Below are positions 1 through 36,859 of a DNA stretch of 36,859 bases, one piece after another; positions within the stretch are counted from its first letter, which is position 1; each line of letters begins with the position of its first letter. This DNA is from a virus. Taxonomy: Duplodnaviria; Heunggongvirae; Uroviricota; Caudoviricetes. The notes beneath the pieces were generated by a model, which was not told the DNA's origin, made no database searches, and saw only the letters and a program-made list of their open reading frames with translations. Both the position numbers and the translations under genes were made by a program. Where the stretch lies: IMG/VR virus record IMGVR_UViG_2541047855_000003; one strand, written 5' to 3'.

Positions 1-59
1 GGTATCCGTTCTGCTGAAGTGTCATGGCGTTGATTTTACGGTGACTCTTCGACAGTGAA

Positions 60-85
60 AAGAAAAAAGGCCGCAGAGCGGCCAT
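60..85 (-). terminator. Possible rho-independent terminator downstream of the int-orphan transcript
   Basis: Short GC stem ggccg(69-73)/cggcc(79-83) with a 5-nt loop, adjacent to an A-run at 62-68 on + (T-run for minus-strand transcripts). Confidence 0.3.
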
Positions 86-189
86 AAACACAAACAAAAA
101 TCAATAAGTTAGATAATTATCAAAGACTTACAGACACACAAAAACACAGCCAACCACAACAAATAACAGGGATGTGGTCACTTTGTGGA

Positions 190-585
190 TCATTCGCTCC
201 CCTCTTTTTCCTTATTTCGTTGAACGCCAATTGCGACACACGTACTAAGCAAATCTTTACATTTCTCTACGTCTTCAGACTTACGCAATTTGATGCTTTT
301 TACAGACTGCGGGCTACTGTCCGTAGCACGATACATCGTTATTTCAATATCATTTCGGTCTAAGAGTCCCATAATGGCTTTTGCAACCTCCACACCCTTC
401 TTCGCGAAATCAAAGAACAGAGCAAGTTTATATGGATTTTCGACGGAAAAAACTTCAATTTTGCTAAAACCAACATCGTGTAGAGAAAAATATTGCTCAA
501 CCTCATCTCGAAGTTCTGGATCGCATACAATGTCTATTCTCCAGTACTGACCTAAATGCAAATCGCTATTAACTGTTTTTTCCAC
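190..585 (-). CDS. Hypothetical protein (about 131 aa), AT-rich orphan gene immediately downstream of int
   Basis: ORF 190..606 (minus). Likely GTG start at 585 with AGGAGG 5 nt upstream; 10-nt gap after the int stop; acidic/lysine-rich, no obvious TM segment; no family recognised. Confidence 0.5.
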   Translation of the reverse strand: MEKTVNSDLHLGQYWRIDIVCDPELRDEVEQYFSLHDVGFSKIEVFSVENPYKLALFFDFAKKGVEVAKAIMGLLDRNDIEITMYRATDSSPQSVKSIKLRKSEDVEKCKDLLSTCVAIGVQRNKEKEGSE

Positions 586-595
586 AACATCCTCC

Positions 596-1570
596 TTACC
601 CAGCAATAGGATTAAATCTCACCGCATCCTGCAAGTAATCCGGCGCAAGATGGGCATAAATCATCGTTGTCTGAATCTTTGCGTGCCCCAGAATTTTCTG
701 GAGCGTCAGAATATTGCCGCCGTTCATCATGAAATGACTGGCGAAGGTGTGGCGCAGCGCATGAACAGCCTGGCCGTCAGGAACATCAGGTGCGACCGTT
801 TTGATGACATCGCGAACCAATGGATAATCCAGCGTCGGAAACACCAGTTTCCCGCCCCGTTTTTTGATCTTTTCAAACAGGCTTTCAGAAATAGGAACGG
901 TACGGTTTTTGCTGTTCTTCGTTTTTGAAAAAGTGATTCGACAATGAAGAACACGGCGCTGCTCCAGTGCCGCTACCTCGCCCCATCGCGCCCCGGTCGA
1001 CAGAAGGATTTCGACAGCCAGCCGTTCATCGGGATTTTCAGCCAGTGCATCCAGCAACTGAACACATTCAGACTTACTCAGATATCCCATTTCGCGCTCG
1101 TTAACCTTCATTCCTTTAAGGCCTTGAACGGGGTTATCGTTTAGAAAATGGCCGGATGAGATGAGTGCGGTAAACATCGCGCTTAACGCCCCAATCTCTC
1201 GATTTATGGTGCTGGGCTGTATCCCCTGCTCTATCCTGGACACACGTAGCTCGGTGAGCATCGTTGTATTAAGTTTATGCACGCACGGGTCATCCATTGC
1301 CTCACTCAAGCGCAGCAATTTAAGGCGCGTGTTATGCCCTGACTTCATTAGCTGGCCGTGGTATTTCCACCACAAGTCAATAAGCACTGACAGAGGACGG
1401 CGATCAATAGAGTTTCCTTTCCACTCATTGTTATGCTGTTGCGCCAGCACCCACCGCTCATATAAAACTGCATCCGATTTCGTTTTAAATTTTTTGCGAA
1501 TGCGTTTGCCTTTACGCCCCTCAGGGCGCATGTCAAGAAGATACCCTCCCGGAATTGATTTTATGCTCAT
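596..1570 (-). CDS. int: Phage tyrosine integrase (site-specific recombinase)
   Basis: C-terminal motif HALRHTFASHF...LGHAKIQTTMIYAHL typical of tyrosine recombinases; about 325 aa from MSIKS; the long ORF to 1720 is probably an upstream in-frame extension. Confidence 0.9.
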   Translation of the reverse strand: MSIKSIPGGYLLDMRPEGRKGKRIRKKFKTKSDAVLYERWVLAQQHNNEWKGNSIDRRPLSVLIDLWWKYHGQLMKSGHNTRLKLLRLSEAMDDPCVHKLNTTMLTELRVSRIEQGIQPSTINREIGALSAMFTALISSGHFLNDNPVQGLKGMKVNEREMGYLSKSECVQLLDALAENPDERLAVEILLSTGARWGEVAALEQRRVLHCRITFSKTKNSKNRTVPISESLFEKIKKRGGKLVFPTLDYPLVRDVIKTVAPDVPDGQAVHALRHTFASHFMMNGGNILTLQKILGHAKIQTTMIYAHLAPDYLQDAVRFNPIAG

Positions 1571-1619
1571 TCGTGAAACCCCAGCGTTACAAGACCACCA
1601 TGCCCCCAGCGTTCCATGA

Positions 1620-1928
1620 TTAGCCGGGCTGTGTACCAGTCTTGCGGGGCTTTTGAGAAGACGATGTGTTTTCTGGCCCATCAGGGGAGAGAGAGGGACT
1701 GATCTGCCCAGCAGCCTCATTCGTTTTTCCTGTCATAAGCCAATTCATGTACTTAAAAAAGCGAGGGTGATTAACAATCTTGATAAGCACTTCGCCCCCT
1801 ATGTTTTCAATCCGCCCCGTTTCATAACGACGCAAAGTGCCGATAGGCACATCAATCAGGCCGCAAAATTCTTCGCGCGTTAAATCCTCTGATTCACGAA
1901 TCACTCTAATTTTTTCACCGATAAGCAT
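1620..1928 (-). CDS. Immunity repressor (P2 C-like, HTH XRE-type)
   Basis: About 100 aa, N-terminal HTH-like segment (LTREEFCGLIDVPIGTLRRYETG); directly upstream of int on the same strand and divergent from cox; start at 1928 (ATG) or 1964. Confidence 0.7.
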   Translation of the reverse strand: MLIGEKIRVIRESEDLTREEFCGLIDVPIGTLRRYETGRIENIGGEVLIKIVNHPRFFKYMNWLMTGKTNEAAGQISPSLSPDGPENTSSSQKPRKTGTQPG

Positions 1929-1938
1929 TGACAGTGTT

Positions 1939-1990
1939 CCTATAAGTACACTAAGCTTGCGCACAAGGTGTACTTATAAGTACACCAAGT
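1939..1990. promoter_or_regulatory. Immunity-switch operator: perfect 18-bp palindrome plus upstream half-site
   Basis: GTGTACTTATAAGTACAC at 1968-1985 is its own reverse complement; TATAAGTACAC also at 1941-1951; lies between the divergent repressor and cox genes. Confidence 0.55.
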
Positions 1991-2024
1991 CACAAACAAC
2001 CACAGATAGCGCAGGTTATCACAC

Positions 2025-2303
2025 ATGGCAAAAGTCCTGAACACACACGAACAGGCAGACTTTGAGCGTTTAGCAGCGTTCTATCCCTACCGCGATGAGC
2101 ATGGGTTACCAGTACTTGAAGAAAGCCTGAAAGATTACGCAAAGCGTACCAACCAAGCTGTTAACACAGTGAAAAGACAGGCTGACAGAGGTTCAATTCC
2201 CATCAACCAAGATGAAAAGAACTCAAGACGCACAGTAAATCTTTTCGCTCTTTTCCTGAAAACAATCAGGAGCGCAGAGAAATACGTGCAGATGACAAAA
2301 TAA
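2025..2303 (+). CDS. cox: Cox-like excision/regulatory protein
   Basis: 92 aa, first rightward gene opposite the repressor, matching P2 cox size and position; assignment is positional and by size. Confidence 0.55.
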   Translation: MAKVLNTHEQADFERLAAFYPYRDEHGLPVLEESLKDYAKRTNQAVNTVKRQADRGSIPINQDEKNSRRTVNLFALFLKTIRSAEKYVQMTK

Positions 2304-2317
2304 CGAGGTGTCATTTT

Positions 2318-2656
2318 ATGCTGAAGCAACGCCGTAATTTTCGTACCGGAACAGAACGCCACGCTAACCATTTCGCTACCAACGCATCACGCAGCAACAT
2401 CCGCTACAGCCTGAGCGAGACGCACGCAACACCTGATGGCCACACAGTAAAACAAATTGGCGAACACACCTGGCTAATTGAAAAAGCTGGAATCGTGGTT
2501 CACAGATGCCCACGCAATCCGTTTACCGGAAACCGCATTTTTGCACTAAGCAGCGGCGACAATCAGTTCGGACAGGATTTCACATTATACGAAGCACTTC
2601 GCACGGTTGATCGTCTGCTTCGCGGGCAAAGTTTTATTAAACAGACTGATTTATAA
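2318..2656 (+). CDS. Hypothetical early protein (112 aa)
   Basis: ORF with GAGGTG 8 nt upstream of the ATG; tightly packed in the early operon. Confidence 0.55.
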   Translation: MLKQRRNFRTGTERHANHFATNASRSNIRYSLSETHATPDGHTVKQIGEHTWLIEKAGIVVHRCPRNPFTGNRIFALSSGDNQFGQDFTLYEALRTVDRLLRGQSFIKQTDL

Positions 2657-2666
2657 CAGGTGCGTT

Positions 2667-2945
2667 ATGATCAAAGAGCATGCACAAGGTGTATTTATCC
2701 GTTTTATTGATTTTCGCGGTGAACTGTTATTGCGCGCATCAGCTATTGATGGAGTTGTCCCATCAGAAAAAAATGCAGCTACTTACGTTTATCTGAACGG
2801 CACGCGCCTGACCGTAGAACTTCCGTACCAGACTGTACAAGGAATCATTAGCGAAGCTGAAAAAGCACGTAAGATTAATGGCGATGAACCCTATATCGAA
2901 ATTATTTGTATGGATTCAGAAGCTGAAATTCAGAAAGCAGATTAA
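2667..2945 (+). CDS. Hypothetical early protein (92 aa)
   Basis: ATG at 2667 inside ORF 2607..2945; same-strand packing in the early operon. Confidence 0.5.
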   Translation: MIKEHAQGVFIRFIDFRGELLLRASAIDGVVPSEKNAATYVYLNGTRLTVELPYQTVQGIISEAEKARKINGDEPYIEIICMDSEAEIQKAD

Positions 2946-2956
2946 AGGGCGTTTCG

Positions 2957-3199
2957 ATGGGCAAAGAATATAAAACTCTCATTAACAAAGCACTTGAGCG
3001 TTTTTATTTTCGCTTAAGTGCATCAGGTGCTCATGCTGAACGTGCAGCCCGTGACTCATTGACCAGGGCAATCCGGAGTCTGTATGACGTGGCTTTTTAC
3101 GCTGATGATCTGGATGCACTTAACGAACTTTCCGAGCTGATCTGTGCCGCAGAATGCGGAGAGCATATTGAACCGTATAAGCTGGGGAATATTGCATGA
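2957..3199 (+). CDS. Hypothetical early protein (80 aa)
   Basis: ORF in the early operon; no family recognised. Confidence 0.5.
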   Translation: MGKEYKTLINKALERFYFRLSASGAHAERAARDSLTRAIRSLYDVAFYADDLDALNELSELICAAECGEHIEPYKLGNIA

Positions 3200-3309
3200 G
3201 TATATTTATCTCATGGCTTGTTCTGATTATTTCGGTGGTCTGCGCCATTGGGATTATGCAAATTATTCATTCAGTAAAAAAGATTGAACGCTTTTTCACT
3301 GGCGAATAA
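3196..3309 (+). CDS. Possible small hydrophobic protein (37 aa, single TM-like segment)
   Basis: ATG overlaps the previous stop (ATGA); translation MSIFISWLVLIISVVCAIGIMQIIHSVKKIERFFTGE; below the ORF-track length cutoff. Confidence 0.3.
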   Translation: MSIFISWLVLIISVVCAIGIMQIIHSVKKIERFFTGE

Positions 3310-3396
3310 CAGCGCAAATAAAAACCCTAGGTTAAATAAGAAAATGTAAAAACAATCCGCATTCGCGGAGGTATTCGCACACGCCCAGGAGGCGTA

Positions 3397-3600
3397 ATGG
3401 CAATTAAGCATTTTCCTGTCGTTCGTTTCACTTCCAGAGGACGTGAATACGAAGTCGACGAACGCCTGATTACCACAATCGACAAACACCGCTCAGAAAA
3501 GGATGCACACCACATCTATCTCACTGACGGTACTTACTTCTGCGCCACTAATGTGGCGCGGGTGAATCTTATCCGACAGGTACAGGATCCACGTAAATGA
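3397..3600 (+). CDS. Hypothetical early protein (67 aa)
   Basis: Strong RBS CAGGAGG 5-6 nt upstream of ATG 3397; stop overlaps the next start. Confidence 0.6.
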   Translation: MAIKHFPVVRFTSRGREYEVDERLITTIDKHRSEKDAHHIYLTDGTYFCATNVARVNLIRQVQDPRK

Positions 3601-3815
3601 GCAGGAGAAGAATCACTCGCAGACATCACCGCACACACCTGAATTCCTCAGCAACGCTAAAGGCACTTATTCAAAGCGAGATCGGTGATTTCTTCGCGGG
3701 AGTTGGCTCACCAGGTGAACCAGAAACACCAGAAGCGATGCAGCGTGAGCTCATGATACGCATAGATAACACTTTTGATTTCTTCTACAGCATGCACGGA
3801 ATTAAACAGAAATGA
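3597..3815 (+). CDS. Hypothetical early protein (72 aa), arginine/histidine-rich N-terminus
   Basis: ORF overlapping the previous stop (translational coupling). Confidence 0.5.
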   Translation: MSRRRITRRHHRTHLNSSATLKALIQSEIGDFFAGVGSPGEPETPEAMQRELMIRIDNTFDFFYSMHGIKQK

Positions 3816-3923
3816 ACCTCAAGCCAGCAATAACTACTCGTAGAACGCCAATTTCTGTAACCGACCGCTTCTGAGTTTTTTGGCAGGAAGCCTTCGCACA
3901 TCCTTAGTAGAGAGAATTGCAGC

Positions 3924-4313
3924 ATGATTGACGCTCATGACTTCACAAGATGGGTGCGCACACAGGACACCCGTCTGGCTCCCGTTCTCCAAGGATTATT
4001 GGATCTTTACATCCGTGGTCGTGACAACAGAGCACGCACTACAAAACCGGAGAATGTGGATACCCTTTATTTCACAGTAGACGACTGCTACCGCGTGGAC
4101 TTCACACCACACGGACTGGCGTTGCACTGCCTGACACCGCACGGCGAATCACTGCTGGCGTATTACGACTCCCCGGCCTCCGTATTTGCGGCAATGCTGG
4201 CGCATCGCACTGCTGGCGGGTGTGCCTCGCTGAGTGAATACACCGCTGAATTTAACCGCCTTTCCACCATCTTCTTGCAGGAGTGGCAGCGCGTGACGGG
4301 ATACCAGCCATGA
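3924..4313 (+). CDS. Hypothetical protein (129 aa) immediately upstream of and coupled to gene A
   Basis: Stop TGA 4311-4313 overlaps the A start ATG 4310-4312. Confidence 0.55.
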   Translation: MIDAHDFTRWVRTQDTRLAPVLQGLLDLYIRGRDNRARTTKPENVDTLYFTVDDCYRVDFTPHGLALHCLTPHGESLLAYYDSPASVFAAMLAHRTAGGCASLSEYTAEFNRLSTIFLQEWQRVTGYQP

Positions 4314-7093
4314 GTGAGTTTGCATGGAGCTGGAATGAACCACGACCAGCCATTGATCCGGCCAGATTTACGGAGCACAGGCAGGAAACTGAAACCGACC
4401 TGCAACGCGCCATCCGTTACTACCTTGAGGCAGACAAAAAGGCTCTGGAAGAACAGGAAGCGAAGGAGGAAGCCTTTTTCGCACAATCCACCGTGGGTAA
4501 AAAACTCATGGCATCCCTTGAGGAAGCCGGACAGCGTGAAAAGCTGGCACAAAGCATCATCAGCAAGCGTCAGGCAACAGAACAAGACCCGGTGGCCCGT
4601 GCTTTTGCCACACTGAAGGTGCTTCCCGTTTATCTGCGTGAACCTCTGAGCCGCCACCTCTCTTTCCTGCGCAAAAAACAGGAAGCCGATCGCCAGAAAG
4701 GCAAAAAGAGCTGGCAGGCTGAACGCTACGCGCGCGGAACCCTGCGCAAAATATTCGAACGTCTGGACCGCACCGATCACCGCTGGCTGACACCGGGTTA
4801 TCGCTCCCTTGCCGGACGCAAACGCCAGGACGATTTGCTTTACCTGCCGCAGCTCAACAAACACCAGATACAGACGCTGGCCACCATGACGGCGGCGATG
4901 TTCAGCAGCACCTTCGAAAAACTCTGCGATGGCTTTGGCGCGACTGATGGCGAACTGACCATGGATGTAACGCTGAAGGCGTATCAGATGCTGGCCCGCA
5001 TGGCGTTACACCTGCACACCATGCCTCCACATTATGACGCACTGACAACAGACAAAGACCGGAGGAACGAACCGGACACGGAGCTGCTGCCGGGCGCAAT
5101 CCTTCGCCTGACCTGTGCGGAATGGTGGAAACGCAAACTGTGGCTGTTACGTTGCGAGTGGAGAGAAGAACAACTCCGCGCCGCCTGTCTGGTTTCCAGA
5201 AAAACATCACCCTATCTGAGCCAGGACGCGTTAAGCGAGTTTCGCGCACAGCGCGAGAAAACACGCGATTTCCTGAAAAGTTTCATGCTGGAAAACGAAG
5301 ACGGGTTCACGATTGATCTCGAGACAGTGTATTACGCGGGAGTAAGTAACCCGGTTCACCGTAAGGCAGAAATGATGGCCACCATGAAGGGGCTGGAACT
5401 TCTGGCCGAGGCCCGTGGCGACAAAGCGGTGTTTCTGACTGTCACCTGCCCGTCAAAATACCACGCAACAACGGAGAACGGTCATCCAAACCCCAAATGG
5501 AACGGGGCCACCATGCGCGACTCCAGCGATTACCTGGTTAACACATTTTTTGCGGCGGTCCGCAAGAAACTGAACCGCGACGGCCTGCGCTGGTATGGCA
5601 TCCGCACGGTGGAGCCTCACCATGACGGCACCGTGCACTGGCATATGATGGTCTTTGCTCATCCGGAAGAAATCGACACCATTGTGTCCCACACCCGCGA
5701 TATTGCCATTCAGGAAGATCGTCACGAGCTGGGCGATGATATTACTCCGCGCTTTAAGGCGGAGTATGTCGACGGCTCAAAAGGCACGCCAACCAGCTAC
5801 ATCGCCACCTACATCGGAAAAAACCTGGACAGCCGCGCCGTGGATGGCATCGACCCGAAAACAGGCAAACCACGCGTTGACCACGAAACCGGAAAATCAA
5901 TGGCCGAGAGCGTGGAGCGCGCCATCGGCTGGGCGCGCCTTCACCGGGTCCGCCAGTTCCAGTTCTTTGGCATCCCCTCCCGTCAGGTGTGGCGTGAACT
6001 GCGCCGTCTTGCCAGCCAGATGGCACGCAACCCGGAAGGCCCGCAACGGCTGAAGGATGACGCAATGGATGCGGTACTCGCTGCCGCTGATGCCGGGTGT
6101 TTTGCCTCCTACATTGAAAAACAGGGTGGCGTACTTGTTCCACGCAAGGACTACCTGATTCGCACCGCCTACGACCTCGCAGATGAGCTGAACGATTACG
6201 GCGAACAGAGCGTACAGATTTACGGGATCTGGTCACCACTCATCGGGGAATCCTCCCGTGTGTGCACGCACCCGGATAACTGGAAGCTGGTAAGACGTAA
6301 ACCGGAAGCGGAAGACAGCACCCGCGAAAATGATTTTGACCTTCAGGGCGGCCCTGCCGCCCCTTGGACTCGTGGCAATAACTGTCCCCGTGTACAGGAA
6401 ACGGACAACAACGGGACAGAACAGCCGGAAGAACGGCCAGCACTGTGGCCGCAGCTTCCTGACGGCGTTGATGTGGATGAATGGATGCGCTCACTGAAAC
6501 GGCACGAACGCCGGGCGCTGATGCGTTCGCTTCGTGACAAACAGGCAAAAAACAGCAGTGATGAAATGCAGAGCTGGACACAGAGCCGCAAACAGCAGCG
6601 GCCTTTGCCTGATAACCACGAATTACTCGCTAAAGAATGGCGGGAATCTGCCGAATCTCTCGGCCTGCATATCGGTGAACAGCAGATGCAGCACCTGTTA
6701 CGAGGCGGCAGTCTGTACGTTGACGGCAGCATCATTGCACCGCAGGGATTTGAAATTGTACGCAAACCAGATACCCGACCGGACAGCCGAATCACGCAGC
6801 TCTGGCAGCGCCTGAGCCGTAATCACGGCGTAAACAGCACGGAAATCCGTCATAACCCGGTTTCCAGCTATCTGAAACAGCTCGGGGCATCAGACCCAGA
6901 AGCCGCTGCACGCCTGGCATCCACAATTCAGCAGGACCAGAACACCATGAAAACTCCCGTTACCGTGCTTTCTGACATGCTGCGCGCCATCCGTGACGCA
7001 GAGCACGCACAGAGAATCAATGAAACCACTGAACGCGCACGTCACAAGGCGAGTCTGTTGCAGGACAAAGGCAATAGCGAGAAGAAAAAATAA
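4310..7093 (+). CDS. A: Replication initiation endonuclease (P2 gpA-like, rolling-circle initiator)
   Basis: Motifs HWHMMVF and YIATYIGKN (paired catalytic tyrosines) typical of the phage GPA family; position after the early genes; long C-terminal region. Confidence 0.9.
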   Translation: MSEFAWSWNEPRPAIDPARFTEHRQETETDLQRAIRYYLEADKKALEEQEAKEEAFFAQSTVGKKLMASLEEAGQREKLAQSIISKRQATEQDPVARAFATLKVLPVYLREPLSRHLSFLRKKQEADRQKGKKSWQAERYARGTLRKIFERLDRTDHRWLTPGYRSLAGRKRQDDLLYLPQLNKHQIQTLATMTAAMFSSTFEKLCDGFGATDGELTMDVTLKAYQMLARMALHLHTMPPHYDALTTDKDRRNEPDTELLPGAILRLTCAEWWKRKLWLLRCEWREEQLRAACLVSRKTSPYLSQDALSEFRAQREKTRDFLKSFMLENEDGFTIDLETVYYAGVSNPVHRKAEMMATMKGLELLAEARGDKAVFLTVTCPSKYHATTENGHPNPKWNGATMRDSSDYLVNTFFAAVRKKLNRDGLRWYGIRTVEPHHDGTVHWHMMVFAHPEEIDTIVSHTRDIAIQEDRHELGDDITPRFKAEYVDGSKGTPTSYIATYIGKNLDSRAVDGIDPKTGKPRVDHETGKSMAESVERAIGWARLHRVRQFQFFGIPSRQVWRELRRLASQMARNPEGPQRLKDDAMDAVLAAADAGCFASYIEKQGGVLVPRKDYLIRTAYDLADELNDYGEQSVQIYGIWSPLIGESSRVCTHPDNWKLVRRKPEAEDSTRENDFDLQGGPAAPWTRGNNCPRVQETDNNGTEQPEERPALWPQLPDGVDVDEWMRSLKRHERRALMRSLRDKQAKNSSDEMQSWTQSRKQQRPLPDNHELLAKEWRESAESLGLHIGEQQMQHLLRGGSLYVDGSIIAPQGFEIVRKPDTRPDSRITQLWQRLSRNHGVNSTEIRHNPVSSYLKQLGASDPEAAARLASTIQQDQNTMKTPVTVLSDMLRAIRDAEHAQRINETTERARHKASLLQDKGNSEKKK

Positions 7094-7193
7094 CCAAGAA
7101 AGAAATCATCAATTGTATGAAGGTAGAGTTTAGACATGGTAAGGACGTTCCATGAGGCACACTGTAATTTCATATAGTATTCCTCTTCCCTGT

Positions 7194-7227
7194 TTGATAA
7201 AAAAGTGCAATACTATAAATAGTCCAG
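7194..7227 (+). promoter_or_regulatory. Candidate sigma70 promoter for cargo island 1
   Basis: TTGATA, about 16-nt spacer, TAAATA, in the AT-rich gap between gene A and the ATPase gene. Confidence 0.3.
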
Positions 7228-7273
7228 TTAAATGCTTTTTCAATTCACTTAAAATCAAGAGGTTACAATTAAG

Positions 7274-8395
7274 ATGGGCGACTTAGGTGGTATTCAGTCA
7301 GATTTAGCCCAACTAGTTAGACTGGTAATAGCTGAACAGTATGATGACGTTCGGTTATATGTCGCTCGCTTGGTGCGTAAATATCGGGAAACTATGCCTG
7401 CTCTATCCGAGCAGCTTGATCTTTATCTACGAAATAAACCGCAAAAGCCTGCACAAAGTCTGCGTAAGGTTACCGCACCAAAACAAGCGCTGCCTCAAAC
7501 CATGCCTGTGGACGAGGAGTCAAGGCTTACCTTGCTTAAAGCACCAAATGAAAAGATTGTGAGCAAACCTCTACTGTCCAGTCAGATAGAAGACTCACTG
7601 GATCAAATTATTCTTGAGCGGAAGCACATCGATCGCCTCAAGGCTCTCGGCTTACAACCAACACGCTCTGCCATTTTTGTTGGCCCTCCGGGTGTAGGTA
7701 AAACACTTACGGCAAGCTGGTTAGCTCAGAAATTAGGGGTTCCTTTTTACGTTCTTGATTTAACGGCAGTAATGAGCAGCTATCTGGGCAAAAGCGGAAA
7801 TAACCTTCGGGCAGCTCTAGATTTTGCGAAGAAAGGGCCGTGCGTTCTTCTGTTAGATGAAATTGATTCAATCGCCAAAAAGAGAAGTGATGATTCTGAT
7901 GTTGGAGAATTAAAAAGACTTGTTACCGTGATACTCCAGGAGGTTGACGAATGGCCGTCTTCTAGTTTGCTACTTGCTGCAACTAACTTCGCTGAGTTGA
8001 TTGATCCAGCACTATGGAGACGTTTTGATTTAGTGCTCAATTTTGAGAAGCCAGATAGTGAAAGTATTAAAGAAGCAATTAAACGCTTTTCAGGTCCCGA
8101 CTACGCGATTTTTGCACGTTGGATAGATCTACTGGCTATTATGTTCAAAAATGAATCTTTTAGTAATATTGAGCGTTCTATCAACAAATTCCGACGTTCG
8201 GTCGCTTTAGGTATTTCCTCAGATGAAGAGTTGATTGGGTCGTTCATTAAAGATGGTTTATCAGAATTAGACAGGAATGAACGTAAAGAAATTGCAGTTA
8301 CTCTAAAAAGAAATTCTAAATTATCCCAGCATGCCATATCAGACTTAACCGGAGTCAGTAGGGATACAATTAGAAAATACAGTCAAAAAATGTAA
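7274..8395 (+). CDS. ietA: Classic AAA+ ATPase with C-terminal HTH-like tail (IetA-like defence ATPase candidate)
   Basis: Walker A GPPGVGKT (K143, about nt 7700), Walker B LLLDEID, sensor-1 LLLAATN, arginine-finger region PALWRRFD; C-terminus LSQHAISDLTGVSRDTIRKY resembles an HTH. Symbol is from remembered architecture, not a search. Confidence 0.8.
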   Translation: MGDLGGIQSDLAQLVRLVIAEQYDDVRLYVARLVRKYRETMPALSEQLDLYLRNKPQKPAQSLRKVTAPKQALPQTMPVDEESRLTLLKAPNEKIVSKPLLSSQIEDSLDQIILERKHIDRLKALGLQPTRSAIFVGPPGVGKTLTASWLAQKLGVPFYVLDLTAVMSSYLGKSGNNLRAALDFAKKGPCVLLLDEIDSIAKKRSDDSDVGELKRLVTVILQEVDEWPSSSLLLAATNFAELIDPALWRRFDLVLNFEKPDSESIKEAIKRFSGPDYAIFARWIDLLAIMFKNESFSNIERSINKFRRSVALGISSDEELIGSFIKDGLSELDRNERKEIAVTLKRNSKLSQHAISDLTGVSRDTIRKYSQKM

Positions 8396-8418
8396 TACAG
8401 CATAGATAAGGAGTATGT

Positions 8419-10644
8419 ATGGCGAAAACTAATTTTCTGATTGGACGCGGCGAATTATTAACCAGCGATATTCCTGGTCCTAAAAGAGTGCCCGGAAAAG
8501 CTGAGGTTTATTCTCTTTACGAATCGAAACAACGTTTATTGCCGCAAATTGCATCTACTATAGAAAATTTTGATGATTTACCCAGTCAGGCATGTCCTTA
8601 TGATTATGCTGTGGCTAAGTTGACGTTGAATCCGAGCTATATTGCACGCTCTTTTTTTCCTGCAAAAATGCTTAAGTCTACCGGGTTAACGTCTATTGGC
8701 AGCAGGACGGTAAAAATTACGCCTCAAAGCTGGAAGCGAAAAGTTACTGTGTCAGAAGTAACTACGACACAAATGTTTGTTGCTGGTAAAAGAGAATCCT
8801 TCAAAGAGTTACCTCATTGGGTGTCAGGACTCAAAGAGTTTTCTGACGAAGCGATTGATTTTGCACGCATAGAACGGTTCGATGCCTATTTACCCGAAGA
8901 GCGTATTATTACCATTGGTGAGCAGGATTCTTCGTATTTTGAGGTTGGTGTTCATTTACTGCCAGATAATGAACAAGACTTGGTTCAGCAACAATTTGTT
9001 CAGTTTGCATCAAATTTGAACATCAAAGTACATACTTCATTAGCTTTTACCGCTGGTACATTATGGTTCGTGCCAATCCAGGCCGATAGAATTACTATTA
9101 GTAAGCTTGCGAAATTTACATTTGTACGAGTAATAAGACCGGTTCCAAGATTGCGTGGGATTAGACCAATACAAAGGAACTACGGTCCTTTAGCTCAGTG
9201 TAAGTTGCCTGCTGAGGGCCCCGTATCTTCAGAAATAAAAGTTGCGATTCTTGATGGTGGTTTACCATCAGAGCACACTATATCGCCATGGTTAAAATCC
9301 TATAGAGTTTTGGACGATCATGCAGAGGATGATCCAGACGGTTTAGAGCATGGTTTAGCTGTGTCTTCAGCCTTTTTATTTGGACCAATAAGTAATAAAT
9401 CGGAAGCGAAAAGACCATACTCTTATATTGATAACTTAAGAGTTTTGGACAACAAGACCTGCCAAGAAGATCCGCTGGAACTATATCGAACTTTGGGCTT
9501 TATTGAAGAGGTATTGTTGTCTCGCCAGTATCAGTTTATCAATCTAAGTTTAGGTCCAGACCTACCAATTGAAGATACGGAAGTTCATGCATGGACTTCC
9601 GTTATTGATGATTTGTTAAGTGATGGTGAAACATTAATGACTGTTGCTGTTGGCAACAATGGAGAAATGGATCGCAAGTCTGGTAATGCAAGAATTCAAG
9701 TACCAGCCGATTGCGTTAATGCTCTTGCTGTTGGTGCTTGTGATACAGTTAATGATACGGAATGGAAACGAGCACCATATAGCGCCATTGGGCCAGGCAG
9801 AAGTCCTGGCGTGATGAAACCGGATTTAGTTGCGTTTGGTGGTGACACAGACGAGTACTTTCATGTTTTAGGTAAAGGTAAGAAGCCTGTAATCATACCC
9901 CAGCTAGGAACAAGCTTTGCCTCTCCTTACGCCTTACGAGCAGCTGTTGGTGTTCGGGCAGTTTTAGGGAACGATTTGAGCCTACTAGCAATCAAAGCTT
10001 TGTTAATTCATGCGTCAAAACAGCTTGATCATCCTTGTACAGAAGTTGGCTGGGGAAAACTGCCTGAAGACTTGAACGACATTATAGTCAGCCCTGATGG
10101 TATTGCCCGTATCGTCTACCAAGGTGAATTGAAACCAGGAAAATACTTACGCGCTTCTCTTCCAATACCTGAAGGTGGCTTGAAAGGTAGAATAAACTTA
10201 GCGGCAACTTTCTGTTATGCAACAACCACTGATCCACAAGACCCAGCTTCCTATACAAAAGCTGGTTTGGAAGTGACATTCCGGCCAAATGATTCAAAAA
10301 TCAAAGACGGAAAACAAAATGCTGAAACCAAGGGATTCTTTGAACTGGCCAAATATTCAACTGAAAGTGAGCGACGTTCTGACATGGGCAAATGGGAGAC
10401 CGTCTTACATAATTCGAAGAACATGCTAGGTTCAACTCTAAAAAATCCTGTATTTGACATTCATTATAACGCTCGTGAGGCCGGTGCAAGCATAGCCAGC
10501 CATAAGGCAGAAAAAATCAAGTATGCTCTTATAATTACCATTAAGGCATCAAAGCACCAAGACCTGTATAACGAAATTTTACGTACTTATAATCAGGTGC
10601 TCGTGCCAATTCAACCGCAAACATCAATTCCTATTCGTTCGTAA
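8419..10644 (+). CDS. ietS: Cytoplasmic subtilisin-like S8 serine peptidase with large N- and C-terminal extra domains (IetS-like candidate)
   Basis: S8 triad in canonical order: D279 (VAILDGG, nt about 9253), H311 (EHGLAVSS, about 9349), S499 (GTSFASP, about 9913), oxyanion Asn in VGNNGE; no N-terminal signal peptide; AAGGAG RBS 5 nt upstream. Confidence 0.85.
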   Translation: MAKTNFLIGRGELLTSDIPGPKRVPGKAEVYSLYESKQRLLPQIASTIENFDDLPSQACPYDYAVAKLTLNPSYIARSFFPAKMLKSTGLTSIGSRTVKITPQSWKRKVTVSEVTTTQMFVAGKRESFKELPHWVSGLKEFSDEAIDFARIERFDAYLPEERIITIGEQDSSYFEVGVHLLPDNEQDLVQQQFVQFASNLNIKVHTSLAFTAGTLWFVPIQADRITISKLAKFTFVRVIRPVPRLRGIRPIQRNYGPLAQCKLPAEGPVSSEIKVAILDGGLPSEHTISPWLKSYRVLDDHAEDDPDGLEHGLAVSSAFLFGPISNKSEAKRPYSYIDNLRVLDNKTCQEDPLELYRTLGFIEEVLLSRQYQFINLSLGPDLPIEDTEVHAWTSVIDDLLSDGETLMTVAVGNNGEMDRKSGNARIQVPADCVNALAVGACDTVNDTEWKRAPYSAIGPGRSPGVMKPDLVAFGGDTDEYFHVLGKGKKPVIIPQLGTSFASPYALRAAVGVRAVLGNDLSLLAIKALLIHASKQLDHPCTEVGWGKLPEDLNDIIVSPDGIARIVYQGELKPGKYLRASLPIPEGGLKGRINLAATFCYATTTDPQDPASYTKAGLEVTFRPNDSKIKDGKQNAETKGFFELAKYSTESERRSDMGKWETVLHNSKNMLGSTLKNPVFDIHYNAREAGASIASHKAEKIKYALIITIKASKHQDLYNEILRTYNQVLVPIQPQTSIPIRS

Positions 10645-10660
10645 TCCTTCAAGACATAAT

Positions 10661-10688
10661 GCCCCTCAATTTGAGGGGCATTTCTTTG
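10661..10688 (+). terminator. Rho-independent terminator after the subtilase gene
   Basis: Stem GCCCCTCAA / TTGAGGGGC followed by ATTTCTTT. Confidence 0.65.
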
Positions 10689-10713
10689 CACAAAAGTGCA
10701 CAAATTTGCACAA
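10687..10713. repeat. Three helically phased TGCACAA direct repeats (10-bp period)
   Basis: TGCACAA at 10687-10693, 10697-10703 and 10707-10713. Confidence 0.6.
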
Positions 10714-10739
10714 TTTTTTTGAACAACTTTTTACCCTTC

Positions 10740-11137
10740 CGGCCCGCATGGCGGCTGGATCCGTCAAGGATCCGTGCGTGCACAAAAAAACGCGTTTTTT
10801 CTGCGCGCAGGTGACGGGGGAACAGCCCGCGTTTCAGGGGGTAAATAGCATCCCCTGAACGATGTCGCAGCGACACAACAGAATGGCTGTATTTCTCACG
10901 CTGAGCGTGAAAAAGGCGTGAGGGCTTTTGATTTGATGGGGTGGCAGATAAGGCCGTCAAAATCGCACTGAAGCGGCGAGAACATACAGTCAACGCGGTG
11001 GGATTGCGTAAGAGTCTGACCGTCGATGGTGGCGATAAACTGGAAGGCGTCGTGAAATTATCTGATTGATACAGGAGCTGGAGAGTCGGGGCATAAATTT
11101 TTTATGCCCCGGCGAAGCAGCAGACAAGCGAAGCGCG
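10740..11137. other. Structured non-coding region between cargo island 1 and portal gene; putative packaging (cos) region
   Basis: GGATCCGT twice (10757-10764, 10768-10775), palindrome AAAAAAACGCGTTTTTT (10784-10800), G-rich segment GGTGACGGGGGAACAGCCC (10810-10828) loosely resembling the remembered P2 cos ends, palindrome GGGGCAT...ATGCCCC (11083-11105). Exact cos not assignable. Confidence 0.3.
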
Positions 11138-12184
11138 TCAGGATGTGGGCTGGGTGTCTAACAGTGCGTAAGGGTTAAAGCGGATCACCTCTTCGCCAAG
11201 CCAGTCATTGATGTGCTTCATGGCCTCCATGACGGGCATCAGCTCGTTAATTGCGTAAACCCGCGCGGCCTTCTCCACATCACCAAATGCACTTTTTTCG
11301 CCCGGCATCGCCCCCATCAGTTGCGGCGGAACGCGGTGCACAGCCAGCACATCATCACGGGATGCCGCCTTAACATTCATGAACTCATCCTTTGCGGTGA
11401 TCTGCTGGAACGGCAAAATTTGCACACCTTCTTTGCCCCCGTTGGGCGCATGAATGAGCACGTTTTTAAACGCACCACCACCACGTGCACCCTGTAGCGT
11501 TTCTTTCAGGGAGTCCATGCTTTCGCGGTTTACCTGCGCTGCACCGATGTAGATGATACACCCGGCGTGGGATCCGTTGTCGTAATACAGTTTTCTGAAC
11601 ATGTCCGCCGAATGAGACAGGCTGGCCGAGAGTAATGCGCCGAGATATTCCGGCATGCCGTAGATTTCCTGGTTAATGTCAGGATTCATCAGGTGGCACA
11701 CTTTGCCAGGGCGAAACTGAAACGCGTCCTTACCATCCTGCACATACCACCATGATTCAAGATCGCTTCCGCGTCGCATGTATTTCGCCAGGGCGTGCCG
11801 TAATTTAAGCGGTTCGCCGAGCATATTGCTTCGAAGCTCAAGGAATGCGTTACCGAACACAAACCAGTCCAGCGCCAGCGCCGAGAAATCCTGCCGGGAA
11901 AGCAGCGGGTGCGGGATGTAGCAACCGAGTAATACATTGCGCTTAAAGTAAAGCGCAGACTGATGCCAGGACGTTTGCCGGGCTGCTCTTGCCAGACCGT
12001 ACCAGTCCACCGGGGTTTCATACCACCGCCCGTTATCAGCACAGTACATATTGTCCAGCAGGTCATGCCCGGTCAGGCGATAAGGACCATCAAATGTGAA
12101 TGCACTGAGCGATGATTCTTTCCTGAGCGCATCAGCGAGATCAATGCGTGAACTCATGCGCACTTTTTTATTTTTTCTGCTCAT
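11138..12184 (-). CDS. Q: Portal protein (P2 gpQ-like)
   Basis: 348 aa, minus strand, immediately downstream of the terminase ATPase gene as in P2; size matches gpQ. Confidence 0.85.
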   Translation of the reverse strand: MSRKNKKVRMSSRIDLADALRKESSLSAFTFDGPYRLTGHDLLDNMYCADNGRWYETPVDWYGLARAARQTSWHQSALYFKRNVLLGCYIPHPLLSRQDFSALALDWFVFGNAFLELRSNMLGEPLKLRHALAKYMRRGSDLESWWYVQDGKDAFQFRPGKVCHLMNPDINQEIYGMPEYLGALLSASLSHSADMFRKLYYDNGSHAGCIIYIGAAQVNRESMDSLKETLQGARGGGAFKNVLIHAPNGGKEGVQILPFQQITAKDEFMNVKAASRDDVLAVHRVPPQLMGAMPGEKSAFGDVEKAARVYAINELMPVMEAMKHINDWLGEEVIRFNPYALLDTQPTS

Positions 12185-13935
12185 CAGAACTCCATAACCG
12201 TGAAACGCTCGTTTTCTCCTTCGCCGCCAATCGGTTCGTTAATGACAGCAAGCATGGTTGCCCACGCAAGGTCGCCGTGGCTGATCCCCCTCGCGCGGTC
12301 CGTTTCGTAAGTGATAAAGCCGCCCGGTGTTTTCACCTTACGCACGGCGTTAAAGGCCGCGACCAGCTCGCGTTCGGCGCGATCGTATTCCCACCGCCCG
12401 GCACGCATTATTTGCAGCATTTTCAGTACCAGCGACCGTTTTGATGACAGCGTGAAGGTGTACGGAATAGCAGCAGGGAAAAACCGTTTCACTATCTGAT
12501 AAACAGCCTCCCCGTTCCCGCCCGTCACATCAATGCCGATGTGTTCCACGTTGTAGCGATACGTGAACTCTTCAATGACTCTGGCCTGTTCTTCAAACTC
12601 CAGCCCCTGAACGCGTCGCGTCTCCACCGTTCGAAAACGGCCACCAGGAACAGCCGGAGGAACCACCACGGACACTGCGCCGCTGTCGCCGTTTCCACTG
12701 CTGCCGTTTGCGTCATACCCAATCCATACCGGACGATTCCCCATCGGGCGGGGAGCAAAAGGTTTCCAGTCTTTCCAGTCGTCGTATCCGTCAACACCGC
12801 AGCCAATCAGGATATTCAGGTTAAATGCCGATTCCCCTTCGCGAACAAACTCACACATATAGAGATTGAGGAACTCGTCTTCGGTGTTTTCATCACGGAT
12901 TTCGTCAATATCGGTGTGTTTCCAGCCGTGATTAACCACATCTTCCAGCGTGACAATTTGCCGCCACGTCCGGTCAGGGCAGATAAGCCCGTTATGCAGC
13001 GTTTTCCAGTCCACAGAAAAACGCTGGCGTTTATGCGAGGCCTTTTTCTCGTTCCAGCGGTCGCCGTTCCAGTAGGCGTATGCCTCGTGCGTTTCGGTGG
13101 ATGGCGTGGAGAAGTAGGTGCGCCGCAGTCCGCTGAGGGTTGCCATAGCGCCAGCCACCTTGCGCAGTTCAGCAAAGCGACTGACCCAGAAAAATTCATC
13201 AAAATAAAAATTGCCCGTATAGGACTGTGCCGACGCAGCAGAAGTGCCGAGAAAATGCAGCTCTGCGCCGTTGGAGAGGATGATTTTATCGCCCCCTTTC
13301 AGCTCCACATCAACTTCAGCCGCGGCCTTCTGAATAATGCTTTTAAACTGGAACGCCTGACGACGCGACGCAGACAAAAAAATCTGGTTACGCTGGTAAG
13401 GTTGCGCCACATCGTCACGCAGCGCCATCAGCAGAGCTTCCTGTGCAAAATACCAGGTCGCCCCAATCTGTCGGGATTTCAGGATCATCCTGTTACGTAT
13501 CCCGGCTTCCCTGCAAAGTGTCAGGGAGTCAAACCAGCCCCGCTGATGCCACTCCAGCCTGCTGATGATTTTTTCCCGCAGTGCGGCAATCTGTTCCGGC
13601 GTGAAATGATTTTTGAGTTTTTTCGCTCGGCCTTTCTTTCCTGCGGCCATCACATCCGGCTGACCATCATGCAGCTTTTTAAGCTGCCGGGTCAGCAGGT
13701 CTATTTCCTTGAAGTCACCGCCTGTTTTATTCTGTTTTTCAGTAAGCTGGATGAGGCGCGCATCGATGGACTGCGTGACACGCTGCACGGGTGGCGTTTC
13801 ATCCCACTGGTCGCGTTTTTTCCACGCATAAATCGTGTTCGGGTTTATTCCCATCAGACGTGATATTTCTGCGGGCGGATAACCCTGCCAGTAAAGTTGC
13901 CGCGCACGCTGGCGCACAAAAGCGTCCTGAATCAT
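12184..13935 (-). CDS. P: Terminase large (ATPase) subunit (P2 gpP-like)
   Basis: 583 aa, divergent from the O-N-M capsid operon as in P2; size and context match gpP. Confidence 0.85.
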   Translation of the reverse strand: MIQDAFVRQRARQLYWQGYPPAEISRLMGINPNTIYAWKKRDQWDETPPVQRVTQSIDARLIQLTEKQNKTGGDFKEIDLLTRQLKKLHDGQPDVMAAGKKGRAKKLKNHFTPEQIAALREKIISRLEWHQRGWFDSLTLCREAGIRNRMILKSRQIGATWYFAQEALLMALRDDVAQPYQRNQIFLSASRRQAFQFKSIIQKAAAEVDVELKGGDKIILSNGAELHFLGTSAASAQSYTGNFYFDEFFWVSRFAELRKVAGAMATLSGLRRTYFSTPSTETHEAYAYWNGDRWNEKKASHKRQRFSVDWKTLHNGLICPDRTWRQIVTLEDVVNHGWKHTDIDEIRDENTEDEFLNLYMCEFVREGESAFNLNILIGCGVDGYDDWKDWKPFAPRPMGNRPVWIGYDANGSSGNGDSGAVSVVVPPAVPGGRFRTVETRRVQGLEFEEQARVIEEFTYRYNVEHIGIDVTGGNGEAVYQIVKRFFPAAIPYTFTLSSKRSLVLKMLQIMRAGRWEYDRAERELVAAFNAVRKVKTPGGFITYETDRARGISHGDLAWATMLAVINEPIGGEGENERFTVMEF

Positions 13936-14089
13936 TGCTCCCCCTGAGTAATTACAGGAAGATTACCCGCGCGCGAAACCGTTCTCCTTAACCCCCTGTT
14001 CTGGCCGTTTTCTTACAACAAAAGCCCTTTGTATCAGCCTGTTACGCTTTGCCATCATGACTGAAGAACCAGTCAGAGGGGCAAAAACT

Positions 14090-14926
14090 ATGGCTAATGA
14101 AAAAAAGACATCCCGCAAAAAGTTTCGCGTGGCTGTCTCCGGATCAACTGTTGATGGCCGCGAAATCAGCCCGGTACATCTGCGTGAAGCCGCCGAGAAC
14201 TTCAACCCGGATGTTTACGCTGCCCGCGTGAACGTTGAGCACTATCTCTCGCCATGCCCGTCAAGCGAATTTTCCGCAATGGGCGATGTCACCGCGCTGA
14301 GTACGGAAGATATTACGGAAGGCCCGCTGGCCGGACGTACTGCGCTGTATGCAGAAATCGAACCGACCGAGCGCATGAAGCAGCTTGTCGCTGACGGCAA
14401 GAAAATCTATTCCAGTATCGAACTGCACCCGCAGTTCTCCGTTAACGGGCGCGCCTATCTGGTCGGGCTGGCGATGACCGACACCCCGGCAAGCCTGGGC
14501 ACTGAGCGCCTGAAATTCACGGCACAGCAACGTCAGGCGGTGATGACGTTCAACAGTATCCAGGGTGAAGCACCGCTTATCTCCGAAGCCATCGAGTCTG
14601 AAATCATCGAAATGGCAGAACAACGCCAGGAAGAAGGCACCCAGTGGTTTAACCGCGTAATGGGGATTATTGGTCGTGGCCGCAAAGCGGATGACGCCAG
14701 TTTCTCCCGTATTCAGGAAGCGGTGGAAGGCGTCGCAACGTCACAGGCCGACATTATCGACCGTTTTAATGTGCTGGAAACCCGCCATCAGCAGGACCGC
14801 CAGAAAATTACGTCACTGACCACAGAGCTGACAGCACTGAAGGAAAAACTGCGCACGCAGGACGGCGATCCGCAGAACCGGTTCACCGCAACGGGCGCAG
14901 CCTCCGACCAGCTGGCTGACTTCTGA
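14090..14926 (+). CDS. O: Capsid scaffolding protein (P2 gpO-like)
   Basis: Segment FRVAVSGSTVDGREISPVHL resembles the gpO N-terminus; GAGGGG RBS before ATG 14090 (longer ORF from 14057). Confidence 0.8.
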   Translation: MANEKKTSRKKFRVAVSGSTVDGREISPVHLREAAENFNPDVYAARVNVEHYLSPCPSSEFSAMGDVTALSTEDITEGPLAGRTALYAEIEPTERMKQLVADGKKIYSSIELHPQFSVNGRAYLVGLAMTDTPASLGTERLKFTAQQRQAVMTFNSIQGEAPLISEAIESEIIEMAEQRQEEGTQWFNRVMGIIGRGRKADDASFSRIQEAVEGVATSQADIIDRFNVLETRHQQDRQKITSLTTELTALKEKLRTQDGDPQNRFTATGAASDQLADF

Positions 14927-14949
14927 TAAGACAAAGGAGCAAATTTTTT

Positions 14950-16002
14950 ATGAATCTGGTGATGTCAGATATTACCCGCAACAAGCTGGGTTGCTATATG
15001 GCGCAGCAGGCGTCGCTTAACAATATCCCGGTATCTGCACTGGTATCGCGATTTACCGTGGAACCCGCGGTGCAGCAGCGTTTTGAAAACGCCTCAAAGG
15101 AAAGTACCGAATTTACGAAAAGAATTAACGTGATCGGCGTGACCGACCAGAAAGGCGAAAAAATCCTCCTGGATACCACAGGACCAATTGCGCGCACGAA
15201 TACCAGTTATGACGGAACAAAACGCCGTAACCCGAATAATGTGGTTGATCTGAAAAACCGCAAATACCAGTGCGAACAGGTGAACTACGACACGTTTATT
15301 TCGTATCCGCAGCTTGATGCCTGGTCGGCACACCCTGATTTTCAGTCCCGCATCAGCGCACAGATTGCCCGACAGGTGGCGCTTGACCGCATCATGATCG
15401 GTTTCAACGGCACGTCTCACGCGGATGAGTCCAACTTCAGCACCAACAAGCTGCTTCAGGACGTTAACGTGGGCTGGCTGGAGCACATCAGAACCGACGC
15501 CAGCGAACGCGTTATGAATGACGTGACGCTGACCTCCCGCAACATGGACAACACCGTGGCGCACGCGGGTAAGTATGCGAACGCTGATGCACTGGTACAG
15601 GACGCGCGTTCATCCCTGCTGGATGAATGGCACAAGGAAGCTGACGACCTCGTGGTGATTATGGGGCGCAACCTGTTTAACTCGCTGCGTCTGCCCGTGC
15701 TGAACAGCATCAGCGGCCAGAATCCCAATGCGGAATTACTTGCCGGGCAGCTCATCCTGTCATCGCGCACCATTGGCGGGCTGGGCGTGTTCCTTGCGCC
15801 GTTCTTCCCGGATGCAACGATGCTGATCACCTCGTTCAACAACCTGTCGATTTACTGGCAGAAAGGTTCAATGCGTCGTCTGATGAAAGACGAACCGGAA
15901 TACAACCGCATCGCCACCTATCAGTCCATCAATGACGCTTATGTCGTTGAAGACTATGGCAAGTGCGCGATGGTCACTGGCCTGAAGTTCGCCGACAGCT
16001 AA
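14950..16002 (+). CDS. N: Major capsid protein (P2 gpN-like)
   Basis: 350 aa; motifs FTVEP, MIGFNGTSHA, LQDVNVGWL, LITSFNNLSIYW, VVEDYGKCA align with remembered gpN. Confidence 0.9.
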   Translation: MNLVMSDITRNKLGCYMAQQASLNNIPVSALVSRFTVEPAVQQRFENASKESTEFTKRINVIGVTDQKGEKILLDTTGPIARTNTSYDGTKRRNPNNVVDLKNRKYQCEQVNYDTFISYPQLDAWSAHPDFQSRISAQIARQVALDRIMIGFNGTSHADESNFSTNKLLQDVNVGWLEHIRTDASERVMNDVTLTSRNMDNTVAHAGKYANADALVQDARSSLLDEWHKEADDLVVIMGRNLFNSLRLPVLNSISGQNPNAELLAGQLILSSRTIGGLGVFLAPFFPDATMLITSFNNLSIYWQKGSMRRLMKDEPEYNRIATYQSINDAYVVEDYGKCAMVTGLKFADS

Positions 16003-16047
16003 TCAACTCACGGCGGGCATCATGCCCGCCTGTAACGGAGAGAAAAA

Positions 16048-16848
16048 ATGATTACTCCTGCACAGCAACACTGGCAGAACGTGATGGCACAGCGCGCAGG
16101 CCGGGCGAATGAAGGCGTGGACCACGCCGCGCGTACCGCGCATGAAGAGGTGCTGTATCGTCTGCGTCTGGCACAGGCCCGGCTTAAGGGCGTACAGGCC
16201 AGAAGCGCGAAAGCCGCCATCAAAAAAGAGTTGTTGCCGGACTTTTCCGGCTGGATTGAGGGAACGCTGGAGGCTGACGGCGGGCAGCAGGATGAAGTGA
16301 TTGCCACGCTGATGGTGTGGGCGATTGACTGCGGCGATCTTCCGCTGGCGCTGCGTATTGGTGCGTATGTGGTCCGTCACAACCTCATTATGCCGGATAA
16401 CTTTGGCCGTACTGCTGCCACGGTACTGACCGAAGAAATCTGTAATCCGGTACTGACGCAGGCCGGGACGGATGCCGACGCGGATTTGTCCGCCTTTATC
16501 GAACCACTGGACACCCTCCGGGAGATTGTCACCGACCAGGACATGCCGGACGAAGTGCGCGCCAAATTATGCAAGGCGTGCGCCTTTGCCCGCCGTGGCC
16601 TGACCGATGCGGACAGCATGGCCTCATCACTGAAGCTGCTGCGCGAAGCGATGCACCTGAACCCGAACGCAGGTGTGAAACGCGAGATTGCAACCCTTTC
16701 CCGCGCCCTGAAAAAAGCCGATTCCGCAGCCGCATCAGAAGACGCCAGCGCACAGCAGGCGCAGGACGAAAGCAGCAAAAGTAAAAAGACAACGCGGAAG
16801 CCTGCAACACGAAAAACCACCGCGACGCAGAAGGCGAAGCGCGGTTAA
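16048..16848 (+). CDS. M: Terminase small subunit / endonuclease (P2 gpM-like)
   Basis: 266 aa; MPDEVRAKL and AGVKKEI-like motifs; basic Lys/Arg-rich C-terminus. Confidence 0.85.
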   Translation: MITPAQQHWQNVMAQRAGRANEGVDHAARTAHEEVLYRLRLAQARLKGVQARSAKAAIKKELLPDFSGWIEGTLEADGGQQDEVIATLMVWAIDCGDLPLALRIGAYVVRHNLIMPDNFGRTAATVLTEEICNPVLTQAGTDADADLSAFIEPLDTLREIVTDQDMPDEVRAKLCKACAFARRGLTDADSMASSLKLLREAMHLNPNAGVKREIATLSRALKKADSAAASEDASAQQAQDESSKSKKTTRKPATRKTTATQKAKRG

Positions 16849-16949
16849 CGACTGACCCCGTCAGCGGGCGGCGTGCGCGGTGTTCCGGTTTGACTCCGTG
16901 GCCGTTTACACCGCGCACCCACCGCCCGATTTTTTCAGGAGTGAATCCC

Positions 16950-17444
16950 ATGAGCATGGTTGCCAGAACCAACCCCGGCCCCGCAGAGGACGACATCACC
17001 GATACCGATGATGGTGATACCCGTATTTCAGCGGGTGCATTCTGGCCGGATATTGTGCTGCGCGAGCTGCGTCTGGCGATACGACTGCCGGGCCGTGTGA
17101 CCACCTCCCGCCTGCTGCATACCGCCACCGGGGCCGTGGCACACGTTACCCGCGAGCTGGAAGCGTGGCAGCAGGAACAGCAGGCGGCTGGCCATCAGAC
17201 GCTGGCCGATGTTCCGGCACCCGTAATTAACGGAGAAAGCGTCAATCTCTGGCTCTGGCGCAATGCTGTTTATACCGCCACACGCGCCCTGATTCTGGAG
17301 CGTTACCGCGATGCGGACACAACAGACAAGGGCGACCGCCGGGCGGATGCACTGGATATACAGACATCGGATTTGTGGCGCGATGTGAGCTGGGCCATCT
17401 CTGACATTCTGTGCCGCCCGCGAATCTTTGCGGAGTTGTGCTGA
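16950..17444 (+). CDS. L: Head completion/stabilisation protein (P2 gpL-like)
   Basis: ADVPAPVINGESV and ERYRDADTTDKGDRRADAL resemble gpL; AGGAG RBS before ATG 16950. Confidence 0.8.
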   Translation: MSMVARTNPGPAEDDITDTDDGDTRISAGAFWPDIVLRELRLAIRLPGRVTTSRLLHTATGAVAHVTRELEAWQQEQQAAGHQTLADVPAPVINGESVNLWLWRNAVYTATRALILERYRDADTTDKGDRRADALDIQTSDLWRDVSWAISDILCRPRIFAELC

Positions 17445-17644
17445 TGAAAGTGAAGGCACTGGAAGGCGACACCGTGGATTCGCTCTGTTTCCGGTACTAC
17501 GGCACGACGCAGGGCGTCACCGAAAAGGTGCTGGATGCCAACCCCGGACTCTGTCAGCAGGTATTTCTGGACGCCGGGCAGGAAGTGGAGATGCCGGAGC
17601 CGGAGAAGAAGAAACGAGAAATGATTCAGTTGTGGGGGGAGTAG
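17444..17644 (+). CDS. X: Tail protein X (gpX-like)
   Basis: MKVKALEGDTVDSLCFRYYGTTQGVTEKVLDANPGL resembles gpX; ATG overlaps the L stop. Confidence 0.75.
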   Translation: MKVKALEGDTVDSLCFRYYGTTQGVTEKVLDANPGLCQQVFLDAGQEVEMPEPEKKKREMIQLWGE

Positions 17645-17646
17645 CA

Positions 17647-17970
17647 GTGAGCACCATTCAAACAGGGATCACAGAGCAGGTTATTGCGTGGCTCTTTGAC
17701 CACCTGCCAACGGTGTATGCAGTAGGCGCGGCGGTCAGCATTTCCGCGCTGATGAGTCTTTATGACGGACGAACACTGGTTCAGACCGTAACGGGATCGC
17801 TGGCGTGCGGCGTTCTTGCCATGGCCGTGGCCGGGTCGTTGCGCTTCTTCGGGTTTCCTGAAGATGCCGTGACGTTTATCGGCGCATCAATCGGTTTTAT
17901 GGGTGCAGAGAAAGCACGCGACAAGGTTATTGCGGCCTTTAATCGCAGGGTGAAGGAGAAGGACGAATGA
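17647..17970 (+). CDS. Putative holin
   Basis: Probable GTG start with G-rich RBS; hydrophobic segments (VYAVGAAVSISALMSLY, LACGVLAMAVAGSL); directly precedes the endolysin. Confidence 0.55.
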   Translation: MSTIQTGITEQVIAWLFDHLPTVYAVGAAVSISALMSLYDGRTLVQTVTGSLACGVLAMAVAGSLRFFGFPEDAVTFIGASIGFMGAEKARDKVIAAFNRRVKEKDE

Positions 17971-18359
17971 GCAACACATTTAAATTCAGCAGCCGGAGCG
18001 AAAAGAATTTGCAGGGCGTAAATCCTGATCTGATGAAAGTGACCCGACGGGCACTGGAAATTTCGGAAGTGGATTTTGGTATCACCGAAGGGTTGCGCAG
18101 CCGTTACCGCCAGAAGCAACTTGTGGCCACAGGTAAGAGCCAGACCATGAACAGCCGCCACCTTACGGGACATGCCGTGGATGTTGTGGCTTATATCGGC
18201 AGCCAGGTGTCATGGGAATGGCCGCTGTACGAAAAAATCGCAGCAGCATTCAGACAGGCCAGCCGGGAACTGAATATTCCGGTGGAATGGGGCGGCGACT
18301 GGAAGACCCTGAAAGACGGACCACATTTTCAGTTACCACACGGAGCCTATCCGGCATGA
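17967..18359 (+). CDS. Endolysin, peptidase M15-type (L-alanyl-D-glutamate peptidase-like)
   Basis: 130 aa with HLTGHAVDV metal-binding-like motif; position in the lysis cassette. Confidence 0.75.
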   Translation: MSNTFKFSSRSEKNLQGVNPDLMKVTRRALEISEVDFGITEGLRSRYRQKQLVATGKSQTMNSRHLTGHAVDVVAYIGSQVSWEWPLYEKIAAAFRQASRELNIPVEWGGDWKTLKDGPHFQLPHGAYPA

Positions 18360-18763
18360 AGCTCTGGCCCACGCTGGGTGTCGCTTTCCTTCTGATTGCC
18401 GCATGGGGAACATCCATGCGTCTGTCATGGTCGCTTGGCCGGGAGAACGCCAGAAACGAAGCACAGGCCAGCACCCTGAAAAGTACCGTCGACACACTGA
18501 ATATCATCAGTGCCGGGGTACAGGATATGCAGCAGGTGCTGGCGCAACTCCGCGTGGAAAATCAACAGCGAAATCAGGACGGAGAGGCCAGACGTGAACA
18601 GCTACGCAACGATATTGCAAAAGATGAATGCGCCCACGCTTTGCCTGACGCTCGTTTTACTGACAGGTTGCGCAGGCACGCAGAACGCGCCACGGCCAGC
18701 GCCGTCAGTCCGGCTTATACCGCAGATGCTGACCATTCCGGTAACGCCGCCCCCCTTCCCTGA
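18356..18763 (+). CDS. i-spanin (Rz/LysB-like)
   Basis: N-terminal TM helix (MKLWPTLGVAFLLIAAWG) then charged coiled-coil-like region; ATG overlaps the endolysin stop. Confidence 0.7.
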   Translation: MKLWPTLGVAFLLIAAWGTSMRLSWSLGRENARNEAQASTLKSTVDTLNIISAGVQDMQQVLAQLRVENQQRNQDGEARREQLRNDIAKDECAHALPDARFTDRLRRHAERATASAVSPAYTADADHSGNAAPLP

Positions 18764-18914
18764 CCCTCCCACATGGGGAAATCTCGGTATATGGGGCGAC
18801 CGCCTTCTGGATGCACTGGAAACCTGTAACGCGGATAAACGGGCCATTGAATTACTGGAACAGCGCAGGCTGCAACGACTGAACAACGAGGACAACAACC
18901 ATGCTGAAAACTGA
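18624..18914 (+). CDS. o-spanin lipoprotein (Rz1/LysC-like), overlapping the i-spanin in another frame
   Basis: Signal plus lipobox MNAPTLCLTLVLLTGCAG and proline-rich stretch PPPFPDPP. Confidence 0.7.
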   Translation: MNAPTLCLTLVLLTGCAGTQNAPRPAPSVRLIPQMLTIPVTPPPFPDPPTWGNLGIWGDRLLDALETCNADKRAIELLEQRRLQRLNNEDNNHAEN

Positions 18915-19368
18915 TTCCCTGCGTGAAGCCATGACCCGTTCATGCCGATGGTGTCAGGCTAACCCGGAAAAATTCACCATTTTCGTGGAGAGCGGCAACA
19001 TTGAAACGACCGGAGAAACGCCCTCGTTTGTTTACCGCTATCAGATGGTGATGTTTGTCATGGATTACGCCGGAGAGCTGGACGACCTCACGCTACCGCT
19101 GCTGGCGTGGTTATCCGAAAATCAGCCACAGTTGTTGCTCAATCCGGAGCGTAATCAGGACATCAAATTTTCCGCCGTTATCAATGACGATGACAGCGCC
19201 GATCTCCTGTTTACGCTCCCCCTGCGGGAACGCGTTCGCATCACGCGCAACAGTCAGGGCACACCGCAGGCAGAACACCTGCCGGAGCCAAAACCCCGTC
19301 TGCCCTCTTCCGAAGGCGACTGGTCGCATGTATTCCAGGATGTGACGTGGGGTGAAAGCGATGGATAA
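18901..19368 (+). CDS. R: Tail completion protein R (gpR-like)
   Basis: 155 aa immediately after the lysis cassette, as in P2. Confidence 0.75.
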   Translation: MLKTDSLREAMTRSCRWCQANPEKFTIFVESGNIETTGETPSFVYRYQMVMFVMDYAGELDDLTLPLLAWLSENQPQLLLNPERNQDIKFSAVINDDDSADLLFTLPLRERVRITRNSQGTPQAEHLPEPKPRLPSSEGDWSHVFQDVTWGESDG

Positions 19369-19996
19369 GGCATTCATCCGCGTGGATGAAACCTTTGAGG
19401 CCATCCGCGACAGCCTGAATCAGCAGGCCATCAATAACATCGCCAGAAAGCTGGCACAGGATTTACGCCGCGTCCAGCAGGCGCGCATCCGGTCACAGAA
19501 AGCGCCGGACGGGACCGCATGGACACCACGCAGACGCCGCGTAACCCGGATACAGGAGCGCATTCGCTTTATCTGGAATAACGAAGCACGCACGCTGAAA
19601 AACTGGCATCACGACACGGGGAAATACGGGCGAACCATCACCGGGTGGGATGAGGATAAAAACAGCATCCGCACGTTTTACCGGGATGACATCGACCGCT
19701 TTCTGGAAATACGCACCCGGCGCATCAACCAGGACAGCACAAAGCGCGTCCCCATGTTTGTAAAACTGCGCACCGCCCGCTACCTGAAAGCCCGTGCAGA
19801 TGCTTCCGGTGTGACGGTGGGTTACAGCGGCGTGGCCGCACGTATTGCACGCGTTCATCAGTTCGGTGAGCGCGATCAGGTTGCGCCGGGCATTTTCACC
19901 GATTACCCGGTACGTGAGCTGTTGGGCATCAGTCAGGCAGATGAGCGCCTGATTTATAACTCTGTGCTGGGCCGGATTGCGGAGGTTGTACGGTGA
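19361..19996 (+). CDS. S: Tail completion / virion morphogenesis protein S
   Basis: Position between R and V; about 211 aa (longer than P2 S). Confidence 0.7.
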   Translation: MDKAFIRVDETFEAIRDSLNQQAINNIARKLAQDLRRVQQARIRSQKAPDGTAWTPRRRRVTRIQERIRFIWNNEARTLKNWHHDTGKYGRTITGWDEDKNSIRTFYRDDIDRFLEIRTRRINQDSTKRVPMFVKLRTARYLKARADASGVTVGYSGVAARIARVHQFGERDQVAPGIFTDYPVRELLGISQADERLIYNSVLGRIAEVVR

Positions 19997-20574
19997 GCGC
20001 AGAACTCATGCGACTGCTGAGCAATATCATCCGCACCGGGATCATCTCTGAAGTTGATGAGGAATCCTGGTGCGTGCGCGTTCGCAGCGGCGAACTGGAA
20101 ACAGGCTGGCTGCGCTGGAACACCACGCGCGCGGGTGCCTTCAATGTGTGGTTGCCGCCATCACCCGGCGAACAGGTGGTAATTGCCTGCATCGGCGGCA
20201 ACCCGGAAACCGCCATGATAATTGGCAGTCTGTGGAGTGATGCCATTCCGGCACCCGGCAAAAGCCTGAAAGAAATCGTGGTCAGCGCGCCGGATGGCGC
20301 GGTGTTCCGCTACGACGCGGACGCAGGCGCACTGAGCGCCAGCGGCATGAAAACGGCCACTTTGCAGGCATCCGTCAGCGTGACACTGGATACGCCCGTC
20401 GTGGAATGCACAAACCTTCTGAAAACAGCCGAGATTGACGTCACAAAAGGGGGAAAGATGAGCGGCAATATCACGCACAGCGGCGGCGATTTCACCTCAA
20501 ACGGCATCACAGTGCATACGCATAAGCACGGTGGCGTTAAAGGTGGCAGCGATTCGACAGGAGGCCCGCAGTGA
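19993..20574 (+). CDS. V: Baseplate assembly/spike protein V
   Basis: 193 aa; synteny before W-J-I; start overlaps the S stop. Confidence 0.85.
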   Translation: MSAELMRLLSNIIRTGIISEVDEESWCVRVRSGELETGWLRWNTTRAGAFNVWLPPSPGEQVVIACIGGNPETAMIIGSLWSDAIPAPGKSLKEIVVSAPDGAVFRYDADAGALSASGMKTATLQASVSVTLDTPVVECTNLLKTAEIDVTKGGKMSGNITHSGGDFTSNGITVHTHKHGGVKGGSDSTGGPQ

Positions 20575-20921
20575 CAACCCGCTACACAGGAATGAACCCG
20601 GACGGAACGGGAAACCTGAACGATATGGAGCACCTGAAACAGTCAGTCAGGGACATCCTGACCACCCCGCTGGCAAGCCGGGTTATGCGACGGGAATATG
20701 GCAGCCTTGTGCCTGATTTGATTGACGAACCCATGAATAACACCACGCGTCTGCAATGCATGAGTGCTGCCGTGATTGCGCTGACACGATGGGAACCCCG
20801 CATTGCCCTGGATGCCATCGACGTTGTCTGGAAAGCGGGAGGCCGCGCCGGGGTGACGCTGTCGGGCACTGTCATGCAGACCATGCAGAATGTTGAATTA
20901 ACCATCACGCTGAGGGAGTAA
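20571..20921 (+). CDS. W: Baseplate wedge protein W (gp25-like)
   Basis: 116 aa between V and J; size and position match gpW. Confidence 0.85.
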   Translation: MTTRYTGMNPDGTGNLNDMEHLKQSVRDILTTPLASRVMRREYGSLVPDLIDEPMNNTTRLQCMSAAVIALTRWEPRIALDAIDVVWKAGGRAGVTLSGTVMQTMQNVELTITLRE

Positions 20922-20924
20922 ATC

Positions 20925-21821
20925 ATGCCCGCCGTTGACCTTTCCCAGTTACCGGAACCCGCCATCATCGCGGAGCCTGATTTTGAGGCAATTCTGGCTG
21001 ACACAAAGGCCATGATGATTGCAGCTTATCCCGCCGAACAGCGTGAAGCCGTTTCCGCCGCGCTGGAGCTGGAATCGGAACCCCTGAACGTTATCGCCCA
21101 GACAACAGCGTTTCGTGAAATGCTGTTACGCCAGCGGGTTAACGAGGGGGCACGCGCCTGCATGTTAAGCCACAGCGCCGGAACAGACCTGGACAACCTC
21201 GCGGGCAATATGAACACAAAGCGCCTGGTTATCACTCCGGCAACGGATACCACCGACGCGGTGATGGAGAGCGACACCTCGCTGAGACTGCGGGCGCAGC
21301 GGGCGTACGACGGCCTGAGTGTTGCTGGCCCGTCAGGTGCATACGAGTATTTTGCCCGCAGCGCCAGCGGTCTGGTGCGTGATGCGCGGGCTATCAGTCC
21401 GTCTCCGGCAAATGTGACGGTTTCCATCCTGTCCACTGAAGGCGACGGCACAGCAACGGAGGCGTTGCTTAATACCGTTCGCGCCGTTCTGAATGCAGAG
21501 GATACCCGCCCGGTGGCCGACCGCCTGACCGTACAGAGCGCCAGAATCGTGACATGGCGGCTGAATGCAAAACTGTACTTTTACCCCGGTCCGGAATCCG
21601 AACCTATTCTGGCGGCGGCGGAATCGTCGTTCAGGAAGTGGCTGGCTGAGCAGGGGCTTATCGGTCAGGACGTGGCGTTGTCCGCCATTGCTGCCGCACT
21701 GCATGTGCACGGTGTGCAACGCGTGGAGATAATCGAACCCACACAGAATATGGCCATCAGCGACATACAGGCGGCGCGCTGTGAGTCATTCACCATCAGC
21801 GAAGGTGGGCGCAATGAGTAA
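20925..21821 (+). CDS. J: Baseplate assembly protein J
   Basis: 298 aa; synteny W-J-I. Confidence 0.85.
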   Translation: MPAVDLSQLPEPAIIAEPDFEAILADTKAMMIAAYPAEQREAVSAALELESEPLNVIAQTTAFREMLLRQRVNEGARACMLSHSAGTDLDNLAGNMNTKRLVITPATDTTDAVMESDTSLRLRAQRAYDGLSVAGPSGAYEYFARSASGLVRDARAISPSPANVTVSILSTEGDGTATEALLNTVRAVLNAEDTRPVADRLTVQSARIVTWRLNAKLYFYPGPESEPILAAAESSFRKWLAEQGLIGQDVALSAIAAALHVHGVQRVEIIEPTQNMAISDIQAARCESFTISEGGRNE

Positions 21822-22344
21822 TTCACTGTTACCGCCATCAGCCAGCAGTTTCATGCGTTGTGCCGAAGCCGTCGGAACACGCATTACAGACATTCCGGTA
21901 GACCTCAACACGCTGTGGTCGCCGGACACCTGCCCGGTGCACCTGCTGCCTTATCTCGCCTGGGCATTTTCCGTTGACCGCTGGGATCGCAACTGGCCGG
22001 AAGAGACAAAACGACAGGTGATTCGTGATGCATGGCTGATACACCGACACAAAGGGACCATCTGCGCACTGCGCCGGGCCATTGAGCCGCTGGGATACCT
22101 CATTCGTGTGTCTGAGTGGTGGGAGTTCGGCGGAGAACCGGGAACATTTACCGTTGAAGTCGGCACGCTGGACAGTGGTGTGACCGAGGAAATGTATCTG
22201 GAAATGGAGCGGTTGATTGCTGATGCCCGCCCGGTCAGCCGCCACATGACAGGGCTGAATATCATTCAGGAGATTCAGGGAGATATTTTCGCGGCGGCAG
22301 CAACTTACGACGGCGAAGTCATTACCATTTATCCGGACGATTAA
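21814..22344 (+). CDS. I: Baseplate/tail formation protein I
   Basis: Motif HLLPYLAWAFSVDRWD resembles gpI; ATG 21814 overlaps the J 3' end. Confidence 0.85.
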   Translation: MSNSLLPPSASSFMRCAEAVGTRITDIPVDLNTLWSPDTCPVHLLPYLAWAFSVDRWDRNWPEETKRQVIRDAWLIHRHKGTICALRRAIEPLGYLIRVSEWWEFGGEPGTFTVEVGTLDSGVTEEMYLEMERLIADARPVSRHMTGLNIIQEIQGDIFAAAATYDGEVITIYPDD

Positions 22345-22346
22345 GC

Positions 22347-24806
22347 ATGAGTACCACAACACGAAAATTTAAAACCGTTATCACCGATACGGGTGCCAAA
22401 AAATTAGCTCAGGCAGCCGCGCCAGATGGTAAGCCTGTCCGCCTGACTCATATGGCCGTGGGCGACGGTGGCGGTACATTGCCCACACCAGACAGTAAGC
22501 AGACCCGTCTGGTGCATGAGGTGTGGCGACATACTGTTAATCGCATCATCCTGGACGCAACACATCAGAACCGCATTATTGCAGAGCTGGTTATTCCTCC
22601 TGAAACGGGCGGATTCTGGATCCGGGAAATTGGTGTGTTTGATGAGCACGGCGATTTGATCGCGGTGGGCAATACTGCCGAAAGTTACAAGCCAGCCGTT
22701 GCCGAAGGGTCCGGACGTGCACAAACATTTCGCACCATTCTGACCGTATCCAGCACTGCCACCGTGGCGCTTACCGTGGATAACACCATGGTTATGGCCA
22801 CAGTGGATTACGTGAATGACAAACTGAAAGAACATGAACAGTCACGACGTCATCCGGACGCCTCGCTGACCGCAAAAGGCTTTGTTCAACTCAGTAGCGC
22901 CACCAACAGCACGTCTGAAGCACTGGCCGCAACGCCGAAAGCGGTCAAGGCAGCCTATGACCTTGCTAACGGGAAATATACCGCACAGGACGCCACTACA
23001 GCGCGAAAAGGTCTTGTCCAGCTCAGTAGTGCCACCAACAGCACGTCTGAAACGCTCGCCGCAACACCAAAAGCGGTAAAGGCCGCGTATGACCTTGCTA
23101 ACGGGAAATACACTGCACAGGACGCCACCACAGCGCGAAAAGGTCTTGTCCAGCTCAGTAGCGTCACCAACAGCGATTCTGAAACGCTCGCCGCAACACC
23201 AAAAGCGGTTAAGGCAGCGTATGATCTTGCTAACGAAAAATATACCGCACAGGACGCCACCACAGCGCGAAAAGGCCTTGTTCAGCTCAGTAGCGCCACC
23301 AACAGCGATTCTGAAACGCTGGCGGCAACGCCAAAGGCGGTTAAGACAGCGTATGACCTTGCTAACGGGAAATACACTGCACAGGATGCCACCACGGCGC
23401 GGAAAGGTCTTGTTCAGCTTAATAGTGCCATCAACAGCGATTCTGAAACGCTGGCTGCAACACCAAAAGCGGTGAAGTCTGCCTATGACAATGCTGAAAA
23501 ACGTCTTCAGAAAGATCAGAACGGTGCGGATATTCCGGGAAAGGATACCTTCACGAAAAATATCGGTGCCTGTCGTGCTTATAGCGGTGCTTTGAGCACT
23601 GAATCCGGAAACTGGACAACCGCTCAGTTTATTGAATGGCTGGATTCCCGTGGTGCATTTAATCATCCGTACTGGATGTGCAAAGGCTCCTGGTCATATG
23701 CAAATAACAAAATCATTACGGATACCGGATGTGGTGATATCCACCTGGCTGGTTGTGTCGTCGAGGTCATGGGAACTAAATCTGCAATCACTATCCGAGT
23801 GACCACGCCGACAACATCAAGCGGTGGCGGTACAACCAGCGCGCAATTCACTTACATAAATCATGGGGACGGCTACTCCCCCGGCTGGCGTCGTGACTGG
23901 AATCGTCAGGGCGACGCAATGACCGGAACGATTAATCAGGATGGCGGAAGCCAGAATGCCTATATGTCTACGGCCTTATGTTCAGGCACCAGAGGCGGCA
24001 AAAAATATCTCAGAAAGTTTCGTGGTGGAGAAGGAGACACTATCTGGCATGAAACAGTACAGGCTGGGGTAATTCGCTGGGCGACAGGTAATACTGATGC
24101 TCAGGAAGAATTATCACTCAGCTCCGCTTATGGTCTCCGTTCTAGAGGTGAAATTACATCACTCAGTGCTAATGGTCTGCGCATTGCTTATGGCAATTAT
24201 GGATTCTTTATCAGGAATGATGGTGGCAGCACATATTTAATGCTGACGACCTCTGGCGATAAATTTGGGACATGGAACGGTTTAAGGCCGCTGACTATCA
24301 ATAACGCTAATGGCGGAGTGTCAATGGGGCATGGCCTGAGTGTTACTGGTGATATTGTCTCAAGTACCAAAGTACGTGCCGGTAGCGGGAAAAAACTCAC
24401 GGTCAGCAGCAGTAATACATCCACGAAGGAAGCCGCATTCAATTTGTGGGGAAACTCAAGTCGCCCGGTGGTAGCTGAATTAGGTGATGATGCAGGCTGG
24501 CATTTTTACAGCCAAAGAAATACAGATAACAGCATCACTTTTGCTGTTAACGGGCAGGTATCACCATCTAACTATGGCAACTTTGATTCACGTTATGTCC
24601 GGGATATTAGACTTGGTGGTGCGTCATCCTATAAACCAGCAAATAACGGGACAACATGGACGCATCAGACTCCATCTGGTTGCGCGTATACCGGGATAAT
24701 TGTTCAGGATACAGGCTCAAATTCTGCCGATAATATTGGTGGTGTTTATTACAGACCAATTCAAAAAAATATTAATGGCACATGGTATAACGTATCGAGT
24801 GTTTGA
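22347..24806 (+). CDS. H: Tail fibre protein H with internal tandem repeats and divergent C-terminal receptor-binding region
   Basis: N-terminus MSTTTRKFKTVITDTGAKKLAQA... is gpH-like; 819 aa; five in-frame 44-aa repeats; C-terminal third is lower-GC. Confidence 0.9.
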   Translation: MSTTTRKFKTVITDTGAKKLAQAAAPDGKPVRLTHMAVGDGGGTLPTPDSKQTRLVHEVWRHTVNRIILDATHQNRIIAELVIPPETGGFWIREIGVFDEHGDLIAVGNTAESYKPAVAEGSGRAQTFRTILTVSSTATVALTVDNTMVMATVDYVNDKLKEHEQSRRHPDASLTAKGFVQLSSATNSTSEALAATPKAVKAAYDLANGKYTAQDATTARKGLVQLSSATNSTSETLAATPKAVKAAYDLANGKYTAQDATTARKGLVQLSSVTNSDSETLAATPKAVKAAYDLANEKYTAQDATTARKGLVQLSSATNSDSETLAATPKAVKTAYDLANGKYTAQDATTARKGLVQLNSAINSDSETLAATPKAVKSAYDNAEKRLQKDQNGADIPGKDTFTKNIGACRAYSGALSTESGNWTTAQFIEWLDSRGAFNHPYWMCKGSWSYANNKIITDTGCGDIHLAGCVVEVMGTKSAITIRVTTPTTSSGGGTTSAQFTYINHGDGYSPGWRRDWNRQGDAMTGTINQDGGSQNAYMSTALCSGTRGGKKYLRKFRGGEGDTIWHETVQAGVIRWATGNTDAQEELSLSSAYGLRSRGEITSLSANGLRIAYGNYGFFIRNDGGSTYLMLTTSGDKFGTWNGLRPLTINNANGGVSMGHGLSVTGDIVSSTKVRAGSGKKLTVSSSNTSTKEAAFNLWGNSSRPVVAELGDDAGWHFYSQRNTDNSITFAVNGQVSPSNYGNFDSRYVRDIRLGGASSYKPANNGTTWTHQTPSGCAYTGIIVQDTGSNSADNIGGVYYRPIQKNINGTWYNVSSV
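22862..23496 (+). repeat. In-frame tandem repeat array inside H (about 4.8 copies of a 132-bp / 44-aa unit)
   Basis: Unit TAQDATTARKGLVQLSSATNS(T/D)SETLAATPKAVKAAYDLANGKY repeats with a few substitutions; period checked as 132 nt between recurring AAAAGG anchors. Confidence 0.9.
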
Positions 24807-25342
24807 TTATGATGCATTTAAAAAATATAAAACCGGGCAATCCAAAAACCAAAGAACAGTACCTGTTAACTAAAAACTCCAGCGTTGTCTGGTTATTCGA
24901 TGAAGATGGTAAAAACTGGTATGATGAACAAAAGAACTTTCAACCAGATACTATAAAGATTGCATATGATGAAAATAATGTCATATGCGACGTGCAAATG
25001 GATGTAACTGCAATTTGCCCAGAAGGAAAAAGTGTTGTCGAGTTGCCCAATATCACAGCAAACCGACGTGCTGATATTTCAGGTAACTGGATGTTTAAGG
25101 ATGGCGCAGTCATTAAACGTGTGTATACCGAAGAAGAGCAACGATTGCAGGCTGAAAACCAGAAACAAAGGTTATTACAACAGGCCAGAGAAAAAACGCA
25201 GTTCTGGCAAACCCAGCTTACTTTGGGGATTATCACTGATTCAGACAGACAGCAACTGATGAACTGGATGCGATACGTGCAACAGATTGAAGCCACTGAT
25301 ACCTCTGAATTGCCCGTTACATTTCCGGAACAACCAGAATAA
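24803..25342 (+). CDS. G: Tail fibre assembly chaperone (gpG/Tfa-like)
   Basis: 179 aa directly after H, overlapping the H stop; position and size typical of Tfa chaperones. Confidence 0.8.
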   Translation: MIMMHLKNIKPGNPKTKEQYLLTKNSSVVWLFDEDGKNWYDEQKNFQPDTIKIAYDENNVICDVQMDVTAICPEGKSVVELPNITANRRADISGNWMFKDGAVIKRVYTEEEQRLQAENQKQRLLQQAREKTQFWQTQLTLGIITDSDRQQLMNWMRYVQQIEATDTSELPVTFPEQPE

Positions 25343-25375
25343 ACGATAAGACCAGAATACCGGGTCTTATCGTTT
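25343..25375. terminator. Bidirectional hairpin terminator between convergent G (+) and U (-)
   Basis: Stem ACGATAAGACC (25343-25353) / GGTCTTATCGT (25363-25373) with 9-nt loop; T-rich flanks on both strands; only about 41 bp separate the two stop codons. Confidence 0.65.
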
Positions 25376-25383
25376 CTGTTAAA

Positions 25384-25878
25384 TCAGAACAGCCCTTTAA
25401 CTGAACTGGCCGCGTTGTTAATGGATGCTGTCACCTTATCTTTGAAGCCGGACAGCATATCGCTGAACGATGAGGATTGCAGGCGCTCCCGCAAATCCTC
25501 ATCACAGCGTTCAAGGGTCAGTGAAAATTCTATCTTTTTCGCCTTACCGTAGCGATCAAACTCGGAACTGGTCGTATTCGTTCCGGTCAGGACATACATG
25601 CCGTAAATCTGCCCGACGCCATCAATAAGAGGCCAGGGGCGTCCTGTATACGCCTGCGTGGTCAGCAGCGACAGCGACACTTCGCCACCTGTAATTTCAG
25701 GATAAAGCACACCAGAAAGAACAATACGATCATCGCCTGCCCCGATATACTGCCAGCTTGCTGAACGGTTAACGCGTTCATTTTTCACATGTCGCCAGCT
25801 TTTATTTTGCTGTAACTGCTGATGCGGCAATGTGCGCAGCTCAAAAACAAACATGCCGTAGATCATCATCATGGCCAT
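25384..25878 (-). CDS. U: Tail protein U (gpU-like)
   Basis: Motifs SWRH, LSGVLYPEITGG, WPLIDGVGQIYGMY resemble gpU. Confidence 0.85.
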   Translation of the reverse strand: MAMMMIYGMFVFELRTLPHQQLQQNKSWRHVKNERVNRSASWQYIGAGDDRIVLSGVLYPEITGGEVSLSLLTTQAYTGRPWPLIDGVGQIYGMYVLTGTNTTSSEFDRYGKAKKIEFSLTLERCDEDLRERLQSSSFSDMLSGFKDKVTASINNAASSVKGLF

Positions 25879-25884
25879 GACTCC

Positions 25885-28701
25885 TCAATCTTTATCGTAA
25901 AAACTGCCACGCCCGGCACGGGCGCGCCGTTCCATTTCTGCCCTGACCATTTCACCGACCAGTTTCGCTAGTTCGCGGGGATTCTGTGTAACAACGTTAT
26001 GCAGATGAACATGAATTTCACCGCCAAATCCGGAGGCAACAGGTTCCCGGTTACGGGAAGTTGCAGGAACTGATGCCACTGGCGATCGTATGGCCTCCGC
26101 CACCGGGCGGGAGCTGGCCGCAACAACAGGGACCAGCGCCGGAGGCAGCGGAGCCGGAACCACGGGTGTGATATTAATTGCGGTGGCAGGCTTACTGACC
26201 TGCACAATCTTCCGCTCCTGCCACTCCCCACGAACAACAAGTGCGCGGGGCAGGTTCTTAAAGACAATATCGCCGGGGCCAATGCGTTTTTTCGTCTCAT
26301 CAACCAGCTTACCTGTGTTATCAGCAATTTTGCTGAGTCTGCGTAGCGTCCCGGTATTGCTGTCTGTGAGCGGTTTATTGTCTTTGGGTTTATCACCTCC
26401 GGTGCCATTGCCATTTTCCACAGGCTTCGGCGGATTGATTTTCGCCAGGTCCCCCTGAAGCAAGGCAACCTTGTCCTGAAGAATGGCCGCACGCTGTGCG
26501 TCTTCGATTTTCTTTCTCGCCCTTTCCGCTTCATCCGGAAGAACACCGAGTTTTTCAAGTATCCACGCCAGCGTATCCAGCAACATTTTTGCAGGCGTCA
26601 GAACAAGCTGTAACGCGCCACCAAGAACGTTACCGAATATCTCGCCAGCACTGGTACATTTATCCAGCGTTTCCTTGCTGGACTCCATCGGTGACAGCAG
26701 CGATTTGAACCAGTTAAACACCTGGCTGATCCCGCTTCCGATTGCGTCAAAAACAGGACCAAACTGTTCAAAGGTTTCGCGCAACGGGATCAGCCTTTCC
26801 ATAATCCCGCTGAACACCCCGGCAAAAAATGCCCTGATGGGATCCCAGTATTTCGAGATAAGAACGGCAGCTCCGGCAAGCGCAGCCACGATAAGACCAA
26901 CCGGACTGAATAGCGCCCCGATAGCACCTCCCAGCAAAGAAACGGAACCCGTCACCATTCCCCATAGTGCTGGCAGGACCCTGACAGCATTCATTGATCC
27001 GGTCAGGAGAGAAAAACCAAGACGCAGTTTTGCCAGCGGGCCAGCAAGCACACCAATAGCCAGCGACAACGAGCCAACCGTTGCAGTCATTGCCAGCAAC
27101 GCACCGCCTGCTATCAGTAGCTGGCGCGTCAGTACCGGATGGGCCTGCGCCAGCGCCGTCACCCTTGATACCACCCACGTGAGCCACTGCGTGACAGAAC
27201 GCAGCGGACCGTCAATCAGATCTGCAATGCGGATGCGCAACCCTTCCCATGCACTGCCGAGTGATTTCAGATCGCCGTCAAGGTTGTTGGCCATAACCTT
27301 TGCTGTGCGTTCAGCCTCACCGCGCGCGCCTTCAAGTTCTTTTCTCAGTTTGGGTAAGGAACCGTCACCCGCTGCATCAACGAGCGCCATAAACGATGTG
27401 AAAGCCTCTTCTCCGGCAATGTCCTTAAAGAACGATACCCGGTCAACTTCCCCGTATTTGCGGGTGGCTTTATAAAGGTCAGCCAGCACATCCTCCATCG
27501 GGCGCATTTTGCCGTTCGCGTCAGAGACTGCCACACCAAGCTCTTTCAGCGCCTCTGCTGCTGCCTTTGGCGGTGATGCCAGACGAGCCAGGCTGGCACG
27601 CATTGCCGTCCCGGCATCACTCCCTCTGATACCCATATTCGCCAGCACGCCCGCCATCGCTGCGGCCTGCTCCAGCGATATTCCCAGCTTACCCGCCACC
27701 GGACCTGCATATTTCATGGTTTCACCCAGTGCGCGAAGGTCAGTGTTGGTACGGGTAAACGCTGCGGTGAGTGTGTCACCGACCCGGTCCATCTGGTCAG
27801 CAGAAAGGCCGAACTGCGTCAGGATATTTGAGCCAATATCTGCCGTCTCGCCGAGATCCATACCGCCAGCCGTTGCCATGCTCAGCACGCTGGGAAGCGC
27901 AGCCTGAATGGCCTGCGGAGTGAAGCCAGCCATTGCAAGAAATGCCTGTCCACTGGCGGCATCGCCTGCGGTAAACTGCGTTTCAGAGCCAAGTTTTAAC
28001 GCCTGCTCACGCAGCGCCTTAAACTGCGGGCTGTTCTGGTCGATTCGCGTCAGTGCCTGAACGCGGGACATCTCTTTGCCGAACCCGATCGCAGGCTGCA
28101 AAAAACGCCCCGCAGCATAGCCGCCCGCCGCTGCCGCACCAATTGCCAGCGCACCACCTGTTTTCAGTTTTCCCGCAGTTTCCTGCGCGCGCGAATACCG
28201 CTCACGCGCCCGCGTTACACGCGCAAGTGCCTGCCGTTCGCGTTCAAGCTGGTTGTTGTACTGTTCGGTGCGTCTGATGGCCTGCTGGATGGTGTTATCG
28301 CTGCCTGTCAGGGAAATGCCGTGGCGTTTCAGCTCTCCGCCAAGCTCCCGCATTTTCTGAATTTCCCGTGTGCGCGATTCATTCAGGCGTTCAAGCCGGG
28401 TGCTTAACTGCTGCATCAGCTTTTGTTGCTTTTCGCTGAGCACTGTACCCGTGCGTTGTAACTGATTAAGGGCGTTAAGCTGGCGTCGTGCTTTCACGAT
28501 ACCCGCATCCGCTTTACTGACAGCGTCGCGGGCGCGCTCAAATGAACGCGCCTGACGCTCGAGATTTTTGATCGCCCCCTGCGTTCGCTGGATGGAGTCA
28601 CCAAACTGCCCCATCAGGCGGCGGGCGTTTTCGGCAGGCCGGGTCAGCCTGTCAACGGCGCTGAAAGCGACCCGGATATCAAGAGTCTTCATTGTCTGCA
28701 T
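25885..28701 (-). CDS. T: Tail tape measure protein (gpT-like)
   Basis: About 940 aa, coiled-coil N-terminal half, Gly/Ala-rich hydrophobic C-terminal half; start ambiguous (28701, 28692 or 28728). Confidence 0.85.
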   Translation of the reverse strand: MQTMKTLDIRVAFSAVDRLTRPAENARRLMGQFGDSIQRTQGAIKNLERQARSFERARDAVSKADAGIVKARRQLNALNQLQRTGTVLSEKQQKLMQQLSTRLERLNESRTREIQKMRELGGELKRHGISLTGSDNTIQQAIRRTEQYNNQLERERQALARVTRARERYSRAQETAGKLKTGGALAIGAAAAGGYAAGRFLQPAIGFGKEMSRVQALTRIDQNSPQFKALREQALKLGSETQFTAGDAASGQAFLAMAGFTPQAIQAALPSVLSMATAGGMDLGETADIGSNILTQFGLSADQMDRVGDTLTAAFTRTNTDLRALGETMKYAGPVAGKLGISLEQAAAMAGVLANMGIRGSDAGTAMRASLARLASPPKAAAEALKELGVAVSDANGKMRPMEDVLADLYKATRKYGEVDRVSFFKDIAGEEAFTSFMALVDAAGDGSLPKLRKELEGARGEAERTAKVMANNLDGDLKSLGSAWEGLRIRIADLIDGPLRSVTQWLTWVVSRVTALAQAHPVLTRQLLIAGGALLAMTATVGSLSLAIGVLAGPLAKLRLGFSLLTGSMNAVRVLPALWGMVTGSVSLLGGAIGALFSPVGLIVAALAGAAVLISKYWDPIRAFFAGVFSGIMERLIPLRETFEQFGPVFDAIGSGISQVFNWFKSLLSPMESSKETLDKCTSAGEIFGNVLGGALQLVLTPAKMLLDTLAWILEKLGVLPDEAERARKKIEDAQRAAILQDKVALLQGDLAKINPPKPVENGNGTGGDKPKDNKPLTDSNTGTLRRLSKIADNTGKLVDETKKRIGPGDIVFKNLPRALVVRGEWQERKIVQVSKPATAINITPVVPAPLPPALVPVVAASSRPVAEAIRSPVASVPATSRNREPVASGFGGEIHVHLHNVVTQNPRELAKLVGEMVRAEMERRARAGRGSFYDKD

Positions 28702-29208
28702 TCCCGCTGCGAAGTGCCGCCCGCTCACGCCAGCTAACCACTTCGCCGGGCGTCATCATGAAGATTTCGGCGGGCGACCAGTTAAAAATAACGGCAATAT
28801 CTGCCACAAAGTCTTCTATGTGCTCAAAGCACACAACCGTGATCAGGCTTCCGTCGCCTGTTCGTTCTTCCCGCCAGAGTCCGCACCGCTCAAAAAATTT
28901 ACGGCAACCACACATAACTGAATAAAGTCACGGGATGCCATTTTTTTGATCGTCACTTCATCCAGTCGCGGTGATGTCACGCGTGACAGCAGCGTAAACA
29001 TGGATTCCGCTTTCAGATTCAGCACATCAGACAGCGACAAATCTCGCAGAGATCCAGCCTGCTCAATAGCTCCGGTGATCTCCACATACGTGATTTTTTC
29101 GCCGCCTCGCTCAATTGGTTGGGTAAGTTTTACGCCACGCTCACTGGTTTCTTTCACAGTGTCAGCAACGACCGTGTTTTCGGTATCGATGTTTTTCGTC
29201 TCTTTCAT
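28679..29208 (-). CDS. E+E' fusion produced by programmed -1 ribosomal frameshift
   Basis: Slippery T TTT TTG on the minus strand (+ coordinates 28891-28897); the -1 frame continues ...FFERCGLWREERTG... to a stop at 28679, overlapping the start of T. Confidence 0.65.
28843..29208 (-). CDS. E: Tail assembly chaperone E (gpE-like)
   Basis: 121 aa; AAGGAG RBS upstream of ATG 29208; carries the slippery heptamer near its 3' end. Confidence 0.8.
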   Translation of the reverse strand: MKETKNIDTENTVVADTVKETSERGVKLTQPIERGGEKITYVEITGAIEQAGSLRDLSLSDVLNLKAESMFTLLSRVTSPRLDEVTIKKMASRDFIQLCVVAVNFLSGADSGGKNEQATEA

Positions 29209-29262
29209 CAGGAAACTCCTTTCAGTCAGAGGCGACGCACTGCGCCGCCTGCATATTACTTA

Positions 29263-29775
29263 TCAGCCAAGCCCGAGCGCAGAACGGATGCGATCGGGCA
29301 CAATGTCCTTGCCGTCCTTCCGGTAAATGAAGTTCAGCAGGTCAATCTCCCACAACGGGCGATCGTTAACACTCAGCTTGTAGTAGGTGTTTTTAATGGC
29401 GTAAGTGTGTGATGTGGCTTCGCCCTGTTTGGCTTCCCCCATATCAATTTCCGTCACACGTCCGCGCATTTCGACTTCATACAGGTCGCTTTCTGCATCG
29501 GTGTAATATTCACCCGCAAAACGCAGCAGCGTGCCGTCAATCGTGCCGCCATACTTAAGGAACAGCTCACGAACTGCGCCCCCCATGACAAAGCTCGCAT
29601 CAAGCGCGGAGTCGTCCAGACCGAGATCAATACTTACCGCACCCATCATGCCACCACCCCGGTAGCTGTCGGTTTTGCGCGTCAGCTTAGGCAGAGTGAC
29701 GGACGTCACCTTACCCACTTCGTTTTCACCATCCACAAACAGCGTAAAAAAGCGAAGATGTTTTGGCACAGCCAT
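29263..29775 (-). CDS. FII: Tail tube protein (gpFII-like)
   Basis: Motifs TLPKLTRK, YRGGGMMG, DLGLDDSALD resemble gpFII. Confidence 0.9.
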   Translation of the reverse strand: MAVPKHLRFFTLFVDGENEVGKVTSVTLPKLTRKTDSYRGGGMMGAVSIDLGLDDSALDASFVMGGAVRELFLKYGGTIDGTLLRFAGEYYTDAESDLYEVEMRGRVTEIDMGEAKQGEATSHTYAIKNTYYKLSVNDRPLWEIDLLNFIYRKDGKDIVPDRIRSALGLG

Positions 29776-30959
29776 CAGGCACCTCCCAGCACCGCAAATG
29801 CGGGTTCAAAGTATTCATCAGTAAACGTCTGGTAAAGCTCCATGTCTTCCAGTGGCGGAACGGGCGTATATTTGTAGCGAATACGCACACGTCCCTGACG
29901 TAAATCCGTGGTGCTGTTATCCACCACGTCATACCAGCACTCCGCGCCAATCAGTTTCCCGGCAGTAACCAGTGAATCCAGTTTTGCCCTGATGGCACTG
30001 ATAACATCCTTCACGTTCGCAGGCGTCAGTGGACTGTCGATGGTTTCAAACTGCGCTTCCGCAATTGAATCAGCCAGCACCTGTGCGGTTCGGGTATACA
30101 CCTCAAAGATGTAGGCGTTCGTTTCCGGTGTGCGGTTGCCCCAGAAGCGGAACCCGTTGCGACGAATAATGGTCGTGATTTCTTTGTTGTTAAGGCTGTT
30201 GGCATCACTGTCTTCGGCCTGCAACGACCAGAAAACATGCCTCGACATCCCCAGCACATTTTTAACCGGAACGTTGGACAGCGATTTGTGCCATCCCTGC
30301 TCATGGTCAATGTACGCACGAAGGCCGCACGCATAGGCAGGCGCGGGGAACGTTTCGTTTTTGCCACTTTTCGGGTTGTAGGCGATGAAGTCCGGCCATA
30401 AGAGCATCACCTCACGTTCGTTGAATTTCTGGCGGTAGGTAATCGCCGCAGCCATCGTGTTACAGCCGTGACATGAGGCATACACAAACGCGCGCAGTTT
30501 ACCTGCAATCACGCACAGGGATTTTGTTACAGCCTCCGTGTCCAGCTCCGGCGCGGCCAGAATACGCGGACGGTATCCGATGCTTTCATCCTGCTCTGCA
30601 ACAAGCAGCGCATACATCCCCGTATAGCTGCCGTCATCCTCAGAACCACCGATAACCAGTTGATCCTGCGTCTTTCCGTCTTCTTCTTTGTGTTCAGCCA
30701 CGCGAACGACGATCACCTTTGTGCTCACCTGGTCTGCGATGGCCTTAAGCGCACGATAAAGCGTCCCCGTTGTCCCGCATTTTCCCAGCACGTCATTGAC
30801 GCGGGTCAGCAGTGTGGGCTTGTTCAGCGGGAACAGCTTCGCGTCCGCATCATCCGCCGTTGCCACGATACCGATAACGCTGGAATCAACATCGTTAATC
30901 GCTGTTACCAGGTCGGTATTTTCCGTAACACGGGCACCATGAAAACGAGTTTCACTCAT
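29775..30959 (-). CDS. FI: Contractile tail sheath protein (gpFI-like)
   Basis: 394 aa; FPLNKPTLLT and LKAIADQ motifs resemble gpFI. Confidence 0.9.
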   Translation of the reverse strand: MSETRFHGARVTENTDLVTAINDVDSSVIGIVATADDADAKLFPLNKPTLLTRVNDVLGKCGTTGTLYRALKAIADQVSTKVIVVRVAEHKEEDGKTQDQLVIGGSEDDGSYTGMYALLVAEQDESIGYRPRILAAPELDTEAVTKSLCVIAGKLRAFVYASCHGCNTMAAAITYRQKFNEREVMLLWPDFIAYNPKSGKNETFPAPAYACGLRAYIDHEQGWHKSLSNVPVKNVLGMSRHVFWSLQAEDSDANSLNNKEITTIIRRNGFRFWGNRTPETNAYIFEVYTRTAQVLADSIAEAQFETIDSPLTPANVKDVISAIRAKLDSLVTAGKLIGAECWYDVVDNSTTDLRQGRVRIRYKYTPVPPLEDMELYQTFTDEYFEPAFAVLGGA

Positions 30960-31116
30960 AGCTTCAGCCCCTTGTATCCGTTAAATGATTCGGCAACAAT
31001 CATCACCCACCACGCGCGTAATCTCACCCCTGCGCCGTTCTCCCGCCACGGCGACAACAAAAAGCAGTAACCCCCTACGCACGCACATGCGACCATGCCG
31101 CACAGGGAGGGAACAG

Positions 31117-32226
31117 ATGACCGATACCACCATGCAATTGCTCAGTCAGAGCACAGACCCCGTGAAAATGCCGGATTTTGATATTCTCGCGGAGGGGGAA
31201 ACACTGTCCGGCGTGGCAGAGCGCCTGATGAGCCTGTCACTGACCGACAACCGGGGATTTGAAGCGGACCAGCTCACCATCACGCTGGATGATGCGGATG
31301 GTCAGTTGCAGCTACCGCCACGGGGCGTGCGCCTGACGGTTCTCATTGGCTGGAAAGGAGAACCGCTGACAGAAAAAGGCACTTACATTGTTGATGAAAT
31401 CGCTCACGAAGGACCGCCGGACAGGCTGACGGTTTCAGCCAGAAGCGCAGATTTTCGGGATGAATTTAACGTTAAACGTGAGGTGTCCTGGCATGATGTG
31501 ACCGTTGAGCGCGTGGTATCCGCCATCGCTCATCGGTATGGTCTGAAACCGCAAATCAGCGAAATGCTGATGGATATAGAAATCGACCACGCCGACCAGA
31601 CCGAAGAAAGCGACATGTCCTTTCTTACGCGCATGGCGGAAATGCTGGGCGCAATCACCACAGTAAAAAGCGGTAATCTGTTATTCATCATGCCCGGTGG
31701 TGGCGTGAACGCACAGGGCCAGCCGTTGCCATCGTTCGCCATCACACGCAGCAGCGGCGATCGCCATCAGTTCCGCATTGCTGACCGCGAGGCGTATACG
31801 GGTGTACGCGCCTACTGGCTTGATCTTAATTACGGGAAAAAGAAAAAAGTCAGCGTGAAACGCCGCAAACCGCAAAAACCCAAAAAGGAGAAAAGCAGCA
31901 GCCGTGAAGGTGATTATATGGAAGGCGCGGAAGGCAACGTGTTTGTGTTACGCAAGACTTATCAGAACGAGCAGGCAGCAAGACGCGCAGCGGCGGCAAA
32001 GTGGCAGCAGCTACAACGCGGAGCCGCAGCGTTCTCCATCACACTGGCACGTGGACGCGCAGAACTCTACCCCGAAATGCATGGCACGGTAACAGGATTT
32101 AAAAGCGAAATTGATAATCAGGACTGGATTATTGCAAAAGCCGAGCACACCATTGATAACAGCGGCTTTACCACGCAGCTTGAACTTGAGGCAAAAATCC
32201 CGGAATGGATAGCAGAAACAGCTTGA
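31117..32226 (+). CDS. D: Tail protein D (late control gene D-like)
   Basis: ATG 31117 with GGGAGG RBS; about 370 aa with lysine-rich internal stretch; position before ogr. Confidence 0.8.
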   Translation: MTDTTMQLLSQSTDPVKMPDFDILAEGETLSGVAERLMSLSLTDNRGFEADQLTITLDDADGQLQLPPRGVRLTVLIGWKGEPLTEKGTYIVDEIAHEGPPDRLTVSARSADFRDEFNVKREVSWHDVTVERVVSAIAHRYGLKPQISEMLMDIEIDHADQTEESDMSFLTRMAEMLGAITTVKSGNLLFIMPGGGVNAQGQPLPSFAITRSSGDRHQFRIADREAYTGVRAYWLDLNYGKKKKVSVKRRKPQKPKKEKSSSREGDYMEGAEGNVFVLRKTYQNEQAARRAAAAKWQQLQRGAAAFSITLARGRAELYPEMHGTVTGFKSEIDNQDWIIAKAEHTIDNSGFTTQLELEAKIPEWIAETA

Positions 32227-32271
32227 TCAGCTAAGATGTATTGCACGCCTACCCCCTTCAGTTTTCTGACT

Positions 32272-32296
32272 GTCCGCTCTGTGCCAAGAGCGGACA
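32272..32296. terminator. Hairpin between convergent D (+) and herA-like (-) genes
   Basis: Stem GTCCGCTC (32272-32279) / GAGCGGAC (32289-32296), A/T-rich flank. Confidence 0.45.
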
Positions 32297-32394
32297 TATA
32301 TAATTTCGTACTGTATCAATCGAAAGGAATCAGCTCCTTCCTATCTCAAATATGAGACACTGCTTATAGCACCACTGGAAATTGGTTAAACATC

Positions 32395-34428
32395 TCAACT
32401 TTGCCAATCATCAGCTATCTGTTGCCAATTAACTTTCCGAGGTTCTTTTGTAGTGCTAGACCACACATCCCAAAAATCAGGATCATCAGATTGCGGTCGT
32501 TGTTTTTCAGTAAGCTCTTTCATTCTAACTAAAACAGGAAGTTCTGAAGCCCATCCAAGTAAAATAGCATGCCTAGATGGTAACGATGGCAGCTCTCTCA
32601 ACAGCCCTCTCATATTATCTGGAACAAGTCTATGTACTTGCTCTTGATCTCTATCATTACTAATCCTGTGCAACAAAAAAGTATTACATTGAGATAAAAC
32701 CGTCGGAGATAGCTCTGATGGCCTTTGGGAAGAAACAACAAGGCCTAGCCCAAACTTTCTTCCTTCCCGTGCAATCTTTTCAAACACCTTGCAACATATA
32801 TCAGAGACTGACTGAGTTTCACTATCTTCCTTGTAACGTTTAATAAACGTATGCGCTTCTTCTGCAACTAAAACTGTTGGTAGCGGCCTTCCATTTAATC
32901 TTCGATAACGTTGTAGTGCTTCAAAAGCCACCCTAGAAATTACAGCTGTTACCAAATGAATTATTTCATTTGGTACTAGAGATAAATCTATAACAGTTAT
33001 AGATCCTTGTTCATTTTTACCGAGAAAAGTGTCTAACCAATTAGTTAAACTTATAGGCTTTACAGAATCATTGGTTACTGCACTAATACGAGTGTCACCT
33101 AGCATTGTTCGAATACGAGTCAAAAGAAACTCAACGAATTGTTCTGTACCTGTTTCTTGAGCCAGAGCTTCGAGATATGCGACAAAATCATCGCCTTTAA
33201 AACGCATAGGCGCATCTTCGCTTTTTGGAAGAAGTTCTTGTTCATCTCCCCCTAGAGCTGTATATGCATCTCTGAATCCATTAATCAACAACTCAATCTC
33301 GGAAACAACAGGCTTTGCTGGCCAAGAAGATCCACTTCGTGAAGAAAGATACGTATTTATTGTGTTTATTAGCTTATCGAGCGATTTATCAACAATTCTC
33401 TCGTTTAAGATAGAAATACTATCTCTCCAAGAACCCAAAGTTTCAACCAAACCTTTAGCAGATCCACTATTCACATATATCTGACCTTGACTTGCCTGCT
33501 GTCTCATAGATACAAGAAGGATACCGCAAAAGCGTTTGGCTTGAATTTTCACATCATCTTCTGATAGAAGATTATTCCTCATTGCCCTCAAAGCACGACG
33601 TAGTAAAGGAAGTTGCACCTTTGAACTTGCTTGAGTGAAAGCAGCCCACTCAGAACTATTCCATAACCATGAAGGTACTTTAAGATCCATCTCTCCGACA
33701 TCGATGTTAGCCTCTACACGTAATAGTTTACCCTTATATCTTGATTCTGGCCCTAAAGCTCTACTATATTCTCCGTTCGGATCAAGTATTATAAATCGAG
33801 CATTTGGAGATTTTCCCTGTTGTAAAACAGCATCAAGAGACCATTGAATTAAGCCGGCCACCGAACATGATTTACCACTACCCGTATTACCTAAAACAGC
33901 TATATGTCGTCCGAAAAGTCTATCGGGGTCTACTTTTATTTCAGCATTGTTAGCTAGGGGGCTATCCCCTATTTTTACCCTTCTATTATCACCTGATTCA
34001 ATTATTGATTGTAATTGTCGGTCAGTAGGCAAAAGCACAGAGTCACCAACCGAAGGGAAAGCATCAGTTCCTCTCGTGAACCTGAAACCTTCGTTTTTTC
34101 TATCAACTCTCAATGTACCAACTGGATTGATACTAAGCTTTTTAAGTGGGAAAGGAAGGTCTATCAACCCAAAATCTTGTAAGCCTCTTCTTTTGGGATA
34201 TGGCGAGTTTTCTATTGCAATCCACTCAACTTGCCCAACAAGAAACCCGTCATCACTACGGATTAAAATATAACTATTTATTCTAGGAAAATTACGAGGC
34301 GCCCCACCTTGAAGTGATACTGAATCAGGAGAATCAATCTCTAAAGACACCCTAATTTCATTAGGTGATACAAACTCAACAGTTCCAATTCTTAGTTGTT
34401 CTATTTTTTCTATTGGTAAATAACTCAT
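32395..34428 (-). CDS. herA: HerA-like P-loop ATPase (SIR2-HerA defence pair, ATPase component)
   Basis: Walker A GNTGSGKS (about nt 33868-33891), Walker B VLVAEEAH, SQRP motif; N-terminal beta-rich region; start at M3 (34428, GAGGT 6 nt upstream) or 34434; overlaps the upstream gene stop by 4 nt. Confidence 0.8.
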   Translation of the reverse strand: MSYLPIEKIEQLRIGTVEFVSPNEIRVSLEIDSPDSVSLQGGAPRNFPRINSYILIRSDDGFLVGQVEWIAIENSPYPKRRGLQDFGLIDLPFPLKKLSINPVGTLRVDRKNEGFRFTRGTDAFPSVGDSVLLPTDRQLQSIIESGDNRRVKIGDSPLANNAEIKVDPDRLFGRHIAVLGNTGSGKSCSVAGLIQWSLDAVLQQGKSPNARFIILDPNGEYSRALGPESRYKGKLLRVEANIDVGEMDLKVPSWLWNSSEWAAFTQASSKVQLPLLRRALRAMRNNLLSEDDVKIQAKRFCGILLVSMRQQASQGQIYVNSGSAKGLVETLGSWRDSISILNERIVDKSLDKLINTINTYLSSRSGSSWPAKPVVSEIELLINGFRDAYTALGGDEQELLPKSEDAPMRFKGDDFVAYLEALAQETGTEQFVEFLLTRIRTMLGDTRISAVTNDSVKPISLTNWLDTFLGKNEQGSITVIDLSLVPNEIIHLVTAVISRVAFEALQRYRRLNGRPLPTVLVAEEAHTFIKRYKEDSETQSVSDICCKVFEKIAREGRKFGLGLVVSSQRPSELSPTVLSQCNTFLLHRISNDRDQEQVHRLVPDNMRGLLRELPSLPSRHAILLGWASELPVLVRMKELTEKQRPQSDDPDFWDVWSSTTKEPRKVNWQQIADDWQS

Positions 34429-34430
34429 TG

Positions 34431-35843
34431 TCATACCTCAACTTCGGCTGAATTACCTAACTCTTTGAACTGCATAAAGCCTCTTTGTTTGAGCAACTCT
34501 GCCATCTTGATTGATGCTTTATCAATAGCTGGTTTAGGTAAATAGTTATCAACTAAAGTTTTGAAGTCTCCTAAATGATCTCCCATCAAAAGGGTAATCT
34601 GTGCTTTTCTTCCACTATTACTAATGAAACGCATAATTCTGCCAAGTGGATCGCCAAAGGCTATTATTACTATATGAGTGGAAGGTACCGTAAGCATGTC
34701 TTCAATTACTCTATTGATATGCTCATCACCAAAGCTATAACCATAAGTGACTAATGTGCTATTTGGACGGCTAGTTGCTGCTGCCAGATCTCGAAATAGC
34801 TCAACATAAGGATACTCGGCTGTTTCTCTGTCTTTTACTGAATTAGGGTAAATCATCAGTTTTTCATAGCCATTGCTTTGATGACCTTCGGCTTCCAAAA
34901 ACGGCTCAACAGAACGTGCTCCAAAGGGTAAGCCAAAGCGCCTAATCGCATTATTTTGTTCATGCCAATCAAGGGAACCATGAAGTTTAGTAAAACGTGC
35001 CACGCCCTCCAAGTATCTTGGTTCACCACGGATTCCAGGAGGATTATAATGATAATCAACTTCTAATCTTGAGGATCGAAATACTGGAGCAATACTTCCT
35101 ACAAAGCGATCAATAAGTCTTAAACCAGCAAGCTCAGCACCCACTTCAATAATACGGTCATAATTTGTTGTAAAGATATGTAGCCTATCGCGAGTGGCAG
35201 TTCTACTTGCAAAGCTCATCAAAAAACTAACTAGATAGTTGAAAGTTTCCTCTTTCCGGGCTGGTTCAGCAGTTTTGATTAAATATTCTCCTTTAATTAT
35301 AGATTTAGAAAACTCCCCCAAGCATCTAGAAAGCTCGCCTTTGAGCTCGCCCAAGTCTGCTTTTAAGTTTCTATAAGCAGAATAAGGAGGTGGCGGATTT
35401 TCTGGTTGAGGAGTATTTAACACCGTTAAAATTTCGAGACCTTTAATAAGTTCATTGATAGTTCTAATTTGATCTTCTATATTTCCTCTATCGCGACCTG
35501 CAGCTTTTGCAGCCTGAGTGGAAAATTCATCTATTTCGCTTTTACATACTTTTAAATCATTAATCCACCCCATCCCTACTGGAGATAAACCTGTAGCTGA
35601 TTTTTGAATAGCCGAGCTTAAGCCTGCACCGATTAATAAATTTAAATGCTCTGATTGGAAGAGAGCTGTTAGCCAGGGCTCAATATTTTGGCGCAATTTC
35701 TCAATTGATATTTCTGCCCCCTGTTCTCCCCATACACAGTTCTTCGAGAGGATAAAAGGATGAGAATCAGCATGCTCGCCAGAATTAGATGATAGATCAA
35801 TAATTTCTGATATACTGCCAACTTTTATATGTTGAATACTCAT
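34431..35843 (-). CDS. sir2: SIR2-family (sirtuin-like NADase fold) protein, partner of HerA
   Basis: SIR2-type motifs in order: LLIGAGLS, TTNYD, KLHGSLDW; likely start at 35843 (MSIQHIK); AT-rich codon usage. Confidence 0.8.
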   Translation of the reverse strand: MSIQHIKVGSISEIIDLSSNSGEHADSHPFILSKNCVWGEQGAEISIEKLRQNIEPWLTALFQSEHLNLLIGAGLSSAIQKSATGLSPVGMGWINDLKVCKSEIDEFSTQAAKAAGRDRGNIEDQIRTINELIKGLEILTVLNTPQPENPPPPYSAYRNLKADLGELKGELSRCLGEFSKSIIKGEYLIKTAEPARKEETFNYLVSFLMSFASRTATRDRLHIFTTNYDRIIEVGAELAGLRLIDRFVGSIAPVFRSSRLEVDYHYNPPGIRGEPRYLEGVARFTKLHGSLDWHEQNNAIRRFGLPFGARSVEPFLEAEGHQSNGYEKLMIYPNSVKDRETAEYPYVELFRDLAAATSRPNSTLVTYGYSFGDEHINRVIEDMLTVPSTHIVIIAFGDPLGRIMRFISNSGRKAQITLLMGDHLGDFKTLVDNYLPKPAIDKASIKMAELLKQRGFMQFKELGNSAEVEV

Positions 35844-36267
35844 AAATGCACTTCTTTTATTTGTGTTAAAAAACATACTTTTGTAGAGGCAAACGAGTGC
35901 CAAGAGTATGAAACTTAGCGATTAAGTTCGAATCTTACACCTCCCAAAGCCTCTGAGAATTATCAACCTAACCCAAAGGAACTCAATCAGCGTTTTATTT
36001 TAGCACGACTAAATAACTAGTAGATAGCGTCAAAGACAAACCGGGGAGATAAAAACTTACAACACTGCCACCAGTAAAATCATCTACATACCAACAAGTT
36101 GCCTTCAATCACGTAGAATAATCCTACTAGTGCATAGTCAATCTCGACTACTTACTCAGTGAAAATTCAACTGCAAACTTCTGGTTTTTACTCAAAGCAA
36201 GCAGTTAGTTGGAATCAGTATTAGTACAACTTAGAATAATAGAAACACCACGTTAAGGGAGGTCGCT

Positions 36268-36528
36268 ATGTTCCGTTGTCCACTTTGTGGCGCGTCTGCC
36301 CGTATCCGCACCAGTCGTCCGGAAAATGACTCAAACACCGTGCGGCAAAAGTATTACCAGTGTAATAACCTGGAATGCGGCGTATGCTTCTCAACACTGG
36401 AAGCTTTTCATAAGTTCACATCAAAACACACCTCAGAAGTTCATTCTTCAGAAGACATACCGTGGCAGGCTCTGCCAGCTTCACACAGGGGGAACAATCA
36501 GATGAGTTTGCCCTTATCTCAGAATTAA
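36268..36528 (+). CDS. ogr: Ogr-like zinc-finger late-gene transcription activator
   Basis: MFRCPLCGASARIRTSR...YYQCNNLECGVCF matches the Ogr Cys4 pattern (CPLC...RTSR...QC...C); AGGGAGG RBS; 86 aa, longer than P2 Ogr. Confidence 0.85.
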   Translation: MFRCPLCGASARIRTSRPENDSNTVRQKYYQCNNLECGVCFSTLEAFHKFTSKHTSEVHSSEDIPWQALPASHRGNNQMSLPLSQN

Positions 36529-36588
36529 CGAGCAGAATTGCCGGAGTAACAAAAAAGCGATAGATTACGCGCGGGTGCCTTTCGGCTT

Positions 36589-36852
36589 ATGGTCGGAGGG
36601 AATACCCGAAGGCCAGATGTGGAAAGGCCCCGGAAAACATCTCTGTTTAACCGAGGCCCTAACCGCATTACCTTGACAAGTGAAAGGTTAGCGCCTCTCC
36701 TGAAAAGGAGCAAGTGCTATGTCGCAAAAATCGCTTACGGCCATCACGTTCTGCGTGACGGCAATCCTCATCATCTGGATGCTGCACGGTTCGCTGTGCG
36801 AAATACGGATGAGCTTCTGGGGAGCGGAGTTTGCGGCGTTCTTACAGTGTAA
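36589..36852 (+). CDS. mok: mok-like overlapping reading frame (modulator of killing) of the hok locus
   Basis: ORF starting upstream of hok and overlapping it in another frame, as in hok/sok loci; no independent sequence evidence. Confidence 0.4.
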   Translation: MVGGNTRRPDVERPRKTSLFNRGPNRITLTSERLAPLLKRSKCYVAKIAYGHHVLRDGNPHHLDAARFAVRNTDELLGSGVCGVLTV

Positions 36853-36859
36853 GCAGTAA
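36719..36859 (+). CDS. hok: Hok/Gef-family type I toxin (small membrane protein)
   Basis: 46 aa MSQKSLTAITFCVTAILIIWMLHGSLCEIRMSFWGAEFAAFLQCKQ: N-terminal TM helix plus the family motif SLCEIR and AAF; AAGGAG RBS; stop TAA is the last codon of the window. Confidence 0.8.
   Translation: MSQKSLTAITFCVTAILIIWMLHGSLCEIRMSFWGAEFAAFLQCKQ

Follow-up and report, generated by a model that had tools for sequence, protein, structure and literature searches.

A small gene designated orf131 (positions 190-585, minus strand), which separates the integrase gene of a P2-like prophage from the attachment site, is best explained as a cargo gene of the int-att slot that is expressed from the C-int operon and excludes other phages from the lysogen. 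For this reading as a whole, we estimate a probability of about 45%. The gene was found near the left end of a viral record (IMGVR_UViG_2541047855_000003; Caudoviricetes) of 36,859 nucleotides, and "the window" denotes this whole stretch of DNA. The evidence for the exchange of the gene, for its delimitation from the host DNA and for its mode of expression is of unequal strength, as is the evidence for its function, and each is discussed below together with the alternatives on which it bears.

Exchangeable cargo between int and the attachment site

The attP arm of the window was present in 299 complete E. coli genomes, and the prophages that have this arm differ in what they carry next to it. 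In 159 of the 299 the slot is occupied by orf131, which was found in ~3% of the 5,426 complete E. coli genomes, in a single chromosomal copy at this site (presence was counted at ≥80% of the gene length; one sampled copy was a base short and unannotated). In at least 86 and a further 39 (at least 125 of the 299), its place is taken by variants of a cassette of two genes unrelated to orf131, one for a zinc-ribbon-like protein (120-166 aa, CxxC...CxxC) and one for a DUF1640 coiled-coil protein that has a C-terminal membrane anchor. Between the window and the prophages with the alternative cassette, int is 98.9% and the attP arm 97.2% identical, and the similarity breaks within the last 3-4 codons of int on one side and in the arm repeat on the other. 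The two kinds of cargo share these breakpoints, their orientation and the btuC/ihfA site, and both are promoterless, whereas the alternative consists of two genes, one of which is membrane-anchored, and is unrelated to orf131 in sequence. It is very likely that orf131 is a horizontally exchanged cargo gene of the int-att slot. The reading of the DNA that was made from the sequence alone (hereafter, the sequence-only reading) had proposed that the gene is an att-proximal moron, which is well supported by the finding of an unrelated cassette in the same slot of near-identical prophages. In its classical sense, however, a moron brings its own promoter in the inserted segment; the segment of orf131 has none, and its terminator is the att core, which lies outside the cassette.

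The position of the gene aligns with a survey of P2-like phages in which the interval from int to att was described as a minor defence hotspot, one that accounts for only 3% of the known P2 defence systems (PMC13586616, 2026). In a 2024 preprint, a third hotspot of P2 was located in the interval that separates a tail protein from CI (bioRxiv 10.1101/2024.10.15.618418). Like the cargo of the int-att hotspot, orf131 is situated between int and att, lies inside the element, varies among near-identical prophages and has an atypical composition. The cargo that was counted in the 2026 survey, however, consists of recognised defence systems, while orf131 matches no defence model.

The strains that carry orf131 include EPEC E2348/69, O26:H11 11368, O111, O55:H7 CB9615 and the O104:H4 outbreak strains, as well as many Salmonella. 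As many of these carriers are pathogenic and a position in the lysogenic operon would suit constitutive low expression, orf131 might be regarded as a lysogenic-conversion factor that affects the physiology or virulence of the host rather than other phages. We consider such a role improbable, since pathogens are over-represented in the collections of complete genomes and carriers were also isolated from pigs, poultry, an echidna and the environment. Moreover, nothing in the protein indicates export or membrane insertion (signal peptide, membrane segment or secretion signal), and, according to the authors of a large survey, no transfer of virulence factors or antibiotic resistance genes by P2 or P4 is known (PMC13586616).

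On the minus strand, the open reading frame spans 190-606 when it is read from a TTG codon and 190-585 when it is read from a GTG codon. The GTG at 585 is the start that the comparison of sequences supports, because the RefSeq annotation is 396 nt long, the PHROG profile is matched end to end and the Salmonella orthologue has an ATG at the corresponding codon. A Shine-Dalgarno sequence, AAGGAGG (591-597, minus strand), was read from the sequence; it overlaps the int stop codon (TAA, 598-596) and is separated from the GTG by a 5-nt spacer, the gap between int and orf131 being 10 nt. Both the start position and the Shine-Dalgarno sequence are conserved across the lineages that were compared. The G+C content is 40.0% over 190-606 compared to ~50% over int (about 0.49-0.52), and the chance that 138 codons stay open at the composition of orf131 is ~2e-5. 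The ratio dN/dS was 0.16 relative to the GF60 copy (E. coli, 77% identical; dS 1.07) and 0.24 relative to the Salmonella copy (dS 1.25). orf131 is a genuine gene that is under purifying selection. Most of what the sequence-only reading had said about the gene was verified: an AT-rich gene of ~131 codons on the minus strand, which follows int after 10 nt, has a strong ribosome binding site and probably starts at GTG. It had also stated that a lack of expression and conservation would mark the ORF as spurious; the low dN/dS in both comparisons and a match to the PHROG family phrog_14142 (E 4.4e-70) point the other way. A non-functional passenger or a spurious ORF is hardly credible in view of this selection, of the conserved start with its Shine-Dalgarno sequence, of the compact fold of the AlphaFold model and of a length that is kept (≥80% covered) in the 159 complete genomes, even though the family has no assigned function, some lineages retain truncated remnants and some of the database entries are shorter.

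The prophage boundary and the attP arm

The sequence-only reading had left the left end of the prophage unresolved and had proposed an alignment of the prophage ends with an uninfected strain. Such an alignment, in which the att core was read from attL in the window, from attB in K-12 (L002) and from attR in a sibling prophage (L004, about 41696-41717), places the core at 63-83. The sibling was used for attR because this site lies beyond the right end of the window. The core, AAAAAAGGCCGCAGAGCGGCC, is 21 bp long and identical in attL, attB and attR, and it is preceded by host DNA from the intergenic region upstream of btuC (1-62), which lies outside the prophage. The left end of the window was matched by all 5,426 complete E. 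coli genomes, and in the prophage-free genomes that were sampled (e.g., K-12 RP437) the match extended over bases 1-83 only. In K-12 these bases fall within the 100-bp intergenic region between btuC and ihfA, both of which are on the minus strand, and the start codon of btuC, on that strand, is found immediately to the left of base 1. In strain SE11, a P2-like prophage that is flanked by btuC and ihfA and has a duplication of 25 nt was reported in the 2008 genome paper (PMC2608844). On the basis of these comparisons, the left boundary is taken as resolved, with host-identical DNA over 1-83 and the core at 63-83.

This placement changes the interpretation of two features that flank the gene. 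Bases 1-58 had been read as the possible 3' end of a plus-strand host ORF, which is contradicted by the minus-strand orientation of btuC and by the intergenic location of these bases in K-12; an ORF ending at base 58 is absent from the annotated host genomes, in which the region is the btuC-ihfA spacer. The hairpin and T-run that had been noted after the gene are indeed present, but they are not a private terminator of orf131. A scan detected an intrinsic terminator at 59-83 (minus strand), which is composed of the hairpin GGCCGCTCTGCGGCC (83-69) and the T-run TTTTTTCTTT (68-59), and in K-12 the same hairpin follows the ihfA stop codon at a distance of 18 nt. Since the core contains the terminator hairpin of the host ihfA gene, the hairpin and T-run are the att site itself, i.e., a duplicated ihfA terminator. 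In the Rfam scan of 1-2100, the only match was a sub-threshold one to STnc540, which belongs to the host att region.

Between the core and orf131 is the attP arm (84-192), whose layout is as expected for the P2 type. It has two tandem perfect IHF consensus sites (99-111 and 118-130, plus strand) that match WATCAANNNNTTR; the whole 36.9-kb window has four such matches compared to 1.45 expected, and two of the four are in the arm. They are followed by predicted P2-type Int arm-binding direct repeats (173-192, plus strand), TGTGGTCA at 173-180 and the degenerate TGTGGATCA at 184-192, which are 11 bp, or one helical turn, apart. The consensus that has been described for the arm sites of the P2-group integrases is tgTGGaCa (PMC3448106). 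A similar pair of repeats is found in the other arm, at attR. A 19-nt block that includes both repeats, TGATCCACAAAGTGACCAC, is invariant in the window, in GF60 and in Salmonella, whereas the sequence of the arm outside this block has drifted. Because the second repeat includes the TGA stop codon of orf131 (190-192), the gene abuts the outer edge of attP on the phage side. The possibility raised by the sequence-only reading that the gene might lie outside the prophage thus does not hold, as the core, the IHF sites and the arm repeats separate it from the host DNA.

A stop codon that is embedded in an Int arm site, the constant adjacency of the family to attP and its linkage to the same int/att module across the divergence of E. 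coli and Salmonella are what would be expected of an accessory of site-specific recombination that works with Int, IHF or Cox at attP, or of a control on int expression. Near-identical int/attP modules, however, work with the unrelated membrane-protein cassette instead, the distant homologues of orf131 are found at other att sites with other host flanks, no DNA-binding domain was recognised in the protein and a Cox-like factor is already encoded at 2025-2303, all of which makes an accessory role very improbable.

The left 700 bases were 100% identical to seven complete E. coli chromosomes among the matches listed. Outside the immunity region (1743-1991), in which it differs from the record NZ_CP073589.1, the whole window was 99.5% identical to a prophage of strain MFDS1006657.

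Proposed expression from the lysogenic operon and the context of the homologues

Upstream of orf131 on the same strand is a P2-type tyrosine integrase of 324 aa (596-1570, minus strand; Pfam Int_N, E 1.5e-28, and Phage_integrase, E 7.9e-20; RefSeq), which is preceded by a C-type immunity repressor with a helix-turn-helix (1620-1928, minus strand; Pfam HTH_3 and HTH_31; annotation of E2348/69), the first gene of the leftward lysogenic operon. In P2, C and int are expressed from the Pc operon (PMC3936717). The layout of orf131 fits this operon, as it is on the strand of int, begins after the 10-nt gap and is separated from int by no terminator-like site. A simple scan of 1-2100, which also missed Pc itself, found no promoter-like sites, and no minus-strand terminator-like site was detected in the same interval besides the hairpin at 83-69. 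The exchanged segment begins only ~20 nt before the start codon, in the last 3-4 codons of int, which leaves no room for a promoter of its own; orf131 is therefore most likely the last cistron of the C-int operon. Given the Pc operon of P2, the sole minus-strand hairpin and the absent promoter, we infer a C-int-orf131 transcript that ends at 83-69, and consider that orf131 is probably co-transcribed with C and int. Judging from this layout, orf131 would be expressed in the lysogen.

The leftward operon would thus comprise C, int and, as the final cistron, orf131, the last being translated from its own strong Shine-Dalgarno sequence and GTG codon, possibly with coupling to the termination of int. 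Transcription would stop at the hairpin of the att core, the duplicated ihfA terminator, ahead of btuC, and this stop would shield btuCED from read-through.

Homologues of the gene are found in two kinds of context. The Salmonella orthologue (L012) has the same order of C, int, orf131, attL and btuC. Between the lineages int is 83% and orf131 61-72% identical, and the two genes appear, from their sequences, to have diverged together across the lineages that were compared. The contrast between 83% for int and 61% for the Salmonella orf131 indicates an old linkage in which the cargo evolved faster than int. The distant homologues (30-34% identity) are located at the opposite prophage end, beside ogr, in the order host gene, att, homologue and terminator, followed by ogr and gpD on the opposite strand; one branch of them adjoins the host raiA gene. 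In these ogr-side prophages, there is a terminator-like hairpin between att and the homologue. As the distant homologues are severed from int in the prophage state and have this hairpin upstream, expression from the C-int operon is not universal across the family. On the circular map, wherever ogr or int is visible, the gene has ogr on one side and int on the other and is read in the same direction as int; what varies is the position of attP, which comes after the gene in the window and in the Salmonella prophage, and before it in the ogr-side ones (L010, L041). In some lineages the gene is decaying and only N-terminally truncated remnants are left. Partial homologues that were inspected as possible fusions (L050-L052) had no fusion partner and were only truncated remnants beside ogr.

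The circular map also bears on a different explanation, in which orf131 acts in the infecting phage, whose genome is circular and whose Pc is active, as an establishment or counter-defence factor that neutralises a host defence or aids lysogeny. On this map the family always follows int directly and is read in the same direction, and in the prophages in which attP precedes the gene, transcription from int could reach it only in the circular form. The small size, solubility and mild acidity of the protein are also shared by many anti-defence proteins. The att-first arrangement, however, has a terminator-like hairpin in the path of that transcription, between att and the gene, and the net charge of -5 and the pI of 5.15 are far from those of the DNA mimics. 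Furthermore, anti-defence genes are usually found in early lytic operons, and a large survey recorded no more than two types of anti-defence, in 28 P2 elements (PMC13586616). On balance, we regard a counter-defence or establishment role as unlikely.

The protein, its family and the case for phage exclusion

The predicted product (131 aa; WP_000416304.1 family) is a soluble acidic alpha/beta protein of ~15 kDa that has a pI of 5.15, 24 D+E compared to 19 K+R residues, a net charge of -5 and a GRAVY of -0.40. No membrane segment was predicted (the highest 19-residue Kyte-Doolittle mean was 0.99), and there was no signal peptide or secretion signal, the N-terminus being polar. The acidity and the lack of a transmembrane segment are as the sequence-only reading had described, and orf131 does not resemble the membrane-type superinfection-exclusion proteins (Sie, Imm and Cor-like). 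A type II toxin-antitoxin pair is not indicated either, as orf131 is alone in the interval from int to the attP arm, where no ORF could serve as its partner.

Residues 1-128 of the protein match positions 1-128 of the 128-position phrog_14142 profile, a PHROG with no known function, which was also matched by all 11 of the aligned homologues. The scans of orf131 against Pfam, NCBIfam and PADLOC gave no match (PADLOC-DB v2.0.0, E up to 1), so that by its HMMs it is not a member of a known defence system. When all or some of the homologues were searched at lenient thresholds against Pfam, PHROGs and NCBIfam, phrog_14142 was the only hit, and a profile search of the PDB sequences returned nothing below E 0.2. 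A word-indexed search of 5.8 billion proteins gave 11 matches, and a HMMER profile search of 1.84 billion cluster representatives gave 16 at E≤0.001 and 11 at E≤1e-10; all of the credible matches in both belonged to the same small family of small proteins. In tblastn searches, orf131 had no match in 50,697 phage records or 72,556 plasmids, nor did its distant homologue P0014 in the same phage records. The members of the family were found in E. coli, Salmonella and Citrobacter, with a fragment in Symbiopectobacterium, and on these sequences the family appears to be tiny and so far confined to the prophages of Enterobacterales. Some of its database entries are shorter than orf131. A literature search with the accession numbers and the PHROG identifier found no publication.

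The AlphaFold model, which was built from 11 sequences, is a compact fold of moderate confidence (pLDDT 77.5), in which a ferredoxin-like beta-alpha-beta-beta-alpha-beta unit with a beta-alpha-beta extension is predicted. No convincing or informative fold match was obtained. The sequence-only reading had recognised no family, and the homology searches and the model added only phrog_14142 to this. The most conserved block is A68..I71-M-G-L..R77.D79-I-E81-I, to which H10 and T88 can be added. One ENA record of the P0014 cluster was named "PDDEXK family nuclease" by its submitter, and D59, D79 and E81 are conserved or nearly so. A nuclease of the PD-(D/E)xK type is nevertheless highly improbable: orf131 has neither the D...(D/E)xK motif on core beta-strands nor the alpha-beta-beta-beta-alpha-beta fold, and the label was rejected for want of motif, HMM or fold support.

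The preferred reading, phage exclusion, has to be weighed separately from the position of the gene. An exclusion role is considered the most likely function because all of the characterised P2 cargo is anti-phage (bioRxiv 10.1101/2024.10.15.618418), because the slot is a defence hotspot and because, in the P4 satellites, hotspot loci of unknown function were protective against phages in six of the eight cases assayed (PMC13586616). The same prophage carries IetAS (7274-10644) in the gpA-gpQ hotspot and SIR2-HerA (32395-35843) in another hotspot, which were counted toward this prior. By analogy with such cargo, orf131 could be a defence or phage-exclusion factor, an assignment that we hold tentatively and at somewhat less than even odds. 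On this view, the protein would work alone in the lysogen, where it would exclude other phages or abort their infection. A more specific version appears rather doubtful, although it may be correct: that phrog_14142 is an undescribed single-protein anti-phage or anti-satellite factor in the repressor-integrase operon, which alternates with an undescribed zinc-ribbon and DUF1640 module. It would include, with a similarly limited likelihood, a fold that has no detectable relative among the solved or predicted viral structures.

Cargo of the int-att slot is a type of feature that is already known, and orf131 would be a reasonable choice for inclusion in a defence screen. Should it prove to act in defence or exclusion, the catalogue would gain a compact system of one gene whose fold is unmatched, and the int-att interval would be supported experimentally as a functioning hotspot of the P2-like phages. 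Without an anti-phage role, it would be one more prophage gene, and the finding would be useful rather than surprising. The precise att map eases the design of clean deletions and cassette swaps.

Two known arrangements can be compared with the proposed one. In phage lambda, the exclusion genes rexA and rexB belong to the transcript of the cI repressor; the Rex system has two components, of which RexB is a membrane protein. The wiring proposed for orf131 is analogous, with the cargo downstream in a lysogeny-maintenance operon that is on when the prophage is repressed. However, orf131 would act as a single soluble protein, has no similarity to either Rex protein, and its co-transcription is deduced from the layout of the operon. 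The old, tin and Z/fun genes of P2 are, like orf131, non-essential cargo of P2-type prophages in hotspots and have been described as defence cargo, but they have no relationship to orf131 in sequence or fold, and orf131 is much smaller. They are also located elsewhere, in the gpA-gpQ and tail-gene hotspots, the former of which is occupied by IetAS in the window, whereas orf131 lies in the repressor-integrase operon.

Defence genes and the right end of the prophage

The gpA-gpQ slot, the classical hotspot, was found to be occupied in this prophage by an IetA/IetS defence pair, whose genes lie on the plus strand at window positions 7274-8395 and 8419-10644 (PADLOC E-values of 9e-78 and 3e-51, respectively). 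A second defence pair, SIR2-HerA, is encoded on the minus strand at 32395-34434 and 34431-35843 (PADLOC E-values of 3.5e-252 and 2.5e-155), and its insertion point is between gpD (30985-32226) and ogr (36268-36528). The gpD gene is intact in the window, while a shorter gpD start is annotated in RefSeq for a sibling genome. The final gene before the attR arm encodes a Hok/Gef-family toxin (36719-36859, plus strand), the stop codon of which coincides with the end of the window. On the circular map, this toxin gene and orf131, the 131-aa cargo gene next to int, face each other across attP.

Alternative cargo and upstream hairpins

In four loci, the int-att slot contains an alternative cassette (L003, 4193-5231; L007, 2726-3522; L008, 2726-3525; L009, 4039-4983), which encodes a CxxC...CxxC protein of 120-166 aa and a DUF1640 coiled-coil protein of approximately 145 aa that has a membrane anchor at its C-terminal end. 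Three divergent variants of this cassette were distinguished (identity 23-37%), and the complete E. coli genomes that carry one of them number at least 125. The L009 copy is separated from attL by an inserted IS3 element. In the distant orf131 homologues on the ogr side (L010) and the raiA side (L013), a terminator-like hairpin (1314-1341 and about 4964-4988, respectively) separates the att arm from the start codon of the homologue; in L013, it is located only about 20 nt upstream of that codon.

Host DNA at the integration site

The candidate sRNA STnc540 (Rfam RF02082) spans the 3' end of ihfA, the ihfA terminator and the btuC leader, and the prophage integration point lies inside it. STnc540 scored 67 bits in the K-12 attB locus (L002, 1501-1659, minus strand) and 78 bits in Salmonella; its copy at attL (window 1-124, minus strand) scored 22.5 bits, which is below the gathering score of 38. 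In a 2026 survey of P2-like viruses (PMC13100340), the BtuC permease was named as a phage 'auxiliary metabolic gene'. On the att map, btuC lies immediately to the left of the window, at a distance of 62 nt from the att core and outside it. This call probably reflects an overshoot of the prophage boundary at the btuC/ihfA integration site.

Immunity region and tail-fibre gene

Window 1743-1991, which comprises the operator region and the portion of the repressor gene that encodes the N-terminus, agrees with the immunity type of E2348/69 and differs from that of the MFDS1006657 prophage, which is otherwise 99.5% identical. Between the repressor gene C and cox, at about 1951-1992, are two direct repeats, TATAAGTACAC, which probably serve as operators. 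The tail-fibre gene contains four tandem 132-nt repeats that are 75-89% identical (22871-23533).

Follow-up and report, generated by a model that had tools for sequence, protein, structure and literature searches.

What does a low-GC gene pair do when lodged between the replication and portal genes of a P2-type prophage? The first-pass annotation of the window, by which we mean the whole 36,859-nucleotide stretch of viral DNA analysed here (IMG/VR record IMGVR_UViG_2541047855_000003), proposed that the two genes encode an AAA+ ATPase and an S8 subtilase resembling the defence system IetAS. Our analysis supports this identification. The pair matches the PADLOC IetA and IetS profiles end to end, together with Pfam AAA and Peptidase_S8; it is absent from most related prophages, and its GC content is unlike that of the backbone. 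We consider it very probable that the cassette at 7274-10644 is an IetAS two-gene operon that serves a P88-like Escherichia coli prophage as exchangeable lysogenic-conversion cargo in its gpA-gpQ hotspot. Features of the locus are collected in Table 1.

The host prophage of the cassette is P88-like (Xuanwuvirus, Peduoviridae) and resides in E. coli. Its Phage_GPA and portal genes flank the cassette, in agreement with the proposed placement between replication gene A and portal gene Q of a P2-type phage. GC content is 0.411 across 7094-10720, compared with 0.563 in the replication gene and 0.538 in the portal/terminase genes, and two earlier hand counts, about 35% at 9001-9060 and about 68% at 5581-5640, are borne out (35.0% and 68.3%). 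The cargo island inferred from such differences exists, but its limits are not 7094 and 10720. Homology to phages P88, PhiR44_2, 503458 and Chuche breaks off at 7038-7050, within the final codons of the replication gene, and restarts at 10680-10687; the junctions set by P88-type phage homology thus lie near 7051 and near 10680, the latter directly after the terminator.

Occupancy of this slot varies among relatives, as had been expected of a cargo site. In sixteen phage records only the flanks match, and in P88, PhiR44_2, 503458 and Chuche the slot is filled by ParM/partition genes and varying small open reading frames (ORFs). The site was also correctly likened to the tin/old position, since tin and old of phage P2 likewise lie between gene A and cos/Q. 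The gpA-gpQ locus has been defined as a defence hotspot in P2-like prophages (Rousset et al., 2022; PMC9122126). Besides occupying a common slot, P2 old/tin and this cassette are probably alike in nature, as dispensable lysogenic-conversion genes whose products keep other phages out. They differ in that the Old and Tin proteins are unrelated to IetA and IetS, and in that old and tin lie on the opposite strand in P2. Within 10645-11140, the closest hit to the cos 19-mer of P2 agrees at 13/19 positions, which does not exceed hits found elsewhere in the window.

Table 1. Features of the IetAS cassette and its flanks, in window coordinates
Feature	Coordinates	Strand	Evidence
Replication endonuclease (gpA-like, 936 aa), left flank	4283..7093	+	
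Cargo island, ~3.63 kb, GC 0.41, in gpA-gpQ hotspot	7051..10680	.	Homology breakpoints and GC trough
Left conserved block, left arm of inverted repeat, ACTGTAATTTCATATAGTATT, candidate operator	7161..7181	+	Inverted-repeat search; conservation
Right conserved block, right arm of inverted repeat, GTGCAATACTATAAATAGTCCAGT	7205..7228	+	Inverted-repeat search; conservation
ietA, classic-clade AAA+ ATPase, 373 aa	7274..8395	+	PADLOC, Pfam, Cdc48/p97 matches, 52-homologue alignment
ietS, cytoplasmic S8 subtilase, 741 aa	8419..10644	+	PADLOC IetS, Pfam Peptidase_S8, triad residues
IetS 31-241, long helix and two ferredoxin-like β-α-β-β-α-β units (predicted)	8509..9141	+	
IetS 237-270, Arg/Pro-rich linker from prodomain-like unit to catalytic core	9127..9228	+	Invariant columns
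IetS 271-550, S8 catalytic domain	9229..10068	+	Pfam match, triad, model
IetS 555-730, C-terminal β-sandwich / jelly-roll domain (predicted)	10081..10608	+	
Intrinsic terminator, 11-bp GC-rich stem, 3-nt loop, then TTCTTT	10658..10688	+	Folding energy, position conserved
Portal protein (gpQ), right flank	11138..12184	-	

The match to IetAS is strong for both proteins. IetA scores 9.2e-78 against PADLOC IetA (PDLC02196; residues 9-372 on profile positions 5-370 of 374), and IetS scores 3.7e-51 against PADLOC IetS (PDLC02197; residues 36-726 on positions 38-733 of 749). In RefSeq they carry just the general names 'AAA family ATPase' and 'S8 family peptidase', because their NCBIfam scores fall below the equivalog cut-offs: 223.7 bits against 510 for IteA_antiphage (NF042959), and 133.5 against 900 for IteS_antiphage (NF042956). 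The pair is not new, having been catalogued as this exact pair at this exact site in 2022 (PMC9122126). The entry of Rousset et al. (2022), 'AAA/HTH_50 + Peptidase_S8, WP_000502619 + WP_001545554' (PMC9122126, Tables S5A/S5B; listed in Table S5A), has the same locus, gene order and proteins as described here, and its accessions are those on a 100%-identical E. coli locus. The system that these authors curated as 'ietAS (Gao et al., 2020)' (system 7, 400 occurrences) is represented by another pair, and the IetA of that pair shares 43% identity with the present one; no IetAS was among the systems that they tested (PMC9122126).

Systems of the Gao-2020 type share with the present pair a two-gene architecture and similar protein lengths. 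Their proteins are collinear with these over the whole length, and the propeptide-like region, the linker motif and the helix-turn-helix (HTH) at the C-terminus of IetA all have counterparts, yet the present IetS is only 23% identical to Gao-type IteS. The founding IetA/IetS pair, on plasmid pTiC58, was reportedly described as a toxin-antitoxin system by Yamamoto and colleagues in 2009. Its genes, which we recognised by position and architecture, likewise encode an AAA ATPase followed by an adjacent S8 protease in Agrobacterium. The pTiC58 IetA (328 aa, without the HTH tail) is 35% identical to the present IetA over the AAA core (E 2e-41), whereas the pTiC58 IetS (836 aa) is related to the present IetS at profile level only (BLASTP E 0.01); that pair is plasmid-borne and this one prophage-borne. 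By sequence comparison, the pair described here is a clade separate from both the Gao-2020 type and the founding pTiC58 pair. No dedicated profile exists for this clade, and we found no experiments on it in the literature; this, together with the low IteS identity and the sub-threshold NCBIfam scores, counts against our reading of the locus. A further relative, ietHAS (Liu-DS4; PMC13069673), has the same IetA and IetS core, its defence needs protease activity and its IetA acts as an antitoxin. The third gene of ietHAS, an SNF2-family helicase, has no counterpart at the present locus.

IetA consists of a conserved N-terminal domain (1-100), an AAA core (~105-270) and a C-terminal HTH (~340-369; nt 8291-8380). 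The three motifs reported in the initial reading are all in place: GPPGVGKT at 137-144 (K143), LLLDEID at 192-198 (D195/E196) and RRFD at 249-252. We took the IetA motifs as Walker A/B, sensor 1 and Arg fingers; none of K143, D195/E196, N238 and R249/R250 varies among 52 homologues, and all align with Cdc48. The protein matches Pfam AAA at 2.6e-30 and the PDB entries for p97/Cdc48/VAT at ~1e-45, and NCBIfam CDC48, PAN and FtsH match it as well. These similarities place IetA among the Cdc48/proteasome-type (classic-clade) AAA+ ATPases. The HTH-like tail ascribed to IetA is nearly invariant across the 52 homologues, but it does not reach Pfam thresholds (HTH_11 8e-4).

Such an ATPase core, nearest to Cdc48, proteasomal ATPases and FtsH and tightly coupled to a protease gene in one operon, could suggest an ATP-dependent protease machine, composed of IetA and IetS, that like FtsH, Lon or the PAN-proteasome would constitutively degrade certain substrates in prophage regulation. 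Subtilases are not chambered, self-compartmentalised proteases, however, and the toxin-antitoxin genetics of the family (PMC13069673) do not fit this scheme. Moreover, because the cassette is accessory, missing from most related phages and swapped among unrelated backbones, a role in phage regulation is disfavoured. We regard this machine as highly improbable.

IetS carries a Pfam Peptidase_S8 match (1.5e-19, residues 271-546) and, as first reported, a complete S8 triad of D279, H311 and S499. These residues and the oxyanion N413 are invariant in 133 IetS homologues, which comprise two clades ~43% identical to each other. Hydropathy revealed no signal peptide or transmembrane segment in IetS (maximum Kyte-Doolittle(10) of 0.92 in the first 45 aa; maximum KD(19) of 1.53), consistent with the proposed lack of a signal peptide. 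Residues N5, L7, G9, G11 and E12 mark an invariant N-terminal peptide. In the linker that precedes the catalytic core, R237, R240, P243, R246 and P250 are invariant in the 133 sequences, and the motif is recognisable in Gao-type IteS as well.

The first-pass annotation also assigned IetS an N-terminal domain of ~260 aa and a C-terminal domain of ~210 aa. Both are present, but they are not featureless: the AlphaFold model (pLDDT 85, pTM 0.89), with which Foldseek agrees, predicts a propeptide-like region and a β-sandwich, which are typical of subtilases. The second ferredoxin-like unit (~173-241) resembles subtilase I9 propeptides in the model. The top structural matches are to pro-forms that have not been processed, and the alignments extend beyond the catalytic domain; isolated propeptide folds are also among the matches. 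As modelled, IetS has the architecture of an unprocessed pro-subtilase, with a propeptide-like domain, an S8 core and a β-sandwich. Its predicted fold and domain order match those of pro-subtilisin E (3whi), ProN-Tk-SP (3afg), PCSK9, EpiP and clostridial CspB, and Tk-SP and KP-43 likewise have a β-jelly-roll after the S8 core. Unlike these secreted or compartmental pro-subtilases, IetS lacks a signal peptide, carries an additional N-terminal ferredoxin-like unit and the invariant N-terminal peptide, and has an AAA+ ATPase partner. It also differs in sequence: in the Pfam search, Peptidase_S8 was the sole family matched at E up to 0.1, and Inhibitor_I9 was not matched. This last result, and the fact that a predicted structure is its basis, count against the prodomain reading.

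The two co-directional ORFs called in the initial reading agree in length and position with ours, and a 23-nt gap containing an AAGGAG ribosome-binding site separates them. Upstream of ietA, a promoter had been proposed at 7194-7227. What is conserved in this region is the pair of inverted-repeat blocks, 7161-7181 and 7205-7228, and not the TTGATA -35 box (7194-7199), which varies among homologous loci. The proposed promoter agrees with the consensus at only 9/12 positions, and promoter-like matches are not enriched in the region (7 found, 7.3 expected from shuffled sequence). The left block, in contrast to the otherwise diverged intergenic DNA around it, is kept in Salmonella, Serratia and Klebsiella loci, and each locus has a single exact copy of TATAGTATT-N27-AATACTATA, at a constant offset. 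An invariant TG-n-AATACT inside the right block could be an extended -10 element, and the conserved inverted repeat likely overlaps the promoter of the operon. The terminator claimed at 10661-10688 is real: the hairpin at 10658-10682 with its T-run has a folding energy of -24.8 kcal/mol (z = -5.8), and syntenic loci of other genera have hairpins of different sequence at the equivalent place.

How might such a pair act? Other IetAS members protect against phage by abortive infection (10.1101/2022.08.27.505566), and this protection needs the protease active site (PMC13069673). In these members IetS is the toxin and IetA the antitoxin; IetS shows its toxicity when IetA is missing, and attempts to obtain ietA mutants of a related system failed (PMC13069673). 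In a homologue from Bacillus, the phage protein YosG suffices on its own to trigger toxicity (10.1101/2022.08.27.505566). The mechanism of IetAS was described as unresolved in the first-pass annotation, and a paper of April 2026 agrees (PMC13069673). We tentatively propose a latent-zymogen mechanism, whose specific form is a real possibility that falls short of being probable. IetS would be produced as a self-inhibited zymogen, which IetA would keep latent in an ATP-dependent manner while repressing the operon through its HTH. A phage product would disable or divert IetA; IetS could then shed its prodomain and cleave essential host or phage proteins, and the infected lysogen would die before the competing phage matures. 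Autoregulation through the HTH would not be universal in the family, since the founding pTiC58 IetA lacks this domain.

The same parts could be wired in the opposite sense. IetA may be an activator instead of an antitoxin, an unfoldase that strips the N-terminal peptide and prodomain from IetS on a phage cue and so switches the protease on. Its classic-clade unfoldase-type core with a pore-loop-1 motif is compatible with this role, as are the invariant N-terminal peptide and pro-form-like build of IetS, and literature summaries state that both genes are needed for defence. The toxicity of IetS without IetA and the failure to construct ietA mutants (PMC13069673) run contrary to what one would expect of a pure activator, and we consider this arrangement improbable. 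Pore loop 1 reads Y170-L171-G172 here and in Enterobacterales and L-L-G in many of the 52 aligned homologues; the aromatic residue is thus not conserved, which counts against our main reading.

A broader question is whether defence is the main role of the cassette at all. It could primarily be an addiction or maintenance module of the prophage, acting through post-segregational killing in the manner of IetAS on pTiC58, with any anti-phage effect secondary. The first description of IetAS, to judge from its citation in PMC13069673, was of a plasmid-stability toxin-antitoxin system. The ParM and partition genes that related phages hold in the same slot are maintenance functions, the table of Rousset et al. 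(PMC9122126) includes the pair nested within a StbA ... Plasmid_stab_B module, and relatives are found on conjugative plasmids beside T4SS genes. Against this, three independent studies have demonstrated that IetAS members act against phages, and an integrated prophage would gain little from post-segregational killing. Maintenance and defence can also coexist. We therefore think a mainly addictive role unlikely, yet it deserves more weight than the activator arrangement.

The pair is found in 43 of 5,426 complete E. coli genomes, with 99.6-100% identity across the 43. One E. coli copy, in H28, is broken by an IS5-like element. Apart from this copy, nothing specific would suggest that the cassette is inert, decaying cargo without a current function, and we give that idea almost no credence: both ORFs are intact with every catalytic residue present, identity across the 43 genomes is near complete, thousands of homologues retain the length and motifs, and the regulatory repeat and terminator are conserved. 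Beyond E. coli, the cassette occupies the equivalent slot in P2-like prophages of Salmonella, Serratia and Klebsiella, where the cargo is 67-94% identical and the replication protein only 28%. Cargo that is 92-94% identical lies beside a gpA that is 28% and a portal that is 73% identical, and this disparity between cargo and replication genes indicates that the cassette is exchanged between P2-like lineages.

The two co-directional genes between the replication gene and the portal gene encode an IetAS pair, as the first-pass annotation had proposed. Both products match PADLOC models end to end, the ATPase to IetA (PDLC02196, 9.2e-78, residues 9-372) and the subtilase to IetS (PDLC02197, 3.7e-51, residues 36-726), and Pfam profiles identify AAA (2.6e-30) and Peptidase_S8 (1.5e-19, residues 271-546) in the respective proteins. 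The observation is confirmed and the interpretation placed on it is supported; the feature itself is already known. Every motif picked out by eye lies where it had been placed: GPPGVGKT at 137-144 with K143, LLLDEID at 192-198 and RRFD at 249-252 in IetA, and D279, H311 and S499 in IetS, where the oxyanion Asn, N413, is likewise present. We found neither the signal peptide whose absence from IetS had been noted nor a membrane segment, which rules IetS out as a signal-peptide or membrane protein. The genes are separated by 23 nt, and an AAGGAG ribosome-binding site precedes ietS.

Features of the prophage and of the IetS protein
Feature	Position	Strand	Basis or content
ietA	7274-8395	+ (co-directional with ietS)	ORF, 373 aa
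ietS	8419-10644	+ (co-directional with ietA)	ORF, 741 aa
Backbone block right of island	~10686-10722		Three TGCACAA repeats, TTGCACAAAAGTGCACAAATTTGCACAATTTTTTTGA
herA	32395-34434	-	PADLOC HerA 3.1e-252, full length
sir2	34431-35903	-	PADLOC SIR2 3e-155
Gene D	30985-32226	+	Intact 413-aa ORF
Ogr/Delta-like zinc-finger gene	~36268-36528		Inferred by offset from HSP60 annotation
Hok/Gef toxin gene	~36719-36859		Inferred by offset from HSP60 annotation
Small ORF, 138 aa	190-606	-	ORF call; hypothetical protein in HSP60 annotation
IetS N-terminal peptide	N5, L7, G9, G11, E12		Invariant residues (133-sequence alignment)
IetS long helix	Between N-terminal peptide and first β-α-β-β-α-β unit		Predicted model
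IetS two β-α-β-β-α-β units	Residues ~63-156 and 173-241		Predicted model
IetS linker	R237, R240, P243, R246, P250		Invariant residues (133-sequence alignment)
IetS S8 core	Residues 271-550		Predicted model, Pfam
IetS β-sandwich	Residues 555-730		Predicted model

The island that carries the pair is poor in GC (0.411 at 7094-10720, versus 0.563 in the replication gene to the left and 0.538 in the portal and terminase genes to the right). Two hand-counted samples, one from the island and one from the replication gene, proved exact on recounting (35.0% and 68.3%). The island drawn at 7094-10720 is real, but its borders had to be moved: the junctions, placed where homology to four P88-type phages is lost and regained, lie at 7038-7050 and 10680-10687. 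The island thus begins within the last codons of the replication gene and stops directly past the terminator. The proposed terminator holds up: its hairpin spans 10658-10682, the GC-rich stem is 11 bp long, a T-run follows, and the folding energy is -24.8 kcal/mol (z = -5.8 relative to shuffled sequences).

The window represents a prophage: a region next to btuC in E. coli HSP60 matches it at 99.8-100% identity and carries annotated genes for integrase, replication endonuclease, portal, terminase, and P2-family capsid and tail proteins. Among sequenced phages, P88 and other Xuanwuvirus members (Peduoviridae) are nearest to the window. In phage P2, tin and old occupy the slot between gene A and cos/Q; in P88, PhiR44_2, 503458 and Chuche, it is filled by ParM, a partition protein and small ORFs that differ between phages. 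The flanks of the island are matched without it by 16 phage records, and the island as a whole occurs in 43 of the 5,426 complete E. coli genomes. This sparse presence, together with the other content in relatives, identifies the island as accessory cargo at a variable site, as had been claimed. The stretch that in P88-type relatives encodes ParM (StbA) and the partition protein corresponds to 7051-10680, and the window lacks the partition genes entirely. Scans of the whole window for tRNAs and Rfam families returned no hits, and it therefore contains no tRNA attachment site and no known RNA regulator. We dropped a placement of cos by its likeness to the P2 cos 19-mer and junction, because the match was at chance level.

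Our identification is correct but not new, as the same gene pair is in a published catalogue. Rousset et al. described 1,650 arrangements among 18,150 loci at gpA-gpQ, with a plasmid-partition system in about a quarter of them, and termed the locus a defence hotspot (PMC9122126). Their Table S5A lists 'AAA/HTH_50 + Peptidase_S8: WP_000502619 + WP_001545554' (PMC9122126), the very RefSeq accessions of the E. coli pair that is 100% identical to ours. In the curated Table S5B, seventh place, at 400 occurrences, goes to 'Peptidase_S8 | AAA ... ietAS (Gao et al., 2020)' (PMC9122126); the representative of that entry belongs to a different clade, with an IetA 43% identical to that of the window. Other studies report ietAS as frequent in porcine ETEC (PMC11267873) and as often carried by prophages in E. 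coli (10.1101/2022.08.21.504612). As a genome feature, the cassette is ordinary: a known defence family in a known prophage hotspot.

The same slot, from Phage_GPA to portal, holds IetA homologues 94%, 83% and 72% identical to ours in P2-like prophages of Salmonella, Serratia and Klebsiella. In the Salmonella locus, the two cargo proteins share 94% and 92% identity with their counterparts in the window, against 28% for the replication protein and 73% for the portal. At every locus the cargo has a GC content of 0.41-0.43, compared with 0.55-0.57 in the flanks. A third IetAS clade occupies this slot in the P2-like Enterobacter phage phiT5282H (Novemvirus; 2922-6205), with 37% identity in IetA and 38% in IetS; its ATPase is mis-annotated as ftsH. 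Relatives of IetS occur elsewhere on conjugative plasmids, in a Pseudomonas Pf phage and in Paenibacillus phages. These comparisons indicate that the cassette moves between phage lineages. One could envision IetAS as a Lon/FtsH-like ATP-dependent protease serving phage regulation, but the accessory, mobile status of the cassette conflicts with such a role. In E. coli E06 (NZ_CM143910.1, 1650679-1655504), the S8 gene of the cassette is split by an IS5-like ISKpn26, a case of natural inactivation. The TGCACAA-repeat block is kept directly past the cargo terminator in the Salmonella and Klebsiella prophages and, more loosely, in that of Serratia, and the replication genes of these prophages are only 28% identical to that of the window. 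The block may anchor recombination at the hotspot or bind a protein there.

Within the IetAS family, the pair is not an NCBIfam IteA/IteS equivalog, as it scores 224 against a cut-off of 510 bits for IteA and 134 against 900 for IteS. A plasmid protein named IteS by RefSeq is only 23% identical to our IetS, yet collinear with it over residues 50-634; this protein scores 1.4e-282 against PDLC02197, a model centred on the Gao-type clade. Plasmid pTiC58 is reportedly the source of the first IetAS description, and we located an adjacent ATPase/S8 pair on its sequence. The pTiC58 IetA (328 aa) is 35% identical to ours over the AAA core and lacks the helix-turn-helix (HTH) tail, and its IetS (836 aa) is related to ours only through shared profiles. 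The IetS clade of the window is large and tightly conserved: its members of 738-741 aa number over 2,000 in databases and share about 65% identity across Beta- and Gammaproteobacteria, and it has a sister clade at about 43%. Such strong conservation conflicts with the view that the cassette is inert cargo. We found no experiment on this clade.

The nearest matches of the IetA AAA core are in the classic clade (p97/Cdc48/VAT, about 1e-45; also proteasomal ATPases and FtsH). An alignment of 52 homologues shows invariance of Walker A, Walker B, sensor 1 and the RR in the second region of homology. At the position of pore loop 1, our IetA has Y170-L-G and many homologues have L-L-G, so that substrate threading is plausible for IetA rather than secured. 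Residues 1-100 form a domain that is conserved but matches no profile. The C-terminal tail (~340-369, LSQHAISDLTGVSRDTIRKY) has a weak HTH profile match (HTH_11, 8e-4), is nearly invariant across the 52 homologues and is found in the Gao-type representative too.

Our current model of IetS is based on 133 sequences from two clades (pLDDT 85, pTM 0.89). It replaced one built from a shallow alignment of 75 sequences at ≥64% identity, which was confident only outside the S8 core (core pLDDT about 30). The regions flanking the core had been described as domains of unknown function; in the model, they instead resemble the usual accessory domains of subtilases. They look like a propeptide-like inhibitor/chaperone and a P-domain-like β-sandwich, with one extra N-terminal unit. 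A Pfam search of IetS gave no sequence match to Inhibitor_I9.

A promoter had been proposed at 7194-7227. It matches the consensus at 9 of 12 positions, a score that shuffled sequence reaches as often as the region does, and its -35 box lacks conservation; we set this weak candidate aside in favour of conserved inverted-repeat blocks. When the 240 nt before ietA are aligned across the E. coli, Salmonella, Serratia and Klebsiella loci, most conserved positions cluster in the Shine-Dalgarno sequence and in two blocks, 7161-7181 and 7205-7228, that are inverted copies of each other. They include a perfect 9-bp inverted repeat, TATAGTATT (7173-7181) and AATACTATA (7209-7217), whose exact pattern occurs once per locus at equal offset in the E. 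coli, Salmonella and Serratia loci. The right block holds an invariant TG-n-AATACT, a possible extended -10 element. Among more distant ietA genes, that of Paracoccus has an inverted repeat upstream, that of Dongshaea has none, and that of pTiC58 has just a palindrome at the start codon. This picture lends weak, non-decisive support to autoregulation. At the other end, each locus closes with its own hairpin, of differing sequence, followed by the same backbone block; because these locus-specific hairpins stand at the same place, we consider the terminator real.

In other IetAS members, the protease acts as toxin and the ATPase as antitoxin, and defence needs protease activity; in a related system, an ietA mutant could not be constructed (PMC13069673). 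One IetAS system of B. cereus acts by abortive infection and becomes toxic on expression of the SPβ protein YosG (10.1101/2022.08.27.505566). We hold the identity of the pair and this general mode of action with considerable confidence. A literature search outside subscription journals found no relevant published IetAS structure or mechanism.

The scheme that we favour, tentatively and as a doubtful proposal at this level of detail, is that of a guarded zymogen, which combines the published genetics with the anatomy described here. IetS would be a cytoplasmic zymogen, a subtilase that retains an I9-like prodomain as intramolecular inhibitor. The Cdc48-type ATPase IetA would act on the invariant N-terminus and prodomain of IetS, holding it latent in an ATP-dependent manner, and its HTH would repress the operon at the conserved inverted repeat. 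Once IetA is blocked, disabled or diverted by a phage factor, IetS would autoprocess at the invariant Arg/Pro-rich linker, degrade essential proteins and kill the cell. Alternatively, IetA could be an activator that strips the prodomain from IetS, a reading that conflicts with the antitoxin genetics of IetA. The cassette could also serve mainly in prophage maintenance, a role compatible with defence. If true, the guarded-zymogen scheme would be the first mechanistic account of IetAS, with an AAA+ unfoldase as the antitoxin of a pro-protease. The remaining value of the cassette is as a handle on phage sensing and killing by IetAS. At 3.6 kb with regulatory elements of its own, this copy, an E. 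coli native, is compact, and it offers testable structural hypotheses on the prodomain-like inhibitor, on the N-terminal peptide and the linker with their invariant residues, and on the HTH together with the operator-like repeat that is conserved.

A SIR2-HerA system lies between late gene D and ogr at a GC of 0.38-0.41, within a low-GC stretch at ~32.0-36.0 kb, and is a second defence cargo island. With IetAS and SIR2-HerA at two slots, the prophage constitutes a natural two-system lysogenic-conversion element. In the HSP60 prophage, otherwise 99.8% identical, the annotation divides gene D into a shorter CDS of the VgrG/Pvc8 family and a pseudogene fragment, with a coordinate shift of ~132 nt; this difference indicates that the window comes from a close relative of HSP60 rather than from HSP60 itself. 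The window appears to stop at the end of hok, just before ihfA, and its right end contains no Sok-type RNA at the Rfam gathering threshold. At the opposite end, the small ORF between btuC and the integrase lies in a stretch of GC 0.40, has no PADLOC match, and may be a further cargo or moron gene at the attachment-site end. A GC dip to 0.38-0.47 at 24001-25500, in the tail-fibre and tail-fibre-assembly region, is probably the usual mosaic host-range module.

Follow-up and report, generated by a model that had tools for sequence, protein, structure and literature searches.

The block of tail genes running from the sheath gene FI to gene U lies, in the prophage studied here, on the strand opposite to its neighbours. 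This reversed layout is the fixed norm of a large clade around phage P88, and we regard it as very probable that it goes back to a single ancestral inversion and that gene D likely came to be transcribed from a late promoter of its own. The stretch of DNA analysed (hereafter the window, 36,859 nt) is a P88-like (Xuanwuvirus, Peduoviridae) prophage of Escherichia coli. Alignments to P88 show 96-97% DNA identity and cover 65-82% of the stretches queried, leaving out cargo and the fibre tip, and the window has the Xuanwuvirus gene order J-I-H-G / U-T-E-FII-FI (reverse) / D-ogr; its placement in Xuanwuvirus is based on this identity and gene order.

Organization of the tail genes

Gene identities and strands could be read directly from Pfam matches and open reading frames (ORFs), and the contractile tail set of P2-like Peduoviridae is complete in the window (sheath, tube, gpU, gpD and tape measure; Pfam, 3.3e-17 to 3.6e-58). 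On the plus strand lie the tail fibre gene H (22347..24806; 819 aa; Phage_tail_fib and Phage_fiber_2 / fibre repeats), which contains a 132-bp tandem repeat in 4.7 copies (22874-23489, found with TRF), and the tail fibre assembly gene G (24809..25342; Caudo_TAP, 1.8e-34), which is annotated in RefSeq in the identical prophage of E. coli HSP60 and starts with ATG at 24809, a TTG at 24803 opening the longest ORF. The minus strand then carries tail gene U (25384..25878; Phage_P2_GpU, 1.6e-38), the tape measure gene T (25885..28728; PhageMin_Tail, 3.6e-58; annotated in RefSeq with a start at 28692), the tail chaperone genes E (28843-29208) and E+E' (28679..29208), the tail tube gene FII (29263..29775; Phage_tube, 7.5e-47) and the tail sheath gene FI (29775..30959; Phage_sheath_1, Gp18_domIII_N and Phage_sheath_1C). 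No match to E was found in the Pfam search; the chaperone genes were recognized from their ORFs and a GpE-family annotation, E being the counterpart of annotated tail protein/GpE genes in P88 and E. coli HSP60. Just upstream of T, at 28897-28891 of the minus strand, is a canonical slippery heptamer for the E/E' -1 frameshift, T TTT TTG, whose register correctly joins the E frame to the E' frame; the latter ends at 28679.

Beyond FI the coding strand switches back to plus with the tail/baseplate hub gene D (31117..32226; 369 aa; Phage_GPD), which is 48% identical to D of P2 and 96-98% identical to D of the P88 type. A scan placed a terminator-like hairpin 3' of D (32271..32296, plus strand; fold -21.6 kcal/mol, z = -5.0), and the Ogr/Delta-type late activator gene (36268..36528, plus strand; Ogr_Delta PF04606, 4.4e-14, and annotation) is parted from D in the window by a SIR2-HerA insert. 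For two genes the start of the longest ORF was rejected on the basis of Shine-Dalgarno sequences, homologue alignments and the P88 annotation, moving D from 30985 to 31117 and O from 14057 to 14090.

The window thus reads H and G (plus), U-T-E/E'-FII-FI (minus) and D (plus), as the initial annotation had described. In P2 (NC_001895) the order is H, G, fun(Z), FI-FII-E-T-U-D, on one strand except for fun(Z), with FI-D annotated as one operon from pF, in agreement with the P2 map given in the same annotation. A P2-type F operon, that is FI-FII-E-T-U-D on one strand, collinear with H-G and ending in D, is not found in the window. The P2 order is kept in P2 and in representatives of six other Peduoviridae genera (RE-2010, 500465-1, YenM_42.18, ENT90, phiCTX and phiMhaA1), and D of the collinear phages is 42-54% identical by search, with ENT90 reaching 64% over a shorter segment in another comparison.

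Distribution of the reversed layout

The same strand layout is present in P88 and P88_4B11 (95-97% DNA identity), in SEN5 (Senquatrovirus) and in Klebsiella phage Kp4871-3 (Reginaelenavirus), so that the inverted FI-U block is found in three ICTV genera. It recurs in all 40 orientation-informative bacterial loci and in all 80 viral loci fetched from IMG/VR (120 in total), over a range of D identities of 60-100%, with the 60% end represented by IMG/VR loci. Of the bacterial loci, the 37 in which FI and D are both present come from at least 25 Enterobacterales genera and are all reversed; throughout the clade survey, FI is on the minus and D on the plus strand in every locus that holds both genes. 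Within E. coli, 1358 of 5426 complete genomes (25%) have an intact FI-D junction, which is unbroken in 1360 of 1381 records, and the two 901-bp junction queries matched E. coli HSP60 at 100% each and MFDS1006657 at 100% and 99.9%. P88 is inducible, and PhiSM is released spontaneously and forms plaques (PMC6456863).

The initial annotation had named two readings of the strand switch, a lineage-specific inversion or an organization typical of a P2-like subgroup. The layout is no peculiarity of this genome, as P2-like reference genomes share it as their norm. The subgroup reading was the right one, and the inversion is real relative to P2 but old and fixed. The annotated records of P88, SEN4/5 and related phages already show the layout; the papers on P88, PhiSM and SEN4/5, and one comparing P2-like phages of Burkholderia, leave the strand arrangement undiscussed.

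Origin of the inverted block

The FI-U block would have been inverted once relative to the P2 order, in the common ancestor of the P88-like phages and their Enterobacterales relatives, and the reversed state retained since, so that the layout is the wild-type organization of working phages. We infer a single ancestral event from the way the genes co-vary: across loci whose D is less than 90% identical, the identities of FI, U and the baseplate gene J correlate with that of D at Pearson r = 0.90, 0.82 and 0.92, respectively, so that FI and U track D as closely as J does.

Other origins of the layout fare poorly against these data. The departure from the textbook P2 map might suggest that the block was inverted recently in this strain or that this genome was misassembled, but the same junctions occur in the sequenced phage isolates P88, P88_4B11 and SEN5, in the 1358 complete E. 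coli genomes and, without exception, in the informative loci from many genera, besides the perfect matches of the junction queries to E. coli HSP60; since the arrangement is the norm in reference P2-like genomes, an unusual genome or misassembly is excluded for practical purposes. We attach a similarly negligible probability to a programmed segment that a site-specific invertase flips, the observed orientation being one of its two states. P88 and some relatives do carry a serine DNA invertase directly beside the 3' end of U, but a tblastn search of the H-U interval with the P88 invertase returned nothing for the window and nothing for 69 of the 77 loci of the clade, and in the remaining 8 the enzyme accompanies an alternative fibre/assembly gene pair, the classic fibre switch. 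No inverted repeats flank FI-U: a scan of 24700-31500 gave only chance-level short imperfect matches of 15-24 nt inside coding sequence, and none pairs the G-U with the FI-D junction. The opposite orientation of FI-U was seen in none of the 120 informative loci, and in 500465-1, a collinear phage, an invertase of this kind lies beside FI. A link between the invertase and FI-U orientation was dropped on the strength of the clade survey and of 500465-1; the P88 invertase is part of an invertible tail-fibre segment and unrelated to the orientation of FI-U. The absence of an invertase and of convincing inverted repeats noted in the initial annotation holds for the window, though reference P88 has an invertase next to U.

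Replacement of the block by a foreign sheath-tube-tape measure module inserted backwards, instead of inversion in place, would be in keeping with the mosaic nature of phage genomes, and the fibre end of this prophage (the H C-terminus plus G) has clearly been swapped, with a GC content of 0.42 and 96% identity to Yersinia phage fibres. We nevertheless consider such a replacement very unlikely. FI, FII and U share 44-46% identity with those of P2, close to the 48% of D; FI and U co-diverge with D and J clade-wide; and the pF dyad stands as far from the FI ATG as it does in P2. Even a foreign module would leave the event ancestral to the clade.

The G-U junction

The reversal makes G and U convergent, with stop codons 41 bp apart, and between them lies a 33-nt hairpin with a 12-13-bp stem (25342..25374) that is common to both genes. 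It folds at -20 kcal/mol on the plus strand (z = -5.2) and -21 kcal/mol on the minus strand (z = -3.3) and is followed on either strand by a U-rich tail, UUUCUGUU and UUUAUUCUGGUU; it is likely a bidirectional intrinsic terminator, at which the inverted FI-U operon would end together with the converging fibre operon. Both the shared hairpin and the lack of a Z/fun-like gene had been noted from the sequence at the outset; the fold energies and U-rich tails on both strands bear out the former, and no Z/fun-like gene was found in the window.

The divergent FI-D control region

FI and D diverge across 157 bp (30960..31116), the length given in the initial annotation, and across 146-163 bp in 96 distinct gaps from relatives. 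Near the middle of this region is a candidate Ogr-type activator dyad, GTTCT-N12-ACAAC (31037..31058, centre 31047.5). The same string has one other perfect match in the window, at 13998..14019 in the divergent region between the terminase gene P and the scaffold gene O. Over the 96 gaps the half-sites of the candidate dyad are at least 90% conserved and its N12 spacer is variable; the dyad lies 80.5-88.5 bp from the FI ATG (83 bp for P2 pF) and mostly 65-80 bp from the D ATG, and the second-best dyad site has at least two mismatches in 92 of the 96.

No exact copy of the P2 consensus TGT-N12-ACA occurs in the FI-D gap, where the site reads TCT-N12-ACA with one mismatch. Relatives have a perfect GTTGT-N12-ACAAC at the same position, and in P2 itself the pF and pP/pO sites depart from the consensus too (TGT-N12-CCA). 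Because the exact consensus missed the late promoters and was rarer in the window than chance predicts (3 matches, none at a late promoter, against 9 expected), it was set aside and the clade's own form, TT(G/C)T-N12-ACAA, was derived. The relaxed motif is no commoner in the window than in shuffled sequence (4 against 2.8 expected, or 55 against 56 with two mismatches), so that the support for the dyad comes from its position and cross-clade conservation and not from counts. A sigma-70 scan found no site in the gap, which is expected of activator-dependent promoters and adds no support.

Conserved -10-like hexamers flank the dyad on both sides, each 46 bp from its centre: on the FI side GATnAT (GATGAT at 30999..31004, minus strand), the predicted pF -10, and on the D side TGnnAnnAT (TGcGACCAT at 31088..31096, plus strand), a predicted extended -10. 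The GATnAT columns, and the TG, A(-11) and AT(-8/-7) of the D side, are 75-90% conserved or better. From these elements, transcription is predicted to start at about 30992 (minus) for pF and 31103 (plus) for D, 111 bp apart with the dyad at -55.5 on both sides. A search for Ogr-type elements on both strands of this interval, proposed in the initial annotation, thus yielded a conserved candidate dyad with -10-like elements on each side, in support of its view that D must have its own promoter.

The inversion would have brought pF, along with its Ogr-binding dyad, up to the beginning of D, and D, the last gene of the FI operon in P2, would now most likely be transcribed from its own late promoter, placed back-to-back with pF around one common dyad some 55 bp upstream of both predicted starts. 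On sequence grounds it is probable that an Ogr-dependent promoter divergent from pF serves D, and ogr as well wherever it adjoins D. The predicted D leader, at only about 13-15 nt, counts against this reading. On balance we lean towards a fuller version, in which setting the symmetric pF dyad beside D created a second bidirectional late promoter in the style of pP/pO, from which a new D(-ogr) operon would fire together with the sheath-tube operon. The D promoter could instead be independent of Ogr, or use a second, separate activator site, with the pF dyad not shared. An extended -10 (TGn), as on the D side, can function unaided by an activator; a further GTTGT half-site lies between dyad and D in some distant relatives; and ogr of P2 has its own promoter. 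We consider a separate arrangement of this kind rather unlikely, given that nearly all of the 96 gaps contain only one full dyad and that the 46-bp spacing from dyad to -10 on both sides matches the common pP/pO site of P2. Were the shared bidirectional promoter real, it would create a direct positive-feedback loop for Ogr where D and ogr are adjacent, and would document how a palindromic activator site was put to new use in rescuing a gene that a rearrangement had orphaned.

Implications and comparison with known systems

With about a quarter of complete E. coli genomes containing it, the layout carries little weight as a discovery. It does mean that the textbook P2 map is not valid for every P2-like phage, and annotators and prophage callers should therefore not take the strand switch for a rearrangement or misassembly. 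The regulatory point is modest, namely that a fifth late promoter, which serves D and uses the activator site of pF, seems to exist in the clade.

Among relatives, P88 and P88_4B11 match the window in gene order and strands, with 95-97% DNA identity over U-T-E-FII-FI-D and the same dyad in an FI-D gap of 156-157 bp. In P88 the space between G and U holds a DNA invertase along with an alternative fibre segment that can be inverted, against only 41 bp in the window. The window in turn differs in its fibre tip and in G, and it carries SIR2-HerA, placed between D and ogr, as well as IetAS, which follows gene A. The inverted FI-U block is shared by Salmonella phages SEN4/SEN5 (Senquatrovirus) and by Klebsiella Reginaelenavirus phages, in which G and U converge directly, D diverges from FI and ogr follows D; their D is only 63-73% identical, and their dyad has the perfect GTTGT-N12-ACAA(C/T) form. 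The P2 F operon comprises the same gene set, including the E/E' -1 frameshift heptamer, and a pF-type dyad ~83-88 bp upstream of the FI ATG is common to P2 and the clade; in P2, however, D belongs to the operon, which is collinear with H-G and follows the Z/fun cargo gene, whereas the window has the FI-U block reversed, with D detached from it and no cargo gene lying between it and G. The closest parallel to the FI/D region is pP/pO of P2, whose design a D promoter on pF's activator site would copy. The P2 record lists one "activator binding site; pO, pP promoters", with mapped starts 111 bp apart at -56 and -55, so that a single dyad sits midway between divergent late operons, as the candidate FI/D dyad does. 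The start spacing of 111 bp is mapped at P2 pP/pO and predicted at FI/D, the -10 hexamers are ~46 bp from the dyad centre in both, and the window's own P-O gap follows the same design. In P2 the shared-site design is known only at P/O, whereas the P88 clade appears to have it also at FI/D, where sequence conservation suggests the same function.

Organization of the tail genes

Pfam scans of the window recovered every gene named in the initial annotation on its stated strand. The fibre gene H (22347-24806; fibre N-terminal domain and repeats) and G (24809-25342; Caudo_TAP) are encoded on the plus strand, followed on the minus strand by U (25384-25878; Phage_P2_GpU), the tape measure gene T (25885-28728), E (28843-29208; annotated GpE homologue), FII (29263-29775; Phage_tube) and FI (29775-30959; sheath domains), and then by D (31117-32226; Phage_GPD) on the plus strand. 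Entry into the E' frame is by way of a canonical T TTT TTG heptamer (28897-28891, minus strand), correctly phased for a shift from one ORF to the other. The convergent G and U have stops separated by 41 bp and, as proposed, share a hairpin (25342-25374) whose folding energy is -20 to -21 kcal/mol whichever strand is considered, each having its U-rich tail, and the divergence of FI and D across 157 bp (30960-31116) is likewise borne out by the sequence. No Z/fun-like gene or invertase was identified within the FI-U block of the window, nor any inverted repeat pairing the G-U junction with the FI-D junction, in keeping with the original reading. The P2 map given there matches the P2 reference record: H, G and FI-FII-E-T-U-D share one strand, the interval between G and FI holds fun(Z), and one pF operon spans FI-D.

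Distribution and probable origin of the inverted layout

The region from 25373 to ~32220 shares 95-97% identity with Escherichia phage P88, P88_4B11, PhiR44_2, Citrobacter phage PhiSM and others, and the remainder of the window, except the cargo genes and fibre tip, also matches P88-type phages. P88 and P88_4B11 (genus Xuanwuvirus) are annotated with J-I-H-G and D-ogr on the strand opposite to that of U, T, E', E, FII and FI, a strand layout identical to that of the window. Both 901-bp junction queries have 100% matches to the E. coli HSP60 prophage adjoining ihfA-pheT, and 100% and 99.9% matches to the MFDS1006657 prophage. The FI-D junction (counted as present at ≥80% coverage) occurs in 1358/5426 complete E. 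coli genomes, which excludes a strain-specific rearrangement as well as the assembly error that had initially been considered. P88 is inducible and PhiSM is spontaneously released and plaque-forming (PMC6456863), and the layout therefore belongs to working phages.

Using D as anchor, we surveyed 40 bacterial loci from one-genome-per-species assemblies (D 67-98% identical), including Salmonella, Edwardsiella, Serratia, Erwinia, Pantoea, Pectobacterium, Brenneria, Kosakonia, Klebsiella, Symbiopectobacterium and others, together with 80 viral contigs (D 60-100% identical). Every fetched locus with the genes present has the arrangement J+ I+ H+ / U- T- E- FII- FI- / D+ ogr+, and the opposite FI-U orientation was seen in none of them. 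Comparison with P2 and related prophages, as the initial annotation had suggested, identified both an inverted clade, comprising Xuanwuvirus (P88), Senquatrovirus (SEN5; D 63%), Reginaelenavirus (Klebsiella Kp4871-3; D 73%) and relatives, and collinear phages with the P2 order, namely Peduovirus P2, Felsduovirus RE-2010, Wadgaonvirus 500465-1, Firavirus YenM_42.18, Entnonagintavirus ENT90, Citexvirus phiCTX and Baylorvirus phiMhaA1. In this non-exhaustive sample the clade boundary falls roughly between the collinear phages (D 42-54%; ENT90 64% on a shorter segment) and the inverted ones (D ≥60%).

Among clade loci with D below 90%, D identity is tracked by that of FI (Pearson r=0.90), U (r=0.82) and J (r=0.92), which would fit one ancestral inversion followed by co-divergence of FI and U with D. 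Repeated module swaps do not fit with FI and U tracking D about as well as the baseplate gene J does. A serine invertase does directly adjoin the 3' end of U in P88, along with an oppositely oriented alternative fibre tip and assembly gene, but this is the familiar fibre-switching cassette. An invertase lies between H and U in only 8/77 clade loci, the collinear phage 500465-1 carries the same cassette adjoining FI, and a single FI-U orientation was seen in the loci surveyed, so we rejected FI-U as an invertible segment. The strand arrangement is ordinary and is carried by annotated public genomes of three ICTV genera, in agreement with the subgroup-typical organization raised initially. We found no comment on it in the literature covered, which included papers on P88, PhiSM and SEN4/5 and a Burkholderia P2-like comparison; rearranged tail operons are known in other P2-like phages, e.g. 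Smp131 (PMC3931495).

Fibre region and cargo genes

H carries 4.7 tandem copies of a 132-bp unit (22874-23489; 88% matches), and in the otherwise identical HSP60 prophage it is shorter by 44 aa, equivalent to one repeat unit. The C-terminal part of H together with G (24000-25373; GC 0.42) has no P88 match anywhere; its first ~600 bp (24000-24608) share up to 96% identity with Yersinia pestis phage fibres and the remainder ~80% or less, and P88 homology picks up again at 25373, inside the G/U hairpin. Where the window has a direct G-U junction, present in only 28/5426 E. coli genomes, P88 has an invertible alternative fibre segment and a DNA invertase.

A SIR2-HerA anti-phage defence pair (32395-35903, minus strand, flanks 32227-36267; PADLOC HerA 3e-252, SIR2 3e-155; GC about 0.39) separates D from ogr, which are spaced by about 45 nt in most relatives, and blocks any read-through from D into ogr. 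The same insert occurs in only 20/5426 complete E. coli genomes. Inserts at the D/ogr junction were also present in a few of the related loci fetched (L005, L106 and L113), so this junction looks like a cargo slot of the clade. Downstream of replication gene A (4283-7093), where P2 has tin/old, an IetA/IetS defence pair (7274-10644, plus strand; PADLOC 9e-78, 4e-51) lies in DNA of low GC. Near the right prophage end, ogr is followed, as in P88, by a hok/gef-family toxin gene (about 36719-36859) that reaches the window end; in HSP60 the host genes ihfA-pheT lie just past it.

Candidate late promoters in the FI-D gap

With FI-U reversed, D is not readable from pF, unlike in P2. Any plus-strand transcript reaching D from further upstream would have to pass the G terminator and then run antisense through 5.6 kb of tail genes. 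D must thus have a promoter of its own, as had been argued initially, and the 157-bp gap is where it would lie; conserved promoter-like elements there agree with this. The search for an Ogr-type element in 30960-31116 proposed at that stage yielded a dyad, GTTCT-N12-ACAAC, at 31037-31058, whose only other perfect match in the window (13998-14019) falls between the divergently oriented genes for terminase (P) and scaffold (O). These two sites themselves supplied the pattern, and the window shows no enrichment of relaxed versions, so support for the dyad is comparative. Across 96 distinct FI-D gaps (146-163 bp), one such dyad is placed at 80.5-88.5 bp from the start codon of FI and, for the most part, at 65-80 bp from that of D. 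In the clade alignment its half-sites are ≥90% conserved and the 12-nt spacer is free to vary, and more distant relatives have perfect GTTGT-N12-ACAAC, matching the P2 late-promoter consensus TGT-N12-ACA (PMC3931495). The annotated activator site of P2 pF has its centre 83 bp from the start codon of FI and 58 bp from the mapped transcription start. The window also encodes Ogr/Delta (36268-36528).

The clade alignment further revealed a conserved -10-like element on the FI strand (GATnAT, 31004 to 30999) and an extended one on the D strand (TGnnAnnAT, 31088-31096), each hexamer having its centre 46 bp away from that of the dyad (31047.5). From these, start sites are predicted near 30992 on the FI side and 31103 on the D side, a separation of 111 bp that would place the dyad at -55.5 of both. 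The inversion would have placed pF and its symmetric activator site ahead of D, where a -10 element in mirror position could let one site serve both directions. We infer these FI and D start sites, their Ogr dependence and termination at the common hairpin.

The P88 annotation lays a 132-bp "hypothetical protein" over the FI-D promoter region, and in RefSeq E. coli HSP60 the gene given for D is 801 bp long and begins ~300 bp too late, alongside a pseudo "hypothetical" gene. Public annotation is thus inconsistent in the region of 30939-31070 and 31117-31426 of the window and in loci L001 (13567-13698) and L134 (9774-10627). Homologue alignments favour a 369-aa D starting at 31117, and small ORFs annotated over the promoter region are probably spurious.

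If O starts at ATG 14090, the P-O gap of the window (region 13936-14092) is 154 bp long and follows the same plan, with one dyad between two -10 elements (TAATCT, minus strand; TGcCATCAT, plus strand). This O start has a GAGGGG Shine-Dalgarno, agrees with the P88 annotation and was preferred to the longest-ORF start at 14057. P2 has pV upstream of the baseplate gene V, but in the corresponding stretch of the window (19900-20000) a search tolerating up to two mismatches gave no Ogr-type dyad; the V-G genes may be expressed by read-through from the O operon or from a more degenerate site.

In P2, one site at 3057-3087 bears the annotation "activator binding site; pO, pP promoters". Its mapped starts, at 3016 (minus) and 3127 (plus), are 111 bp apart, as predicted for the FI-D gap, and its -10 hexamers are likewise ~46 bp from the site centre. 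A fifth late promoter, serving D from the dyad in common with pF, is probable and would be a new instance of the P/O design of P2.

Follow-up and report, generated by a model that had tools for sequence, protein, structure and literature searches.

A SIR2-HerA (Nezha-type) gene pair, a probable anti-phage cargo between D and ogr of a P88-like prophage

Genes and composition of the D-ogr island

The window, i.e., the whole stretch of 36,859 nucleotides analysed here (IMG/VR record IMGVR_UViG_2541047855_000003), belongs to a P2-family prophage of E. coli that is P88-like (Xuanwuvirus) and lies between btuC and ihfA. Between the tail gene D and the late-gene activator gene ogr, it carries an island (32227-36267) with two minus-strand genes, sir2 and herA (Table 1). 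A first, sequence-only reading had described a 4-nt ATGA overlap between them, and both the open reading frames and the junction read as claimed: the sir2 stop (GAG GTA TGA) overlaps the herA start (ATG ACA ATG). If the second ATG (34428) is the herA start, its product has 677 aa. We found no other gene within the island, nor any credible small ORF in its two flanks. The Rfam search of the whole window and the tRNA search of 31000-36859 both returned nothing. D most likely extends over 31117-32226, which matches a 369-aa CDS annotated by PGAP at the equivalent position in strain C7, and it is about 95% identical to D of insert-free relatives. Another defence system, IetAS, is also present in the window, at the classical gpA-portal hotspot.

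The composition of the island is not that of the backbone, its GC content being 39.0% versus 54% (0.39 versus 0.54), with 53.5% in gene D and 54.5% in the late region. The sample 33001-33060, which had been counted by hand at about 32% GC, gives 31.7% when computed. As for the non-coding flanks, the announced left size of about 170 bp is right (168 bp, 42.9% GC), but the right one measures 424 bp (37% GC) rather than about 360 bp, because the conserved sir2 start is the ATG at 35843. Indeed, this ATG is conserved in both diverged copies of the pair (85% and 80% identity) and gives a protein of 470 aa. The alternative TTG start at 35903 (490 aa) was rejected since the frame upstream is broken in these two copies.

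Table 1. Positions of the features in and around the D-ogr island
Feature	Position	Strand	Basis
Tail gene D, 369 aa, left backbone flank	31117..32226	+	Pfam Phage_GPD 4.5e-17
Left 7-bp target copy, degenerate: GCTAAGA (others ACTTAGA)	32230..32236		Junction comparison
Eroded left copy of the ~90-nt element	32237..32300	-	Left-junction alignment
SIR2-HerA unit common to other mobile elements: both genes, ~50 bp downstream and ~170 bp upstream	32343..36014	-	Alignment
herA, HerA-type ATPase/helicase, 679 aa	32395..34434	-	PADLOC, Pfam, PDB matches
sir2, SIR2-family NADase effector (predicted), 470 aa	34431..35843	-	PADLOC, Pfam, PDB matches
Operon promoter-like site (TTGAGT-16-GATAAT), 116 nt before the sir2 ATG	35959..35986	-	Consensus scan
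Eroded short-form right element copy: weak hairpin, then TTAGTTGGAATCAGTATTAGTACA	36178..36228	+	Right-junction alignment, 12 cassette types
ogr promoter-like site, TTGGAA-17-TAGAAT	36209..36237	+	Consensus scan
Right 7-bp target copy, ACTTAGA	36229..36235		Junction comparison
ogr, late-gene activator, 86 aa, right backbone flank	36268..36528	+	Pfam Ogr_Delta 4.4e-14

Assignment of the two proteins to the SIR2-HerA system

The architecture of a SIR2-HerA system had been proposed from motifs, and the profile matches, catalytic motifs, gene order and overlap all fit it. The SIR2 protein matches the PADLOC SIR2 profile PDLC04079 over its full length (3e-155) and Pfam SIR2_2 with 33.7 bits (cut-off 24.5). 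HerA matches the PADLOC HerA profile PDLC04098 over residues 7-678 (3.1e-252) and Pfam DUF87 above its cut-off (2.7e-23). Both genes are co-directional and coupled, sir2 first and herA second, and PGAP annotates the 4-nt overlap in two homologous copies too. The three SIR2 motifs that had been announced, GAGLS, TTNYD and KLHGS, are found at residues 72, 225 and 286 (470-aa numbering), and the last two correspond to TTNYD and K[LI]HGS in the alignments with 8j4u_A and 8yhx_G. The SIR2 protein has three PDB matches (best 3.9e-21), all of them SIR2 proteins and the best ones SIR2 subunits of SIR2-HerA complexes; two come from entries whose HerA chains match the HerA of the window. In HerA itself, the expected Walker A (GNTGSGKS at 182), Walker B (VLVAEEAH at 521) and SQRP (at 569) motifs align to those of solved HerA chains (1e-48 to 1.5e-36).

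The catalytic residues are N163/D165/H212 in PsSIR2 (PMC11472057) and N226/H287 in SaSir2 (PMC11514289), and their counterparts are invariant or nearly so among 30 homologues of the SIR2 protein. The catalytic N227, D229 and H288 and the NAD-binding GxG (G72, G74) are all present, and each of them is invariant or reaches at least 90% conservation in this set, where G72, G74, N227 and H288 are strictly invariant. An AlphaFold2 model of the SIR2 monomer, built from the 30-sequence alignment, was discarded (pLDDT 55.8, below 50 in the Rossmann core).

Several other systems containing SIR2 or HerA proteins were considered and rejected. Thoeris ThsA, DSR, SIR2-pAgo/SPARSA and Avs5, whose SIR2 domain is fused to or paired with SLOG/TIR, a DSR C-terminal sensor, pAgo-APAZ or a STAND NTPase, do not fit a pair whose partner is HerA, and the PADLOC Aga_SIR2 profile reaches only 1.1e-14 versus 3e-155. 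The HerA-NurA pair of DNA end resection does not fit either, as there is no NurA gene and the sole neighbour of herA is sir2. A V. cholerae relative with 86% identity could have been the tested Nezha system, but it adjoins traN in a conjugative element; moreover, the tested V. cholerae Nezha SIR2 is numbered N168/H227, like the E. coli type, and is hence not this relative. Among solved structures, the nearest SIR2 relative is a distant one, with E 4e-21 over the C-terminal 240 residues. The subtype itself occurs widely and with high conservation across phyla (58-89% identity), and we found no experiment on it. The operon is a further member of the known SIR2-HerA system, and the cassette framework around it is the more interesting lead.

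The D-ogr site, its boundary elements and the arrival of the pair

We compared 79 related loci at the D-ogr position. The site is empty in 42 of them, with D and ogr separated by 40-42 bp, and occupied in 37, with at least 12 insert types. The insert is absent from close relatives and foreign in composition, and it is far from universally conserved in the phage lineage. D had been described as directly followed by ogr in phage P2, and they are indeed 81 bp apart there. The position had therefore been called non-canonical for cargo, which holds for P2 proper (0/80 P2-type loci occupied, the spacer being 80-82 bp in all) but not for the P88-like lineage, where it is a regular hotspot. The island is exchangeable cargo of this P2-family hotspot. 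Its inserts include PifA-like and GmrSD-like genes, several are without profile match, and in E. coli genomes DUF3800, YecA, PIN, DUF2971 and IS inserts are also found there. Hence D-ogr is a well-used cargo site of P88-like phages, with nearly half of the sampled loci occupied, and most of its cargo types are without known function, which makes a short and testable list of candidate defence genes.

The comparison with insert-free prophages, proposed earlier as a way to find insertion scars, revealed a 7-bp duplication. The D-ogr cassettes are bracketed by inverted copies of an element of about 90 nt and by a duplication of ACTTAGA, which is single at the junctions of all 42 empty sites. In the window, the two target copies match at 5 of 7 positions. 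The left element copy keeps its outer end (TGTATTG) and its inner hairpin (32271-32296; terminator-like, 10 pairs), with about 25-40 nt deleted, and our model of the element (R1) matches only the hairpin part (32265-32297, minus strand, E 1e-5). The right copy is below the model threshold and recognisable only in the alignment. Most other D-ogr cassettes have the element pair, their left copies and two right copies being detected with E values of 1e-11 to 1e-24, and the same pair brackets cargo in other Enterobacterales. The Rfam search of loci carrying the element returned nothing. An integron attC-like interpretation of the ends, and a likeness of the right end to the IS1 terminus (shared AGTTGGAGTC, CAACTTA), were set aside as unproven. 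At the right boundary, a promoter-like site for ogr has its -35 in the cassette end and its -10 overlapping the duplicated target. In phage P2, the annotated -10 of ogr has the matching position, about 33 nt ahead of the ATG, and all occupied sites conserve the sequence. We propose that the cassette right end would supply the -35 for ogr and that late-gene control would therefore be preserved; the cassette end would thus even rebuild a putative ogr promoter.

The gene pair itself is found far beyond this site, on a tRNA-Phe island, conjugative elements and a Vibrio plasmid (80-85% identity). The tRNA-Phe island copy is 84.4% identical over 32343-36014 and the conjugative-element copy 79.2% over 32392-35909, while Vibrio plasmid and Proteus records reach about 80% identity to the unit. 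Among phages, a megablast of the island against deposited genomes gave nothing, and a tblastn of HerA only two distant partial matches. At D-ogr, the insert is present in 15 of 5426 E. coli genomes (15 of the about 1508 that have these flanks). The four copies whose flanks were inspected and the window's own match all adjoin ihfA, in hosts with different pheT alleles.

Because both boundary elements of the window are eroded, the arrival route had to be reconstructed from the other cassettes. The D-ogr spacer of the lineage would hold a cassette site, made of the inverted elements of about 90 nt and the 7-bp duplication. The SIR2-HerA unit (32343-36014) would have replaced an earlier cargo inside this frame, eroding both ends. 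Homologous recombination in D and downstream of ogr would then have carried the loaded site to related phages. Immediately before the D stop, pairs of loci with the same cargo are 0.993 identical and pairs with different cargo 0.947; across ogr, the values are 0.995-0.999 versus 0.95-0.98. On the D side this gap has faded at a distance of about 300 bp, and on the ogr side at about 400 bp. A recent spread by site-specific exchange at the direct repeats is not supported, as the linkage of the cargo extends over about 250 bp of D and the whole of ogr.

The pair could also be the original passenger of a transposable cassette with inverted terminal repeats, inserted at D-ogr with the 7-bp duplication and without any replacement of cargo. 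Cassettes with these ends and perfect 7-bp duplications do exist at unrelated sites in several genera, the empty D-ogr sites carry the target once, and the tRNA-Phe island copy has, upstream of its sir2, a fragment of the element's hairpin (L002 11810-11847, E 0.003). We nevertheless hold this the less likely reading: the homology with other SIR2-HerA copies breaks off 100-170 bp inward of the end remnants, erosion affects both cassette ends in the window and, among the loci examined, no copy elsewhere is flanked by a full element pair. Replacement of cargo within a pre-existing frame is the reading that we favour.

As for the frame, the 7-bp duplications and the insertions at unrelated sites suggest transposition rather than a fixed recombination site. 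We tentatively propose, at somewhat less than even odds, that the D-ogr island is one of a family of transposable cassettes that are non-autonomous and carry cargo. Such cassettes would have terminal inverted repeats of about 90 nt (TGTA...TACA), an inward hairpin and a 7-bp duplication, would be moved in trans by a putative transposase, and would bring defence genes into phage hotspots as well as into sites on chromosomes and plasmids across Enterobacterales. The phage sites concerned are fun(Z) in P2, D-ogr in P88-like phages, and the positions after gpU and at gpV-gpS in other P2-like prophages. A single inverted-repeat frame with target duplication links D-ogr, fun(Z) of P2 and cargo sites in other genera. 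Mobility of this frame, if real, would account for the arrival of defence genes at exact positions in tightly packed phage genomes with essential operons left unbroken, and the uncharacterised D-ogr passengers would become a ready list of candidate new defence genes.

Proposed function and comparison with known systems

The island is, with a probability of about 0.85 in our estimation, an intact and selectively maintained SIR2-HerA (Nezha-type) anti-phage operon, carried as lysogenic-conversion cargo by this P88-like P2-family prophage. In relatives, NAD+ depletion and phage protection need both the SIR2 active site and HerA (PMC11472057, PMC11514289, PMC11212891), and the known assembly consists of a HerA hexamer that bears a SIR2 ring of 12-14 subunits. 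By analogy with these characterised relatives, transcription of the operon in the lysogen would start at a sigma-70 promoter of its own, opposite in strand to the late genes, herA would be translationally coupled to sir2, and a complex of SIR2 ring and HerA hexamer would assemble. Upon infection by another phage, the SIR2 NADase would be unleashed, possibly together with nuclease and ATPase activities. We infer that NAD+ would be depleted and the infection aborted, which would guard the lysogen population and therefore the prophage.

An operon intact in sequence but silent or non-functional, i.e., a hitch-hiking remnant without defence, is improbable. Its promoter calls are weak, matches found by the consensus scan are no commoner than in shuffled sequence, and IS-disrupted copies exist: in two isolates from pigs, sir2 is interrupted by an IS, which means that loss of the system occurs or that it may be costly. 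Against this, both reading frames are full length and under strong purifying selection in three mobile-element contexts (dN/dS 0.06-0.10 for sir2 and 0.05-0.10 for herA), all the catalytic and nucleotide-binding residues are kept, and, among the 15 copies with at least 99% identity, 13 have SIR2 and HerA genes annotated as intact. In addition, the upstream stretch that includes the promoter-like site of the operon is conserved with two other copies, i.e., over three element types. It is less probable still that the pair serves the prophage otherwise, as an addiction module, a brake on its own lytic growth or on a P4 satellite, or a HerA-NurA-like end-processing device: SIR2-HerA complexes do have nuclease, ATPase and helicase activities in vitro (PMC11472057), but there is no NurA-type partner, the best profile matches are defence-system models, several D-ogr cassettes carry known defence genes (e.g., PifA-like, GmrSD-like), and relatives guard their native hosts against phages (PMC11212891).

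The defence operon that we favour resembles EcSIR2-HerA (PDB 8j4u, 8su9), Paenibacillus PsSIR2-HerA, SaSir2-HerA (8w9l, 8wiv) and the Nezha system of classical-biotype V. cholerae. All have sir2 first and herA second with an overlap, the N/D/H active site of SIR2 and the Walker A/B motifs of HerA. However, the pair of the window is a sequence-divergent subtype, the EcSIR2 match (3.9e-21) covering residues 191-432 only (TTG-ORF numbering). Its SIR2 has 470 aa versus 381-428 aa in the solved ones, with a HerA of 679 aa, and, unlike the characterised systems, the pair lies on a prophage. For its HerA, the best matches in sequence come from HerA subunits of other complexes (PDB 9c1m, 8xau and 8ziq; 1e-48 to 5e-43), of which no chain matched the SIR2 query, whereas the partner gene in the window is SIR2. 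The SIR2-HerA call is routine, and it adds a very widespread subtype on a P2-family prophage that also carries IetAS.

Concerning the site, the island is comparable to the SIR2+HerA cargo of a P4-satellite hotspot and to the other cargo of P2/P4 hotspots (Rousset et al. 2022, PMC9122126; Vassallo et al. 2022, PMC9519451), all being exchangeable defence cargo at a fixed position. Unlike these hotspots (gpA-gpQ, Z/fun, psu-int), the site is D-ogr, which is used in P88-like (37/79) and not in P2-type loci (0/80). The fun(Z) cassette of P2 is said to have flanking inverted repeats (Nilsson et al. 2004, as summarised in PMC8987985). We find around it, at 776-862 (-) and 2928-3015 (+) of the P2 locus L179, the same element of about 90 nt, in an inverted pair enclosing low-GC cargo as at D-ogr; it differs by its position in the phage genome and by the erosion of both copies in the window. 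Mobile insertion cassettes, such as the MICs of Bacillus cereus, have terminal inverted repeats, a target duplication and passenger genes, and no transposase of their own. The D-ogr cassettes share these features with MICs and other non-autonomous passenger transposons, and differ from MICs by their ends of about 90 nt, their TGTA...TACA termini, their 7-bp duplication and a mobility that is putative.

The island and its carrier prophage

The island at window positions 32227-36267, between the tail gene D and the late-gene activator gene ogr, carries sir2 and herA on the minus strand (see the table). As the sequence-only reading had it, the two genes overlap by 4 nt: at their junction, GAGGTATGACAATGAGT, the stop of the first gene shares four bases with the ATG of the second. 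Every SIR2 and HerA motif that it had quoted was found in the translated genes, and its sample at 33001-33060, put at about 32% GC, was measured at 0.317. GC content remains at 0.38-0.41 all along 32500-36000, versus 0.53-0.60 in the adjacent late genes (island, 0.390; gene D, 0.535; late region, 0.545). The TTG at 35903 was rejected as the start of sir2, the alignment showing that the upstream frame is interrupted in two diverged copies and that the ATG at 35843 is conserved. Since this ATG is the conserved start, the SIR2 protein is 470 aa long and the right flank measures 424 bp. Hence, of the non-coding flanks first estimated at about 170 and about 360 bp, the left one stands (168 bp) and the right one had to be lengthened; neither holds a credible small gene.

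Window 31100-36700, i.e., the island with its flanks, is found at 100% identity in strain HSP60 of E. coli, where a prophage lies between btuC and ihfA. In the early region (window about 1-11000), there is an offset of 132 bp relative to the HSP60 record NZ_CM137001.1, so the window is not simply this record throughout. The prophage holds the full P2-type gene set, with the tail block FI-FII-E-E'-T-U on the strand opposite D, as in phage P88 (genus Xuanwuvirus). Gene D (30985-32226) has an unbroken reading frame in the window; in RefSeq it varies, appearing either as a 266-aa protein with an overlapping pseudogene fragment or as a protein of 366-369 aa. Past ogr, at the end of the prophage (36719-36859), lies a toxin gene of the hok/gef family, which the window end cuts, and a sok-like antisense RNA in a relative (locus L084, 8306-8462) scores 46.7 bits, below the Rfam threshold of 59.

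Features of the window, and of one compared locus (L177), with their coordinates
Feature	Coordinates	Strand	Remarks
First low-GC island (0.416 GC)	7274-10644		Between replication gene and portal gene; IetA (PADLOC 9e-78), IetS (4e-51)
Tail block U-T-E'-E-FII-FI	25384-30959	minus	Opposite to H, G, D
Left element copy, eroded	32237-32300		Outer TGTATTG and hairpin 32271-32296 remain; model match E 1e-5
herA	32395-34434	minus	Long ORF, 679 aa
sir2	34431-35903	minus	ORF of 490 aa from TTG; 470 aa from conserved ATG start at 35843
Promoter-like site TTGAGT-16-GATAAT	35986-35959		Block conserved in all three copies; consensus scan; no commoner than in shuffled sequence
Right element copy, eroded	36178-36228		Short form
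Element copies in L177	2041-2120 and 3996-4085		Inverted pair

The D-ogr interval as a cargo site

Two cargo hotspots have been described in P2 phages, gpA-gpQ and Z/fun (PMC9122126, PMC9519451). In the window, the Z/fun position is without cargo, because the gap between G and U amounts to only about 41 bp plus a hairpin. A classical hotspot separates the replication gene from the portal gene; since IetA and IetS are found there, the prophage has a defence system at each of two hotspots. The sequence-only reading had regarded the D-ogr interval as a non-canonical position, which is right for P2 proper but not for the P88-like lineage. Indeed, in a sample of 79 IMG/VR loci collected by means of the Ogr protein, the D-ogr spacer is empty in 42 (40-42 bp) and filled in 37, by inserts of at least 12 lengths ranging from 1009 to 4041 bp. 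On the contrary, the spacer is 80-82 bp in all 80 control loci retrieved with P2's own Ogr; in P2 itself, it measures 81 bp and contains the annotated ogr promoter. By these counts, phages of the P88-like lineage regularly use D-ogr as a hotspot and P2 proper does not use it. The comparison with related prophages that had been suggested thus shows that the island is not universally conserved: it is cargo. Of 5426 complete E. coli genomes, only 20 have the gene pair, 15 of these copies being at least 99% identical and placed between D and ogr, while the D and ogr flanks are present in 1508 E. coli genomes. ihfA adjoins the four copies whose flanks were inspected as well as the window's own match, and the hosts differ in their pheT alleles.

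Profile searches identified, among the other D-ogr passengers, a PifA-like KAP NTPase (1e-64), a GmrSD_N+HNH protein, a PsyrT-like protein, and DUF3800, PIN, YecA-like and DUF2971 proteins. No Pfam or PADLOC match was obtained for passengers of 221, 295 and 478 aa or for two pairs, 930+106 aa and 186+134 aa; in a 185+178 aa pair, only the 178-aa protein gave one, a weak match to PsyrT. Their position makes candidate defence genes of the passengers lacking a profile match, of the 185+178 aa pair and of the DUF3800, PIN and YecA-like proteins (loci L017, L034, L050, L067, L074 and L079).

Insertion scars, boundary element and spread of the cassettes

Empty sites read TGA-GCA-ACTTAGA-ATAGCG...ATG, ACTTAGA being invariant (42/42), and occupied sites read TGA-GCA-ACTTAGA-TGCATTAGCTCAGAC ... 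GTCTGAGCTAGTACA-ACTTAGA-ATAGC. As ACTTAGA occurs once in the former and twice in the latter, a 7-bp target has been duplicated; at least 12 cargos occupy this one target. Conservation across cassettes with unrelated cargo extends about 100 bp inward from the left target copy and about 90 bp inward from the right one, and both blocks are inverted copies of one element of about 90 nt, with a hairpin (8-bp stem) on the side of the cargo and outer ends TGTA...TACA. The right block supplies TTGGAG or TTGGAA 17 nt upstream of a TAGAAT that overlaps the duplicated target; together they make a good predicted ogr promoter, located like the annotated one of P2. Two cassette types (loci L051 and L034) bear the same variant repeat left and right (CTTAAA; CATAGA), and neither variant occurs in the 42 empty sites sampled (all ACTTAGA); either gene conversion or separate insertions at variant targets could account for them.

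In the window, both element copies are eroded and the 7-bp duplication agrees at 5/7 positions. Because homology with other SIR2-HerA copies ends well inside these remnants, the gene pair would, in our view, have replaced an earlier cargo inside an existing cassette frame. As for the recent spread of the cassettes, exchange at short repeats was considered and dismissed, because the likeness of loci sharing a cargo extends into D and ogr. On the D side, same-cargo pairs are 0.993 identical over the last 50 bp versus 0.947 for different-cargo pairs; the excess reaches about 250 bp into D and the values converge by 300 bp. On the ogr side, same-cargo pairs stand at 0.995-0.999 versus 0.95-0.98 across all of ogr, converging about 420 bp past the ATG. 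This likeness points firmly to flanks travelling with the cargo, by homologous recombination between related phages.

We searched for the element elsewhere with a sequence model, which matches both ends of most D-ogr cassettes (E 1e-11 to 1e-24 for the left copies and two right copies). In phage P2 (L179), it detects an inverted pair at 776-862 and 2928-3015 (each E about 1e-11) around the cargo locus fun(Z), one copy directly after the G stop and the other just upstream of the pF activator site; P2-type contigs have the element in the same place. For fun(Z), a review citing Nilsson et al. 2004 likewise describes flanking inverted repeats (PMC8987985). Another E. coli element has an inverted pair around a DUF4365 gene that adjoins an integrase at yjjG, and two more islands have single or partial copies. 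Moreover, an exact-pattern scan of species-representative genomes returned 13 matches, nearly all in Enterobacterales; at seven of them, the model recognizes two copies facing inward across low-GC cargo. In four cases, 7-base direct repeats, perfect or 6/7, lie immediately outside the pair (CTTAATC, AATAATT, ATTTATT, CTTTATA/CTTTACA). Loci with inverted pairs include L187, L188, L190 and L193. The insertion sites are mutually unrelated: two lie in P2-like prophages (one past gpU, the other in the gpV-gpS interval), and the others next to Gabija-like genes, in the gap separating traM from a lacI-type gene, and alongside a histidine kinase gene. Carried there are, among others, a DUF2971 passenger, an ATPase paired with an HNH, and a protein with a caspase domain. 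Inverted ends with 7-bp repeats at unrelated sites look like the signature of a transposable, passenger-carrying cassette, a non-autonomous one since no transposase is found among the own genes of the cassettes examined, which show secondary IS insertions only. This inverted-repeat frame and the D-ogr hotspot are the part most worth following up.

The SIR2-HerA system and its relatives

The architecture first recognized from motifs is borne out by profiles, structures and catalytic residues alike. The sir2 product matches the PADLOC model PDLC04079 (3e-155) and the herA product PDLC04098 (3.1e-252, residues 7-678); in Pfam, SIR2_2 and the HerA central domain DUF87 each exceed the curated cut-off. 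Among solved structures, the SIR2 protein matches SIR2 proteins only (8j4u_A, 3.9e-21; 8yhx_G; 8w9l_A), TTNYD and K[LI]HGS being aligned in both alignments shown, and HerA matches HerA chains (1e-48 to 1.5e-36) with GNTGSGKS, VLVAEEAH and SQRP aligned. The annotation and alignment checks initially proposed thus found the profiles matched and the catalytic motifs kept. N227, D229 and H288 are the counterparts of the NADase catalytic residues N163/D165/H212 of the Paenibacillus enzyme (PMC11472057) and N226/H287 of the S. aureus enzyme (PMC11514289). Across 30 aligned homologues (57-89% identity), no variation is seen at N227, H288, G72 or G74, and D229 reaches at least 90% conservation.

The pair also travels on other mobile elements: in a tRNA-Phe island (85% identity), in a chromosomal conjugative element next to traN (80%; L003, E. 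coli XH1815), at the equivalent site just past traN in a V. cholerae element (L180), on a Vibrio parahaemolyticus conjugative plasmid and in Proteus records (the latter at the same identity as the traN copies). At the variable post-traN site of L003 and L180, an endonuclease I gene follows the pair. The stretch common to the copies, 32343-36014, includes about 170 bp upstream of sir2, where the promoter-like site may serve as sir2 promoter. Comparing the window with the copies of 85% and 80% DNA identity carried by other elements gives dN/dS values of 0.06-0.10 (sir2) and 0.05-0.10 (herA), which argue strongly for an intact, selected SIR2-HerA system. In two pig isolates, HCP5S3_I2 and LCP30S3_I5, the IS4-like ISVsa5 splits sir2 and leaves herA intact (L095 5470-6738), which may be the loss of a costly or toxic effector.

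With more than 7000 database proteins matching at E <1e-10, this subtype is very common; its identity is 58-89% with proteins of Gammaproteobacteria, Synergistota, Bipolaricaulota and Bacillota. We found no experiment on this subtype in the literature. By analogy with relatives, its mechanism would be NAD+ depletion by the SIR2-HerA complex, leading to abortive infection. A V. cholerae protein with 86% identity adjoins traN in a conjugative element and is distinct from the tested Nezha (a SIR2-HerA anti-phage system). The SIR2 of the Nezha tested from classical-biotype V. cholerae is of the E. coli type, unlike the subtype of the window, whose pair is also distant from all solved SIR2-HerA representatives. 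The pair, which rides as prophage cargo, adds a new member to an already known family.

What the first reader, a model, noticed from the sequence alone, without database searches (positions are those of the whole stretch)
36541..36859. hok/mok type I toxin-antitoxin locus abutting ogr at the right prophage end
A 46-aa Hok/Gef-family toxin (SLCEIR motif, N-terminal TM helix) with an overlapping upstream mok-like frame lies about 190 bp after the ogr stop. It may be host DNA flanking attR or att-proximal cargo. An antisense Sok-like RNA would be expected on the minus strand near the mok start but I cannot delimit it. The window is truncated right after the hok stop.
Basis: partly seen in the sequence, partly recalled or inferred. 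Interest (0 to 1): 0.45.

Follow-up and report, generated by a model that had tools for sequence, protein, structure and literature searches.

The report
Known Hok/Sok toxin–antitoxin prophage cargo
The last 320 bases of the window hold a real but already catalogued Hok membrane-toxin gene with its antisense-RNA antidote, carried as cargo just inside the right end of a P2-family (P88-like) prophage of E. coli; it is ordinary apart from lacking a conserved 'mok' leader frame.

Summary
Window 36719-36859 encodes a 46-aa Hok/Gef toxin (Pfam HOK_GEF 29.9 bits, cut-off 22), 190 nt after the ogr stop, and the window ends on its stop codon.

An identical E. coli chromosome supplies the missing 3' end. 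The locus then has the full hok/sok RNA layout:
- a promoter and a 5' GGGUGCC 'tac' box;
- a 3' GGCACCC 'fbi' box and a terminator, giving a ~409-nt mRNA;
- an antisense Sok-like RNA (about 36677 to 36617, minus strand), built like K-12 sokB.

Comparison with the K-12 empty site places attL at 59-83 and attR about 263 nt beyond the window, so hok is prophage cargo, not host DNA. The same ogr-hok pair sits at several other chromosomal sites and in sequenced P88-like phages.

The overlapping 'mok' frame is doubtful. Only 7 of 23 leader variants keep such a frame, and none has a start codon where K-12 mokB/mokC begin, yet Hok is under purifying selection (dN/dS ~0.25).

The exact peptide is RefSeq-annotated, occurs in 28% of complete E. 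coli genomes, and appears as 72_1621 among homologues tested for toxicity in a 2026 preprint. Verdict: already known, low interest. The open point is how hok is translated without a conserved mok.

The parts
36538..36566 (+). Putative hok promoter: -35 TTGCCG (36538-36543), 17-nt spacer, -10 TAGATT (36561-36566), 6 nt before the conserved GGGTGCC
   Evidence: Read from the sequence. It is below the consensus-scan threshold. A TAGATT/TAGAAT/TAAATT/TAGAGT hexamer sits at the same distance from GGGTGCC in the homologues and in K-12 hokB/hokC.
36573..36718 (+). hok mRNA 5' leader. It holds the tac box GGGUGCC (36573-36579), the ucb GGCCCCGG (36626-36633), the Sok-target hairpin (36626-36658) and a relic 'mok SD' GAGG (36653-36656)
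   Evidence: Rfam RF01794 matches the + strand at 36573-36732 (57.3 bits, E 4e-12). The same model hits K-12 hokC/hokB on the hok strand.
36617..36677 (-). Predicted Sok-like antisense antitoxin RNA (~60 nt): a 5' tail GUCAAGGUAAUGCGG, then a GC-rich hairpin GGGCCUCGG...CCGGGGCC followed by UUUCC. The 3' end is approximate
   Evidence: Alignment with annotated K-12 sokB/sokC. Hairpin fold -26.9 kcal/mol, z -3.3.
36685..36713 (-). Sok-like promoter: -35 TTGCTC (36713-36708), 17-nt spacer, -10 TAACCT (36690-36685), +1 G at 36677. The -35 overlaps the hok Shine-Dalgarno
   Evidence: Same geometry as K-12 sokB (TTGCCG-17-TAAGAT-7-G). The hexamer positions and the 17-nt spacer are kept in all the homologues shown, with TATCCT as -10 in Salmonella.
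36589..36852 (+). Overlapping 'mok-like' ORF. Possible starts are ATG 36589 (inside the tac stem) or TTG 36673. Probably not a conserved gene
   Evidence: ORF list. The frame is closed or lacks a start in 16 of 23 leader variants. There is no start codon at the mokB/mokC-homologous position.
36705..36710 (+). hok Shine-Dalgarno AAGGAG, 8 nt before the ATG, paired with the conserved anti-SD CCUCUCC (36694-36700)
   Evidence: Sequence. The local stem appears in the consensus fold. The probability that the SD is unpaired is about 0.00-0.03 for this locus, 0.00-0.43 over the 27 homologues, in both full-length and truncated models.
36719..36859 (+). hok: 46-aa Hok/Gef-family membrane toxin (RefSeq WP_000078916.1)
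   Evidence: Pfam HOK_GEF above its cut-off. PHROG 251. RefSeq annotation. dN/dS about 0.25. Identical peptide 72_1621 in Table S2 of bioRxiv 10.1101/2025.08.07.668861.
36268..36528 (+). ogr (late-gene activator), the last core phage gene before the hok module
   Evidence: Pfam Ogr_Delta 52.6 bits. The order D-ogr-hok is kept in phages P88 and PhiR44_2.
59..83 (.). attL core AAAGAAAAAAGGCCGCAGAGCGGCC (the ihfA terminator). Its partner attR lies outside the window at the equivalent of 37122-37146
   Evidence: 25-nt direct repeat with 1 mismatch. K-12 empty-site comparison.

Best explanation
This is a complete hok/sok-type type I toxin-antitoxin module. It is carried as accessory cargo between ogr and attR of a P88-like (Xuanwuvirus, P2-family) prophage integrated between btuC and ihfA.

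Proposed mechanism, with shown and inferred steps marked:
1. A weak constitutive promoter (36538-36566) makes a ~409-nt hok mRNA that starts at 36573 and ends at a terminator about 120 nt beyond the window (inferred from sequence and homology).
2. The full-length RNA is closed by pairing of its 5' GGGUGCC... (tac) with a 3' ...GGCACCC (fbi). This keeps it untranslatable and hides the Sok target (shown in silico).
3. Slow 3' trimming removes fbi. The 5' end then pairs with an internal GGCCCC box (ucb), and the target of the Sok 5' tail opens (predicted by folding here, established experimentally for plasmid R1).
4. A short, unstable antisense RNA (about 36677 to 36617) is made from a promoter overlapping the hok Shine-Dalgarno. 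It pairs there and triggers decay or translational block (inferred by homology).
5. If the prophage or its Sok supply is lost, or Sok falls on induction, Hok is made. Hok is a 46-aa inner-membrane peptide that depolarises and kills the cell.

The most likely biological roles are prophage retention (post-segregational killing) and/or helping lysis or phage exclusion. These roles are inferred from plasmid R1 hok/sok (prophage retention/post-segregational killing, phage exclusion) and Sp5 hokW-sokW (help with lysis on induction) and were not tested here. Unlike R1, translation of hok here probably does not depend on a conserved mok reading frame.
For: Toxin:
- Pfam HOK_GEF above its cut-off and PHROG 251 at 80.6 bits.
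- The residues reported as conserved across Hok (C, T, L-C-E, E) are present (compared).
- dN/dS median 0.25 over 77 diverged pairs.
- The identical peptide is listed as 72_1621 among 45 homologues tested. 42 were toxic, and the three non-toxic ones are other IDs.

RNA architecture:
- RF01794 matches the leader at E 4e-12, and a K-12 control shows the model is in the hok-sense orientation.
- The 409-nt RNA folds at -181 kcal/mol, z -7.8, with a 16-nt 5'-3' closure.
- 26 of 27 distinct homologues show all 7 core tac-fbi pairs in their own MFE structure.
- The consensus fold has 90 pairs, 14 of them with compensatory changes.
- The truncated RNA switches to tac-ucb in 16 of 27 homologues, and the Sok-tail target opens from about 0.1 to about 0.55 unpaired.

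Sok: the promoter geometry and the RNA align with annotated K-12 sokB/sokC, and the hairpin fold is.

Cargo status:
- K-12 empty site and the 25-bp att core.
- ogr-hok next to ihfA, serS, hicAB/uvrC, a two-component system and DUF1131 genes.
- The locus is present in phage genomes P88, PhiR44_2, P884B11 and 500465-2 at 95-98% identity.
Against: - No RNA or protein was measured for this locus. Promoters, RNA ends and the structural switch are all predictions.
- Both promoters match the sigma-70 consensus poorly (8/12 for hok, 6/12 for Sok), and the consensus scan found none.
- The Rfam score (57.3) is just under the gathering score (59).
- The tac-fbi core never varies, so covariation cannot prove it.
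- In 11 of 27 homologues the truncated RNA did not switch in the MFE at my arbitrary cut point. The hok SD stays paired in both modelled states, so how translation is turned on is not explained.
- The biological role (retention, lysis aid or exclusion) is untested.
Confidence: 0.88

Rival explanations
1. The hok locus is host chromosomal DNA flanking attR, like the K-12 chromosomal hokA-E loci. It only happens to lie next to the prophage end.
For: It is the last feature before ihfA, and the window stops before any att site could be seen. E. coli chromosomes do carry several native hok loci.
Against: K-12 has a 100-bp btuC-ihfA spacer with no hok. Window 1-83 and the sequence from 263 nt right of hok join there over a shared 25-bp core. 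The same ogr-hok unit is found beside serS, hicAB/uvrC, a two-component system and DUF1131 genes, and inside phage genome records.
Confidence: 0.02
2. The locus is a decaying, non-expressed hok relic. Having lost mok, Hok can no longer be translated, and the module only hitch-hikes with the phage.
For: There is no conserved mok frame. The hok SD is predicted to be paired in every modelled state. Both promoters are weak. Many chromosomal hok loci in K-12 are inactivated, for example mokA is a pseudogene beside IS150. One Salmonella lambdoid copy lacks the 5' end.
Against: - The Hok ORF is intact in all 17 distinct CDS, with dN/dS about 0.25. For example, L001 and L035 differ by 7 synonymous and 2 non-synonymous changes.
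- The promoters, tac/fbi, 3' hairpin and terminator are kept across E. coli, Salmonella, Citrobacter and three phage types.
- The locus is in 1521 of 5426 complete genomes.
- The peptide is reported toxic when expressed.
Confidence: 0.08
3. It is a canonical three-gene hok/mok/sok locus. In the window's variant, mok starts at TTG 36673 (or a near-cognate codon such as ATT 36667), and its translation is required to open the hok ribosome-binding site, exactly as in R1.
For: - The frame from TTG 36673 is open through the hok start.
- Citrobacter braakii has the same TTG in a different frame, ending in TGATG on the hok start. That looks like translational coupling.
- The TTG region becomes unpaired (0.26 to 0.74) in the truncated RNA.
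- The hok SD stays sequestered without some unfolding force.
Against: - 16 of 23 leader variants have no such frame, including P88, Stx-phage and Salmonella copies whose Hok is equally conserved.
- No SD lies within 5-13 nt of the TTG.
- The mokB/mokC-homologous ATG is absent.
Confidence: 0.25

Closest known systems
hok/mok/sok (parB) of plasmid R1 and the E. coli K-12 chromosomal loci hokB/sokB and hokC/sokC
   Same: - A Hok-family toxin.
- A ~150-nt leader recognised by the same Rfam model.
- 5' GGGUGC tac and 3' fbi closure, with ucb pairing to a GAGG box.
- A stable 3' hairpin followed by fbi and a terminator.
- A ~60-nt antisense RNA whose promoter overlaps the hok SD.
- The Sok hairpin motif GGCCUCGG...CGGGGCC shared with SokB/SokC.
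   Different: - The toxin is shorter (46 aa against 49-52) and only 24-43% identical to HokA/B/C.
- The Rfam score is half that of the K-12 loci (57 against 110-118 bits).
- There is no start codon at the mok position, and no conserved overlapping frame.
hokW-sokW of Stx2 prophage Sp5 (Takada et al. 2021, PMC8621323)
   Same: A hok/sok-type module carried by a temperate phage. It is the only prophage hok module I found (literature searches) with a tested role: Sok falls on induction, Hok aids lysis, and phage release halves without it.
   Different: HokW is a different Hok cluster: 51 aa, MKQQKAM..., cluster 35 against cluster 72 here. It sits in a lambdoid phage. Stx phages also carry a separate ~81%-identical copy of the present locus next to lom, which as far as I found is untested.
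Hok cluster 72 (peptides 72_1621 and 72_1589) in Escalera-Maurer et al., bioRxiv 10.1101/2025.08.07.668861; PHROG 251 'MokW-like host killing'; RefSeq WP_000078916.1
   Same: Peptide 72_1621 is identical to this protein. It is listed in a high-abundance cluster and was cloned for toxicity assays. That paper also reports that hok is enriched in prophages.
   Different: That study states it did not analyse mok, Sok or mRNA ends, and it does not describe the ogr-attR position.

Membership tests
Hok/Gef toxin family (Pfam PF01848) | Small (~45-55 aa) peptide with an N-terminal transmembrane helix and the conserved L-C-E core, scoring above the family threshold | tested here: met
   HOK_GEF 29.9 bits against a cut-off of 22. 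PHROG 251 80.6 bits. The best NCBIfam hit is the HokA equivalog, but at 34 bits against a cut-off of 89, so it is not HokA itself. C12, T14, L26-C27-E28 and E37 are present.
Hok/Gef toxin family (Pfam PF01848) | Toxic to the cell when expressed | not testable with these tools
   Literature only. The identical peptide 72_1621 was among 45 homologues tested, and the 3 non-toxic ones are other IDs (preprint).
[quoted passage not shown] | Long-range 5' (tac) to 3' (fbi) pairing that closes the full-length mRNA | tested here: met
   GGGUGCCUU pairs with AAGGCACCC about 350 nt apart. It is in the MFE of this locus (z -7.8) and of 26 of 27 homologues, and in the consensus fold. The core is invariant, so it has no covariation support. 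The helix extensions differ between the E. coli and Salmonella lineages but still pair.
[quoted passage not shown] | Cis-encoded antisense Sok RNA with its own promoter inside the leader, overlapping the region upstream of hok | tested here: inconclusive
   The promoter hexamers, 17-nt spacer, +1 and terminator hairpin align with annotated K-12 sokB/sokC, and the hairpin fold has z -3.3. Sequence-level homology is good, but no transcript was observed and the hexamers are weak.
[quoted passage not shown] | Structural switch after 3' trimming: tac-ucb pairing that exposes the Sok target and the upstream SD | tested here: inconclusive
   The switch is predicted for this locus and for 16 of 27 homologues. 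The Sok-tail target opens from 0.11 to 0.55 unpaired. The cut point is arbitrary, and 11 homologues do not switch in the MFE.
[quoted passage not shown] | mok: an overlapping leader reading frame with its own SD and start under the Sok target, translationally coupled to hok | tested here: not met
   - An ORF exists in the window (36589-36852).
- No start codon lies 5-13 nt after GAGG.
- The mokB/mokC-homologous ATG is missing.
- Only 7 of 23 leader variants keep a TTG-initiated frame.
- As a positive control, the scan finds K-12 mokB; K-12 mokC is in frame with hokC.
- Near-cognate starts and very short leader ORFs cannot be excluded.
P88-like (Xuanwuvirus, Peduoviridae) prophage accessory locus | Lies between the attL and attR cores and travels with phage genes to different insertion sites and into virion-derived genomes | tested here: met
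   att core and K-12 empty site. Multiple insertion sites. Phage records P88 and PhiR44_2 have the order D-ogr-hok.

The most novel reading that the evidence does not exclude
This abundant 46-aa Hok cluster (cluster 72, HokA-like, phage-borne) may be regulated without any mok leader peptide. The tac/fbi/ucb switch and Sok are retained, but the ancestral mok start is gone while its SD-like GAGG box is invariant. If so, Sok would have to control hok by RNase III-type decay or by blocking a ribosome stand-by or refolding site, rather than by blocking mok translation. A related possibility is that late read-through from D-ogr gives 5'-extended transcripts that escape tac-fbi closure, since no terminator was found between ogr and hok.
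Probability: 0.35. Interest if true: 0.45.

Novelty: already known. Interest (0 to 1): 0.2.

Why it matters
As a finding it mostly confirms existing annotation. The protein is in RefSeq as 'Hok/Gef family protein', is in phage P88's record, and is in a recent Hok survey.

Three practical points come out of the check:
- **Position.** The module is a fixed passenger at the ogr-attR end of P88-like prophages in over a quarter of complete E. coli genomes. It sits between two variable slots that carry anti-phage systems, so it is a useful landmark for prophage boundaries and defence hotspots.
- **Rfam orientation.** The Rfam 'sok' model actually describes the sense hok leader, so strand calls for Sok made from it are wrong by construction.
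- **mok.** This cluster offers a natural test of whether hok regulation needs mok at all.

Tried and rejected
- **Rfam at gathering thresholds:** nothing in the whole window. The hok leader appears only in E-value mode, 1.7 bits under the cut-off.
- **Consensus promoter scan:** no sigma-70 site in the locus. The promoters were placed by homology instead.
- **The search for related loci with the single 46-aa peptide:** With an alignment it returned only 7 loci, several from evidently contaminated assemblies labelled Planococcaceae, Vagococcus and Xanthomonas.
- **Equating the locus with hokW because of the RefSeq/PHROG label 'MokW-like':** rejected. HokW is a different 51-aa peptide, and the Stx-phage relative of this locus is a second, separate hok next to lom.
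- **An 'anti-anti-SD' model:** I tested whether GAGG-dcb pairing in the truncated RNA frees the hok SD. The pairing is predicted in 15 of 27 homologues, but the SD stays paired, so the model is not adopted.
- **Papers on P2-like phages with hok next to ogr:** the full-text search found nothing specific.

Full report
**1. What is in the sequence**

Window 36719-36859 is an ATG-to-TAA ORF of 46 codons: MSQKSLTAITFCVTAILIIWMLHGSLCEIRMSFWGAEFAAFLQCKQ. The stop codon is the last three bases of the window.
- The ORF passes Pfam HOK_GEF: 29.9 bits against a gathering score of 22, E 4e-7.
- It matches PHROG 251 'MokW-like host killing' over its full length: 80.6 bits.
- Its best NCBIfam hit is the HokA equivalog, far below that model's cut-off (34 against 89 bits).
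- It is 43% identical to K-12 HokA and 24-26% identical to HokB and HokC.

An overlapping ORF in another frame (36589-36852) also exists.

**2. Extending the truncated locus**

A 100%-identical copy lies in E. coli MFDS1006657 (NZ_CP073589.1), fetched as L001. Window position = L001 position + 30199. RefSeq annotates ogr, then 'Hok/Gef family protein' WP_000078916.1, then ihfA-pheT-pheS on the other strand.

Features to the right of the hok stop (terminator scan):

| Feature | L001 coordinates | Window-equivalent |
|---|---|---|
| GC-rich hairpin | 6668-6693 | 36867-36892 |
| AAGGCACCC box | 6717-6725 | 36916-36924 |
| Intrinsic terminator | 6747-6781 | 36946-36980 |

**3. Inside or outside the prophage**

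The window begins at the start of btuC. In K-12 the btuC-ihfA spacer is 100 bp.
- Window 1-83 matches the K-12 spacer at 100% identity.
- The sequence from L001 6923 onward matches it at 99.5%.
- The two matches overlap on a 25-bp core, AAA[G/T]AAAAAAGGCCGCAGAGCGGCC, which is the ihfA terminator.

So attL is window 59-83, and attR lies 263 nt beyond the window end. The whole hok transcription unit is inside the prophage, about 140 nt from attR.

Independent support comes from other sites and from phage genomes:
- The identical or near-identical Hok follows D-ogr in prophages beside ihfA, serS, hicAB/uvrC, a two-component system and DUF1131 genes in E. coli and Salmonella.
- The locus is in sequenced phages PhiR44_2 (98%), P884B11 (97%), 500465-2 (95%) and P88 (95%), all P88-like Xuanwuvirus with the order D-ogr-hok.
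- Related copies sit at the right end of a second prophage type and of lambdoid prophages, next to lom or tail-fibre genes.
- 1521 of 5426 complete E. coli genomes carry at least 80% of the locus.

**4. RNA anatomy**

*Leader and Rfam orientation.* Rfam RF01794 ('sok') matches the + strand at 36573-36732 (57.3 bits, gathering score 59, E 4e-12). As a control, the same model hits K-12 hokC and hokB at 118 and 110 bits. Those hits are on the hok strand, opposite to the annotated sokC and sokB. The model therefore describes the sense hok leader, from the mRNA 5' end to the hok AUG. This places the hok +1 at 36573.

*hok promoter.* A -10-like TAGATT (36561-36566) lies 6 nt upstream of +1, with a TTGCCG -35 at 17-nt spacing. 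A comparable hexamer sits at the same distance in all relatives and in hokB and hokC.

*Full-length fold.* The 409-nt RNA (36573 to the terminator) folds at -181 kcal/mol, z -7.8. Its first 16 nt pair with the AAGG..GGCACCC region about 350 nt downstream. This is the tac-fbi closure that defines hok mRNAs (background in PMC9841398).
- Of 27 distinct homologous sequences, 26 show all seven core pairs in their own MFE structure.
- The RNAalifold consensus keeps the closure and has 90 pairs, 14 with compensatory changes. These are mainly in the coding-region stems, the 3' hairpin and the terminator.
- The tac-fbi core itself is invariant, so covariation neither supports nor contradicts it.

*Truncated fold.* Removing the fbi region makes the 5' end pair with GGCCCC (ucb) in this locus and in 16 of 27 homologues. 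It raises the unpaired probability of the Sok-tail target from about 0.1 to about 0.55. This matches the R1 paradigm.

**5. The antitoxin**

On the minus strand the layout is TTGCTC (36713-36708), 17 nt, TAACCT (36690-36685), 7 nt, then G at 36677. This reproduces the geometry upstream of the annotated K-12 sokB (TTGCCG-17-TAAGAT-7-G).

The predicted RNA is GUCAAGGUAAUGCGGUUAGGGCCUCGGUUAAACAGAGAUGUUUUCCGGGGCCUUUCC... It aligns with SokB and SokC through the shared GGCCUCGG...CGGGGCC hairpin. The hairpin folds at -26.9 kcal/mol, z -3.3.

In relatives the hexamer positions and spacer are kept (TATCCT in Salmonella, TTGACT as -35 in Stx phages). The segment encoding the Sok 5' tail is the most variable part of the leader. 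I read this variability as consistent with a role of the tail in Sok-target specificity (my inference; not tested). The Sok-like RNA is thus delimited to about 36677-36617, but only by homology. The consensus scan finds no promoter.

**6. mok**

- Aligned with K-12, the place where mokB and mokC start reads GAGGCCCTAACC, with no start codon.
- The window's frame can only start at ATG 36589 (inside the tac stem) or at TTG 36673. The TTG lies 16 nt from the GAGG box and has no SD of its own.
- Among 23 distinct leader variants, 7 have a TTG-initiated frame: 6 of the window type, and C. braakii in another frame ending TGATG on the hok start.
- The other 16 variants have a stop codon with no ATG, GTG or TTG after it, in any frame that would run from the GAGG region into hok. 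P88, the Stx phages and Salmonella are among them.
- Yet Hok is intact in all 17 distinct coding sequences, with median dN/dS 0.25.

So either hok is translated without mok in this cluster, or a near-cognate or very short leader ORF does the job. The hok SD is predicted to remain paired with a conserved CCUCUCC in both RNA states, so the activation step is unexplained. The authors of the recent Hok survey state that they did not analyse mok for the same reason.

**7. Comparison with what is known**

The peptide is identical to 72_1621 in Table S2 of Escalera-Maurer et al. (bioRxiv 10.1101/2025.08.07.668861). It is listed there in a high-abundance cluster and was cloned for toxicity tests. The text says 42 of 45 tested homologues were toxic and names the three that were not (19_179, 60_1482, 69_1540). 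This one was therefore toxic. The same paper reports that hok is enriched in prophages.

The only functional study of a phage hok locus that I found is hokW-sokW of Sp5, which speeds lysis and doubles phage release on induction. HokW belongs to a different cluster (35_712), so the RefSeq/PHROG label 'MokW-like' should not be read as identity.

**8. Verdict**

This is a genuine, complete and already catalogued hok/sok-type module, carried as cargo at the ogr-attR end of a P88-like prophage. Novelty class: already known. Interest is low (0.2). The residual question with some value is the apparent loss of mok in an abundant, selected Hok cluster. I give a truly mok-independent mechanism a probability of about 0.35.

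Noticed in passing
window 36573-36732 (+); L046 502-654 (-); L047 567-718 (-): The Rfam family RF01794, named 'sok antitoxin', matches the strand that encodes hok, from the hok mRNA 5' end to the hok AUG. In K-12 it lies opposite the annotated sokC/sokB genes. Strand calls for Sok taken from this model are therefore inverted.
   Followed up: yes
window 32395-35903 (-): A SIR2 (490 aa) plus HerA (679 aa) anti-phage pair (PADLOC 515 and 837 bits) is inserted between tail gene D and ogr. Sister prophages carry other cargo in the same slot (SIR2-STALD + ThsB-TIR, radical-SAM/HxsD, or a PIN_4 protein) or nothing, so D-ogr is a cargo hotspot in P88-like phages.
   Followed up: partly
window 7274-10644 (+): An IetA (AAA ATPase, 260 bits) plus IetS (subtilase, 172 bits) defence pair sits between the replication gene (4283-7093) and the portal gene (11138-12184). 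This is the position of old/tin in P2.
   Followed up: partly
L001 6782-6922 (window-equivalent 36981-37121); L004 4091-5321; L026, L029, L031: The stretch between the hok terminator and attR is also variable. It is about 140 nt here, but RES-domain, TM2, Com + N6_N4 methyltransferase or VasI-domain genes occupy it in other prophages and in phage PhiR44_2.
   Followed up: no
L005 about 1521-1937 (Stx2 converting phage I, next to the lom-like ORF-23): Stx-converting phages carry an ~81%-identical copy of this locus that is unannotated in many records. It is distinct from the studied hokW, so some Stx phages have two different hok modules.
   Followed up: partly
L013-L018 (Salmonella lambdoid prophage end, next to a cation-efflux/ZT_dimer (fieF-like) gene and a phosphofructokinase (pfkA-like) gene): This copy keeps Hok, the fbi box and the terminator, but lacks the GGGTGCC 5' end and the promoter region seen in all other copies. 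It may be a 5'-rearranged or decaying locus.
   Followed up: no
window 190-606 (-): A 138-aa ORF between attL and the integrase has no Pfam or PADLOC match. RefSeq calls it hypothetical (WP_000416304.1).
   Followed up: no
window 30985-32226 (+): RefSeq annotates tail gene D only from window 31426 (267 aa, 'VgrG/Pvc8 family'), with a small pseudogene fragment on the opposite strand upstream. The open frame is 413 aa, and gpD is 366-379 aa in relatives. The true start and the integrity of D next to the SIR2-HerA insertion were not checked.
   Followed up: no
L006, L007, L010 (records titled Planococcaceae, Vagococcus, Xanthomonas pisi): Near-identical E. coli-type hok loci turn up in assemblies of unrelated genera. 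This is most likely enterobacterial contamination of those assemblies.
   Followed up: no
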